Shown: positions 1-64,000, counted from the stretch's first letter. The stretch: DNA of 64,000 nucleotides from Macrostomum hystrix (GCA_950097015.1 CATNEN010000005.1:4402001-4466000), one strand, 5' to 3'. Numbers and translations are program-made. The notes: a model not told the origin generated them from the letters alone.

Positions 1-110
1 TTCTCTCCGCGGCTGCGTCCCAAACTAATGTGGCATCGTCGCGGAATCGAGCTCAGGGACCTTGGTGCGAGAGGCAGACGCGTTGGACTGCTCCGCCACA
101 GACTGCCCCC
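1..110 (-). mobile_element. tRNA-derived SINE family A, 5' part (truncated by window edge)
   Basis: Reverse complement reads gggggcagtctgtggcggagcagtccaacgcg...gagctcgattccgcgacga...gcagccgcggagagaa. This matches the heads of the copies at 7156, 24470, 46326 and 49830, with A-box-like TGGCGGAGCAG and B-box-like GCTCGATTCC. Confidence 0.85.
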
Positions 111-399
111 TTATCTTTAGAGGTTTAGAGTTCGAAGCTCAATTAATAATAATAAAAATAATAATAATTGACACTAGACACAAGGGCAAGTGCAGGGGTT
201 ATGTGTCAAGCACACTAGCAGGTGGAGACTGCACACCTAATGTACTCCCCGGCTTTCTCGGACACCGGTTCTCTCGGACAGCCGCGTGTCAGCAATGGAA
301 TTTATTTTTTCCAAACATATCGGCAGCATCCAAACCCCACTGAATTGCCGCACAGAACTGCTTTATTCCATGCCAGCCGGAATTACTATTGCCCGACGA

Positions 400-553
400 A
401 ATGTCGGTACTCATTTGCAGCTGAGTAGACTGTGACCACATCAGGGCAAAGCAGTTTGCCAAGGGCTGCACGAATAGTTCTAGACTAGGTCGGGAGTCGA
501 ACCCAGGACCATCTGATGCAGAGTCCGCCAACTTACTGACTGAGCTATCCCCC
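400..553 (-). mobile_element. CORE-type tRNA-derived SINE (family B), head and core
   Basis: Minus strand GGGGGATAGCTCAGTCAGTAAG...GGTTCGACTCCC (A and B boxes), followed by ccttggcaaactgctt...gtctactcagctgcaaatgagtacc. The latter resembles the MIR/CORE motif ccttgggcaag...ctcagtttcctcatctgtaaaatggg and the copies at 15560 and 21795. Confidence 0.65.
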
Positions 554-720
554 TTTGCTAGTGCGAGCTCAATTAAGCTCAAAGCTCAATTGCTTCAGTT
601 CACTAAGCTGTGAAGGTGTGTATGAGAGGCACGTGGTAGTTTAGAAATCAAGTTGGGCATTGCTACCATACTCAGTTGACGTACTGAAATAACTGTACAC
701 AGATTGTCACTTTTATCCAG

Positions 721-1144
721 GCTTCCGTCGCCAGCTGTCGGATGACTCGGCGCAGCACACATACCAGGCCATAGACTATCAGCAGATGTCGCGCTATTCG
801 CTAAGGGCCAGCAAAAGCGGCGGCGGCGGAGTCGGCGGTGTTGCCAAAATCGGCGGAGATCAGAGGGAAAGAGAGGCCGCAGCGGCGGCTTCTTTCTCAG
901 CGTCAGGAGCAGATTCTGTGTACTTCACGCGCAGCAGCAGCTACGCCGGCGGTCAAGTGCCAGCGCCAGCAGCGATGATCAATTCGAAGCTGCAGATTCC
1001 GTTGTTGAAGCCGCCTGGTCAGTCGAGCTCGTCTGCCGACTACGCCGGTAGCGTCGGTTACCGGGTGCGGCAGCACCGACGCAGCGCCGGCGAGGGCGGC
1101 CAACCGGACGAAGATGAGAGTCGACAACAGCTGTTGGATGCCAA
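721..1144 (+). CDS. Penultimate coding exon of an unidentified gene (upstream exons outside the window)
   Basis: Acceptor ttttatccag|gc at 720/721 and donor gccaa|gtgagt at 1144/1145 (phase 2). Open frame FRRQLSDDSAQHTYQAIDYQQMSRYS...QQLLDA; GC-rich coding-like composition. Confidence 0.7.
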
Positions 1145-1269
1145 GTGAGTATGCCGACCCGAAATGTTTAGAAAAAGAAATAGAAAAAGGCAGTCATAAT
1201 AAACGCAGCTGCGAATTCCACGAATTAAAGCTTCAGTTAAAGAAGGTTCATGAGCCAGACCTTCAGACT

Positions 1270-1735
1270 TTCTGAGGTACCTTCAGGATTAGAATCTTCA
1301 GGAATAGTACCTTAATAAGTAGACCATTCAGAAGCACCATCATCACTAGTACCTTCAGCAGTAGTACTTTCAGGATTAGTGCCTTCGGGATTAGTGCCTT
1401 CAGGAGTGATACCTTCAGGATTTGTAACTTCAGGAGTGATACCTTCAGGATTTGTAACTTCAGGAGTGATACCTTCAGGATTTGTAACTTCAGGAGTAGT
1501 ACCTTCAGGAGTAGAAACTTCAGGAGTGGTACCTTCAGGAGTAGAAACTTCAGGAGTGGTACCTTCAGGAGTAGTACCTTCAGGAGTAGAAACTTCAGGA
1601 GTGGTACCTTCAGGAGTAGAAACTTCAGGAGTAGTACCTTCAAGAGTAGAAAATTCAGGAGTGGTACCTTCAGTAGTAGAAACTTCAGGAGTGGTACCTT
1701 CAGGAGTAGAAACTTCAGGAGTGGAACACCTTTAT
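1270..1735. repeat. 15-bp minisatellite (cttcaggagtagtac / cttcaggagtagaaa), intronic
   Basis: Visible 15-bp period with a cttcagga core, degenerate at the left end. Confidence 0.95.
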
Positions 1736-1805
1736 TAAATTTAGTTGCCTTAGCTACATTCAGAGTGAACTCAGAGTCACACACGGATTTCCGATTTCAT
1801 TTCAG

Positions 1806-1917
1806 TCGATTTTCGGCCGGAGCAGCCGAAACGGGCATTGTGTCAGGTGGACCTAGCCAATCCGGTATTATAAAATTGCGCGATCCGAACTACGAAGAAA
1901 TTTTCACAGTTGTCTGA
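1806..1917 (+). CDS. Terminal coding exon of the same unidentified gene (NRFSAGAAETGIVSGGPSQSGIIKLRDPNYEEIFTVV*)
   Basis: Acceptor ttcatttcag|t at 1805/1806 is phase-compatible with the donor at 1144 (AA+T=Asn). 36 open codons to TGA at 1915-1917. Confidence 0.65.
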
Positions 1918-2242
1918 CACAATGGCGCTGATTTCATTTTGTTAATTTATTTAATCTTTTTTCGTTGCCAATCGATTGAAACATTTTTCCTACGAATCAC
2001 AATAGCCGCCTAGGAGTCGGTGAAATGAAAGCCATTTAAAAAAATTTCCATTGTTGATGCTTTAGTCTGTTGTTGTTTTTTTCTCTATGTTTTTTATCTG
2101 CGTCTTTGATGTCACCTTATTAATGTCGAATTTTTTTTACTTTCTACGTTTTGTGTTTTCTTGCATCACAATTGTTTAAATACGGGCAAAGTGCCACTTC
2201 ATGAAAGATACGGAACTGAAATAACTAATATCAGAACAAGAG

Positions 2243-4020
2243 GCTTCAGGAGTTGTAGCTTCAGGAGATGTAGCTTCAGGAGTTGTAGCTTCAGGAGTTG
2301 TAGCTTCAGGAGTTGTAGCTTCAGGAGATGTAGCTTCAGGAGTTGGAGCTTCAGGAGATGTAGCTTCAGGAGATGTAGCTTCAGGAGATGTAGCTTCAGG
2401 AGTTGTAGCTTCAGGAGATGTAGCTTCAGGAGATGTAGCTTCAGGAGATGTAGCTTCAGGAGATGTAGCTTCTGGAGTTGTAGCTTCAGGAGATGTAGCT
2501 TCAGAAGTTGTAGCTTCAGGAGTTGTAGCTTCAGGAGTTGTAGCTTCAGGAGATGTAGCTTCAGGAGTTGGAGCTTCAGGAGATGTAGCTTCAGGAGATG
2601 TAGCTTCAGGAGATGTAGCTTCAGGAGTTGTAGCTTCAGGAGATGTAGCTTCAGGAGATGTAGCTTCAGGAGTTGTAGCTTCAGGAGATGTAGCTTCTGG
2701 AGTTGTAGCTTCAGGAGATGTAGCTTCAGAAGTTGTAGCTTCAGGAGTTGTAGCTTCAGGAGATGTAGCTTCTGGAGTTGTAGCTTCAGGAGATGTAGCT
2801 TCAGGAGTTGCAGCTTCAGGAGTTGTAGCTTCAGGAGTTGTAGCTTCAGGAGATGTAGCTTCAGGAGTTGGAGCTTCAGGAGATGTAGCTTCAGGAGATG
2901 TAGCTTCAGGAGATGTAGCTTCAGGAGTTGTAGCTTCAGGAGATGTAGCTTCAGGAGATGTAGCTTCAGGAGTTGTAGCTTCAGGAGATGTAGCTTCTGG
3001 AGTTGTAGCTTCAGGAGATGTAGCTTCAGAAGTTGTAGCTTCAGGAGTTGTAGCTTCAGGAGTTGTAGCTTCAGGAGTTGTAGCTTCAGGAGTTGTAGCT
3101 TCAGGAGATGTAGCTTCAGGAGTTGCAGCTTCAGGAGATGTAGCTTCAGGAGATGTAGCTTCAGGAGTTGTAGCTTCAGGAGTTGTAGCTTCAGGAGATG
3201 TAGCTTCAGGAGATGTAGCTTCAGGAGATGTAGCTTCAGGAGATGTAGCTTCAGGAGTTGTAGCTTCAGGAGTTGTAGCTTCAGGAGATGTAGCTTCAGG
3301 AGATGTAGCTTCAGGAGTTGTAGCTTCAGGAGATGTAGCTTCTGGAGTTGTAGCTTCAGGAGATGTAGCTTCAGAAGTTGTAGCTTCAGGAGTTGTAGCT
3401 TCAGGAGTTGTAGCTTCAGGAGATGTAGCTTCAGGAGTTGCAGCTTCAGGAGATGTAGCTTCAGGAGATGTAGCTTCAGGAGTTGTAGCTTCAGGAGTTG
3501 TAGCTTCAGGAGATGTAGCTTCAGGAGATGTAGCTTCAGGAGATGTAGCTTCAGGAGTTGTAGCTTCAGGAGTTGTAGCTTCAGGAGATGTAGCTTCAGG
3601 AGTTGTAGCTTCAGGAGATGTAGCTTCAGAAGTTGTAGCTTCAGGAGATGTAGCTTCAGGAGTTGTAGCTTCAGGAGATGTAGCTTCAGAAGTTGTAGCT
3701 TCAGGAGATGTAGCTTCAGGAGATGTAGCTTCAGGAGATGTAGCTTCAGGAGATGTAGCTTCAGGAGATGTAGCTTCAGGAGTTGTAGCTTCAGGAGTTG
3801 TAGCTTCAGGAGTTGTAGCTTCAGGAGTTGGAGCTTCAGGAGATGTAGCTTCAGGAGATGTAGCTTCAGAAGTTGTAGCTTCAGGAGTTGTAGCTTCAGG
3901 AGATGTAGCTTCAGGAGATGTAGCTTCAGGAGATGTAGCTTCAGGAGATGTAGCTTCAGGAGATGTAGCTTCAGGAGTTGTAGCTTCAGGAGTTGTAGCT
4001 TCATGAGTTGTAGCTTGTAG
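2243..4020. repeat. 15-bp minisatellite (gcttcaggagttgta / gcttcaggagatgta), ~118 units
   Basis: Exact 15-bp period. Diagnostic variants recur at 225/300/315-bp spacing, showing nested duplications. Confidence 0.98.
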
Positions 4021-4309
4021 CTTTATGCATGTATTTTTGTCGCATTTGTAAAATTAAGCTTTTTTTCAACCTGTTATATTTTTCTGTCTTGAAGTCTCTG
4101 TGTTTTAAAATTTTATCCTACTAATGACGGTATAGCGAGAAAATGCTTGTGTCTTAAAATATAATTTTCTTCAGATGAGTGAGTTAATTATTTAGAGTAA
4201 GGCAATGTTGATTGACAACTAACTTTGCTATCTTTACCGGTCACTAAAGAATATTGCGCCAATTTGTTTTGCATCGTTTCATGATCTTGTCATTGGCTCT
4301 TTCTCGCAG

Positions 4310-4830
4310 TCTCTCTCTCTGTCTCCCTCTCTCCCTGTCTCCCTCTCTCCGTCTCCCTCTCTCCGTCTGTCTCCCTCTCTCTGTCTCCCTCTCTCCGTCT
4401 CCCTCTCTCTGTCTCCCTCTCTCCCTGTCTCCCTCTCGCTCTGTCTCCCTCTCTCTTTCTCTGTCTCCCTCTCTCTGTCTCCCTCTCCCTGTCTCCCTCT
4501 CCCTGTCTCCCTCTCCCTCTCGCTCTGTCTCCCCCTCTCTCTGTCTCCCTCTCTCCCTGTCTCCCTCTCTCCCTGTCTCCCTCTCCCTCTCTGTCTCCCT
4601 CTTTCTGTCTCCCTCTCTCTCTCTCCGTCTCCCTCTCTCCCTGTCTCCCCCTCGCTCTGTCTCCCTCTCTCCCCGTCTCCCTCTCGCTCTGTCTCCCTCT
4701 CTCTCTCTCTGTCTCCCTCTCTCCCTGTCTCCCTCTATCTGTCTCCCTCTCTCCCTGTCTCCCTCTCTCTGTCTCCCTCTCCCTGTCTCCCTCTATCTGT
4801 CTCCCCCTCCCTCTGTCTCTCTGTATCTCC
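4310..4830. repeat. Pyrimidine-rich low-complexity repeat (ctgtctccctct)n-like
   Basis: Almost purine-free + strand with recurring ctgtctccctctc. Confidence 0.95.
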
Positions 4831-5263
4831 TCTCAAAGCCTTCATCATTTTCAAACCGTGTAAATAATAGTTAATCATTTAAAAAAACAGCAAGTTTATC
4901 CCCCATCGTCTCGTGCCATTTATTCACCTGTCCCATGTTACTGTGAAGAGTATACCTGCTTTTCTTAGTTTTTTCATTTTATTCTCTTAAAAAAAGCACG
5001 AAGACGATTTCTGAATAAGATTCTCTGTTTCGATTTTGTTCGTAAGAAATCTGGACTAAGCTGTGTAAAATATGGCATTGTGATTTCTTTTGTCTACTAT
5101 TGCTATTATTCTTATTTTGTGTACTGAAACTCGAGTGAAAATATTTGTACTGGCAGCACGACTTGGCGGTAACTCCCATTGCAAAATACATTGATGGAGT
5201 GCTAATCCACAACACAATGCTTTTGTAAAGTGATTTTTGCGACTTCTAATACGAATGGGATTT

Positions 5264-6215
5264 GAGGTAAGGAATGGGATCTGAGATAGGGAATGGGATC
5301 TGAGATAGGGAATGGGATCTGAGATAGGGAATGGGATCTGAGATAGGGAATGGGATCTGATTATGAAATGGGATCTGATTATGAAATGGGATCTGGATAG
5401 GGAATGGAATCTGATAAGGGGATGGGATCTGGATTGTGAATGGGATCTGGATAGGGAATGGGATCTGATTATGAAATGGGATCTGGATAGGGAATGGAAT
5501 TTGATAAGGGGATGGGATCGGATCTGGATTAGGAATGGGATCTGGATAGGGAATGGGATCTGAGATAGGGAATGGGATCTGAGATAGGGAATGGGATCTG
5601 AGATAGGGAATGGGATCTGGATTAGGAATGGGGTCAGTATTATAAAATGGGATCTGGATTGGGAATGGGATCTGGATTGGGAATGGGATCTAGATTGGGA
5701 ATGGGATCTGGATTGGGAATGGGATCTGAGATAGGGAATGGGATCTGGATTGGGAATGGGATCTGAGATAGGGAATGGGATCTGGATTGGGAATGGGATC
5801 TGGATTGGGAATGGGATCTGAGATAGGGAATGGGATCTGAGATAGGGAATGGGATCTGATAAGGGGTGGTATCTGGATTGGGAATGGGATCTGCATTGGG
5901 AATGGGATCTGAGATAGGGAATGGGATCTGAGATAGGGAATGGGATCTGATAAGGGGTGGTATCTGGATTGGGAATGGGATCTGCATTGGGAATGGGATC
6001 TGGATAGGGAATGGGATCTGCATTGGGAATGGGATCTGGATAGGGAATGGGATCTGCATTGGGAATGGGATCTGGATAGGGAATGGGATCTGCATTGGGA
6101 ATGGGATCTGGATAGGGAATGGGATCTGGATTGGGAATGGGGTTAGTATTATAAAACGGGATCTGGATAGGGAATGGGATCTGATAAGGGGTGGTATCTG
6201 GATTGGGAACGGGGA
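5264..6215. repeat. 18-19-bp G-rich minisatellite (gggaatgggatctgagata / tggattgggaatgggatc)
   Basis: Visible tandem period of 18-19 bp. Confidence 0.95.
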
Positions 6216-7155
6216 TACTTTTCAAAGCCGCTGTCAAGGTAGTTTACAACTACTCAAAGTTGAGCAGCTTCATCTGTCCTCTATATTTAAACAAAAATCG
6301 GATAGAAGCATTACTGTTACAGTTCTTTCTGTAATAGTACATTAAGAAAATGATGATGAGGAATAATGCATGAAGTCGTCAACGTGTTGGGTCAAATCAA
6401 AATATTTTATTAAAAACGAACTTATCAAAAAAGTGTTGTAAAAGAGAAGGTTGCATTTTGTCTCGAAAATAAAAGTTTGAAAGATGTACAGCAGTCAATA
6501 CAGTGGTAGTTTTGGATATTGGCCATTCTGTGGACTGAACAGCTGTACATTTAGTATTTAGAACTGCTATCCATCTGCCACATTATGCAAAGATATTTTA
6601 CAGCCCTGGGGTTTGAGAACCGCATCATAGTAAATTCCCTTTTTATTCGACCTCTAATTGAATCCTCATCATTTAGATTCAGCTAAGACGTCGTCATTTA
6701 GATCCCATGGGGATTAGAACACGAGGCGTTATCGGGGCTTAAGTAGCAGCTGAACTGCTCAACTACCAGTCGTGCCCCCGATCCGTTCAGCAGAAAAAAA
6801 TGGGGAATCGTCCATTTCGTATTCATCTCATTTCATTGAGTCAGCCAGTCAGACAGTGATGTGGCGGCAATGGATTTGGGAGACTTCGTCCAGGATCGGC
6901 ACGCATCTATAGACAGGGGCACAGGCGAAGGGCGACATTAATTTCCGGACATAAAGCTGCGGCTTAAACTGGAAGATTCTGGTTGAGCTTATATAGGCTA
7001 GGCAGATCTACAGAGCTCAGGATTTGAATTGAGTTGTTTATGGCTTTCTGAGCCTTATAGTTCGTCGATATCTTTCATTATTTCTGTGATAATCGAATGC
7101 AACGTCAATAAAATGTTAAATTATGTAAATAACATTCAGTTAATATTAGAAATAG

Positions 7156-7525
7156 GTGGGGCTCGGAGGCAGAGCGGTTAACGCGTTTGCTTCTCGCACC
7201 ACGATCCCTAAGTTCGATTCCACGGCGAGGCCACATTCATTTGGGGCGCAGCCGCGGAGAGAAGGCTTGGGGGCTTGTCGTGCAATTTACGCCATTGAGG
7301 GCCAACCTCCAAGGCACAGTGAGAGTGTACACTGCCTGACGATGAGAAAGTCAGGGCAGATGTACACACCTGTGTGAGTGTGTGCCTGCGTACGGTATCT
7401 GTGTGCGTGTGTGCTCAGGAGTCAGCGAAATGGGCAGAATTGCCTCCTCGCTGGTTGCGGGTCTAGTGCCACCAAATTATGTGTCATTGCCCGCAGCCCT
7501 CCTGAAAATATTATTTTATTATTAG
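7156..7525 (+). mobile_element. tRNA-derived SINE family A, full-length (~370 bp)
   Basis: A-box-like GGCAGAGCGG, B box GTTCGATTCC, a shared body (ggccacatt...gagggccaacctccaaggc...gatgtacacacctgtgtg...ttgcccgcagc) and an (att)n-like tail. Homologous to six other copies in the window. Confidence 0.9.
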
Positions 7526-7689
7526 CATTAGAAAATACCACACAGAGTAGCTCATTTACTAAATTCATAATTGGCATTTCACCAATGAACCCGAATGGGC
7601 CCTTGCATCCCTGTAAATAATCCTATTTAAAATGCCATGCAAAAGTTTCACGGATTTTCTTGTTTGACCCCCGACGAATGACATTTATG

Positions 7690-8700
7690 CATTTAGAATG
7701 GAGGGTCAGTTGACAGCCCACGACTGACATTCCGAATTTAGAATGGAGGTCAGTTGACCCCCCACGACTGACATTCCGAATTTAGAATGGAGGTCAGTTG
7801 ACCCCCCATGAATGACATTTCCAAATTTAGAATGGAGGTCAGTTGACCCCCCATGACTGACATTTCCAAATTTAGAATGGAGGTTAGTTGACCCCCCACG
7901 ACTAACATTTCCAAATTTAGAATGGAGGGTCAGTTGACCCCCCACGTCTGAAATTTCCAAATTTAGAATGGATGGTCAATTGACCTCCCCACGACTGACA
8001 TTCCGTATTTAAAATGGATGGTCAATTGACCTCCCCACGACTGACATTCCGTATTTAGAATGGAAGGTCAGTTGACCCCCCCACGGCTGACATTTCTAAA
8101 TTTAGAATGGATGGTCAGTTGACCCCCAACGACTGACATTTCCAAATTTAGAATGGAGGGTCAATTGACGCCCCACGACTGAAATTTTAAAATTTAGAAT
8201 GGAGGGTCAATTGACCTCCCCACGACTGACATTTCCAAATTTAGAATGGAGGGTCAATTGACGCCCCACGACTTAAATTTCCAAATTTAGAATGGAGGTC
8301 AGTTGACCCCCCACGACTTAAATTTTCAAATTTCGAATGGAGGTCAGTTGACCCCCACGACTGACATTTCCAAATTTAGAATGGAGGGTCAATTGACCTC
8401 CCCACGACTGACATTTCCAAATTTAGAATGGAGGGTCAATTGACGCCCCACGACTTAAATTTCCAAATTTAGAATGGAGGTCAGTTGACCCCCCACGACT
8501 TAAATTTTCAAATTTCGAATGGAGGTCAGTTGACCCCCACGACTGACATTTCTAAATTTAGAATGGAGGGTCAGATGACCCCCCACGACTGACATTCCGT
8601 ATTTAGAATGGAGGGTCAGTTGACCCCCCACGACTGACATTTCTAAATTTAGAATGGAGGGTCAGTTGACCCCAACTACTGACATTTCCAAATTTAGAAA
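7690..8700. repeat. ~41-43-bp minisatellite with an internal palindrome (aaatttagaatggagggtcagttgaccccccacgactgacatttcc), ~24 units
   Basis: Tandem units, each carrying (A/G)GGTCA-NN-TGACC(C/T). Confidence 0.95.
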
Positions 8701-9185
8701 GGAGAGTCAAAAATCTAAAAAAAGGGCTCGATTGAATAGTTTTACTTAGAAGAATGTTGGTATTTTTTTTAAAGGCTTCGAATCGTCCAGCGCAGAGAGT
8801 GAAAGCTGTAGCTAACATTACAATCGCTGAAACCGATTGTCCAGCAACATAAGTGCAGCATGCCTGCTAGGTCACGACTGCCACTATCAATATTTCTAAA
8901 CTGGGAGGATTCGTATGAGAGCCGAATACATCAAGTCAACTAGCTGGCTGCCTGTCAGCTTCACACTTCGCACAAATTCACTCCGTCAAAGTGTAGTGTG
9001 AGTGAATTTGAGAGGGCGTATATAGAAATGGAGATAGGCTAAAGAGGAACTAGAACCTTCCAAATCCTTTCGAATAACTAGACATTTATTTCCTCTGTTT
9101 TACGGCACCGATGAAAATTACTTGAAGGGAATAGGGACCGATGTGACAGGGGCAATTTAGTCAATTTCACTAATTGCTTGCGAGC

Positions 9186-10360
9186 TGATAGTGGCTCAAT
9201 TCTGCACTCTGCATTGATAGTGGCTCAATTCTGCATTCTGCATTGATAGTGGCTCAATTCTGCACTCTGCATTGATAGTGGCTCAATTCTGCACTCTGCA
9301 TTGATAGTGGCTCAATTCTGCACTCTGCATTGATAGTGGCTCAGTTCTGCACTCTGCATTGATAGTGGCTCAATTCTGCACTCTGCATTGATAGTGGCTC
9401 AATTCTGCACTCTGCATTGATAGTGGCTCAATTCTGCACTCTGCATTGATAGTGGCTCAATTCTGCACTCTGCATTGATAGTGGCTCAATTCTGCATTCT
9501 GCATTGATAGTGGCTCAGTTCTGCATTCTGCATTGATAGTGGCTCAATTCTGCACTCTGCATTGATAGTGGCTCAATTCTGCACTCTGCATTGATAGTGG
9601 CTCAATTCTGCACTCTGCATTGATAGTGGCTCAGTTCTGCACTCTGCATTGATAGTGGCTCAGTTCTGCACTCTGCATTGATAGTGGCTCAGTTCTGCAC
9701 TCTGCATTGATAGTGGCTCAGTTCTGCACTCTGCATTGATAGTGGCTCAGTTCTGCACTCTGCATTGATAGTGGCTCAGTTCTGCACTCTGCATTGATAG
9801 TGGCTCAGTTCTGCACTCTGCATTGATAGTGGCTCAGTTCTGCACTCTGCATTGATAGTGGCTCAGTTCTGCACTCTGCATTGATAGTGGCTCAGTTCTG
9901 CACTCTGCATTGATAGTGGCTCAGTTCTGCACTCTGCATTGATAGTGGCTCAATTCTGCATTCTGCATTGATAGTGGCTCAATTCTGCACTCTGCATTGA
10001 TAGTGGCTCAATTCTGCACTCTGCATTGATAGTGGCTCAATTCTGCATTCTGCATTGATAGTGGCTCAGTTCTGCACTCTGCATTGATAGTGGCTCAATT
10101 CTGCACTCTGCATTGATAGTGGCTCAATTCTGCACTCTGCATTGATAGTGGCTCAATTCTGCACTCTGCATTGATAGTGGCTCAGTTCTGCACTCTGCAT
10201 TGATAGTGGCTCAGTTCTGCACTCTGCATTGATAGTGGCTCAGTTCTGCACTCTGCATTGATAGTGGCTCAGTTCTGCACTCTGCATTGATAGTGGCTCA
10301 ATTCTGCACTCTGCATTGATAGTGGCTCAATTCTGCACTCTGCATTGATAGTGGCTCAGT
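9186..10360. repeat. 29-bp minisatellite (gcattgatagtggctcaattctgcactct), ~40 units
   Basis: Near-identical head-to-tail units with no unique spacers. Confidence 0.98.
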
Positions 10361-10665
10361 GAATGCCGGAGTCGCATTGTTCTCGTACATTGAATGCTAG
10401 CTTCAGCCTTGTGTAAAAGTTATCACAAAACTTGTGCACAACAGCTTTCGTGCTTTGAGCTTCCTAGAGAAAAGCCGCGGCCTTTCTGTTCGCCGCTTTC
10501 AGTAGAAAGTCAAAGAAAAAAAGAGAAACGTGGAGAAAATTTGAAGAAAAGCGCAGGTTGCACGCAATGCTGCTACGGAAGTGTTGAGGTCAGTTAATCG
10601 AGCCGTCAAGGCCAGTGTGGCCAAGCTCAGATCTGCGTGATAATCCAGCGTAGAGCTCAGACTCA

Positions 10666-11059
10666 TCAGAGGCTCAAGATTGAAGAGGCTGCCGGGTCTA
10701 CTGCCTTCTCTTCGATAGCCGATTCATAATTCGTTTGGCGTGTACTGTAGGCTAGCTCAATAGAGTTGGCCTGCACGGTCTAAATGGGAAGGTGGAAATT
10801 TAACTGAAAAGAGGAGGCAAAATCTCGGGCAATAAGCCAGACAGGAAGGGGTTCGGGGCTAGGATGAATCGGGAGCGAGTGTAGGGAAGTGCCGCTAAGC
10901 TCCCAGGAGATATCCTCGGCATGGCCTAATGCTTTATATGACCAGAGTGTCCTCTCAGGCAGTTCCACTCTCTCTCTCTTTCCATCGCTTCGGACTCTTC
11001 ACTTCATCCTTCGTTCAATCTGCATTACCTCCCGCTATTCCACTCACCGGTCTCTTCAT
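10666..11059 (-). CDS. Candidate two-exon small ORF (11059-11048 joined to 10779-10666; 41 aa)
   Basis: Minus strand: polypyrimidine tract then ctctcag| acceptor (11103/11102), ATG AAG AGA CCG|GTGAGT donor, catttag|ACC acceptor (10780/10779), open to TGA. No recognisable homology. Confidence 0.3.
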
Positions 11060-11637
11060 CTGCTATATCCTGCTGCTACTGCTGCTGCTGCCGCTGCCGC
11101 TGCTGAGAGACGAAAGATTGAGTAAAATAGGAGAGAGAAAAGTGAAAAGTCAGAGCAGGCGGATGAGTCGAGCGGGCCGAGGGGCAGAATTTTTTATTTT
11201 ACTATTGCCGTAGGGTGAGGTGCCCACAGAGACGCGGACAGCGCAGAGTGAAGTGTCAGGACGAATAAATCTGGCGATTGTGTGGGACGGAAAGAGATTG
11301 AGTAAAAGCTCGGGGAATTACTTAGGCGTTTCCCAGCTCTGAGCCGCTAGCGAATGAACTCAATTGAGCATTTTTATTGACTGCATTAACTCTAGCGACG
11401 ACAAAAAGTCTGGTGTCATCAACTGACAAAACATTCTTTGAGCAAGAAGGTTAGCGGTTTATCATTGTCTAAATGAATAAAAAGCAATTTTTACAATGCA
11501 AAGGCATCCATTAGATAGATTAGGTATTTTCATTTCGGTTGTCAAGTACGCTTTGTGTTGTAAACCATTTTTCTAAGTTCATTTCGAACTCACTAGACTT
11601 TGTGTTACTTAGTGTGCCGAATGAAATCACTTTCTCT

Positions 11638-12437
11638 TTGATTATGGAACAGTCATGGAACAGCCTGTTAGATTATGGAACAGCCTGTTAGATTATGGAA
11701 CAGCCTGTTAGATTATGGAACAGCCTGTTAGATTATGGAACAGCCTGTTAGATTATGGAACAGCCTGTTAAATTATGGAACAGCCTGTTAGATTATGGAA
11801 CAGCCTGTTAGATTATGGAACAGCCTGTTAGATTATGGAACAGCCTGTTAGATTATGGAACAGCCTGTTAGATTATGGAACAGCCTGTTAGATTATGGAA
11901 CAGCCTGTTAGATTGTGCTACAGAATGTCAGATTATGGAACAGCCTGTTAGATTATGGAACAGCCTGTTAGATTATGGAACAGCCTGTTAGATTATGGAA
12001 CAGCCTGTTAGATTATGGATCAGCCTGTTAGATTATGGAACAGCCTGTTAGATTATGGAACAGCCTGTTAGATTGTGCTACAGAATTTTAGATTATGGAA
12101 CAGCCTGTTAGTTATGGAACAGTCATGGAACAGCCTGTTAGTTATGGAACAGTCATGGAACAGCCTGTTAGATTATGGAACAGTCATGGAACAGCCTGGT
12201 AGATTATGGAACAGCCTGTTAGATTATGGAACAGCCTGTTAGTTATGGAACAGTCATGGAACAGCCTGTTAGTTATGGAACAGTCATGGAACAGCCTGTT
12301 AGATTATGGAACAGTCATGGAACAGCCTGGTAGATTATGGAACAGCCTGTTAGATTATGGAACAGCCTGTTAGATTATGGAACAGTCATGGAACAGCCTG
12401 GTAGATTATGGAACAGCCTGTTAGATTATGGAACAGA
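11638..12437. repeat. 20-bp minisatellite (gattatggaacagcctgtta)
   Basis: 20-bp period, with variant units carrying a duplicated atggaacag in the 3' half. Confidence 0.97.
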
Positions 12438-12782
12438 CCGTAATATTGACAATTTATCTACTAACTGGCAGACATTTTAAGAGCTTGAGGTTAGCTTGCA
12501 TCGCTTTAGATGACACGGAAAATTCCGTTTAATGATTCCTCTTACTTATGAGACGTTGACACACCTGTCAATCAAATATTTTCATCGATTTTATGCTCTT
12601 GAGGACTAAATTGTCGCAACCTTGGAGGAAAGAGGTAGGTATTATATAAGAAGCCGTTTACAAGGAATTATGGGACAGAAACTTGACTCAAACCTTATAG
12701 CTTGTCATTCTTGCTGTGTGAAAGGTGGGGATTTGAAACAAGCGCTCTGAGCTCTGATCTTTTGATCAATTATAGAACAAAT

Positions 12783-13950
12783 TGAGATCCCACTGCCTTA
12801 GTTAGAGATCCCACTGCCTTAGTTGGAGATCCTACTGCCTTAGTTAGAGATCCCACTGCCTTAGTTAGAGATCCCACTGCCTTAGTTAGAGATCCCACTG
12901 CCTTAGTTAGAGATCCCACTGCCTTAGTTAGAGATCCTACTGCCTTAGTTAGAGATCCCACTGCCTTAGTTAGAGATCCCACTGCCTTAGTTAGAGATCC
13001 CACTGCCTTAGTTAGAGATCCCACTGCCTTAGTTAGAGATCCCACTGCCTTAGTTAGAGATCACACTGCCTTAGTTGGAGATCCTACTGCCTTAGTTAGA
13101 GATCCCACTGCCTTAGTTAGAGATCCCACTGCCTTAGTTAGAGATCCCACTGCCTTAGTTAGAGATCCCACTGCCTTAGTTAGAGATCCCACTGCCTTAG
13201 TTAGAGATCCCACTGCCTTAGTTAGAGATCCCACTGCCTTAGTTAGAGTTCCCACTGCCTTAGCTAGAGATCCCACTGCCTTAGTTAGAGATCCCACTGC
13301 CTTAGTTAGAGATCCCACTGCCTTAGTTAGAGATCCCACTGCCTTAGTTAGAGATCCCACTGCCTTAGTTAGAGATCCCACTGCCTTAGTTAGAGTTCCC
13401 ACTGCCTTAGCTAGAGATCCCACTGCCTTAGTTAGAGATCCCACTGCCTTAGTTAGAGATCCCACTGCCTTAGTTAGAGATCCCACTTCCCTCTTTAGAG
13501 ATCCCACTGCCTTAGCTAAAGATCCCACTGCCTTAGTTAGAGATCCCACTTCCCTCTTTAGAGATCCCACTGCCTTAGCTAAAGATCCCACTGCCTTAGT
13601 TAGAGATCCCACTTCCTTCTTTAGAGATCCCACTGCCTTAGTTAGAGATCCCACTGCCTTAGCTAGAGATCCCACTGCCTTAGTTAGAGATCCCACTGCC
13701 TTAGTTAGAGATCCCACTGCCTTAGTTAGAGATCCCACTGCCTTAGTTAGAGATCCCACTTCCCTCTTTAGAGATCCCACTGCCTTAGCTAAAGATCCCA
13801 CTGCCTTAGTTAGAGATCCCACTTCCCTCTTTAGAGATCCCACTGCCTTAGCTAGAGATCCCACCGCCTTAGTTGGAGATCCCAAGTAGACGTACATGTA
13901 GATCCCACATTGCCTTACACAATTATCCCGCTGCCTCTTGGAAAGATCCC
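12783..13950. repeat. 21-bp minisatellite (agagatcccactgccttagtt), ~55 units
   Basis: 21-bp period, degenerate at the right end. Confidence 0.97.
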
Positions 13951-14624
13951 AAAAAATTCCGTAGTCCATTCTTAGAATCTAATTATTTCCTCGTTAAGTA
14001 TTTCCCTAGCAACAAAGTGAGACACATCTTTTAGCCTAATTAGGGGCACAGATTGCATAGACCCTGACCCTGTTAAAGTGGTCTACCAAATGGGCAATAG
14101 GCATGATAGGCTACCACAGGATGATAGGCACACAGTAAAATTACATTAAATTTGCATATACGTCAGGTTCAAAGGGTAATCTCTATCCCAAAGGCCTTTT
14201 AATGCTTCTAATTTCCTTGTAATCCGTGCAGCCAGATTTTTTCGTTTGAAGTCATTTTTTTCTGCAATCCGAAGATCATTTTTCCCAGTACCTTAGCTCG
14301 ACTACAGAGAAACGAAAATAGGCAGGCACCGACACATTCGGGTGACTGACTGAAGGACAGTTGATCAGATAAATCGATTTCACTTCTTTTAGGAGGATCA
14401 CCTTCAGCTTTAGGAAGCAGAAATTCGTGAGATAATGTCGATAGTACCTGTCGGTTCGCTCATCAGACGCTCACAATATAGATTATTCCCATATCATCCT
14501 ATTGGTTTGTTAGTTTTCACTCTAAACTGTCAAGTGTATTCGCTCTTGAATTCATGCTTAGCATCTCTCCACTTACACTTCCCTTCCGCATGTTACTACG
14601 TCTATTTTTATCATTCATTCCTCT

Positions 14625-15200
14625 AAAACATCCCTTCTCCCATCCTTATCTCCCACATCCCTTTCTCCACATCCTTATCTCCCACATCCCTTTCTCCCCA
14701 TCCTTATCTCCCACATCCCTTCCTCCCTTTCCTTATCTCCCACATCCCTTCATCCCCATCCTTATCTCCCACGTCCCTTCCTCCCCATCCTTATCTCCCA
14801 CATCCCTTCCTCCCCATCCTTATCTCCTACATCCCTTCCTCCTCATCCTTATCTCCCACATCCCTTCCTCCCCTTCCTTATCTCCCACATCCCTCCTCCC
14901 CATCCATATCTCCCACGTCCGTTCCTTCTCATCCTTATCTCTCACATCCGTTCCTCCCCTTCCTGGTCTCCCACATCCCTTCCACCCCATCCTTATCTCC
15001 CACATCCCTTCCTTCTCATCCTTATCTCTCACATCCGTTCCTCCCCTTCCTGGTCTCTCAGATCCCTTCCTCCCCATTCTTATATCCCACATCCCTTCCT
15101 CCCAACCCTTATCTCTTACATCCTTTCCTCCACATCCTTATCTCCCACGTCCTTTCCTCCACATCCTTATCTCCCACATCCCTTTCTCCCCATACTTCGA
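14625..15200 (+). repeat. 29-bp minisatellite (atccttatctcccacatcccttcctcccc), left arm of an inverted pair
   Basis: Pyrimidine-rich 29-bp units; reverse complement of the array at 16075-16700. Confidence 0.93.
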
Positions 15201-15559
15201 GTCGTATCCCTATTCATAAGTCCCACATCCTAGTAGAAATCGAACCTGCCAGTCAGTCAGGGTGTATCTATAAAAAGCACACCTCGAGTTTAGTCGCTCG
15301 CGTGACCCGGAAGAGCATTGTGAACGGCTAAAATTTCTGAAAACCTCGAATAGGAAGGAAACTGCTGACTGGGATAGAAATGAATTTGGATGCTGGAAAG
15401 TACTTTCTTGGTTTCTAAAGTAAGCACTGTATAATGGCTATGATGAAGAAAAACTAAATTTTATGAGTTTTTCCGTGTTATTTAACATGCCCGAAAAAAT
15501 TACTTCCTCTTTGATCTTACTCTCTGATTGTTTACAAACTTTATTCATTTTAAGGGATT

Positions 15560-15775
15560 GAAGCCTAGCTGATATAGCTTCGGACTCACGTCTTGAAGGT
15601 CGGGGGTTCGATTCCCAGGTCCACTTGAACAATATGTGTCCTTTTGCAAGACACTTAATCTTTTTTTTGCATTGCTTCAGTTCACCCACCTGTTAAATGG
15701 GTACATGCATTAGCTGGGATAATTGAGGGTGGGTGTGGCGTCCCCACTGTCCATGGACTGAATAACCGTACGAAG
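15560..15775 (+). mobile_element. CORE-type tRNA-derived SINE (family B)
   Basis: B box GGTTCGATTCCC, then gtgtccttttgcaagacacttaa...cttcagttcacccacctgttaaatgggtac (MIR/CORE-like). The 3' part gggtgggtgtggcgtcccc..gtccatggactgaa is shared with the copies at 21795 and 53645. Confidence 0.75.
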
Positions 15776-16074
15776 ATTTCTTTCGATTCTACCAGTCCGA
15801 TTGTTAATTTTTTATGAAAGACTTTGAGACAATCGAGTTTAAGCTGGGATCTGGGCTTTAGGGATAATGAGAATATCGTTTCACTAGGCTCGTGTTTGAT
15901 GCATTGATCAAACAATGGAAAATTTCGATATTGACTCAGTTGCGAGCTCAAACTACCACCAGTTTGTCTTGCATTTCCTATGCCTTCTGCTGTTTTTGCT
16001 CCTTTATTTCAATGCTCCAAGTTTCAAATGATTCAGTCAGTTTTGAGACGTGAAATTTGTCTTGATATGGATGG

Positions 16075-16700
16075 CGAGGAAAGCATGTGGGATATGGATG
16101 GGGAGGAAGGGATGTGGGAGATAAGGATGGGGATGAGAGGATGTGGGAGATAAGGATGGGGAGGAAGGGATGTGGGAGATAAGGATGGGGAGGAAGGGAT
16201 GTGGGAGATAAGGATGGGGAGGAAGGGATGTGGGAGATAAGGATGGGGATGAGAGGATGTGGGAGATAAGGATGGGGAGGAAGGGATGTGGGAGATAAGG
16301 ATGGGGAGGAAGGGATGTGGGAGATAAGGATGGGGAGGAAGGGATGTGGGAGATAAGGATGGGGATGAGAGGATGTGGGAAATAAGGATGGGGAGGAAGG
16401 GATGTCGGAGATAGGGATGGGGAGGAAGGGATGTGGGAGATAAGGATGGGGAGGAAGGGATGTGGGAGATAAAGATTGGGAGGAAGGGATGTGGGAGATA
16501 AGGATGGGGAGGAAGGGATGTGGGAGATAAGGAAGGGGAGGAAGGGGTGTGGGAGATAAGGAATGGGAGGAACGGATGTGGGAGATAAGGATGGGGAGGA
16601 ACGGATGTGGGAGATAAGGATAGGATGGAAGGGATGAGGAAGATAAGGATGTGGATGAGAGGATGTGGGAGATAAGGATGAGGAGGAACGGATGTGGGAG
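16075..16700 (-). repeat. 29-bp minisatellite (gggagataaggatggggaggaagggatgt), right arm of the inverted pair
   Basis: 29-bp period; reverse complement of the 14625-15200 unit. Confidence 0.95.
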
Positions 16701-17377
16701 AATAGGCTAGACGCTTATTTCCTTAGTGCTTCTGCCGAAAACTTCGGTGGGGATTTAAAATTGCAAGCTATCCTATCCAAGCAGAGACTGGGAAGCTCAG
16801 AAAAAAAGGGATGCCAATTGAACGGCTTCTCCCCTCGATAATTATTTTAAGCTGCTAAGCCAGGATTTGAGCCAACCCAGCCACATCCCAGGGCCACACC
16901 TCAGACCTGAAGGCAGAGGACGGAAGGCAGAGGAATTTAGAATGCCATTCGCCCCACTCTCTCTTCCCTCTCTTCTCTCCTCTTTACTCTGGCATTTTAC
17001 CTCCTAAAATAGGTCCAAGCGAGTTTAGGTTCCTGCCTGCATTTTCGATCAATATTAAGAAGCCATTCCGAATAAGAGGGGAAATGAAATAACGGTTCGG
17101 GCCAAATTCCGTGTGCTTCCTTTGGCTGAGATCCCTTTTCTTGGTAGATCAGACAAGAAGCAGAAGAGCAAAGAGAGTCAATCATTGGGGCAGATCAGAC
17201 ATGCTTTGATCGGGGCTTTGAACTTTGAAAGCTCCGAGAAGCTCCGTGATTGCTGTTTATAAGCTTTGGCATGCAGGTTAGATAGACGATGTTTGTGTGA
17301 AAAGAGAATTATAAAAGCTAGTCGCAAATGAACTACGGCAACTAACTCTGCACTTTTATGCTTCTGCCCACTCACTC

Positions 17378-18165
17378 TACCTCTCTCACTCTACCACTCA
17401 CTCTACCTCTCTCACTCTACCACTCACTCTACCTCTCTCACTCTACCACTCTCTCACTCTACCACTCTCTCACTCTACCTCTCACTCTACCTCTCTCTCT
17501 ACCTCTCACTCTACCTCTCTCTCTACCTCTCTCACTCTACCTCTCACTCTACCTCTCTCTCTACCTCTCTCTCACTCTACCTCTCTCTCACTCTACCACT
17601 CTCTCACTCTACCTCTCTCTAACTCTACCACTCTCTCACTCCACCACTCTCTCACTCTACCACTCTCTCACTCTACCTCTCTCTAACTCTACCACTCTCT
17701 CACTCTACCTCTCTCTAACTCTACCACTCTCTCACTCTACCTCTCTCTCTCACTCTACCACTCTCTCACTCAACCTCTCTCTCTACCTCTCTCACTCTAC
17801 CTCTCTCTCTCACTCTACCACTCTCTCACTCAACCTCTCACTCTACCTCACTCTCTACCTCTCTCTCACGCTACTACTCTCTCTACGTCTCTCTCACTCT
17901 ACCACTCTTTCACTCTACCTCTCTCACTCTACCTCTCTCTTTACCTCTCTCTCACTCTATCACTCTCTTACTCGACCTCTCTCTCTCTACCTCTCTCTCA
18001 CTTTACCACTCTCTCACTCAACCTCTCTCTCTACCTCTCTCACTCTACCTCTCTCTCTACCTCTCTCTCTACCTCTCTCTCTACCTCTCTCTCACTCTAC
18101 CTCTCTCTCACTCTACCACTCTCTTACTCTACCTCTTTCTCTACAGTCGGCCCTCTACCTCTCTC
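17378..18165. repeat. Low-complexity (ctctacca/ctctcact) repeat
   Basis: Recurrent ctctacc and ctctcact modules with almost no G. Confidence 0.93.
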
Positions 18166-18654
18166 CACCACTCTCCCGTTCGTCTCACAATCTGTACCCA
18201 TTTTTCAAGTACCTGTGAAAGGCTACAGTGGGCAAACCGAGTTAAACAAATTAATCTATCCAGTTTTCCTCGCCTGAAGAGAAGCTAGTACGAGTATTAA
18301 AAAAAGAACGAAAAGTTTCAAGAAAGATAGATGAAATAAATTATACTGCTCGAGTGTGACAACGAAAAAGTTAAGACTATATATTCAGCTGACAAAAATC
18401 GAAGCCTTGGATTCTATACCCGAAATGAGATCAATCATTTTTTACTCAAGTGTCAAAGACCAGCGCTGCTTTGGAGAAATGTAACCAATGAATAAAATGA
18501 TAGAGTACTTGGATTGCAAATCATTTCAAATCGATCATCACACTGCTATGTCATGCGTAGGAATGATAAAATTGACTGTGGATCTACTAGCTATACACAA
18601 TTGCCTGCTCTCGCTTATTTAATCAAATATCATACTTGCTTTTCATTCTACTGT

Positions 18655-19400
18655 ATTTCTCTATCTGTTACTCTGTCACTCTCTATCTATCACTCTATCA
18701 TTATCTATCTGTTACTCTATCACTCTCTATCTATCGCTCTATCATTATCTATCTGTTACTCTATCACTCTCTATCTATCACTCTATCATTATCTATCTGT
18801 TACTCTGTCACTCTCTATCTATCACTCTATCATTATCTATCTGTTACTCTGTCACTCTCTATCTATCACTCTATCATTATCTATCTGTTACTCTGTCACT
18901 CTCTATCTATCACTCTATCATTATCTATCTGTTACTCTGTCACTCTCTATCTATCACTCTATCATTATCTATCTGTTACTCTGCCACTCTCTATCTATCA
19001 CTCTATCTTTATCTATCTGTTACTCTGCCACTCTCTATCTATCACTCTATCATTATCTATCTGTTACTCTGTCACTCTCTATCTATCACTCTATCATTAT
19101 CTATCTGTTACTCTGTCACTCTCTATCTATCACTCTATCATTATCTATCTGTTACTCTGTCACTCTCTATCTATCACTCTATCATTATCTATCTGTTACT
19201 CTGTCACTCTCTATCTATCACTCTATCATTATCTATCTGTTACTCTGTCACTCTCTATCTATCACTCTATCATTATCTATCTGTTACTCTGTCCCTCTCT
19301 ATCTATCACTCTATCATCACTCATCTACTATTCTCTACTATTCTCTATCTTTCACTCTATCTCTCTCTATCTGCCACTCTACCACTCTCTACCTGTCACT
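18655..19400. repeat. 44-bp minisatellite (ctatctgttactctgtcactctctatctatcactctatcattat)
   Basis: 44-bp period, ~15 well-conserved units plus a degenerate tail. Confidence 0.95.
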
Positions 19401-19994
19401 ATATTTATACGAAATACAAAGTTTCTATAAAAATCCTTCCAATATTGTTTTTAACATTCTAATATATACTTGCCCTGAGTTGAAGAAAAGTACATTTATA
19501 AATAATTTAACGATTGTCAATGCCAAGCTAGCCTACCCAGTGCTCAACCAAACTCCTCATCTTCAATTTCTCCGCTTCTCTCCTTACTCCTTAAGTTCTC
19601 AAAATCATAATAAAAACAAAATCTTGAAATGGTCATCCACGTGCGCGTGTTCTATATTGCTTTTAGAAGACCCTAACTGAAAGTTTATAACAAAATAAGA
19701 CCAGGAATTCAGTTTCATTGAATTCGAGCCGTTTTGCTAATATTACTGAGGCTTTGGCGTGAAAAAATTCTTGAAAGATTATTGAAAGCAGCTGTTGGTT
19801 CATTTTCTTCCCCAGACTTTATCTTCCAAATGGTGATACTAGATGGCCCTCTTTTTAATTTCCGTTAGCCCTGTATGAGATGGAATGAAAGCTGGATTTT
19901 TCTATATGCCTGCCGACAATACTCTTTGATGTTAGAAAATTAATATCATATTTGCATGCCAATATATAAGCAGACACACAAAAATATAGAGCAG

Positions 19995-20124
19995 ATTGAC
20001 AGACTTACAGACAGACTTACAGACAGACGGACAGACAGACAGACAGACAGACTTACAGACAGACGGACAGACAGACAGACAGACAGACTTACAGACAGAC
20101 GGACAGACAGACAGACAGACAGAC

Positions 20125-20155
<31 letters not shown>

Positions 20156-20188
20156 CAGGCAGACAGACAGACAGACAGACAGACAGCC

Positions 20189-20241
<53 letters not shown>

Positions 20242-20285
20242 CAGACAGACAGACAGACAGCCAGACAGACAGACAGACAGACAGA
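19995..20285. repeat. (gaca)n microsatellite with variants
   Basis: Visible directly in the sequence. Confidence 0.97.
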
Positions 20286-21794
20286 GCAAAAATATGTTTT
20301 TCTTTCTTCATGTATTCAATCTTCGACTAAAAAGCAGTCACTTTTTTATCTTTCCCCAATTAACTAAACATTTTTGCTTGCTTTGCCTCCACTTTGCAAA
20401 GGCTTTAATTACTTCAAGCTTGAAAGTTTCAACTAGCTAAAAGTACAGCGTCATCTATTTCTATTTACTCTCTACACGCTTTCTGATTTCTCTAAGCCAA
20501 TTATAAAATTCCAACTGTAGATCGACTGCAAATACTTTCCTAGTCGAACGCAGGCTTTTAAAAATATACTTTGTACTTTTCAATTGGCAAAACTAAAGCA
20601 ATGTTATTGCATTTCTTAGAAAAAGTCATTTCAGGGCCGGAAAGTACAAACAAAAAAAGGAAATAGAAGCTTTAATACCATAAATTTTCCGTATCTACTG
20701 ACTATTTTGACATAGAAAACAATTACGATAGTTTTTATAATACGACGATCAATGTTGTTTTGTGATCTGCCCAATTAGATGCTATTGGATTTTCAAGGAC
20801 AGTACTTGGGCCCATTGTCAAAAAACTGCAAACTTGTACCCGTGGCAGGTAGGGTTATAAAATTTTCCAGAGACGAAAAATGCTGCTGCCTCCAGGAGCT
20901 GCAACAGATCGTAATCATAAATAAAAAAGCAATGCTGCATAATCGTATGAAATGTAAATTATTAATTATCGCAATACCGGAGGTATGCTGTCTGTGTCTC
21001 CGCTTGGTTTTTTAGATATCTCTTTTCACAATCTATTTTATAGAGTCTCTCTCCAAGAGTTCTGACCAAGAGGTCGGGAGTTCGTATCTCAGTTTCAGGG
21101 AAATTTTTCTAAGCGTCCGTCTAATTCTAAAAGTCTATTGTTCCATTCATTCGTGTATGCCACAATTCTAAATAGGCAGATTTTTTTCAAACAAATTCAA
21201 AAGGTTTACAATTTTATTTCCGACACAGTCGTCCTGCAGTTTTTGGAAGCCCGCCGCGCCGGATGTCATAGAAATTTCACTTCCCAATCCGCAACGTTCT
21301 CACTGTAGGCCTCAGCTCTATTCGCCTCTATTTATGAATTCACATTGGCAATAATACCAGCTGGATTTCTACAATGTATGCGACCACAAAATCCTTGATA
21401 GCTTCCGCTTGTTTGAAAGGTGAGCTCGCAGTTGACAGGGCCGGTGACGGATTATGCACTTCATAAATGTGCATTGTTAATCTTGAAGCATGAGAGTGTG
21501 CACATCCTGCGTGTGACATTGCGCTGCAGGAAGAAAAAAAACTTGATAGTGTGGCTTGCAAGCTGGAGCTAATTTTGCTCGTCTACCTCATCTCCGCCAT
21601 AAATTTTCCTGAATTGCAAAGCACATTTCCTGTACTGTTGTTAAGGCCATTCACATAAGGATCCACACAATGTCACTTAACAACCCTACCAAAATTCAGT
21701 AGGTCTCTCGTAATTTTTCCTGTGACAGTGTTGTATTATATTTGTATTAACACTCGTATCTTGTTATTCGTTATTTTCATTGGTTCCCACCTAA

Positions 21795-21925
21795 CTCTGC
21801 ATTGCTTCAGTTTACTCAGCTGTTAAATGGGTACCAGCATCAGCTGGGGGGGGGGTAACTAAGGGTGGGTGTGGCGTCCCCCCAGTCCATGGACTGAACA
21901 GCTGTACGCAGCCTTCAGATGCGCC
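21795..21925 (+). mobile_element. SINE family B, 3' fragment
   Basis: gcattgcttcagtttactcagctgttaaatgggtacc...gggtgggtgtggcgtcccccagtccatggactgaa matches 15668-15762. Confidence 0.8.
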
Positions 21926-22515
21926 GCGCAATAGCTGCGGCTGTGCTGTCGGGAAATTGTTATTAAATTTTTTTTGAAGAAGAAATAACACTTGATGGCA
22001 CACCTGAACACTGTAAAAAGTGTTTTAAATACGAGTATTAATAAACTTATATTTAATGCGGCCTGCTTTCAAAAGACGCTTTGATTTTTATTGCTTGTAT
22101 TTGCAGTTGAATTAAAAAATATAATGAGATTTTAATTAGGAAAATGTTTGCCTCGAACGAATGTACAGGACTAAACAAAATACAAAGAATGAATTGAGAG
22201 ACAAATATTTTATTGAGATGTAGCTTTAGACGGAGTTAAAACGTTCGAGAAATATAGTTTGATTCTCGCAAGATCAGGTCTCAATAGAGGCTACATGTGT
22301 GTTTTTTAGTAATTAGTTTCTAGAGATTGCAGTGACAGGAAAAGCTCACACAATCACACTTAAGAAAATGAAACACAGACGCGATGAAAAGGAATATCAC
22401 TTTTTTCAAGACGAAATACAATGATGCCTAGATAAATAACAATCAGAAATGGTTGAATACAATCGTTTCTATTGAGAAGAAAATAATAAAGTTAGCCAGT
22501 TTCCCGCTTGGCTTC

Positions 22516-23859
22516 CTAGCAGCCTGAGCCGAAGCTGGTCTTGGAGCCTGCATCGGATCCCCTGCTCAGTGCCGGGTAGGACGGCGGTGGTGGAAGCTTC
22601 GGATCCGTTGAAGCAGCCTCCGAGTCGCCCGCAGCGTTCGTCTTTCTGTCTCCGTCGGCGTCGCCTCCCGTCTCGCCGACGAATTCGGCAGGCTCGCCGA
22701 CATTCACCGGCTGCTGCTGGAAATACTTCAACAGTTCAATCGGCAGTGGAAAGATGATTGTTGAATTCTTCTCAGCTGAGATGCTACTCAGAGTTTGAAG
22801 GTAGCGCAACTGAAGGGCAACGTTGCACTCGGATAATTCGATGGCAGCCGCTTTCAGAGCCTTGCTGGCCTTCTCCTCGCCCTCGGCGGCGATCACCTTG
22901 GCTCGAGCCTCCCTGGCTGCTTCAGCCTCGGCAGCCATGGCTCTCTGCAGCTGAGTTGGCAAGCGAACGTCTTTGATCTCGACGCGCTCCACCTTGACGC
23001 CCCAGGTGTCCGTGGCGGCATCGAGGGTCTCCTGCATCACCAGGGCGGATTCGTCACGGCCAGCGAGAAGCTCGTACAGGCTCACTGTACCCAACACGTT
23101 TCGCAGCGTTGTCTGCGCCAGTAGCTTCGTGGACCGACTACAATCCTCGACGTTTACCACCGACATGACAGGATCGAAGATGCGATAGTACACCACAGCA
23201 TCTACGGCCACCGTCACGGAGTCCTTCGTCAGAACCTCCTGAGTGGGCACGTCGAATGTCATAGTTCTCAGGTCGACTCGTTTGACGCTGTCCATGCAAG
23301 GCATGGTAAACACCAAGCCTGGTCCACTTGCCTCCGTGCTAAGAATTCTTCCGAATCGCAGAATCACAGCTCGTTCGTACTGGGCAATCACTTTTAGGCA
23401 GAATACAAATGACAATGGAAAGGTGACTGCAATCAGGGCTACAATGAGGACCTTCATGATGGCCTCACATATTTGCATGTGCCGCTGAGACTGCATCGAG
23501 CCGCCGAAACCGCTGCGTCCAAGTCGCTCAGGCACCAGAGAAAAACTGCGCTGCACCTTGTGGTGATGATGATGCTGCTGATGCCGCTGTGGCGACGGCC
23601 TCAGATGCCGCTTTGCTGGATCTTCTGCTTTCTGCTTTCCTGGCTTGTGCTGCGGCTGCTTTTTTGACTGATGCTGCCCGGCAGAAGCGGCGGCGGCGGC
23701 GGCTGCTGCTGCAGCGGCTGCTGCTGCCTCCTCCTCTTCGGTATCGTCTGGCTCGTTTTCGTCGTCGGACTCGCTGCCCTCGCTTTCTTCGTTAGGATTG
23801 TGGCCGGCTAGCTTCGAGCGGAAGCGGGTGTCCGAGCTGAAACTGACTCCCTTGGCCAT
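22516..23859 (-). CDS. STOM: Stomatin/MEC-2-like SPFH (Band 7) membrane protein, intronless ORF, 447 aa
   Basis: Hairpin membrane segment IAVTFPLSFVFCLK, then YERAVILRFGR, GPGL, VDLRT, QEVLTKDSVTVAVDAVVYYRI, LAQTTLRN, WGVKVERVEIKDVRLP, MAAEAEAAREARAKVIAAEGE, ALQLRYLQTL and NSTIIFPLP: the canonical stomatin motifs in order. Confidence 0.97.
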   Translation of the reverse strand: MAKGVSFSSDTRFRSKLAGHNPNEESEGSESDDENEPDDTEEEEAAAAAAAAAAAAAASAGQHQSKKQPQHKPGKQKAEDPAKRHLRPSPQRHQQHHHHHKVQRSFSLVPERLGRSGFGGSMQSQRHMQICEAIMKVLIVALIAVTFPLSFVFCLKVIAQYERAVILRFGRILSTEASGPGLVFTMPCMDSVKRVDLRTMTFDVPTQEVLTKDSVTVAVDAVVYYRIFDPVMSVVNVEDCSRSTKLLAQTTLRNVLGTVSLYELLAGRDESALVMQETLDAATDTWGVKVERVEIKDVRLPTQLQRAMAAEAEAAREARAKVIAAEGEEKASKALKAAAIELSECNVALQLRYLQTLSSISAEKNSTIIFPLPIELLKYFQQQPVNVGEPAEFVGETGGDADGDRKTNAAGDSEAASTDPKLPPPPSYPALSRGSDAGSKTSFGSGC

Positions 23860-24469
23860 CTGGTTCTCGCCAAGCCCTGGTTCAGAGCCGCGATTCGCGG
23901 AAAAAATCTTTCGATTTCTACTCTTCTGGACGGCAGGAGTGGGGAGAGGTGGCTGTTCTGCTTGAAACGGTCTGGGAGGCCTCCAGTGGGCGGCTTTGCA
24001 CGTCGCCTCCTCTACAGCCGTTCCCGTCGGTGTACGCTATAATTCAGGCTAGCTCCCAGTGGATTATTTGTGTCAGGCCGGCAGCCAATGGCAGTTTTCA
24101 ACGCCTGAATTGTTCATTGGGAGAGTGAGGGGGTGTACTGCGGGTTCTGGTAGGCTGAGAAATGGCTTTGGAAGAGAGACTAGCGGGCAGATGTCAAGCC
24201 AGTGGGGACTGTTTACTATTTTAGTAGCTAGGCTAAGGCGGATTCTATTTTTTCCATTCCATTCTAAAGGAATTTCAGGTTGACAGGGTAACTGAACCGG
24301 CTCATAGGACATAATTTGCCATGACTTTAGTGGCAAGCCGATCGGACAAGAAATTTTGTCTAAAAATAAACAATAAAAAATGAACATTTCAAATTCATTC
24401 GCGACCTGATTTAATTGACGTAAAGAATGCGATAATTGGAACCACTAGTTCACACGTTTATAGATAAGG

Positions 24470-24805
24470 AGGGTCAGTGGCAGAGCGGTTAAGGTGTCTC
24501 TCGCACCAAGGTCCCAAGCTCGATTCCATAGCGAGGTCACATTCGGGGCGCAGCCGCGGAGAGAAGGCTTGGGAGCTTTCCGTGCAATTCACGCCATAGA
24601 GGGCCAACCTCCAAGGCAACAGTGAAATTGTACACTACCAGACAATGAGATAGACAGGCCAGATGTACACACCTGTGTGCGTGTGTGCTCAGGAGTCAGC
24701 GAAATGGGCAGAATTGCCACCTCGCTGGCTGCGGGTCTATCGTCACCAAATTATGTGCCATTGCCCGCAGCATTTCTTTGTTAATCAATATTATTATTAT
24801 TATTC
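24470..24805 (+). mobile_element. tRNA-derived SINE family A
   Basis: TGGCAGAGCGG A box, GCTCGATTCC B-box variant, shared body, (att)n tail. Confidence 0.9.
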
Positions 24806-26806
24806 ACATTGATAGACAAAAAAAGACATATTGTAATGACATCTAATGCCAGTAAGCTTGTTCTACTAGAGAACCAAATACTCGTACTTGAGAACTTCTA
24901 TTTTGAATTTATTTATTCGAACTATGTATAAAACTATTTCTATCTAGATGCAGTTGAATAATTTCTGCATGCAGAATATGTAGAACAGAATCTGGTCACG
25001 GTCCACTAAAAAATAATAACTAAAGCCGAGAGGGAATTCCGGAGACCACTTCACCGTCATTCGATGAAATGATTACTTTATATAGATCCTAAGTACCTTG
25101 CCATGCTACAGTGTATAAACATTATAGACTCATTGACTGTGTGCATTAATTTATTTGACGATGGCTAAAAAAGTGTCGCAACTGCTTTTTTCCGGAAAGC
25201 GGGTGTAGAAAGTTTACTTTCCAGGAAACAATGTTGTCCAGCACACCCGATAATATTGATCAGCGAAGAATTTCTATATGCAGGCCTTTCCGAGGGCTTC
25301 GTTGGGCGAAATAAATTATGAATTGATTAATCTTTTCCCCATACCGACCAATCATCAAGCTTTATTGTGGGAATGCGTCCAATAAAATATGTATTTACAT
25401 ATAACTTCAATATTCTCAAAAGCCCGTACAACATTCATGTGTTCTGCAGCTGGCATGTTTGTTTTGTGTTTTGAGTTTGATTTTAAAATGAAATTTGAAA
25501 ATGACTGTCTTCTACTAAATGCTCGTGAAATGCACGCCGGTTTTGCACGTCAGTAGGACTACCAAGCCATTTTGCCGTCCGTTTTGATACCCCCTGAAAA
25601 ACTTTTGGCAGCGCCCGAGTGTTAACGCCTGGGTGTTCACTGATTGGTTGACAGACCAGACGATGGTGTCCTGTGGTTGAGTTGCGCCTAGTATTTTGGC
25701 TTGATCTGTGAAATTAGAGAAATTTGAGTCAGGGTGTCCATAGTGACCTATTTCCACCTGTTGTAGCCCTTTTAAGCTCCAGCAAATCTGTCTAGATAAA
25801 ATTAGGTGACTACCGAAGACGGAGATGATGCAGGCATATTCGGATGACATGCAGATAAATTTTGAAGGCCTGGCAAGGCTGTACTGAGGCGCAGTACTAA
25901 TTAGTGTCTAGGGTTGTATGAAATACACTAGCGCTTTTAGGAAAAATCGGACCTTTGGCCAGAAACATTGAATATCTCGACAGTATGACGAGCTGGCGAC
26001 TTGATTCTGGTTTCAGATGATGCGCAACAAAGAGTTGGCCGGTGTTCTTGAGTTTCGTGTGCTTGCGTTGCTCCGTTCGGGTGCAGCACTTCGTGCACTT
26101 CGTGCACTTTTAAGAAGTGTGACGAACGACTTGCATCACTAACTGTCGGCCTGCGTTTACATGTAACTCTTTCAAATGCTTTCAACATCTTTTTGCTTTT
26201 GGAACACAAAAGAGCATATCTCCATCAAAGTAAGCAGAAATTTGAGTTTATCTTCCATTTTCCCTAATTCTGAAGCATGTTTCAACAGCTTCGGAAAAAC
26301 TGCATCGTTGATTCAAGAATCGTCATAGAACAACATCATCTCATCCCCCTATTTCACGCTACAGTTAACTTCCTCTCACGATTTTGGCTCGTGTTTTTTC
26401 ATCGAGTTTTTTTTACGAACCTACCGATGGAAAGAATTTGAAAGCTTTTAAACAGTTGTAAAGCTCTAGCTATTCTATTCAATACTGGCTCGTAGCCATG
26501 CTGTGTTTCTGACGGAAGGCAAAGTCACGCCACTGAAGTCCTGAAGTTGCTTGTTTTGGAATTTACTAGGTCGGGTGCCTAACTTAGAAGCAAATGGAAG
26601 AAAAAAGTGATGACGTGTGTAAAATAAGGTGCTAATGCGTCTTTGGCCATATGAATGTTTCCTAACCCATGTGTGCGCCCAATGTTCCGGCGCGAAAAGC
26701 TTACCCTTACAAACAATAGTAACTATGATACAATACGATCACTTGAGGTAAGCTGAGGTCAGCGAATTATATCCAATCTCAAAAGTACATAATAGCAAAA
26801 AATCTA

Positions 26807-26837
26807 CGAAGCCACGCTCCGTCGAAGCGTGGCTTCG
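26807..26837. other. Perfect 12-bp stem, 7-nt loop hairpin (cgaagccacgct-ccgtcga-agcgtggcttcg)
   Basis: Arms 26807-26818 and 26826-26837 are exact reverse complements. Confidence 0.9.
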
Positions 26838-26899
26838 GTAAATTAATCTTTAAAATCATATTAAATCTATTCGTCCTTGTCGTCGAATAGTCGTCGATT

Positions 26900-29800
26900 C
26901 GTCCATGGATTTGGAGGAGACGCCACGATGGATTTGGAGGAGACGCCACCATGGATTTGGGGGAGACGCCACCATGGATTTGGGGGAGACGCCACCATGG
27001 ATTTGGGGGAGACGCCACCATGGATTTGGGGGAGACGCCACCATGGATTTGGGGGAGACGCCACCATGGATTTGGGGGAGACGCCACCATGGATTTGGGG
27101 GGGAGACGCCACCATGGATTTGGGGGAGACGCCACCATGGATTTGGAAGAGACGCCACCATGGATTTGGGGGGGAGACGCCACCATGGATTTGGGGGAGA
27201 CGCCACCATGGATTTGGAGGAGACGCCACCATGGATTTGGGGGAGACGCCACCATGGATTTGGGGGAGACGCCACCATGGATTTGGGTGGGAGACGCCGC
27301 CATGGATTTGGGGGAGACGCCACCATGGATTTGGGGGAGACGCCACCATGGATTTGGGGGGGAGACGCCACCATGGATTTGGGGGAGACGCCACCATGGA
27401 TTTAGGGGAGACGCCACCATGGATTTGGGGGAGACGCCACCATGGATTTGGGGGGGAGACGCCACCATGGATTTGGGGGAGACGCCACCATGGATTTGGA
27501 GGAGACGCCACCATGGATTTGGGGGAGACGCCACCATGGATTTGGGGGAGACGCCACCATGGATTTGGGGGGGAGACGCCACCATGGATTTGGGGGAGAC
27601 GCCACCATGGATTTGGGGGAGACGCCACCATGGATTTGGGGGAGACGCCGCCATGGATTTGGGTGGGAGACGCCGCCATGGATTTGGGTGGGAGAAGCCG
27701 CCATGGATTTGGGTGGGAGACGCCACCATGGATTTGGGTGGGAGACGCCGCCATGGATTTGGGTGGGAGACGCCACCATGGATTTGGGTGGGAGACGCCA
27801 CCATGGATTTGGGGGAGACGCCACCATGGATTTGGGGTGGGAGACGCCACCATGGATTTGGGGGAGACGCCACCATGGATTTGGGGGAGACGGCACCATG
27901 GATTTGGGGGAGACGCCGCAATGGATTTGGGTGGGAGACGCCGCCATGGATTTGGGTGGGAGAAGCCGCCATGGATTTGGGTGGGAGACGCCACCATGGA
28001 TTTGGGTGGGAGACGCCACCATGGATTTGGGTGGGAGACGCCACCATGGATTTGGGGGAGACGCCACCATGGATTTGGGGGAGACGCCACCATGAATTTG
28101 GGGGAGACGCCACCATGGATTTGGGGGAGACGCCACCATGGATTTGGGGGAGACGCCACCATGGATTTGGGGGAGACGCCACCATGGATTTGGGGGGGAG
28201 ACGCCACCATGGATTTGGGGGAGACGCCACCATGGATTTGGAGGAGACGCCACCATGGATTTGGGGGAGACGCCACCATGGATTTGGGGGAGACGCCACC
28301 ATGGATTTGGGGGGGAGACGCCACCATGGATTTGGGGGAGACGCCACCATGGATTTGGAGGAGACGCCACCATGGATTTGGGGGAGACGCCACCATGGAT
28401 TTGGGGGAGACGCCACCATGGATTTGGGGGAGACGCCACCATGGATTTGGGGGAGACGCCACCATGGATTTGGGGGAGACGCCACCATGGATTTGGGGGG
28501 GAGACGCCACCATGGATTTGGGGGAGACGCCACCATGGATTTGGAGGAGACGCCACCATGGATTTGGGGGGGAGACGCCACCATGGATTTGGGGGAGACG
28601 CCACCATGGATTTGGAGGAGACGCCACCATGGATTTGGGGGAGACGCCACCATGGATTTGGGGGGGAGACGCCACCATGGATTTGGAGGAGACGCCACCA
28701 TGGATTTGGGGGGGAGACGCCACCATGGATTTGGGGGAGACGCCACCATGGATTTGGAGGAGACGCCACCATGGATTTGGGGGAGACGCCACCATGGATT
28801 TGGGGGGGAGACGCCACCATGGATTTGGGGGAGACGCCACCATGGATTTGGGGGAGACGCCACCATGGATTTGGGGGAGACGCCACCATGGATTTGGGGG
28901 AGACGCCACCATGGATTTGGGGGGGAGACGCCACCATGGATTTGGGGGAGACGCCACCATGGATTTGGGGGAGACGCCACCATGGATTTGGGGGGGAGAC
29001 GCCACCATGGATTTGGGGGAGACGCCACCATGGATTTGGAGGAGACGCCACCATGGATTTGGGGGAGACGCCACCATGGATTTGGGGGAGACGCCACCAT
29101 GGATTTGGGGGGGAGACGCCACCATGGATTTGGGGGAGACGCCACCATGGATTTGGGGGAGACGCCACCATGGATTTGGGGGAGACGCCGCCATGGATTT
29201 GGGTGGGAGACGCCGCCATGGATTTGGGTGGGAGAAGCCGCCATGGATTTGGGTGGGAGACGCCACCATGGATTTGGGTGGGAGACGCCACCATGGATTT
29301 GGGGGAGACGCCACCATGGATTTGGGGGAGACGCCACCATGGATTTGGGGGAGACGCCACCATGGATTTGGGGGGGAGACGCCACCATGGATTTGGGGGA
29401 GACGCCACCATGGATTTGGAGGAGACGCCACCATGGATTTGGGGGAGACGCCACCATGGATTTGGGGGAGACGCCACCATGAATTTGGGGGAGACGCCAC
29501 CATGGATTTGGGGGAGACGCCACCATGGATTTGGGGGAGACGCCACCATGGATTTGGGGGAGACGCCACCATGGATTTGGGGGGGAGACGCCACCATGGA
29601 TTTGGGGGAGACGCCACCATGGATTTGGAGGAGACGCCACCATGGATTTGGGGGAGACGCCGCCATGGATTTGGGTGGGAGAAGCCGCCATGGATTTGGG
29701 TGGGAGACGCCACCATGGATTTGGGTGGGAGACGCCGCCATGGATTTGGGTGGGAGACGCCACCATGGATTTGGGGTGGGAGACGCCACCATGGATTTGG

Positions 29801-30265
29801 GGGAGACGCCACCATGGATTTGGGGTGGGAGACGCCACCATGGATTTGGGTGGGAGAAGCCACCATGGATTTGGGGGAGACGCCACCATGGATTTGGGTG
29901 GGAGAAGCCACCATGGATTTGGGGGAGACGCCACCATGGATTTGGAGGAGACGCCACCATGGATTTGGGGGAGACGCCGCCATGGATTTGGGTGGGAGAC
30001 GCCGCCATGGATTTGGGTGGGAGAAGCCGCCATGGATTTGGGTGGGAGACGCCACCATGGATTTGGGTGGGAGACGCCGCCATGGATTTGGGTGGGAGAC
30101 GCCACCATGGATTTGGGGTGGGAGACGCCACCATGGATTTGGGGGAGACGCCACCATGGATTTGGGGTGGGAGACGCCACCATGGATTTGGGTGGGAGAC
30201 GCCACCATGGATTTGGGGTAGACGCCACAATAGAGTTGGGGGAGACGCCACAATGGATTTGGGTG
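26900..30265. repeat. 23-25-bp G-rich minisatellite (ggatttgggggagacgccaccat), ~140-145 units
   Basis: Tandem units vary mainly in G-run length; most unit junctions read GCCACCATGG. Confidence 0.98.
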
Positions 30266-30917
30266 AGCAACGGTTAGAAGCTTTGCGGCTGGAGGCGACA
30301 CAAAGTTTGAGATTTTAATTAGGCCGGCTGGAGGCTGAGCTGGCGGAGAAGGGGAGAGGGTGGGGGAGAAGGCGGGGTAGAACCGTCGGTCCTGATGAGA
30401 CTTATATGCTTTTAGCTTTTGTTATCCATCAAGTTTTAATCCCAAATCATTCAGAATGAAGTATTCAAATTACAGATGCGGAAGGCGATTTATAATTCCA
30501 TAGAGAAACATAATTTCGCCTTTCCGCACGTCGTTCACTATTTACAAGAATTGATTGAAATCAGCTTTCTTAAATTTTAAGCCGACGCCATTTGACTCGT
30601 CGCTTCTCAGACAAATTTTCCTCTTCTCTCTACAAATAAACTGACGCAGTCAAATTCACGCATGCATCCTCAAATGTGAAATACATTCATACACACAATG
30701 ACACGTGCCTACACCAGTGTGTGAGAGCCAGAATTTGCATACACACGGGCCAAATATTATCATTATTATACGGGTTATAAGCTGCATGCATAAACACACT
30801 CATATAGACATTAATCAACTTCATCGCATCGCATCGCTCATTTGTTATTCCGGAATAAAATCGCTGCTTCAATGGCTTTTTTAAGTCTGTCTTGCTTAAA
30901 AATCCACGGAGTGTTGA

Positions 30918-31095
30918 TTCCGTGGCGAGGCCACATTCTAGACCTAGAGACCTAGAGACCTAGCGACCTAGACCTAGACCTAGATCTAGACCTAGTCCTA
31001 GTTCTAGACCTAGACCTAGACGTGAAAGTTATGCCCTATGAGGGCCAACCCCCAAGGCACTGCAGTTCAACTGCACAGGGCCAGACAATGTAGGG
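30918..31095 (+). mobile_element. Degenerate SINE family A fragment interrupted by (ctagac)n
   Basis: gattccgtggcgaggccacatt, then ~75 bp of ctagac-like hexamers, then atgagggccaacccccaaggcac. Both flanks match consecutive parts of family A. Confidence 0.65.
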
Positions 31096-31523
31096 TGGTC
31101 CATGGACACAGCCAACCATACCGCTAACCCCTTCGTACCCGCAGACAAGCGATAACGCGAGGGGCCAGTCAGAGTGGTCCTCAGAGCTGCTTTTAAAATG
31201 TCTGAATATGAGCTTGTCTGAAAGCCTTCAAGCAATTAGGGAAGCTATGGATACAGTTTTGTGTATACTGAGAGACGCCAAATCGCAACCCAATCGATAG
31301 TTGCAGCAAGCAAATCAGAACTCGCTGCATGTCCAAGTCTCTATTTAATCCTCTCTTTCTGTCTCGCTAAATAAGGACGAAAATATACGATGCCAATTAG
31401 CTATTGATTTTGGAGGCATGTTTTCAAATCCTGATCATTAGTTAGTCTAGTGCCATGCAAGCTTGTTTGCCTATCGACCTAATCTGCCTGTGTATTATGC
31501 ACATTATGCCTCTGCTTTGCGTG

Positions 31524-31890
<367 letters not shown>

Positions 31891-32150
31891 CTCATCCAAC
31901 TGACCACCTGCTCCCGCACAGCGATGGCAACATGCCTACATTGAGACGCCTTTTAAACCCATTGACTCTAATTGACTCTAAAATTTGATTATTAACCTTG
32001 TAACTCGTTTAAAAATTTTTTTTCGTTTTTTTCAATAATACACTGACGAAGGCCAAACTTTGGCCGAAATATTGGTAATTTAATAGTCAACTTTTTTGTT
32101 TCTTAATCAGCAAGCAACTGCCTGAAATGCGTGCGTGGCCTCTGTTCTTC

Positions 32151-32153
<3 letters not shown>

Positions 32154-32196
<43 letters not shown>

Positions 32197-32221
32197 CATC
32201 TATCTATCTATCTATCTATCC

Positions 32222-32309
<88 letters not shown>

Positions 32310-32315
32310 GTCTAT
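32154..32315. repeat. (tatc)n microsatellite
   Basis: Visible directly in the sequence. Confidence 0.99.
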
Positions 32316-33579
32316 GTACCTAAATATATGAATCGATAAACAAGTGTTTCTTGTTGAACACAATATTTGATATTTTAAACCTGTCAATCATCAATCATCT
32401 TTCTATAGTAATTAAGGCTAGGTTTTTTGGCAACTGTTAGAATTTTTGCATTTAAGATAAAGACTGCAAATTCTTGGGAAGACCTAAGCATGATCACGTA
32501 CAGAGACTACAATTAGTGTTTCCGCTAAGATAGCCCGATATACTTGTCTATCTTCTCCAGTCAATTGCTGGTCTAAAATTGGCTTCCGCGACACTGAAAA
32601 GGAATGGGCTGGGTGAGAGTGAACGAGACCGGAAAAAAACTAAATGCGAAATTAAGCTTGACCAGTAGGAATGGCTCGAGCGAAATTCTTGCATCCCTTT
32701 CTCCAACTCCTCCAGACTATGATTCCTATCCTCCGACACTAACGAGCTCTCTCCTAGGCTGCTGCTGTTAAGGAGATGAGGAAGGACTAGAAGCTTGTCT
32801 TCTTCTCATAGCCTCATGAAATTCGTTGGAGTCCACACGAGACTGAATGAGAGGGGGAACAAGTGCTTGTCTGTCAGAATGCTTGAGCAGGACATGCGCC
32901 TTGCTCTCGCCTGTAAATACGCTGCTATAACATCCCCCGAGCGGCTTTCTGAGGCCAACGAAACCAGAAGGTGGCTGTAGGGAGAGAAAATGTTTTTTGA
33001 AAAATCCCATACCAGAATTCTCCGCTCTGGCCCGACCCACGCGACCTAATATTGGTCCGCGGGCGTGTGATTGCTTAAAATTGCGTGCACTTTTACAGCG
33101 AAGCATTGGGCTGGGGAAAGGGGAATGTCCTCCTCGTTCGGCATAAATTCCAGCTTCTTCGAAGCACTAATGAGTGAGAGGGGAGAGAGGAAAGACGCAC
33201 CGCCGGTGGGAGGGTTGGCGGTGGAAGGTCATCAGTTCCTTAATGTCCGTTAATGGCTCTCAAGGTTCCTGCGCTTCACATTGTGCCCGGTTAGATTTCG
33301 CCAGTGTTATTTGCTGCTTGGTTTGGTGGGCCTTAATATCAGATTTCAAGGTACTGTTATATTTACCCATTGTGAATTGAAGGACTTTTATGGTTGCTGT
33401 CAGTTGTCACCATCTGCTAGGTGGCTTAGGTACCTGATTTGATTGCGAATCAATGCACAGAGTCCCTTCCATCTCCCTACCACTCGGTCTCTTTCCTCTC
33501 TGCCCCACCCGCACCCCAGCCGAGTACGTACACGGATTGTACATTCCCGACTGGGCTTGATGTCTGTCTGGCCTATACG

Positions 33580-33757
33580 GTCACGTGATTCTTCTCACGT
33601 GACTGGCCACTTTGTTCACTCTAAAAGTGCAGCTAACAAGCTAACCGCACTTGGTGCCTCAATTTTATGACTCAGAGCCAATAAAAAGCCATTGAAGGCA
33701 AGTCAATGACGTCAGTTGCTATTTTTAGAACTGATGCTATTTTTAGAACTGACGTCC
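33580..33757. promoter_or_regulatory. Candidate promoter/enhancer: two CACGTG E-boxes (CLEAR-like), AP-1, CCAAT, CRE
   Basis: GTCACGTGA 33580-33588 and TCACGTGAC 33595-33603; TGACTCA 33668-33674; CCAAT 33678-33682; TGACGTCA 33707-33714; a second TGACGTC near 33750. Confidence 0.5.
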
Positions 33758-34828
33758 GTCACTTATAGATATGGCCCAATTTACGGCCTTCGGCAATAAA
33801 GGTGCACATTTTCCACGCTGCATGCGTACGACACTGATGGCCTTTATCTGCACTAGACTAGTTCTAATTTAGTCAGACTTGATTCAATTTATAATTATTA
33901 CTTCGCGTTGAAGTCTACTGGATCTCGCAGTGTCTAGCAGGCAAGTTAGTACAACATTATTATCCTTTTAAATCTCACCATGTTCATATAACCTCATTAT
34001 ATCGTGAAACCTTCTGTCCCTTGATTTTTTTTCTCTAATTTCAATTATTCTATTTTATTTTCTTTCCCGTTTGGCACAATCGAATCAATCACTTGTCTAC
34101 ATTTTTAATCATCTTTTTAATGTTTTTGAAAGTCCCTCGAGAGTGAATTTTTTGTAGAGACATTACTCAAGACCTTAATTTCACATTGCAGTTAATTTTC
34201 CTGCCGTCAGTGACTATTCAACATGCAGTGGAATTTACAATCGCTTAAATTAGCAATGAAATTGGCGCCTCTTTCATTTTTCCCCCGATTTTCTAGACTA
34301 ATTCCAATATTAATTTTCTGTAAGTTGCGAGAGATTGCGAGAGAATGATCTGCAACATACTACTTTTTTTATCAAGTAATGCATTCGAAGTGCTAGCGAA
34401 TATTTTATGTATCAGTTAAAAATAGTTCTACCGCTGTTCCTTCAACCTCAATTCTGAAGCCAGAACTACATTTTCTGTGTGAAGTGTTACCAAAACACAG
34501 GCTAAACAACGCACCAAGGGGCAGCGACAGCCAACCCTGCCCCCGCTAACAACGATTGGCCAACCAAACAGTACTACAATGTCTCTCTATACGAAATGAG
34601 CAGGGCAGAAAAGTGCTTAATCGTTCAGATATGAAGTCCTGAAAAGCAGGCAACTACTTGTATTCGTGGACCGACCTAGCTCTGTTAGTTTCTGTCTTCA
34701 GATAAACACACAAAACAGTTGAAAAGATATCGGTAACTTTGGTACCTGGACACAATACTAAATCTGTTCAGTTTTAGATACATAAATGTAGAAATACGCT
34801 AAATTATGTTGATCTCGTAAGAATCGTG

Positions 34829-35272
34829 ATGCAACTTGTCTTCAATCAACATAATCAACAATCGCGACTAAAATTTCGAACTGCACTGCTGTTTGTCGCC
34901 TGCCGGTGGGACTTACCAGCCGTGGTCCGACGCCTGCTACGCAATGGGGTGGATCCCGACTATCGCCTGACTTCGAGTTGGCAGACACCGCTGCACGCGG
35001 CTTGTCTGGGAAATTCTTCGCTAAGTGTTCGCCTGCTAGTAAACGCGCAGGCTTCCCTGGACGAGCTCAATATTCAAGGTGAGTCAGGACTGTGCGTCGC
35101 AGCTCGTCTAGGTCACAGTGAAATCGTCACAATGTTACTGGGTGCTATGACGAACCTAGATTGTGGCCAGAGCTCTGGCTTAACAGCTTTGCAATGCGCA
35201 GTTAAGGCAGGATTCTTCCATGTGGCTTCTGCTCTACTGCGGTCCTGTGCACATAGGACAACAGAGACTCTC
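34829..35272 (+). CDS. ANK-Mab-21/cGAS-like protein, exon 1 (~4 ankyrin repeats; the true 5' end may lie further upstream)
   Basis: Motifs QTPLHAAC, ESGLCVAARLGH, LTALQCAVKAG. Donor ctc|gtgagt at 35272/35273 (phase 0). Proposed join: 34829-35272, 35610-37978, 38046-38398, 38486-39882, 39991-40050. Confidence 0.8.
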
Positions 35273-35609
35273 GTGAGTAATCATAAGTTTCTGCTTCTAG
35301 ACTTGGATCATGCCTGCTATATGAAGCATTATTAGTATCATCGCCTCTCTAGAACGTTTAGTTGTTCAATGATTCTGAGAGACACTTCATTTTCCTTATG
35401 AAAGCCAGGCACTAATGCATTCAGCTTTGCGTTCAAATTTAATTAGCTTTTAAACTTTTACACAGTAGTAATGCTAGAAAAGTCACTTGCGGCGTGGCTG
35501 GCAAGCTAGTCCTGGAAAAATTTCAGGATGGGAGATTCTAGTTTAATACTAATACGGGCGGGAAGCCTGGTATTCCCTCTGTTAAAGACATAATTTAACC
35601 ATTTTTTAG

Positions 35610-37978
35610 GCTAATAGAATGCTGGAATTGTCGTTGACTTTGGCTGTACAAGCGAATCGAGCGGAGATAGCCATCGCGCTGATTGATGCCGGAACGCTGC
35701 CAGACGTGGCAACTTTGATTCGCGCAGTCGTTGATCCGCACCTTGGGCATTTTTTACACCCGCTGTTAGAAGCTCGGCCAGATATTAACAAACAATGTCA
35801 AAAGCTCGGCGGTGCTACAGTTCTGTACGCTGCAATCGAAGTAATAAAGTCTGAAGATTTAAAGTTAGTTGATGCTTTACTAAAGGCTGGAGCATGCCCT
35901 AGCATATCATTGTACAACGGATGCTCACCGTTGTATTTAGCTGCGCGAAAAGGCTTCACAAACATTGTGCGACGCCTTCTGACAGAAGGCGCTGATCCTA
36001 ACTGTCTTCAAAATCAAGGTGCCACTCCGCTTCACGTGGCGGCGGCTGAAGGTCATGTAAATGTGATCGCTGTCCTGTTGAATTATGGTGCGCTGCTGGA
36101 CTTTCAGCAGGAAAGTAGCGGAATGACGGCGATACACTTTGCTGCCCAGCATGGCCAAGAGAAGGCTGTGAAAGTACTTGCCAGAAATTCAGCCAATGTG
36201 GACATTCAGGAGGTTCCAAACGGCGGTTTCACAGGATTAACGATTGCTTCGTACTGTGGCTTCTTGACGACTGCTCAGGCCTTTATTAAGGCTCAAACTG
36301 ACGTCAACCTTGCAACGATGGATGGAAGTACACCGTTGCTTGTTGCAGCTCAAAATAATCATCAAAGCACTGTTCAAGCTCTAGCTGATTCACAGCTTAT
36401 AGATCTGAATTATTCGAGCAACGATGGAATAACAGCTCTCTGTATGGCTGCTGACAAAGGATATACCTCAGTTGGTAAGATTCTGGTGCAGAACGGCGCT
36501 TATAGAGACGCTCTATCAAAGTCTGGCTACTCGGCTCTGCATTTCTCCAGCCAGAATGATCACCTGGCGTTTGTTGATATGTTAATTGCGTCACTGGCTG
36601 ATTTAAATGTCGCTTCCAAAGGTGGAATTACGGCTCTTCATGTGGCATCTAACAAGGGCCACATCCGCGTAGTTAAAGCCCTTCTAACAGCCCAAGCGGA
36701 CACGGATATTTGCAGCAAGCAATCAGGCACACCTGTGTGTGCAGCAGCAGCAAACGGGCACGAATTGGTTGTTGCAGCCCTGTTGCGCGCTAACGCTGAC
36801 GTGGACCAAACAGACGTAAGCAATCTGTCTCCAATTTACCTGGCATCACAAGACGGCAGGGACAGAATCGTTAGGCTGCTACTGAATTCTCAGGCGAACC
36901 CTGACTCTTCAAATAAAAACTTTTGCACAGCCTTGTATGTAGCATCGCAGAACAATCATGTGAGGATAATAGAAGCGCTTTTAAATGCGTCTGCCAACTG
37001 TGATCTGCAAAATATAAACGGATATGCACCATTGAGTGTCGCCGCGAAGAACGGTCTCAACCAAGTAGTCTCAGCTCTGGTAAACTCAGGTGCTTACATT
37101 GAAGTGCAATCTTATAGTGGAGAAACACCATTACACCTGGCTGCCGACTACGGTCACCTGACGGTAATCAAAGAGCTAATAAAGGGTATCGGAAGCATTG
37201 ATTGCGTCAATCGTATGTTTAGATCAGCCTTGTTCATTGCAGCTATGAACAGGCATACTTTGGTAGTGCAAGCGCTTCTAGAGGCCAATGCCGATGTTAA
37301 CTTGCGGGACAGAGCAGGATGCACTTCGCTGCATGCGGCATCGGAGAGTGATGCGACACTCGTTGTTCGAGAGTTGATTCGCGCTTACGCGGATGTTGAC
37401 TCGCAGAGCAGCATCGGCTGCTCTCCGTTGTACAAAGCATGTGTAAATTCCAACTCCGAAATCGTTTCTGAACTGCTTCGGGCTCAAGCTGATGCCAATA
37501 TTTGCTCCTCCGAGGGTGCATCTTGTGTACTTTTAGCTGTTCAGGAAGGAAACTTGGACATTTTGCGACAGCTGATCAAGGCCAAAGCCTGTGTTGACAT
37601 CCAAAAGACAGACGGAGCCACGCCATTGCTATTTGCTGCTCAAACTGGCTTCGAAGCGGCAGTTGAACTGTTAATTATGGCCCAGGCAAACCCGAACACC
37701 GGCTTGCAGAACTGTTTCACACCGCTGCACAGAGCAAGCACTGACGGACGTTTGAGCATGGCAGCTCAGTTACTTGGGGCCTTTGCGGATCCTGAGGGCA
37801 CGACTATCGATGGCAGAAACGCAATTGATATAGCGATAAATGCTAATCACACTCAGATTGTCAGTCTTCTGAGAAAGGCTTCGGCTAACAAAGACTTCTT
37901 TGAAAGCTTTGAGACTGGTCATGCAAGCCTCAATGCTGCAGCAGACGATTTCAGGTCTGAGCAAGATCAGCAATCCAG
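35610..37978 (+). CDS. ANK-Mab-21/cGAS-like protein, exon 2 (~21-23 ankyrin repeats)
   Basis: Acceptor ttttttag|gct (phase 0). ~33-aa repeats such as GATPLHVAAAEGHVNVIAVLLNYGA and GETPLHLAADYGHLTVIKELI. Donor tccag|gtaggt (phase 2). Confidence 0.93.
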
Positions 37979-38045
37979 GTAGGTTGACTCATGCTAGGGA
38001 CATTTATTCTGTATTGAATTTTTTTCGTTTTCGCTCGCTTTATAG

Positions 38046-38398
38046 CGTTTCAGAAATCAACAGCATTGCTTTTCACACTGAAATGCTATCGGCTGGGTTT
38101 CATTCTGCGCAGGCAGCCATTCAATCCGCTACTGCTGATGTGATGGAGACAATAATTTGCAGCGAAGTTAGGAATCGGTATGCAAGGCCAAAGCTGTTCA
38201 TTGTTGGCAGTTCCTCCGACGGCTGGGGAAATTGTCTGTCTTCAATTTCTGGAACAATCGACCAGGACTCGGACATTGATGTGACGGAATTTCTAACGGG
38301 TCGGGTATTACATACGAGGAGTCATTGTCGTTGTGACACGGTTGAAGAGGACGAGAAACTTCTCTACTCGGATGGCCACATATTTCTACCTGGCGGTC
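38046..38398 (+). CDS. ANK-Mab-21/cGAS-like protein, exon 3 (N-terminal half of the nucleotidyltransferase core)
   Basis: Acceptor tttatag|c restores AGC across a 67-nt intron. Encodes LFIVGSSSDGW...IDQDSDIDV, the hG[S]-x(n)-D-h-D motif of Pol-beta-superfamily NTases. Donor ggtc|gtaagt (phase 1). Confidence 0.85.
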
Positions 38399-38485
38399 GT
38401 AAGTAGTCGATGTTTTCTAAAAGTTATTTAGTTCAATCGTTGTAATTTAATTGAAAGGGCAAGAATACATTATCATCTTTTCCAG

Positions 38486-39882
38486 CCGAGCATCCATCAA
38501 AGGCATTCAAATCTTCAGCGATAAGGCCCGCAATCGACAGGGTTACTGCCGTTGCGTGCTGCCGCTATCCATCCATAATGGTGCTGCGTTCTAACCGCGA
38601 AACTAATTTGCCCGAATACACCCTAGAAGCTCTGAAGAAAGTAGTCAATACTACAGAATGTCACGCAGTCTTTGTATCGCTTCCTGGTCAAGTGCCTGGT
38701 AATCATCTGAGACTGAGCACGACTTTCCTAGAAAGGTGTTTGATGCGTATGCTGTCTACTGTACAGGGACAGCTGTTTATAATTCTCAAATACCTGGCCA
38801 AGCAAGTACTTTTCAAGATGGTAAAGGGATTGAAGACGTACATCCTGAAGACAATTTTGTTTAAAATGTTAGACATCACAAGGCCAGCTGAATGGACAGC
38901 CCAAAATCTAGTCCAACTAACAAACCATAGTTTGAGAATTTTAATGAACGAGCTGCGAGATCCTAAAAACGAATCCGCGCCAAGCAGATGCATGGCTCAC
39001 TTTTTTCTCCCTGACACTTACGTCTACCTTAAAGACAATCATTCGCAAAGGAAAGAAATTGCTGATGCTGTGGAGGCAGTGCTCGATAACCTACCTGCTC
39101 ACCTGAGGGCCTTTCAACTGCAGCTTAGACCGGCTAGTGAGTTTCGACTCGATGTCTACTGCACCCTGCCAGTTCTGCCAAGCATTTTCATTGTATCTGA
39201 CTCTGAGGCGATGCAATTCCACGAGATCTACCTGTCTGTAAAGAAGCTGCTGATAATGCTTAGCGAGCCTAACCATCGTTCGAACGATATTTTCGAACTG
39301 GTGAATCGCATTCCGAATTGTGCCTTTACGGCTCGAGAATGCATTCGCGTTATGACCCTGCTAAAATATAATAATATTAGTGAGGCTCAGTCAGCTGCTA
39401 AAGCTGCGTTCATTGATGACAACCATGCGGTGGAAACTGGTATCGAGTGCCGTCAAGCTACAGAATATCTATCGCAGTCGAAAGCCTATGAAATAGTCTG
39501 GAATTATCTCAGCACCAACGATGCAACCTGGCGATTTTGTTTTGAATTCGATGCCAGATTACAGTTTTCATTTTTGCCAGACTTTGCTTTTCGTCACTTT
39601 CCATTGCTATTGAAGGGAACAGGTAATAATTATTTGATGAACTTCGTTTCTCTAGCCAGAAGTTTCATCTGGGACCGTTTTGGCCAGTCTACTGAGCCTC
39701 TCGAGCCTCGACCATTAGTGCTTCCACAGGAAAGCTACTTTGATACACAGGACCTTCTTGTGGCGATGCACTATTGCAACAATTTTTCGGATTTCAATTC
39801 GATTTTTAAATCCCAGTTTGATGAGATCGTGCACGATGAGGTTTTGAAGAGGGAATACTTTGAACTTGTGCATTCAAAATGG
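38486..39882 (+). CDS. ANK-Mab-21/cGAS-like protein, exon 4 (third catalytic Asp, Mab-21 C-lobe, unknown C-terminal domain)
   Basis: Acceptor cttttccag|cc (phase 1, 87-nt intron), in frame with the ORF at 38578. Contains AIDRVTAVACCRYP, HLRLSTTFLERCLM, FIILKYLAK, LKTYILKTILF, W and CMAHFFLP, matching the Mab-21/cGLR pattern D-h-V-P-A..WP / WRLSF..E / LK..K / SY..KT..F / CP.FF.P. Confidence 0.85.
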
Positions 39883-39990
39883 GTAAGTATAGACTGCGAT
39901 AGTGTTTACAAAATCCGATTGTACATCATGTGGCACTATTTGATCTGCGAAAAAATCGTTATGCTGAATACATGTGCTTTTTGCTTTCAG

Positions 39991-40050
39991 ATACCATATC
40001 TAAAAAAATGTGCGTCATCGCAACAAAAGGAAGATTCTATCTGCAAATAG
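39991..40050 (+). CDS. ANK-Mab-21/cGAS-like protein, probable exon 5 (IPYLKKCASSQQKEDSICK*)
   Basis: Strong donor tgg|gtaagt at 39882/39883 and acceptor tttttgctttcag| at 39990 define a 108-nt in-frame intron; the stop is TAG at 40048-40050 whether or not it is spliced. Confidence 0.6.
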   Translation: MPYLKKCASSQQKEDSICK

Positions 40051-43039
40051 CAGCTTTTAATTAAGTCTCTACGACAGCATCCCGTTGTCAAAAAAATTTT
40101 GTACGTAAATTATACCTATAAATTTATATCAACTTTTAAATAGTTTTAGTTGAGTAGTAAGCACGTGCAATTGCTGAGGCAAACGTCCCTTTTGCAATTC
40201 AATCAACTTATTGTGTTTAATTGATTAAAGTGTTTAAAATGATTATTAACGAATATTTAGTTACACAAATATATTCCGAAATTTGAAGTCTATAGATTGC
40301 GCGATTTGCCGCTTACGAAAAAATGCTGATTTATGTAAAACACAGTAGTCTCGTTGATTTAATCAACGTTGAATTAGCGTGAAAATATTAAGCGTTAAAT
40401 TGCGCGCTTCGTGCTTGACAGGACCACGTGCTGAAAATTAATTATGGAAAGAGAGCCAATGATTCGCGTATTTAAATATTCAGAAGGCAAAAAGCAAGAA
40501 TCCGCAGAAAACATTAAATCAAGAATGTATTAGAACAGGAACGAAAATTAAAAAAACAAAAAACGAGCTGTGACGAAATTAGTGAAAAACTGCAGGATGA
40601 AATTGCAAAGGGGAAAAGAGCAAACAACAAATGAAGAATAGTACGAAAACTAGAAGAACAAAAAGAAAAAATAGGAGTTCAGAGTTTCTTTCAAGCTTCG
40701 ATGTGGGCGAGCATTCTTCACGCAAGGACCACTAGGAGTAGACTAGGAGTAGACTAGGCGTAGACTAGAAGTAGAGTAGGAGGAGTAGGAGCAGGAGACT
40801 CCTATAGTGGTCCTTTTGGCTTCTGAAAGAAGGAAGCGATTGATTCACATTATTTGAAAGTGCCAGCTGGACACATCGATAGTAAATGAAATGGACTCGC
40901 ATCGAGCATATTTTCTTTTCGCACTATGGTATAGTAGACGTTGCTGAGTGCTGAGTCAAATTTCAGGGCAACAATGTGTCGGCAAGGTATTTGTGGTACA
41001 ACAACTTTGCTCTTGTGAAATAAGAACAATAATAAAACAATTATATAAAACAAGAAATTTAAAAAGCACAAAAAAAGAAAAATTAGCAAAATCATTACCA
41101 AGGACCACAAGAAGAAGTCCATGAATAGAAGCAAGCAACTAAGTTCGCTAAGTCTAATCTGCTTTTAAAAAGTATAAATATTTTAACAAAAAATTCCCAA
41201 TTGGCATAATATTGCTTAGACGCAGACATAAAAAACTTTTATTTTGCTACAAAAAAATGAAAATAATTTTCTGTTTATATAACTAAAGTTTTTAGCTCAA
41301 TAATTTTTACTAGAAAATAGGACACGAACATATTTAATATTTTTATTTACCTGATGTTTGATGTCATTAATGTAAAAAAACTTAATAAGCTCAAACTCAA
41401 GGATGCGGGTATAATAATGTTTGCAATGGCTTTTGTACTTATTTATTCGGTCTGTTGTTATTTAAATTATACTGATGTGCAAATGTTTTGTGGAGAGTAT
41501 CATGTATAACTTTTTATACTAGCAATCAATCCAGCAGTTTTACATTTTTATGATATGTAAGCTATGTTAGAATTCTCAGGCAGCTCTGGTCTCAGCCACA
41601 GTATTCAATGTTTTAATTATAGTAATTAATTAAGCCTTTTTCTACATTCCTAAAGTACATATAGTAAATAGAAACTAGTATAAGTCTATTATTATAAGCA
41701 GACAAGTTTTTATTTTGTTTCTACTAAATGTACTTGTTGGCCATACTTTTTATAGTTTAATGCCTGACAATAAATAGCTAAATGTTTATTCTAACTTCTT
41801 ACATATTTATTAAGTGAATTTTTCAGAATTTATGAGTTCTAATTTTCTTAAAATACATAAAAAAATTGAATACGGATTATGTATGTATGTGCAGTAACTA
41901 ATTTACAACTTAAAAGTTTTAATTGATCTTGACTTTTTTGGTTTTAGTAAATATCATATTAGTTAGGGCAATATTTTATTGCTGGTCTATTTTTATAACT
42001 TTTGTTATGATTATAAACCTTATGACACTTGTTTAAATTTGGGGCCTATTGAATATATAGTAGACTAGATAAACAATGCTTTTTATAACACTATTATCTT
42101 TTAATATTTTATGCTATTGCTAAAATGCTACTTACTTAGCGAACTATAGCTATGTACTATACACATATAGCTAAATACACTAAATACATTAGTAAATCAT
42201 TGGCTTAATGACACTCATCACTATAATCAAATTCATATTTCATAACTTGATGGCTAACCCATAGGACTTTCATACTATTTGGTAGTTTATGCTGCCAATA
42301 CAGAGAAAATATAAAATTTTATTAGTGTTTAAGTTGTAAAAGCTAGGCTATATGTGGGCTATTACACTCTACTAATGAATGTACTCTAACTCTAGTAATA
42401 CTATTGAATTACTTATAGCTAGTTGGTTTGTCACATGTAAGAAAGGGATTTTTTAAAGGAAAGCCTTATTTAGCAACAAAAAGTGTTAATCTCTTTTAAG
42501 GAATAGAATAACTTAAAAAAGATTTTCATCTACTTATAACTGTAGCTGAATATTTTTTATAGATAAAATATTGTATTAAACTACTGTTTCCCTACCCATT
42601 TTTTGATAGAGATGGGGGGATAGTTGTTAAAAACCAAAATTAAAAAATATATGCTGAGTTGATATACAGTGATTCTAATGGCAATTAGCACAAAGTGTTA
42701 TCTTTATGACTATCCTAAACGATCAATAGGCCTATCATTATCTTTATTACATTAATATGAACTAAAAGTTCTGAGAATTTAAGTTTAATTAGTCACATTT
42801 TTATAACTTTGCTTAAACATTTATTAGTAACATAATAAACCCTAATAATGTCTCATTGTTCGACAAAAACAATGAAGTAGCATTTTAAATAAGAAATAAC
42901 AACATTAACCTAGTTTAATATTTTGTTCATCATTTTGGTTTTTTGACAAATTAATCAGCAATCTATACCATACTACTTGACCTGTAATATAAATTCACAA
43001 ATCTATTACATAACATCAGTGGTGATTGTAAGGAGGTTG

Positions 43040-43345
43040 AGAGTGGAAAAGTGCTTTGCATCTGCCACAATGTCCCTGAGCTCAATTCTGCATTGAGACC
43101 ATATTCATTTAGGGCGCAGCTGAGGAAATGGCTTAGGGACTTACACCATTTATGCCCTTGAAGGCCAACTTCCAAGGAAGATAGAAATTTTTACACTGCC
43201 TGACAATAAGAAACTCAAGATAGATGTACACACATGTGTGTGTGTGTGTGTGTGTGTGCTCAGGAGACCTCGCTAGATGCGAGTCTGCTGTCACCAAATG
43301 GTGTGCCATTGCCCGCAGCTCTCCTGCAATAATAATTATTATTAT
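43040..43345 (+). mobile_element. Diverged SINE family A copy
   Basis: Aligns to family A (gtccctgagctc...gatgtacacac...ttgcccgcagc) with many CpG transitions; (aat)n/(att)n tail. Confidence 0.8.
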
Positions 43346-43404
43346 TGACAAATGACAATTGTATACATGCATGTACACTGTCTTTTACTGTTTCAGGAGA
43401 AGCT

Positions 43405-43866
43405 ATGAATTCTCTACCACCGGATGATTTGCAGTTCGCGACCAATTCAAATAGCATCAGCGGCCCCACTGGTGCCACCGCTGCATCGGCTGCTGCTGCT
43501 GCTGTTGCTGGCCAACCGATAACTGGCAGCGTACTTTATCAGCAGCATGCTTTGAATCCATTTGCTAGCATTCATTTTGTTGAGCAGCAAAGATTTCGAC
43601 CGCCTATGCTGCCTAGACAAAACAGCTTTGACGAGCCTGCTATGACAACAGCATCGTCAGTGGCGTCGGCTTCTGGCACTTCTGGCACTGGGCCAGGTCC
43701 TTCGGCCGTGCCAACCCCAATTTCGCATCAGCAAGTGAAACAGCGCCTTCAAGAAGTACTGCTAAATAAGCAGAGAATTCGTGAGCAGTCAAACTCCCCA
43801 CCTGAGTGGGCCTCGCCCCAGAGCAGCTTTGAATCGGCCGGATCGCCGCCGCCAAATCGATGGCAG
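43405..43866 (+). CDS. HDAC4: Class IIa histone deacetylase, exon 1
   Basis: ATG 8 nt after a ttttactgtttcag acceptor. QQVKQRLQEVLLNKQR resembles the HDAC4 MEF2-binding segment VKMKLQEFVLNKK. Donor cag|gtaatg. Join 43405-43866, 44279-45465, 45927-46236, 46886-47152, 49987-50478 = 2718 nt, 905 aa. Confidence 0.85.
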
Positions 43867-44002
43867 GTAATGAAAAGGCGAAATGAAAATTGCCTTGTGC
43901 TTGAGCAAAGATCTAATAGTTTCGTAGTTGGTTGATAAATATACCTATACCCATCGGTAAAAAATGATAGGAACTGCACTCATAGTCGAATGATAATGAG
44001 AT

Positions 44003-44215
44003 GCCATACCCACAGTTTCATGATTGGTTCAATGGTGGCGAGATCCCATACCCACAGTTTCATGATTGGTTCAATGGTGGCGAGATCCTATACCCACAGT
44101 TTTATGATTGGTTCAATAATGGTGAGATCCCATACCCACTGTTTTATGATTGGTTCAATAATGGTGAGATCCCATACCCACAGTTTCATGTTAGCTCAGC
44201 TATGGTAAGATCCCG
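44003..44215. repeat. 42-bp minisatellite in HDAC intron 1
   Basis: ~5 copies of gatcccatacccacagtttcatgattggttcaatggtggcga. Confidence 0.9.
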
Positions 44216-44278
44216 TGTTCAGATCCCAAATGCCAGGTGAAAGGTAACATCGGGCATTCTGATCCCTGACTTCAACAG

Positions 44279-44637
44279 GCCCAGCACACATTTCCATTGC
44301 CTGCCGGTTCGCCCCTTCAAAAGGACGATTATCCCCTGCGCAAGACCAGCTCGGAGCCGAATCTGAAAGTTCGGGCAGCCGCTCTCAGACTGCAGCATCT
44401 GCATCATCATCATCACAATCGTAGCCAGCAGCATCCGCATCCGCATCATCACCCAGCGCCGCAGCATCAGCAGCATCATCACCATCATCATCAGCGAGGT
44501 ACGGGTGTACTTGACCGGCCTACTAAACGAAGAATACGTTACTTCTTAGAGCGAGGCGGCAGCAGTGGCGGCAGCAGCAGCGGCGGCGGCAGCATTGATC
44601 AGCAGCAACAGCAGCATCAGCATCATGCCCAAATAGT

Positions 44638-44671
<34 letters not shown>

Positions 44672-45465
44672 CACGCATCTCTGCCTAACCTAGCTGGAAT
44701 TGGTTTATTTGCCGCCGCTGCCGCAGCAGCAGCAGCAGCTTCCGCAGCGTCAAAGAATAGATTCGGCCTGACACCCGGAATTCCAATTGTTGCTTGCCCG
44801 TCCTCCGGTTTAGCCGCAGCAGCAGCCGCAGCCGTCTCTGGCCTGTGCAGACCGGCGGATTCGTTGCCGAAACGTCGGGCAGCTCAGGAGAAGCAATTAA
44901 GCAGGACTAGATCAGCGCCTTTGCCAATGCTACTGCCGCAGACATCTGTCCAACAGCAACAGCAGCAGCAACAGCAGCAGCAACAGCAGCAGCAATCGCA
45001 GCTAAAGACAATGTCAGCAGCTGTTAAAGCTCAGTTAAGAAATAAAGTCTTGCATCGAGCCGGTTCTGCCGACGATGCAACTTCGATGAGTGCCGTGTCC
45101 GAGTCAGGAACAGCGACACTAACGTCTGTTTCTTCTACTGGAGCAACTGCCGCTGCTGCTGCCAATGCTTCTAGCAATATTGATTCAATCGATTCAGCTT
45201 CGGCGCTAATACGCGAAGAGGCCGAAGACGAATTAGCTGATGTTGATAGCGACGAAAAAGATTTGAAAATTGCCCGCGCCCAGTCTATTAGACCTGGCGA
45301 CAGTGTAGGAGTTTGCGGCACTGCGCTAGCCTACGACGAAGGCATGCTGGCCCACCGGTGCATGTGCAACCAGAGCGGCCTACATCCGGAGAATCCATTC
45401 CGATTGGAGCTGGTCTGGCAAAGGCTGCTTGAATGCGGCTTAGCTGCTAGGTGTCTGCGATTTAG
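44279..45465 (+). CDS. HDAC4: Class IIa histone deacetylase, exon 2
   Basis: Acceptor ttcaacag|gcc. Contains the 14-3-3 sites PLRKTSSEPNLK, LSRTRSAPLP and ARAQS, polyH/Q/A tracts, and the start of the catalytic domain ALAYDEGMLAHRCMC...HPE. Donor tttag|gttggt (phase 2). Confidence 0.93.
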
Positions 45466-45629
45466 GTTGGTTATTCTTGTTCTTTATTAGTAAAAAGGTA
45501 AAAGGCTGGAGTAACTATATGTTACTTTAGCATAGAAAATGCCTCGTCATGTAGCTAGGAAACTTTTTTCCTAGTTTCCTAGTAAAATATGTAAACTTAT
45601 GGGTCTGATTTTTATTTAATTTAGTCAGA

Positions 45630-45905
45630 AGACTGTGATTTAGTTCAGTCAGGCTGTGATTTAGTTCAGTCAGACTGTGATTTAGTTCAGTCAGACTGTG
45701 ATTTAGTTCAGTCAGGCTGTGATTTAGTTCAGTCAGGCTGTGATTTAGTTCAGTCAGACTGTGATTTAGTTCAGTCAGACTGTGATTTAGTTCAGTCAGA
45801 CTGTGATTTAGTTCAGTCAGACTGTGATTTAGTTCAGTCAGACTGTGATTTAGTTCAGTCAGACTGTGATTTAGTTCAGTCAGGCTGTGATTTAGTTCAG
45901 TCAGA
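45630..45905. repeat. 21-bp minisatellite in HDAC intron 2 (actgtgatttagttcagtcag)
   Basis: ~13 tandem units. Confidence 0.97.
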
Positions 45906-45926
45906 CCATCTCTAAACTCCTTGCAG

Positions 45927-46236
45927 ATCTCGCAAAGCCACCATCGAGGAGCTGCGGCTCTGCCATGATGAGATGTACAGCGTGCTGCACGCCACCCAGC
46001 CATCGCAGCGGACAAGACTGGACCCAGCTCTTTTGTTGAACTTTAAATTCGCTCAACTGCCCTGTGGCGGATTCGGTGTAGACACGGACACAGTCTGGAT
46101 CGAAGGCGGCACAGCCCAAGCCTGTCGACTGGCTGTTGGAGTCTTGCTAGAATTGTGTCAGCGCATTGCTTTGGGAGATTGTCGAAATGGTCTGGCTCTA
46201 ATTAGGCCGCCTGGTCATCATGCAGAGCATTCTCAG
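45927..46236 (+). CDS. HDAC4: Class IIa histone deacetylase, exon 3
   Basis: Acceptor ttgcag|a. Encodes SRKATIEEL...LPCGGFGVDTDTVW...RPPGHHAE. Donor cag|gtgggg. Confidence 0.95.
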
Positions 46237-46325
46237 GTGGGGATTTCGCGCACCTTTCTACCTGGACTTTTAAAATGGATTTCGATGCTTTTATAATAAT
46301 GATATTTTAAATGCTTTTTTAATGA

Positions 46326-46685
46326 GGGTGAGTGGCAGAGTGGTTAACGCGCTTGCCTCTCGCACCAAGGTCCCTGAGCTCGATTCCGCGTCGAGGCCAC
46401 ATTAAATTGTGGCGGAGCCGCGGAGAGAAGGCTTTGGGGGCTTGTCGTGCAATTTACGCCCTTGAGGGCCAACCTCCAAGGCACAGTGAGAGTGTACACT
46501 GCCTGACGATGAGAAAGTCATGGCAGATGTACACACCTGTGTGAGCCTGGGTACGATATCTGTGTGCGTGTGTGCTCAGGAGTCCGCGAAACGGGCAGAA
46601 TGGACTCCTCGCTGGCTGCGGGTCTAGTGTCTCCAAATGATGTGCCATTGCCCGCAGCCCTCCTGCAATTATTACTAATATATTA
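46326..46685 (+). mobile_element. SINE family A, full-length, in HDAC intron 3
   Basis: TGGCAGAGTGG A box, GCTCGATTCC, shared body and AT-rich tail. Confidence 0.9.
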
Positions 46686-46885
46686 GTGATGAATTTTTAA
46701 TCTAATAATGAGGATATTTTAAACAGTTTTTGAAGTCATAAACAAGGACTTTTTTAAGTCGCTTTCAAAGTTTTCGATGAGAACTTTTCGAGTGATATTT
46801 TAGTCCATGGATGAGGATATTTCGAATGGCATATTCGAACAGTCTTGCATCCGCAGTCCCTTCGCTCGCATATCCCCATCTCCAG

Positions 46886-47152
46886 GCCATGGGATTCTGT
46901 TACTTCAATTCGGTAGCCATCGCTGCTCGCAGTCTCATTCGGTCAGGTCAAGCGGCCAGAGTTTGCATTGTTGATTGGGATGTTCACCATGGCAACGGTA
47001 CACAATCGGTGTTCTATTCGGATCCTAACGTGCTCTACATATCGCTGCATCGGTACGACGGTGGAGCGTTCTTTCCAGGCTCCGGAGCTCTGGATGAGGT
47101 TGGCGAAGGTCCCGGATTGGGCACCAATATCAACATACCGTGGTCTGGCCAG
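46886..47152 (+). CDS. HDAC4: Class IIa histone deacetylase, exon 4
   Basis: Acceptor ctccag|gcc. Encodes [14 protein letters not shown]...[12 protein letters not shown]...[15 protein letters not shown]. Donor cag|gtaagc; 267 nt, phase 0-0. Confidence 0.97.
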
Positions 47153-47244
47153 GTAAGCTCTCGTTTTTCTGCTTCCATTTTGCACTTCTTGAGTGTTTTT
47201 GTTTTATTTGAGTTTCGACTTCTGTAGAGCAACTGGTTTGTTCT

Positions 47245-47990
47245 GAGTTTCGGGTTTTCAGAGTTTCGGGTTTTCAGACTTTCGGGTTTTCAGACTTTTA
47301 AGTCATTCAGACTTTCGGGTTTTTCAGACTTTTAAGTCATTCAGACTTTCGGGTTTTTCAGAGTTTCGGGTTTTCAGACTTTCGGGTTTTTCAGAGTTTC
47401 GGTTTTTCAGAGTTTCGGGTTTTTCAGACTTTTAAGTCATTCAGACTTTCGGGTTTTTCAGACTTTTAAGTCATTCAGACTTTCGGGTTTTTCAGAGTTT
47501 CGGGTTTTCAGACTTTCGGGTTTTTCAGAGTTTCGGTTTTTCAGAGTTTCGGGTTTTTCAGACTTTTAAGTCATTCAGACTTTCGGGTTTTTCAGACTTT
47601 TAAGTCATTCAGACTTTCGGGTTTTTCAGAGTTTCGGGTTTTCAGACTTTCGGGTTTTCAGACTTTCGGGTTTTTCAGAGTTTCGGGTTTTTCAGACTTT
47701 TAAGTCATTCAGACTTTCGGGTTTTTCAGACTTTTAAGTCATTCAGACTTTCGGGTTTTTCAGAGTTTCGGGTTTTCAGACTTTCGGGTTTTTCAGAGTT
47801 TCGGTTTTTCAGAGTTTCGGGTTTTTCAGACTTTTAAGTCATTCAGACTTTCGGGTTTTTCAGACTTTTAAGTCATTCAGACTTTCGGGTTTTTCAGAGT
47901 TTCGGGTTTTCAGACTTTCGGGTTTTCAGACTTTCGGGTTTTTCAGAGTTTCGGGTTTTTCAGACTTTTAAGTCATTCAGACTTTCGGGT
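47245..47990. repeat. Composite 17-19-bp minisatellite (cagactttcgggttttt / cagacttttaagtcatt) in HDAC intron 4
   Basis: Two subunit types in a recurring higher-order order. Confidence 0.95.
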
Positions 47991-48639
47991 GTTTTAAGAG
48001 TTGTGGATTTGTTGGGTTTGAAGTGTTTTGTGATTTTGAAACGATAAGTTTTTCCAGTTATGTATTTGTGTCACCAGTTTTTGCCACGTTTTATCATTTG
48101 GAAATTTTTCCTTAAATAAAAAAAGCATAAGCTGCCAGACTCTCTTAGTTGCCAAGGTGTGCTTAGAGAATTCGTGACAGCTGTGATTTTCTGTACGAAT
48201 CGGAATTTTTTTATTATTTTTTCTTTATTCTAGAAGTGCCTTTGTACTTTGATTCCGTCTCCTAGTGACACGAACGAAGCGGGTCTTATCTTTGAGTTTG
48301 AATTTTTTTTCTGCCATAAATGGCTATAGTGGAATAGGATATGATGAGAGTAAAGACTTATCGGGGATAAATATTGATTGGTAGGGACAAAAAAGTCAGA
48401 AATTTTTTTATATCTGTCGGATAATATAAAGTATGGAATAAATCTATGACATGTCATTGGCTTAAATAGAACATAAAGTGCTTTATCAAATTGTGTCTGG
48501 ATACTAATGGAGGCTAAAATGAATGGTAAAGCAGAAAGGTTTTCATATTTGATGCACATTAAAATGTGCGAGAGACAGGTTTTCTCGGGGAGTGCGTAAA
48601 TTGTCGCTTTATCTGTATTTATCTGTCGGCCTGTCTGTT

Positions 48640-49465
48640 TATCTTTCTGTCTCTCACTGTATGACTCGCACCCTCTGTCTGTCTCTCTATCTGTTTCTCA
48701 CTGTCTGTCTCTCTCACTGTCTGTCTCTCTCACTGTCTGTCTCTCTCACTGTCTGTCTCTCTCACTGTCTGTCTCCCTCAGTCTGTCTCTCTCACTGTCT
48801 GTCTCTCACTGTCTGTCTCTATGTCTCTCTATCTGTTTCTCACTGTCTGTCTCTCTCACTGTCTGTCTCTCTCACTGTCTGTCTCTCTCACTGTCTGTCT
48901 ATCTCACTGTCTGTCTCTCTCACTGTCTGTCTCTCTCACTGTCTGTCTCTCTCACTGTCTGTCTCTCTCACTGTCTGTCTCTCTCACTGTCTGTCTCTAT
49001 GTCTCTCTATCTGTTTCTCACGGTCTGTCTCTATGTCTCTCTATCTGTTTCTCACTGTCTATCTCTCTCACTGTCTGTCTCTCTCACTGTCTGTCTCTCT
49101 CACTGTCTGTCTCTCACTGTCTGTCTCTCACTGTCTGTCTCTCTCACTGTCTGTCTCTCTCACTGTCTGTCTCTCACTGTCTGTCTCTCACTGTCTGTCT
49201 CTCTCACTGTCTGTCTCTATGTCTCTCTATCTGTTTCTCACTGTCTGTCTCTAGGTCTCTCTATCTGTTTCTCACTGTCTGTCTCTCTCACTGTCTGTCT
49301 CTCTCACTGTCTGTCTCTCTCACTGTCTGTCTCTCACTGTCTGTCTCTCACTGTCTGTCTCTCTCACTGTCTGTCTCTATGTCTCTCTATCTGTTTCTCA
49401 CTGTCTGTCTCTAGGTCTCTCTATCTGTTTCTCACTGTCTGTCTCTGTTTCTCACTGTCTGTCTC
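48640..49465. repeat. (ctgtctctctca)n-like low-complexity repeat in HDAC intron 4
   Basis: Visible directly in the sequence. Confidence 0.95.
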
Positions 49466-49469
49466 TCTT

Positions 49470-49830
49470 ATAATTCTCTTTTATTATTTGCAGGTGTGCT
49501 GCGGGCAATGGCACACAATTTGGAGACACTAGACTCGCAGCCAGCGAGGAGGCAATTCTGCCCGTTTCGCTGACTCCTGAGCACATACGCTCACAGATAT
49601 CGTACCCAGGCTCACACAGGTGTGTACATCTGCCATGACTTTCTCATCGTCAGGCAGTGTACACTTAACTGTGCCTTAGAGGTTGGCCCTCAAGGGCGTA
49701 AATTGCACGACAAGCCCCCAAAGCCTTCTCTCCGCGGCTGCGCCCCAAATGAATGTGGCCTCGCCGTGGAATCGAGCTCAGGGACCGTGGTGCGAGAGGC
49801 GAACGCGATAAACGCTCTGCCACCGACCCC
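49470..49830 (-). mobile_element. SINE family A, full-length, in HDAC intron 4
   Basis: Reverse complement reads ggggtcggtggcagagcgtttatcgcg...gagctcgattccacggcgaggccacattc..., closely matching the 46326 and 7156 copies. Confidence 0.9.
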
Positions 49831-49986
49831 TGTCTGCCAGTCTGTCTCTCCAGTCTGTCTCCCACTGCCTGTCTCTAATTGTCAGTTTGTCTCACTGTCC
49901 CCTTATTGTCTGTCTTTCTATTTATTTTTGTGTCAGTCTCACAGCCAGTCTCCCACATCCGCAACATGGATCCCGACCGTCCGCAG

Positions 49987-50478
49987 GTGATGGGAGACGC
50001 TGAATACCTGGCTGCATTTCGAGCCATCGTGTTGCCAGTGGTGTCCCAGTACGCGCCCAATCTGGTGATTGTGTCCGCCGGCTTTGACGCAGCCAGGGGG
50101 CATCCGTCAAATCTAGGCGGCTACTGCCTATCGCCTGAAGGCTTCGCCCAGCTGACGGCTCAGCTATTGTCCGCCAGTCCCGGCGGTCGAGTTGTTCTCG
50201 CCCTAGAAGGCGGCTACGATTTGGCTACGCTGCCTAGCTGCGTTGAAGCTTGTCTGCGTGTACTTTTAGGCGAACCGGCGCCCCAACTGTCAGACGCCGA
50301 ACGTCTTCGCCGACCAAATGCCGATGCTGTTGAACTGATTCATCACGTGCTACGTGTTCAACGCCCGTACTGGGGCTCTTGTCTCGGCCTCGCTCCAGCT
50401 GCCAACACGGTTGACATGAGTGTTGAAGAGGCCACCCAGCGACTGCACGCTTTGAGCTTTGCCGGGTTTGCTGAGTAG
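49987..50478 (+). CDS. HDAC4: Class IIa histone deacetylase, exon 5 (terminal)
   Basis: Acceptor ccgcag|gtg. Encodes MGDAEYLAAFR...VSAGFDAARGH...LGGY...VVLALEGGYDL...RPNADAV...YW, stop TAG. An upstream in-frame acceptor (tctcacag, ~49945) is also possible. Confidence 0.93.
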   Translation: MMGDAEYLAAFRAIVLPVVSQYAPNLVIVSAGFDAARGHPSNLGGYCLSPEGFAQLTAQLLSASPGGRVVLALEGGYDLATLPSCVEACLRVLLGEPAPQLSDAERLRRPNADAVELIHHVLRVQRPYWGSCLGLAPAANTVDMSVEEATQRLHALSFAGFAE

Positions 50479-51699
50479 TCGGGATAGATTGTATCTCTGT
50501 GCGTTTTTTATCTTTTCTTATTTGATTATAAATGTCTCTGGGGCTAGGGCTTAGATTGTGCATCGTCTGGAGCGAAGGGGTGCGCAAAGTTACCTTGTTG
50601 TAGTCTAACTATAAGTCTGATAAACTATGGCGGAACGTACAGATAAATAAGATACGGGAGAGATAAGATAGGGGATAGATAATACATTGGAGAGAGATTG
50701 GAGAGACAGGGGAGAGATGAGACATTGGAAAGATAAGATAGGGGAGAGATTAGACAGGAGATATTTGGCAGGTTAAAGTTGAGATATGGTAGGAAGGAAA
50801 AAGATGGGAGTTCATCTGGCTGATCCCAAATTAGGATTTTGCCGACCCCTGTTAGGTTCCTCTCTAATTGCTGACATTCTGGTCTCTACCAGAAGACAAT
50901 GCCCCATAACTAGTATATTTATTAACCCGTTTTTCTTTGCATTTATCAGCTTGAATTATAATATAATTTGCGCTGTTTATGTCTTGATTCTTCTTTTAGT
51001 TTAAAATAGTGAACTCTCGTTATAATATAGAAATCTATGAAATATGCTCTCTTGTGATTCATTTTACTGTAGTACTTATCAGTACCAATCGATATTTAAT
51101 TAGCGTTAGTTTTTAAATGAATCATTTTATATTTAGTTTCTAGGTAACCAACTATGCTGACTTGTCTTTTTGGCTTTTGTTGCTTCTGCTTTTTTGTTCA
51201 TGTTTATAATAGATATTTTGCATATTTGCTGCTTTTAAATATAACTTTTATGTTGAATTGTTGCATGTATTTTAATGGCTTAATTGTAATGTGTAAGAAA
51301 TGTTTGATAACATTATCTATCATATCCTTGACGCTGAGTTTAACTATTTGACTATATTCGCGTGCTTTTTCTACTTTTTTCTATTTATGTACTGACTGTC
51401 GAACTATTAAGCACTTCTCTGTGATGAATTTTTGCCTTAGTTTTTGATAATTATTTAATTTTCTAAACGTCCTCTGATTACTAGCAGTGTTTTATTTAAA
51501 TTGGTTAACTATTTGATTACTTTTTTGTAGGCAGTCAAAAATGGAAGCAGTTTAGCCGTCTTTATAGTTGTTTTGTTTACTTTTGCACTTCCTCACCTTA
51601 ACTGTTCGCAGCTGTCATAAAAAACGCTATTTGTATTTCCTTATCAATAGTTATTTATTGTAAACTGCAATCACATTATCCATTTTCGGAATTCTATTG

Positions 51700-52870
51700 T
51701 ACACTAAGCTCTATGCCTTCTGCACCCACCACCCCAATGTACACTAAGTTCTAGGCCTTCTGTACCCACCACCCCAATGTACACTAAGCTCTATGCCTTC
51801 TGCACCCACCACTCCAATGTACACTAAGGTCTAGACCTGATGGCACCCACCACCCCAATGTACACTAAGGTCTAGGCCTGATGGCACCCACCACCCCAAT
51901 GTACACTAAGGTCTAGACCTGATAGCACCCACCACGCCAATGTACACTAAGATCTAGACCTGATAGCACCCACCACCCCAATGTACACTAAGGTCTAGAT
52001 CTGATAGCACCCACCACCCCAATGTACACTAAGTTCTAGACCTGATGGCACCCACCACCCCAATGTACACTAAGGTCTAGACCTGATGGCACCCACCACC
52101 CCAATGTACACTAAGGTCTAGGCCTTCTGTACCCAACACCCCAATGTACACTAAGTTCTAGGCCTTCTGTACCCAACACCCCAATGTACACTAAGTTCTA
52201 GGCCTTCTGTACCCAACACCCCAATGGACACTAAGTTCTAGGCCTTCTGTACCCAACACCCCAATGTACACTAAGTTCTAGGCCTTCTGTACCCAACACC
52301 CCAATGTACACTAAGTTCTAGGCCTTCTGTACCCAACACCCCAATGTACACTAAGTTCTAGGCCTTCTGTACCCAACACCCCAATGTACACTAAGGTCTA
52401 GACCTGATGGCACCCACCACCCCAATGTACACTAAGTTCTAGGCCTTCTGTACCCAACACCCCAATGTACACTAAGTTCTAGGCCTTCTGTACCCAACAC
52501 CCCAATGGACACTAAGTTCTAGGCCTTCTGTACCCAACACCCCAATGTACACTAAGTTCTAGGCCTTCTGTACCCAACACCCCAATGTACACTAAGTTCT
52601 AGGCCTTCTGTACCCAACACCCCAATGTACACTAAGTTCTAGGCCTGATGGCACCCACCACCCCAATGTACACTAAGGTCTAGACCTGATAGCACCCACC
52701 ACGCCAATGTACACTAAGGTCTAGGCCTGATGGCACCCACCACCCCAATGTACACTAAGGTCTAGACCTGATAGCACCCACCACGCCAATGTACACTAAG
52801 ATCTAGACCTGATAGCACCCACCACCCCAATGTACACTAAGGTCTATGCCTGCTAGCACCCAGCACCATA
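51700..52870. repeat. 40-bp minisatellite (ccaatgtacactaagttctaggccttctgtacccaacacc and a gacctgatggcacccacc variant), ~29 units
   Basis: 40-bp period with two interspersed unit types. Confidence 0.97.
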
Positions 52871-53644
52871 TTATGTACACAATAATCTAAACAAACTGAA
52901 ATCCAGTATAAAAGCTCCCATATTTGGGGCATTGTTTTTGATTAGAAAGTATTTTTATTCATTATCAATACTTAGACTGCTCGCTTGTTATAATCTCAAA
53001 CCAATTGCATTAGTACATATTTTTCTAGTTCACTTAGATTGCACTATAAATTGTGCGCTGTAACAATAGACAAATTTCTGATTGTTTGATGATTCTTTCT
53101 CTCTATACATTGAAAACTCAAGCGTATGAAGTTACTTAATCTAGTCCTTAAAATAAGACTTAATTTTCTGCTTAAAAAGTTTCCTATTTCTTTCTTCTAT
53201 GATAATATTCTGTATTTTAAGCAATAAATTTGTTCGTCAATTTATCAATCATGTTTGGATTTATAATTAAATATTTATTGTGATTTGAAGGGCAGAAACT
53301 GTTTGATATTTTCTGTAAATTATGTTTTTGCACAATAAAAGCGCTAACTCTTACTATCTATACATTTTATTTGCCTATTCGCTATTTAGAAAGTTATTAT
53401 AATAACTCTAACGTCTTCTTTGCTCCCAACCTGACTTTGCTTCGAATTTTTTGTGTTATTTAACTGCTTGTTTTTCCCTTTTAGTAGCAGATCAGACTAG
53501 CAAAAGCTTGCTGCTTAAGTGTCGTACTTACTGTTTTCTGTTTTTTATTATTGTCGATTCCGCGTTTCTTAGTTATATTCTAGATGAATAATATCAATGA
53601 TTGATATGTCACACAATTGTATATTAGATTTTAGCCCCACTTAG

Positions 53645-53745
53645 AAGCATCTGACGGCTGCGTACGGCTGTTCAGTCCATGGACTGGGGGACGCCACACC
53701 CACCCTCAATTACCCCAACTGATGCTGCTACCCATTTATCATTTT
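53645..53745 (-). mobile_element. SINE family B, 3' fragment
   Basis: ttcagtccatggactgggggacgccacacccaccc...tacccattta is the reverse complement of the family B 3' part. Confidence 0.75.
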
Positions 53746-54129
53746 ACTTAGGTTTAGTTAGAGATAATTAAAGACAAAATCAGTTGAATTAATTATTGAG
53801 TCAGCACTGGCGCAAATGCTTTTCTTTGTTATATAAATGTTTATGATTACATATACATATATATATTACGTATGCTTCTGAGCTAATTTAAATACACCAC
53901 TATTAGTTTACACTGTGTCTTGATTGTTACATTATTTTTTGCTAATTTCTATATCAAATAGCATACAGTCGAGTTAATTAGAGCACTGCAGAAATATTAT
54001 TCCTTTTGTACTCTTTATAATGTCTACTGGCATACGTATCTCATCTCGTAACTATGCATTACCTTCAAACATTCCTGTCTGTCGTGTCTTTATTTGTCCG
54101 TTTACATTATTCGCCCTTACAGCTGAGCT

Positions 54130-54650
54130 TCCTCTCTCATCCCTCATCTCATCTCTCATCCTTTATCTAATCTCTCATCCCTCATCTCATCTCTCATCCC
54201 TTATCTTATCTCTCATCCCTAATCTCATCTCTCACCCTTTCTTATCTCTCATCCCTCATCTCATCTCTCATCCCTCATCTTATCTCTCATCCCTAATCTC
54301 ATCTCTCACCCTTTCTTATCTCTCATCCCTCATCTCTCATCCCTCATCTTATCTCTCATCCCTAATCTCATCTCTCATCTCGCTTCTCATCTCTCATCCC
54401 TTATCTCATCTCTCATCCCTTATCTTATCTCTTATCCCTAATCTCATCTCTCACCCTTTCTTATTTCTCATCCCTCATCTCATCTCTCATCCCTCATCTC
54501 ATCTCTCATCCCTAATCTCATCTCTCATCTCGCTTCTCATCTCTCATCCCTCATCTCATCTCTCATCCCTTATCTCATCTCTCATCTCGCTTCTCATCTC
54601 TCATCCCTTATCTAATCTCTCATCCCTCCTCTCATCTCTCATCTCGCTTT
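54130..54650. repeat. Pyrimidine-rich (tctca/tccc) low-complexity repeat
   Basis: Visible directly in the sequence. Confidence 0.93.
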
Positions 54651-55084
54651 CTAGCTCACACCCCTCTTGTAATCTCCCTTCTCACTCACAGGTTTAAATA
54701 GCTGGCATACGTGTTATAGTTGTCATGCTAGATCGACATTCGTAGCCTGCTTCCTCATTTATTTTCTTGTTTAAAAGGCTTAGCTATTTCTATTATAGTT
54801 GCCACACCCAGTTTGACATCCGTTTTCGTCCTCTCCCTCTATCTCCATCTCGTCTTATCAAATATTAGTTTTGTGCTATTCGAATCTCTTTAAGAACAAT
54901 CTCAATCAGCAAGGCGTGGTCAATCAAATTCTTTCAGCTGCTAGATATTTTCTGTTTTCTCATTCCTAGCCGCCTTGAAGCAATCTAGGCCAGTTTAAAT
55001 TAGTAGTTACTTTTCATGTCATTCGTTTTATTTGTTTAGTCTCTTTGTTAGATTTTTGTCAGAATTAGAAAATTTTCTTTCCTG

Positions 55085-55760
55085 TATCGCCATTTTACTG
55101 TTACTCACCACTGTCAGTATCGCCATTCTACTGTCACTCTTCACTGTCACAGTATCGTAATTTTACTGTCACTCTTCACTGTCAGTATCGCCATTTCACT
55201 GTCACTCACCACTGTCACAGTATCGCCATTTTACTGTCACTCACCACTGTCACAGTATCGTCATTTTACTGTCACTCACCACTGTCACAGTATCGCCATT
55301 TTACTGTCGCTCACCACTGTCACAGTATCGTCATTTTACTGTCGCTCACCACTGTCACAGTATCGTCATTTTACTGTCACTCACCACTGTCACAGTATCG
55401 TCATTTTACTGTCACTCACCACTGTCACAGTATCGCCATTTTACTGACACTCACCACTGTCACAGTATCGTCATTTTACTGTCACTCACCACTGTCACAG
55501 TATCGTCATTTTACTGACACTCACCACTGTCACAGTATCGTCATTTTACTGTCACTCACCACTGTCACAGTATCGCCATTTTACTGTCACTCACCACTGT
55601 CACAGTATCGTCATTTTACTGTCGCTCACCACTGTCACAGTATCGTCATTTTACTGTCACTCACCACTGTCACAGTATCGTCATTTTACTGTCATCACCA
55701 CTGTCACAGTATCGCCATTTTACTGTCGCTCACCACTGTCACAGTATCGTCATTTTACTG
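55085..55760. repeat. 35-bp minisatellite (cagtatcgtcattttactgtcactcaccactgtca)
   Basis: 35-bp period, ~19 units. Confidence 0.96.
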
Positions 55761-55955
55761 TTGCCTCGTTTGTTTCGTGTAGAAGCGGTTTTGACTAGAT
55801 CAACAGTTTAAAACAAAATAGGCCGTAAAAAGCTTTGTGCACTACTTGTAGCCATCGGTTAGTAGCATAGTAGAGAAGTACTAAATAATGAAAAAAGTAG
55901 TCAATACGTCTATTAAAAAAACAGACTTCAGGTCTGACGACATGCGTCAAAGCGC

Positions 55956-56668
55956 ATGCAGTCAGCAACAGCAGCAGCAGCAGCAGCAGCAGCGTCAACA
56001 ATTGAACTGTGCAGCATAATGCAAACAGATTCTGATCAGCGGCAAGGAACTGTAGGCAGTGATTTGTCTTCTAGTACACCAGCATCTCCATTGAGAAGCC
56101 TACCAAATGGTTTATCAGATAACAGTAGTCTATCGTCTATCGGTGCTCAGAACGATGACATTGTAGACGATGTAGATTTAGAGGCCACATTATGCGCCGC
56201 AGATTTGCAAGGCCCGGCTGTGGCAGCGGCCGAAGTGGCAGCAGCGACGGCTGCGACTTGCGCATCGGAAGAGCACAGTGCTCAAACGGTCGTGCATAGA
56301 TCGTACTCGTCGGTGTCTAGCAAACGATCCAGCACTGTCAGCCCCGCTTCGGCGGCGAGTCATCAGCGAAGCGCCAGCGATCTGCACGGCCTGCTAATGG
56401 CCAAATCTCTGTCTAGAAATGCCAGCCTAAAAGAGGATCAGCAGCAGCAGCAGCAGCTACAGCTGCCTAGCCACTACAGCGGTGTACTATTGAATCCCGC
56501 TGGCATTCAGCATTGTTCTTCGTTCTCCAGTTTGTCTTCTCTGGTTTCGGCATCAACCGAAATGTCCATGCCAGATGGTGACCGGATTTCTCTTCAGTTT
56601 GACTCAACTGGCTGCGGCGGTGGCAGTCCAGCTAGGAGACAGCAGCTGCAATGGCAGGCACAGCAGCT

Positions 56669-56704
<36 letters not shown>

Positions 56705-56795
56705 AAGTCTGTTGCACAAACTATTTGGTTGGAAAGAGAAATGGAGTCCCAGTTGTAACAATAGCCTGGCTAGCTCTGCTACTGACGGAAGACAG
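55956..56795 (+). CDS. TBC1D14: TBC1D12/TBC1D14-like RabGAP, exon 1 (low-complexity N-terminus)
   Basis: Open frame of 280 codons to the donor gacag|gtgatt (phase 0). Join 55956-56795, 58790-59005, 61385-62356 = 2028 nt, 675 aa. The start codon is uncertain (alternative ATG at 56019). Confidence 0.75.
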
Positions 56796-56899
56796 GTGAT
56801 TATGCAGGCCTGATTTGTACTTTTAAGTACACAGTATAACCTCATGTTTAAATAATCTACCCTTTTGATATATATTAACAATCAAATCAGACATTAAAA

Positions 56900-57560
56900 A
56901 ATCCAGTTAGATATTTTGATAATCCAGTCAGATATATTTGATAATCCAGTCAGATATTTTGATAATCCAGTCAGATATACTGATAATTCTGTAAGATATT
57001 CCGATAATCCAGTTAGATGTTTTGTTAATCCAGTCAGATATTTTGATAATCCAGTCAGATATACTGATAATTCTGTAAGATATTCCGATAATCCAGTTAG
57101 ATGTTTTGTTAATCCAGTCAGATATTTTGATAATCCAGTCAGATATACTGATAATTCTGTAAGATATTCCGATAATCCAGTTAGATGTTTTGTTAATCCA
57201 GTCAGATATTTTGATAATCCAGTCAGATATACTGATAATTCTGTAAGATATTCCGATAATCCAGTTAGATGTTTTGTTAATCCAGTCAGATATTTTGATA
57301 ATCCGATTAGATATAACTGATAATTCTGTAAGATATTCCGATAATCCAGTCAGATATTTTGATAATCCGATTAGATATAACTGATAATTCTGTAAGATAT
57401 TCCGATAATCCAGTCAGATATTTGATAATCCAGTCGGATATACTGATAATTCTGTAAGATATTCCGATAATCCAGTTAGATATTTTGTTAATCCAGTCAG
57501 ATATTTTGATTATACAGTTGGATATTTAATAATCCATTCAGTTATTCCGATAGTCCAATT
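56900..57560. repeat. 21-bp monomer / 84-bp higher-order repeat in TBC intron 1
   Basis: Four monomer types (gataatccagtcagatatttt etc.) recur in fixed order every 84 bp. Confidence 0.93.
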
Positions 57561-58789
57561 AGATAATGTTATTAGAAATCAATTAGATACTTAGATACAA
57601 TACTCAACTAGGCTCTAGTTGTTATCATAAGTGGGCATGAAATCTTAACTCTGATACTTATTTTTAGTTTACGAAAAAATGCAAATCATGTTTATAAAAT
57701 AGTAGAACTGCAGGTTTTTCTCTTAATATGTAAGTTACCTGAGTTGTTTTTTTGGGGGGCGGTGTATAGATTGAGATAAGGAAATGAAAGGACACGATTT
57801 ATTCGGTGTCAGCATGTAATTTACAATTCCCTGGCCTTGGTCTCGTGCTAGTTTTCTCTCTCCACCACTCTCTTGTAAATGTACATTACTAGGTACAATG
57901 TACATTGGCGCAGTGTAACAAGTTGCTATCTACTGAATTAACTACCAGCAAAATTAAGTCAACGCTCTCGGTATATAAATTAGAGCTAAAATACTTTCAC
58001 TTCTACTGGTCAGTCTGTATAAATAGCTTCTCTTAGGAGCTTTCGCAACTCTATTAATCAGTGACTCGACTAAATTCTTCTAGATCCATCTATTTTAAGC
58101 TGTTATGAAATAATTAGAGTGTTCCTAAATAGACTTTTTATATTGTTATATTGTACAATCTATTTTGATCGATACTTTAATAATCGAAATTATTTATATT
58201 ATAAAACTCATATTGGCTAATCGAGATCGTGTAAGTTTGTTATAAGTTCAAATCTTAATCTGAGAGACACTATTTTTGTCCTCTGTCCACCCAAGACCCT
58301 TAATTACGTAGCTTTAACAGTAGAAATCCTGCCCAGGGTAAGACCACGGGACCCGAATGGCCACTTTCTCTAACGTGAAAGTCCACCATCTGGATCGAAA
58401 TTTTCTCCTCTTTTTTTACGCTGAACTAGCTTTCAAAGCCAAATACGAGTCAAAGTCGTCGAGATATAATCAACGATTATTGTCGAAGACCCTGGTGATA
58501 ATTACAAGTAACATTGGTCTGTATTAAATTTTTGGCGAATCCATATTGGTTCAGAAATATAAAAATAAACGATATAATCAACACAATATAGTCAACAATA
58601 GTAGCCGACATGGTTTCATGATACAAATTTTGTAGGCAGACCGTTTTTTGCCAAATTTTTGTGGTTTTTGCCACCAGACACCCCGATCTACTGTTAAATT
58701 AAACCAGCCGGAATAAAAACTTCCAAGCATCACCAGTTAATAACCTGTCAATCAACTGGTAATCACCTGTCAATTACCTCTACCTGCAG

Positions 58790-59005
58790 GTGTCTACCCT
58801 GGGCCTGATCGCCGTGGATCGGCCGTCTGGAGCCCCGCCGAAGGATCTCAGCGAGCTGGCCAAGCATCAGCGCGAATACCAGGAGATGCTGCGCAACGCT
58901 CAACGCCGCGAAGTTGACGATCAGCTGCGGCGCAGAAAGGACAGCGACAAGAACCGGCGGCTGGAGAATCAGGCACAGAAACTCATCGACACCTGGCAGA
59001 AGAAG
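58790..59005 (+). CDS. TBC1D14: TBC1D12/TBC1D14-like RabGAP, exon 2
   Basis: Acceptor cctgcag|gtg. VSTLGLIAVDRPSGAPPK...KHQREYQEM corresponds to TBC1D14 STTALILEDRPANLPAK...KHRQQYEEM. Donor aag|gtcaga. Confidence 0.9.
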
Positions 59006-59019
59006 GTCAGACACTGCAC

Positions 59020-59665
59020 ACTATCGTCTGTCTGTCTCTCCATCTGCCTGTCTCACTGTCTGTCCGTCTGTCTCTCTATTTGTCTGTCTGTCTGTCTATC
59101 TCAGTGTGTCTCTCACTGCCTGTCTCTCACTGCCTGTCTCTCACTGCCTGTCTCTCACTGCCTGTCTCTCACTGCCTGTCTCTCACTGCCTGTCTCTCAC
59201 TGCCTGTCTCTCACTGCCTGTCTCTCACTGTCTGTCTCTCACTGCCTGTCTGTCTCTGTGTGTCTCTCACTGCCTGTCTCTCACTGCCTGTCTCTCACTG
59301 CCTGTCTCTCACTGTCTGTCTCTCACTGCCTGTCTCTCACTGCCTGTCTCTCACTGCCTGTCTCTCACTGCCTGTCTCTCACTGCCTGTCTGTCTCTGTG
59401 TGTCTCTCACTGCCTGTCTCTCTCTCTCACTGCCTGTCTCTCACTGCCTGTCTGTCTCTGTGTGTCTCTCACTGCCTGTCTGTCTCTGTGTGTCTCTCAC
59501 TGCCTGCCTGTCTCTGTGTGTCTCTCACTGCCTGTCTGTCTCTGTGTGTCTCTCACTGCCTGTCTCTCACTGCCTGTCTGTCCGTCCGTCTCTCTGTCTG
59601 TCTGTCTGTCTCTCACCTTCTGTCTGTCTCTGTGTGTCTCTAACTGTCTCTCCATCTGTCTGCAT
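59020..59665. repeat. (ctgcctgtctctca)n-like low-complexity repeat in TBC intron 2
   Basis: Visible directly in the sequence. Confidence 0.95.
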
Positions 59666-60134
59666 CTCAGTAATATGCTTTAAAACCAGTATTTGTGTAC
59701 TAATAGACATAAATAAGTGCAGATCACACACTATCACTGGGTGGTCGGTTTTAGGGCGTATTTATTCTACAGCTTGATACAATTTCCCTAAAGTAGTTCA
59801 AAAATATATGCTGAAATTTCTGCGCACAACTATCTATCACCATGCCGACAATGCATTCAAGTGAAGAAATGATTCGTTGCTTGTTTGCCTCTGGAAAAAA
59901 AATTCTTCAGAAAATTGCGCATTAAACTATTTTACTGGTTTGCTTACTTTAAAGTTGCCACTTATCTAGAAAAATTTGCACTTTCTTTAAATATTCGGCT
60001 TGATGCAATTGATAATAGAAATTAATTTATTTTCAACGACTAGAATTAAACTATAATGGTCACTTAGTCACTCATTTGATTTCATTTTCTGTAACAGTGC
60101 ATCTTATAGAAAGTATTGCAGTTTCTTTAACGAC

Positions 60135-61305
60135 TCAGACGCTTCTCAGTCGGCTCAAACGCTTCTCAAGCGACTCAAACGCTTCTCAAGCGACTCAGAC
60201 ACTTCTCAAGCGACTCAAACGTTTCTCTAACGGCTCAGACGCTTCTCAAGCGACTGAAACGTTTCTCTAACGGCTCAGACGCTTCTCTAACGACTCAGAC
60301 ACTTCTCAAGCGACTCAAACGCTTCTCAAACGACTCAAACGTTTCTCTAACGGCTCAGACGCTTCTCTAACGACTCAGACACTTCTCAAGCGACTCAAAC
60401 GCTTCTCAAGCGACTCAAACGTTTCTCTAACGGCTCAGACACTTCTCAAGCGACTCAAACGTTTCTCTAACGGCTCAGACGCTTCTCAAGCGACTGAAAC
60501 GTTTCTCTAACGGCTCAGACGCTTCTCTAACGACTCAGACACTTCTCAAGCGACTCAAACGCTTCTCAAACGACTCAAACGTTTCTCTAACGGCTCAGAC
60601 GCTTCTCTAACGACTCAGACACTTCTCAAGCGACTCAAACGCTTCTCAAGCGACTCAAACGTTTCTCTAACGGCTCAGACACTTCTCAAGCGACTCAAAC
60701 GTTTCTCTAACGGCTCAGACGCTTCTCAAGTGACTGAAACGTTTCTCTAACGGCTCAGACGCTTCTCTAACGACTCAGACACTTCTCAAGCGACTCAAAC
60801 GCTTCTCAAACGACTCAAACGTTTCTCTAACGGCTCAGACGCTTCTCTAACGACTCAGACACTTCTCAAGCGACTCAAACGCTTCTCAAGCGACTCAAAC
60901 GTTTCTCTAACGACTCAAACGCTTCTCTAACGACTCAGACACTTCTCAAGCGACTCAAACGTTTCTCTAACGACTCAGACACTTCTCAAGCGACTCAAAC
61001 GTTTCTCTAACGGCTCAGACACTTCTCAAGCGACTCAAACGTTTCTCTAACGGCTCAGACACTTCTCAAGCGACTCAAACGTTTCTCTAACGGCTCAGAC
61101 ACTTCTCAAGCGACTCAAACGTTTCTCTAACGGCTCAGACGCTTCTCAAGCGACTGAAACGTTTCTCTAACAGCTCAGACGTTTCTCTAACGCCTCAAAC
61201 GTTTTTCTAGCGACTCAAACGCTTCTCAAGCGACTCGAACGCTTCTCAAACGACTCTAACGTTTCTCTAACGGCTCAAGCGCTTCTCAAACGACTCAGAC
61301 GCTTG
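60135..61305. repeat. 20-bp monomer / 240-bp higher-order repeat in TBC intron 2
   Basis: Monomer cgactcaaacgcttctcaag. The blocks starting at 60241, 60481 and 60721 are near-identical 240-bp units. Confidence 0.96.
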
Positions 61306-61384
61306 CAACATTTAAGCATATTTTATTTTTATCATTCTATTAACAAATTATCTAAACTTCTGGACAATATTACCACCTTCCCAG

Positions 61385-62356
61385 GTGTTGCCCAACTGGC
61401 AGGAGTTCACTAGCCGCGAGCCTAAAAAGTTTCGCGATCTGTGCTGGCACGGCGTGCCAAGCAAGCTCAGACCGCAGGTCTGGTTTCGCCTACTTGGCAA
61501 CGAGCTGAGAATCACCGAGGAATTATTCGACATTCACGTCACCAGAGCCAGAGATATGGCTGAGAAGCAGCAATTGAAACGAACTGGCAACAACGGTATT
61601 CCTTCGTCGTCTTCTTCGTCATCCGATATCGTAGAGCGGACAGCGGAGATGAATTCTTTGAAGCTAATATCGCTGGATGTCAGCCGAACCCTGCCAGACA
61701 TTAAGCTATTTCAACGCGGTGGGCCTTATCACGATCGACTATTCGACCTGTTGGCAGCCTATGCCAGCTTCTCGCCGGACACTGGCTACGTACAGGGCAT
61801 GTCCTTCATCTGCGCTGTCTTGCTGCTCAACTGCTCGTCTGATTATTGCGCCTTCGTCTCATTTGCCAATCTGTTAAGCAGGCCCTGTCTTAGGGCGCAT
61901 TATCGATTCGACGAGCGCCACATGCGAGCGTACGAGCTCACATTTGAAGCCTTACTAGGTGAAAATCTGCCAAGATTGTTGAAACACTTTCAATTGCACG
62001 ATTTCCATATGCGGCCGATCCTAACTGACTGGGTATTCACTGTGTTCGCCAAGAATCTGCCCTACGATCTGGCCTGCCGAATCTGGGATATGTTTGTCCA
62101 CGATGGTGACGCATTCTTGTACAGAGCAGCTCTAGGTGTGCTCAGACTGCACGAGACGCGCCTATTAAGCATGGACTATAGCCAGATGATGGAACTATTG
62201 AAGAACCCGCTGCCAGATTTGGACACCGAGTCTCTGTTTGACAATGTGAAAGCTATCGCTATGCGATTGGATAGTCGAGATCCAATGGATTTTGCTGCTC
62301 TATTTGAACAGTGCCTACAAGATCTGAACAGTGATAGAGCATCTCTATCTTCTTGA
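61385..62356 (+). CDS. TBC1D14: TBC1D12/TBC1D14-like RabGAP, exon 3 (TBC domain)
   Basis: Acceptor ttcccag|gtg. Encodes VLPNW...RDLCWHGVPSKLRPQVW...GNEL, the R-finger ISLDVSRT, the Q-finger YVQGMSF, DWVFTVF and LACRIWD, ending at TGA. Confidence 0.97.
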   Translation: MLPNWQEFTSREPKKFRDLCWHGVPSKLRPQVWFRLLGNELRITEELFDIHVTRARDMAEKQQLKRTGNNGIPSSSSSSSDIVERTAEMNSLKLISLDVSRTLPDIKLFQRGGPYHDRLFDLLAAYASFSPDTGYVQGMSFICAVLLLNCSSDYCAFVSFANLLSRPCLRAHYRFDERHMRAYELTFEALLGENLPRLLKHFQLHDFHMRPILTDWVFTVFAKNLPYDLACRIWDMFVHDGDAFLYRAALGVLRLHETRLLSMDYSQMMELLKNPLPDLDTESLFDNVKAIAMRLDSRDPMDFAALFEQCLQDLNSDRASLSS

Positions 62357-62559
62357 TTCTCTCGCTTACTCAATTCATTGGAAGCTCTCTTTTTGTGATG
62401 ATTTTTCTATTTCCGTATATGTTTCAACTGCTCTACTTATAGTAAGCTGCTTTAAAGGAAATGATCAAGTGAAGTTAAAGTTTGCAGTAATGCTTGTCAA
62501 TCTACCCTGGAAAATTTAATGTATGTATCCCTCTTTTGCCCTAGGCGAGTGTCTATGTA

Positions 62560-63110
62560 ACGCATGTTTTCATTTATTTCCCTAGGTGAATAAATCATTT
62601 ATTTCCCGCTGCCCCGTGGGCTGATAAATTCGAGACAACAACCATAGACTAACAAAATTATACTTTTCATTTTTATTACTTAATTTTTCTAGTTCTTTAG
62701 TACTTTAGTTCCCATTGACTTTTTGCTAGTTTGCCCGTGGCAATTACGGGGGATACATACCATATTTCCAGATTATTTTGTTGTTTGGAGGCAAAGGAAC
62801 TCGGTGTCTCGATCATTCAATAATCGAGACACCTCGAGCCTTTGCCCGCTAGACAACAAAATAAATGGGAAATATTATACATGTATTCCCCGTTTGCCCG
62901 CCAACGCAGTCTGTCTTAAAGCATTGCATTTATTCGCCCCGGGAAATAAATGATTTATGGACCGTTTACCATAGACAACTCACAGACGTTTGTGACTCGG
63001 TGCGACATTCATTGACCTCGGCTTCGACTCGGTCAATAAATTTGCGCCTCGAGCCTTCCACCCTAGGGAGCCGAAATGAATGGGAAATATTATACATTTA
63101 TTCCACAGTT
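62560..63110. mobile_element. Palindromic, internally duplicated MITE-like element
   Basis: 18-bp perfect inverted repeat (62591-62608 / 62940-62957), an imperfect ~80-bp-arm hairpin centred near 62815, and direct repeats of aatgggaaatattatacat and cctcgagcct. Confidence 0.5.
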
Positions 63111-63827
63111 TAATGTCGCCGGACCAGAAAAATATTCATCTGTCCTGGCTAGAAAAATTTCAACGGCCGAATAAGTAAATTTATCTGGTCTATGGGTCAA
63201 TGTGGGGAATAAATATTTTTTGATGTATATATCACATGCATATATATTGAACATGTCGATTCTTTTTGTCTGCCGTTCATAGTAAAAAATGCACACACTG
63301 ATCTGCGCACATGTAGGTAAATTTAAATTCCCCACACGAACGCACACAAACGAAAAGTAGATTAGCACTTTACACACTTCACCGCAACTCGCTTAACGCA
63401 TAGCATCTAGCGGAAACATTGTATTTATTTAATAAACTAACTTTTTTTAAGTCTACGCTTTGTGTTACGTGTAGTTTTCAGTTGGCTGTGACTGTATGTA
63501 ATTTTTCTGTACTTATTGTGTATTCGTTTTTACCTGATCTATAATTACTACGATTAATATGATCTCAGACTGATAATTAAGACTCCACTTTTTAGAACAC
63601 TGTGCAACTATTCTCTCTGTCGCTAAATTAGCTCACGATTTTTTCATTGAAATAAGTTTTTTGTGCCTTCCATCACTGAGCTGTCACCGCATTGTAGCTG
63701 CTTGCATTCACTTCAACTGATGCTCATCTCGTATATCATTTGTTGCGTCTAAGATGATTTCAATCAGTTATTATTTTAAATCCTGGGATTGCTGGTAAAA
63801 ACTTTTAGTTACAAAGCTACCTATCTT

Positions 63828-64000
63828 TAGACTTCGCCTGTATCGACCTGTCTTTAGTCTTCACCTGTATCGACCTGTCTTTAGTCTTCACCTGTATCGA
63901 CCTGTCTTTAGTCTTCACCTGTATCGACCTGTCTTTAGTCTTCACCTGTATCGACCTGTCTTTTGTCTTCACCTGTATCGACCTGTCTTTAGTCTTCGCC
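63828..64000. repeat. 27-bp minisatellite (gtcttcacctgtatcgacctgtcttta), continues past the window end
   Basis: 27-bp period. Confidence 0.95.

What the first reader, a model, noticed from the sequence alone, without database searches (positions are those of the whole stretch)
34829..40050. Giant ankyrin-repeat / cGAS-like (Mab-21) nucleotidyltransferase fusion: candidate novel innate-immune sensor (ANK-cGLR)
Seen: four ORFs listed separately in the track join through phase-compatible GT-AG introns (337, 67 and 87 nt, plus an optional 108 nt) into one ~1540-1576 aa protein. It has ~25-27 ankyrin repeats, then an NTase core (VGSSSDG...DSDID...IDRV), a Mab-21 C-lobe (LRLSTTFLER, LKYLAK, LKTYILKTILF, HFFLP) and ~290 aa of unknown domain. 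Known: cGAS-like receptors (cGLRs) are Mab-21-fold pattern-recognition enzymes that make cyclic dinucleotides. ANK-fused cGLRs occur in some invertebrates. As I recall, early surveys reported cGAS/STING as lost in flatworms and nematodes (to be verified). It is not a canonical ~360-aa developmental MAB21L. Inference: a sensor-enzyme in which a long ANK solenoid recognises a ligand or autoinhibits, and the NTase makes a nucleotide second messenger. If the host is a flatworm lacking STING, this implies an undescribed downstream receptor or a self-contained signalling module.
Basis: partly seen in the sequence, partly recalled or inferred. Interest (0 to 1): 0.9.

Follow-up and report, generated by a model that had tools for sequence, protein, structure and literature searches.

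The report
Flatworm ankyrin–cGAS-like receptor gene
Four apparently separate reading frames are one expressed flatworm gene that joins about 26 ankyrin repeats to a cGAS-like enzyme; it belongs to a family already catalogued in Macrostomum, and its trigger, product and receptor are unknown.

Summary
RNA-derived contigs from four public runs show all four GT-AG joints (introns of 337, 67, 87 and 108 nt). The gene has five exons at 34829-40050 (+) and encodes a 1540-aa protein.

The protein has four parts:
- About 26 ankyrin repeats.
- A cGAS/Mab-21-fold nucleotidyltransferase with an intact G-S...D-x-D...D site.
- A conserved His/Cys insertion.
- A roughly 255-aa C-terminal helical domain with no recognisable relative.

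An AlphaFold model of a homologue superposes on human cGAS, MAB21L1, MB21D2 and coral and oyster cGLRs at Z about 17.

The "novel" part of the reading does not hold. The host is a close relative of Macrostomum lignano. All named close homologues (35-40% identity) are M. lignano proteins, many with the same ankyrin-plus-NTase layout. Two of their clusters contain PAA45980.1 and PAA57558.1, which Li et al. 2023 filed and cloned as cGLRs. That paper also lists ankyrin-cGLR fusions as a domain type.

This scan has found the same family on other DNA of this genome (at least six notes). One follow-up (s1-084972) reached the same conclusion.

Enzyme activity, ligand, product and the presence of STING were not testable here. 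Verdict: a new member of a known kind, of modest interest.

The parts
34728..34828 (+). 5' UTR (minimum extent); contains two tiny upstream ATGs and in-frame stops
   Evidence: Contig X3 record 13 starts at 34728, and no upstream joint was seen. In-frame stops lie upstream of ATG 34829.
34829..35272 (+). Exon 1, aa 1-148 (start codon ATG 34829; ankyrin repeats 1-4)
   Evidence: Joint 35272>35610 was seen in X1, X2 and X4.
35273..35609 (+). Intron 1, 337 nt, GT..AG, phase 0
35610..37978 (+). Exon 2, aa 149-938 (rest of the ankyrin array and linker)
   Evidence: Pfam Ank_2 E 1.5e-155; tiled by overlapping contigs
34883..37907 (+). Ankyrin solenoid, about 26 repeats, aa 19-914 (spans intron 1)
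   Evidence: Repeat HMM built from the protein finds 26 units; Pfam
37979..38045 (+). Intron 2, 67 nt, GT..AG, phase 2. It is spliced in X1 and X2 and retained in X4 (and partly in X3). Retention gives a stop at 37980-37982 after aa 938.
38046..38398 (+). Exon 3, aa 938-1056: spine helix, N-lobe of the NTase, G992-S993 (38206-38211), D1014 and D1016 (38272-38280)
   Evidence: Residues are conserved in 37-39 of 39 family members and map to strands beta1/beta2 of the homologue model.
38311..38379 (+). Conserved His/Cys insertion (H1027, C1032, C1034, Y1045, G1048, H1049); candidate metal site
   Evidence: Conservation is 28-38 of 39. It lies in a small beta-hairpin region of lower pLDDT in the model. 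Metal binding is inferred only.
38399..38485 (+). Intron 3, 87 nt, GT..AG, phase 1; splits the active site between exons
   Evidence: Joint seen in all four runs
38486..39882 (+). Exon 4, aa 1056-1521: third catalytic Asp D1073 (38536-38538), C-lobe, C-terminal domain
38068..39114 (+). cGAS/Mab-21-fold module, aa about 946-1265 (spans intron 3)
   Evidence: It aligns with residues 7-312 of homologue P0010. That model matches human cGAS 161-521 at Z 17.2 over model residues 1-311.
38773..39075 (+). Pfam Mab-21_C (PF20266) match, 23.3 bits (curated cut-off 24.1)
   Evidence: The family profile hits Sp-cGLR1 (8gjy) at E 1e-5 and mouse cGAS at E 4e-5 in the same region.
39121..39882 (+). C-terminal domain (CTD), aa 1268-1521: helical, partly TPR-like, with small beta elements; found only with this family
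   Evidence: AlphaFold model of the window's own sequence: pLDDT 84, pTM 0.85. No Pfam hit. No PDB or Atlas relative. AFDB clusters match only Macrostomum-type accessions.
39883..39990 (+). Intron 4, 108 nt, GT..AG, phase 0; removed in both contigs that cross it
39991..40050 (+). Exon 5 coding part, last 19 aa and stop TAG 40048-40050
40051..40254 (+). 3' UTR (minimum extent)
   Evidence: Contig X1 record 6 runs to 40254

Best explanation
This is an intact, transcribed five-exon gene of a Macrostomum-type free-living flatworm. It encodes a 1540-aa cytosolic protein with three main parts: an N-terminal solenoid of about 26 ankyrin repeats, a cGAS-like receptor (cGLR, Mab-21 fold) nucleotidyltransferase module, and a family-specific helical C-terminal domain. 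It belongs to a large, fast-diverging macrostomid expansion of ankyrin-cGLR genes that the 2023 cGLR survey had already catalogued.

Shown: the gene structure and transcript; the domain order; the cGAS fold (on a homologue at 33-44% identity); and conservation of the G-S / D-x-D / D catalytic residues across paralogues.

Inferred: the NTase is catalytically competent and is held inactive until a ligand is bound. Because the NTase module is near-neutral (pI 7.6, against more than 8.5 for nucleic-acid-sensing cGLRs), the ligand is more likely a protein or other non-nucleic-acid molecule captured by the ankyrin groove and/or the C-terminal domain than dsDNA or dsRNA. Binding would reorder the activation loop as in cGAS and cGLR1. 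The enzyme would then make a nucleotide second messenger for a downstream receptor, either STING if the lineage has one or something else.
For: Gene model and expression:
- Four GT-AG joints appear in contigs of four runs.
- One contig links the ankyrin end to the NTase.

Family:
- The exhaustive search gave 108 representative clusters, 48 of them at E below 1e-30. The best is E 1e-117 at 35% identity.
- 27 of the 30 sampled carry a Macrostomum lignano name. The other three comprise one clam protein and two unnamed environmental or assembly sequences.
- Many show ankyrin repeats plus Mab-21_C.
- The window protein is colinear over its full length with the 1575-aa M. lignano protein P0007 (aa 37-1488 against 33-1496, E 1e-169).

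Published filing:
- The clusters of hits P0038 and P0031 contain PAA45980.1 and PAA57558.1. These are cGLR constructs #90 and #91 of Li et al. 2023, Table S3.

Fold:
- The homologue model has pLDDT 88 and pTM 0.89.
- All top Foldseek PDB hits are cGAS, cGLR or MAB21L1.
- VIA-align gives Z 16-17 to human cGAS 161-521, MAB21L1, MB21D2, Cv-cGLR1 and Sp-cGLR1.
- The top Swiss-Prot models are Sp-cGLR2, Cv-cGLR2 and Sp-cGLR1.

Active site:
- The arrangement is IVGS(992-993), 20 residues, DIDV(1014, 1016), 54 residues, IDR(1073).
- These residues are conserved in 36-39 of 39 members.
- They sit on beta1, beta2 and the adjacent long strand of the model.

Other:
- pI values.
- Host: a stomatin ORF is 81% identical over its full length to M. 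lignano.
Against: - No activity, ligand or product is known for any member.
- The five M. lignano constructs in Li et al. carry no 'active' designation in Table S3. They were cloned without their ankyrin arrays, however, and were tested with nucleic-acid ligands.
- On the window's own sequence Pfam finds no Mab-21 N-terminal domain (PF03281). Mab-21_C scores 23.3 bits, just under the 24.1 cut-off.
- The residue before G-S is V rather than Q/T, and the residue after the third Asp is R rather than hydrophobic.
- The window's own N-lobe was not modelled, because the active site is split by intron 3 and the tools take no spliced reference.
- Convergence of the three acids in space was judged from topology, not from coordinates.
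- An immune role is inferred only from family membership, copy number and fast divergence.
Confidence: 0.62

Rival explanations
1. It is a non-catalytic Mab-21-type scaffold. The cGAS-like module binds a nucleotide or a partner but makes no messenger, as proposed for MAB21L1/2 or MID49/51. The ankyrin array would then act as an adaptor platform.
For: MAB21L1 matches the model as well as cGAS does (Z 16.9). None of the five M. lignano constructs is marked active in Li et al. Table S3. Two motif-flanking positions deviate from the published pattern.
Against: G992, S993, D1014, D1016 and D1073 are kept in 36-39 of 39 paralogues although overall identity is only 30-40%. That pattern is expected for a working active site. 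Li et al. state that Mab21L1/2/3 lack a predicted functional site, yet they filed the Macrostomum proteins among those with complete sites.
Confidence: 0.2
2. It is an active NTase with a different chemistry: linear 2'-5' or 3'-5' oligonucleotides as made by OAS, or nucleotidylation of RNA or protein, rather than a cyclic dinucleotide.
For: The G-S-x3-G-W-G...S-D-I-D motif and the 20-residue spacer resemble the motif of non-canonical poly(A)/uridylyl transferases (my own knowledge). One paralogue gives a faint Pfam hit to MTPAP-like_central (E 0.008).
Against: The C-lobe is Mab-21_C, not PAP-associated or OAS1_C. All the listed best structural matches (the 50 best by Foldseek and the 50 best entries by VIA-align) are cGAS, cGLR, MAB21L1 or MB21D2, and none is a PAP, TUTase or OAS.
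Confidence: 0.1
3. The locus works mainly through an ankyrin-only product. Retention of the 67-nt intron 2 stops translation after aa 938, giving a decoy or regulator, and the fused form is minor.
For: Contig X4 record 23 reads straight through intron 2, and X3 record 19 starts inside it. Read-through gives ...SEQDQQSR-stop at aa 938.
Against: The spliced joint is present in X1 and X2, and in X2 at the full depth of the downstream exons. Retained forms may simply be pre-mRNA. The fused layout is conserved over its full length in M. lignano. Contig depths are a poor measure of isoform ratios.
Confidence: 0.06
4. It is a decaying or non-functional family member, transcribed but not under selection.
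For: Other loci of this family in the same genome were noted as relics or disrupted (s1-278263, s1-337327, s1-300671; unchecked notes). The window protein sits on a long branch without a supported M. lignano orthologue.
Against: The 4620-nt coding sequence is uninterrupted, all four introns are canonical and spliced, all catalytic and family-invariant residues are intact, and the gene is expressed in four samples.
Confidence: 0.02

Closest known systems
Macrostomum lignano cGLR-family proteins filed by Li et al. 2023 (Cell; preprint PMC9980059), e.g. PAA45980.1 (#90, 936 aa), PAA57558.1 (#91), and the unstudied full-length paralogue PAA93879.1 (P0007, 1575 aa)
   Same: They share the NTase-plus-CTD module and its motifs (GSxxxGWG...SDxD, H..C.C, Y..GH, RVSTxxLER, QGQxF..K..IKKV, GLKTYxxK, HFFxxD). 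Many have the same N-terminal ankyrin array. The window protein is colinear over its full length with P0007.
   Different: Identity is only 30-40%, from another species, with no supported one-to-one orthologue. No member has a known ligand, product or phenotype.
Ankyrin-fused cGLRs of the coral Stylophora pistillata (Li et al. 2023, Fig. 1C/4C)
   Same: The same fusion logic: ankyrin repeats attached to a cGLR core.
   Different: A different phylum and probably an independent fusion. I could not compare the sequences, so repeat number and order are unknown to me.
Sp-cGLR2 (A0A2B4RNI3) and Cv-cGLR2 (A0A8B8EY61), 'long' invertebrate cGLRs
   Same: They are the best Swiss-Prot structural matches (E 1e-8), and the alignments run past the core into the C-terminal domain (query residues to 595 and 562). 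Sp-cGLR2 makes 2'3'-cGAMP with an unknown, probably non-nucleic-acid ligand and has an acidic ligand surface.
   Different: TM-scores are only 0.33-0.45. A search with the CTD alone gave only weak matches (E about 1) to mussel Mab-21-like proteins. Neither match is reported to carry an ankyrin array. Homology of the C-terminal domains is a lead, not a finding.
Human cGAS (and MB21D2, MAB21L1)
   Same: The same bilobed Pol-beta NTase plus helical C-lobe fold (Z 16.5-17.2 over the whole catalytic domain) and the same G-S / acid-x-acid / acid arrangement.
   Different: Identity is 11-16%. The cGAS zinc thumb is not at the cGAS position; instead there is a conserved His/Cys insertion in the N-lobe. 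The module is near-neutral (pI 7.6) rather than basic. It also has a 900-aa ankyrin array and a 255-aa C-terminal domain.

Membership tests
cGLR (criteria of Li et al. 2023) | Active-site motif h[QT]GS X8-20 [DE]h[DE]h X50-90 h[DE]h | tested here: met
   The window has IVGS(992-993), X20, DIDV(1014, 1016), X54, IDR(1073). All catalytic residues and both spacers fit. Two flanking positions deviate (V for Q/T, R for a hydrophobic residue), as they also do in Li et al.'s own Macrostomum entries (VMGS, ILGS, VFGS). Residues are conserved in 36-39 of 39 members.
cGLR (criteria of Li et al. 2023) | [quoted passage not shown] | tested here: inconclusive
   The C-lobe passes: the family profile hits Sp-cGLR1 at E 1e-5 and cGAS at E 4e-5. 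The N-lobe gives no sequence-level hit to PF03281 or to PDB chains. Whole-module homology is shown only to Macrostomum proteins that the paper itself filed as cGLRs.
cGLR (criteria of Li et al. 2023) | Predicted structural homology to known cGLR/CD-NTase enzymes | tested here: met
   The model of homologue P0010:1-610 has pLDDT 88. It gives Z 17.2 to human cGAS 161-521, Z 16.4 to Cv-cGLR1 and Z 16.2 to Sp-cGLR1, covering both lobes. Caveat: the model is of a homologue 33-44% identical to the window's pieces, not of the window protein.
cGLR | [quoted passage not shown] | not testable with these tools
   This needs biochemistry. The published constructs of the family are not marked active.
cGLR-STING pathway | A STING (or other) receptor for the product in the same genome | not tested
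   No whole-genome search is available. No scan note on this genome mentions STING. M. lignano is absent from Li et al.'s Table S5. Planarians and Schistosoma lack STING.
Pfam Mab-21 (PF03281) / Mab-21_C (PF20266) | Score at or above the curated gathering cut-off | tested here: not met
   The window scores 23.3 bits on PF20266 against a cut-off of 24.1 and gives no PF03281 hit. Paralogues pass PF20266 (26-31 bits: P0001, P0002, P0007, P0008, P0125). This is a near miss for a divergent member and is not evidence against the fold.
Ankyrin-repeat proteins (PF12796/PF00023) | Tandem 33-aa ANK repeats above the cut-off | tested here: met
   Ank_2 scores 506.7 bits (E 1.5e-155) on exon 2 and 115.7 bits on exon 1. 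I count 26 units.

The most novel reading that the evidence does not exclude
Macrostomid flatworms may have rebuilt cGLR signalling around protein recognition. In this reading the ankyrin solenoid and the family-specific C-terminal domain sense a non-nucleic-acid ligand (a pathogen effector or a guarded host protein). The enzyme's product would act on a receptor other than STING, in a phylum where STING, cGAS, TLRs and NF-kB-type factors are reported lost. The paralogues that carry a caspase or RING domain in the same polypeptide would then be self-contained sensor-effector versions.
Probability: 0.12. Interest if true: 0.75.

Novelty: new member of a known kind. Interest (0 to 1): 0.3.

Why it matters
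Flatworms are usually quoted as having lost cGAS-STING, so a large expressed radiation of ankyrin-cGLR genes in macrostomids is a real gap in the picture of invertebrate immunity. Nothing is known about its ligand, product or receptor. Macrostomum is transgenic- and RNAi-tractable, which makes the family testable. This locus gives a clean, RNA-verified full-length gene model (1540 aa). It also defines the boundaries of the core, a conserved His/Cys insertion and a C-terminal domain that earlier constructs did not separate. It does not open a new category: both the family and the fusion type are published.

Tried and rejected
- **Pfam on exon 3 alone.** Nothing was found even at E 10.
- **Folding the window's own NTase.** I therefore modelled a homologue (P0010) and the window's own C-terminal domain separately.
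- **Identifying the C-terminal domain.** None of these searches gave a specific relative:
  - Pfam on 26 members gave only noise.
  - Foldseek against PDB had a best E of 0.47.
  - VIA-align wide had a best Z of 7.3, with generic TPR-like or alpha-solenoid matches.
  - ESM Atlas had TM 0.37 or less by the query, and its best match was a short bacterial TPR protein.
- **Second word-index search with the family profile.** It returned only 13 hits, nearly all Macrostomum, and did not reach mollusc cGLRs. Homology of the C-terminal domain with Cv-cGLR2 and Sp-cGLR2 therefore stays open.
- **Paralogues in the window.** A tblastn search for tandem paralogues found none.
- **Neighbouring ORFs.** I scanned them for immune domains. 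I found stomatin, an HDAC exon, RabGAP-TBC and repeats, with nothing related.
- **Literature on STING in Macrostomum.** Nothing was found.
- **Tree of 39 modules.** The window sits on a long branch with no supported sister, so I make no orthology claim.
- **Readings rejected.**
  - A poly(A)/uridylyl-transferase identity suggested by the GS...SDID motif: neither the fold nor the C-lobe agrees.
  - A developmental MAB21L identity: the size, fusion, copy number and intact triad all differ.

Full report
**Observation**

ORFs at 34826-35335, 35619-37982, 37900-38406 and 38578-40050 on the + strand are real. Reading the DNA and splicing it in a script gives these exons:

| Exon | Coordinates |
|---|---|
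| 1 | 34829-35272 |
| 2 | 35610-37978 |
| 3 | 38046-38398 |
| 4 | 38486-39882 |
| 5 | 39991-40050 |

The introns are 337, 67, 87 and 108 nt. All are GT..AG and all are phase-compatible.

Contigs of four public runs (X1-X4, one study, one coded organism) were laid on 34400-40300.
- All four joints appear, each in one to four runs.
- Contig X2 record 12 runs from 37372 to 39595 across introns 2 and 3. The last ankyrin repeats, the NTase N-lobe and the C-lobe are therefore on one RNA.
- X4 record 20 joins exons 1 and 2, and overlapping contigs tile exon 2.
- The 108-nt intron is removed in both contigs that cross it. The supported product is therefore 1540 aa, not 1576.
- No joint lies upstream of 34728-34805, and in-frame stops precede ATG 34829. 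That ATG is the likely start.
- Intron 2 is read through in X4 record 23 and partly in X3 record 19. This would stop translation after aa 938.

**Anatomy**

- **Ankyrin array.** Pfam finds ankyrin repeats at E 1e-33 (exon 1) and 1e-155 (exon 2). A repeat HMM built from the protein counts 26 units between aa 19 and 914.
- **NTase module.** It shows IVG992S993, 20 residues, D1014-I-D1016-V, 54 residues, I-D1073-R. Pfam sees only Mab-21_C, at 23.3 bits against a cut-off of 24.1, at 38773-39075, and nothing on exon 3.
- **C-terminal domain.** The last roughly 255 aa (39121-39882) have no Pfam match.

**Relatives**

An exhaustive HMMER search with the exon-4 protein found 108 representative clusters, 48 of them at E below 1e-30.
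- The best hit is E 1e-117, and identities are 35-40%.
- 27 of the 30 clusters whose names I looked up are Macrostomum lignano proteins. The other three are one clam protein and two unnamed environmental or assembly sequences.
- Many combine long ankyrin arrays with Mab-21_C.
- The spliced window protein aligns colinearly across the exon 3/4 junction with these proteins.
- It aligns over nearly its whole length with the 1575-aa P0007 (aa 37-1488 against 33-1496, E 1e-169).

A conserved stomatin ORF in the window (22516-23856, minus strand) is 81% identical over 100% of its length to an M. lignano protein. The host is therefore a close relative of M. lignano but not that species.

In a tree of 39 modules the window protein sits on a long branch with no supported M. 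lignano sister. This fits a fast-turning-over family, but I make no orthology claim.

**Fold**

An alignment of 27 homologue modules plus the two window pieces (A1) was used to model P0010:1-610. That homologue is 44% and 33% identical to the window's exon-3 and exon-4 pieces. The model has pLDDT 88 and pTM 0.89.
- The 50 best Foldseek PDB matches are all cGAS, Cv-cGLR1, Sp-cGLR1 or MAB21L1.
- VIA-align gives Z 17.2 to human cGAS residues 161-521 over model residues 1-311. It gives Z 16-17 to MAB21L1, MB21D2, Cv-cGLR1 and Sp-cGLR1.
- The family profile also hits Sp-cGLR1 (E 1e-5) and mouse cGAS (E 4e-5) by sequence in the C-lobe.
- The language-model atlas points to Mab-21_C clusters.

The window's G992/S993, D1014/D1016 and D1073 map to G48/S49, D70/D72 and D132 of the model. 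These sit just after strand beta1, at the start of beta2, and on the adjacent long strand. This is the canonical Pol-beta NTase arrangement. I had no coordinates, so convergence in space is judged from topology only.

Across 39 family modules these residues are kept in 36-39 sequences. A His/Cys set is also kept in 35-38 sequences: H1027, C1034, H1049 and C1081. This is a candidate metal site at a different position from the cGAS zinc thumb, and it is inferred only.

**C-terminal domain**

The window's own sequence folds confidently (pLDDT 84, pTM 0.85) into a mainly helical domain with short strands.
- It has no significant PDB match by Foldseek (best E 0.47).
- VIA-align finds only generic TPR-like or alpha-solenoid similarity (best Z 7.3).
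- The ESM Atlas gives nothing convincing.
- In AFDB clusters, significant matches go only to accessions of the Macrostomum type.

In Swiss-Prot models the two best matches of the whole module are Sp-cGLR2 and Cv-cGLR2, and their alignments extend into this domain. It may therefore be a diverged form of the C-terminal extension of 'long' invertebrate cGLRs. That is a lead I could not settle.

**What is already known**

- Wu et al. 2014 reported cGAS and STING as lost in nematodes and flatworms, on the basis of Schistosoma (PMC4117786). A 2026 study found neither in the planarian Schmidtea (PMC13563047).
- Li et al. [quoted passage not shown] They also list ankyrin- and TPR-fused cGLRs as domain types.
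- Their Table S3 contains five M. lignano proteins cloned as cGLRs (#89-93), and these carry the same family motifs.
- The clusters of my hits P0038 (E 1e-40) and P0031 (E 2e-46) contain PAA45980.1 (#90) and PAA57558.1 (#91). The family and the fusion type are therefore published.
- None of the five constructs carries an active-enzyme designation in that table.
- M. lignano is not in their cGLR/STING count table. I found no paper on STING in Macrostomum.

**Earlier notes of this scan**

At least six other notes on other pieces of this genome describe ankyrin-cGLR loci, some of them broken. One follow-up (s1-084972) reached the same conclusion as I do. I treat these as leads. My conclusion rests on the calls above.

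**Mechanism**

Shown:
- An expressed, intact ankyrin-cGLR-CTD gene.
- A cGAS fold, demonstrated on a homologue.
- Catalytic residues conserved under strong overall divergence.

Inferred:
- The enzyme is a ligand-gated NTase that makes a nucleotide messenger.
- The core is near-neutral (pI 7.6) and the C-terminal domain is acidic (pI 5.2). Nucleic-acid-sensing cGLRs have pI above 8.5. This, together with the 900-aa ankyrin groove, makes a non-nucleic-acid ligand more likely than dsDNA or dsRNA.
- The receptor is unknown.

Rivals:
- A non-catalytic Mab-21 scaffold.
- An NTase with other chemistry.
- An ankyrin-only isoform as the main product.
- A decaying copy.

**Verdict**

This is a new member of a known kind. 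The open questions (ligand, product, receptor) belong to the whole macrostomid family rather than to this locus.

Noticed in passing
window 37979-38045: Intron 2 (67 nt) is retained in contig X4 record 23 and partly in X3 record 19, but is spliced in X1 and X2. Retention puts a TAG at 37980-37982 and would give a 938-aa ankyrin-only product. It may be pre-mRNA or a regulated isoform.
   Followed up: partly
window 38991: Run X3 carries C>T at this position. It is the third base of codon C1224 (TGC>TGT), so the change is synonymous; an allele or strain difference.
   Followed up: yes
M. lignano proteins P0061 (1099 aa) and P0130 (1444 aa): These paralogues combine the cGLR-like module, ankyrin repeats and a C-terminal caspase domain (Peptidase_C14, E 3e-25) in one predicted protein. 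P0060 (2381 aa) adds WSC and RING domains, and P0001 has two cGLR modules in tandem. They may be real sensor-effector fusions or merged gene models.
   Followed up: partly
P0282 (347 aa, 1065-nt contig) and L001 (JGI sample 3300040775, 1692 nt): A family member is deposited as 'MAG: Kangiellaceae bacterium' (41% identity to P0010), and another lies on a short metagenome contig. Both most likely come from flatworm DNA in environmental samples or in a mis-binned bacterial genome.
   Followed up: no
window 22516-23856 (-): A single-exon stomatin/Band_7 ORF (Pfam E 2e-36) is 81% identical over its full length to M. lignano BOX15_Mlig033788g2. This places the host next to, but outside, M. lignano.
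   Followed up: yes
window 26779-30318: This GC-rich stretch (GC 0.52-0.61) is open in all six frames for 2.5-3.5 kb, which indicates a long low-complexity or tandem repeat. The 843-aa ORF has no Pfam domain.
   Followed up: no
window 2161-4020: Long ORFs on both strands lie over a region of strong GC skew. The + strand ORF scores as pentapeptide repeats (E 4e-92), so this is probably a short-period DNA repeat rather than a gene.
   Followed up: no
window 49879-50475 (+) and 61385-62353 (+): Neighbouring gene fragments: the C-terminal part of a histone deacetylase domain (E 4e-21) and a RabGAP-TBC domain (E 2e-47). No immune-type gene and no second cGLR lies in the window.
   Followed up: partly
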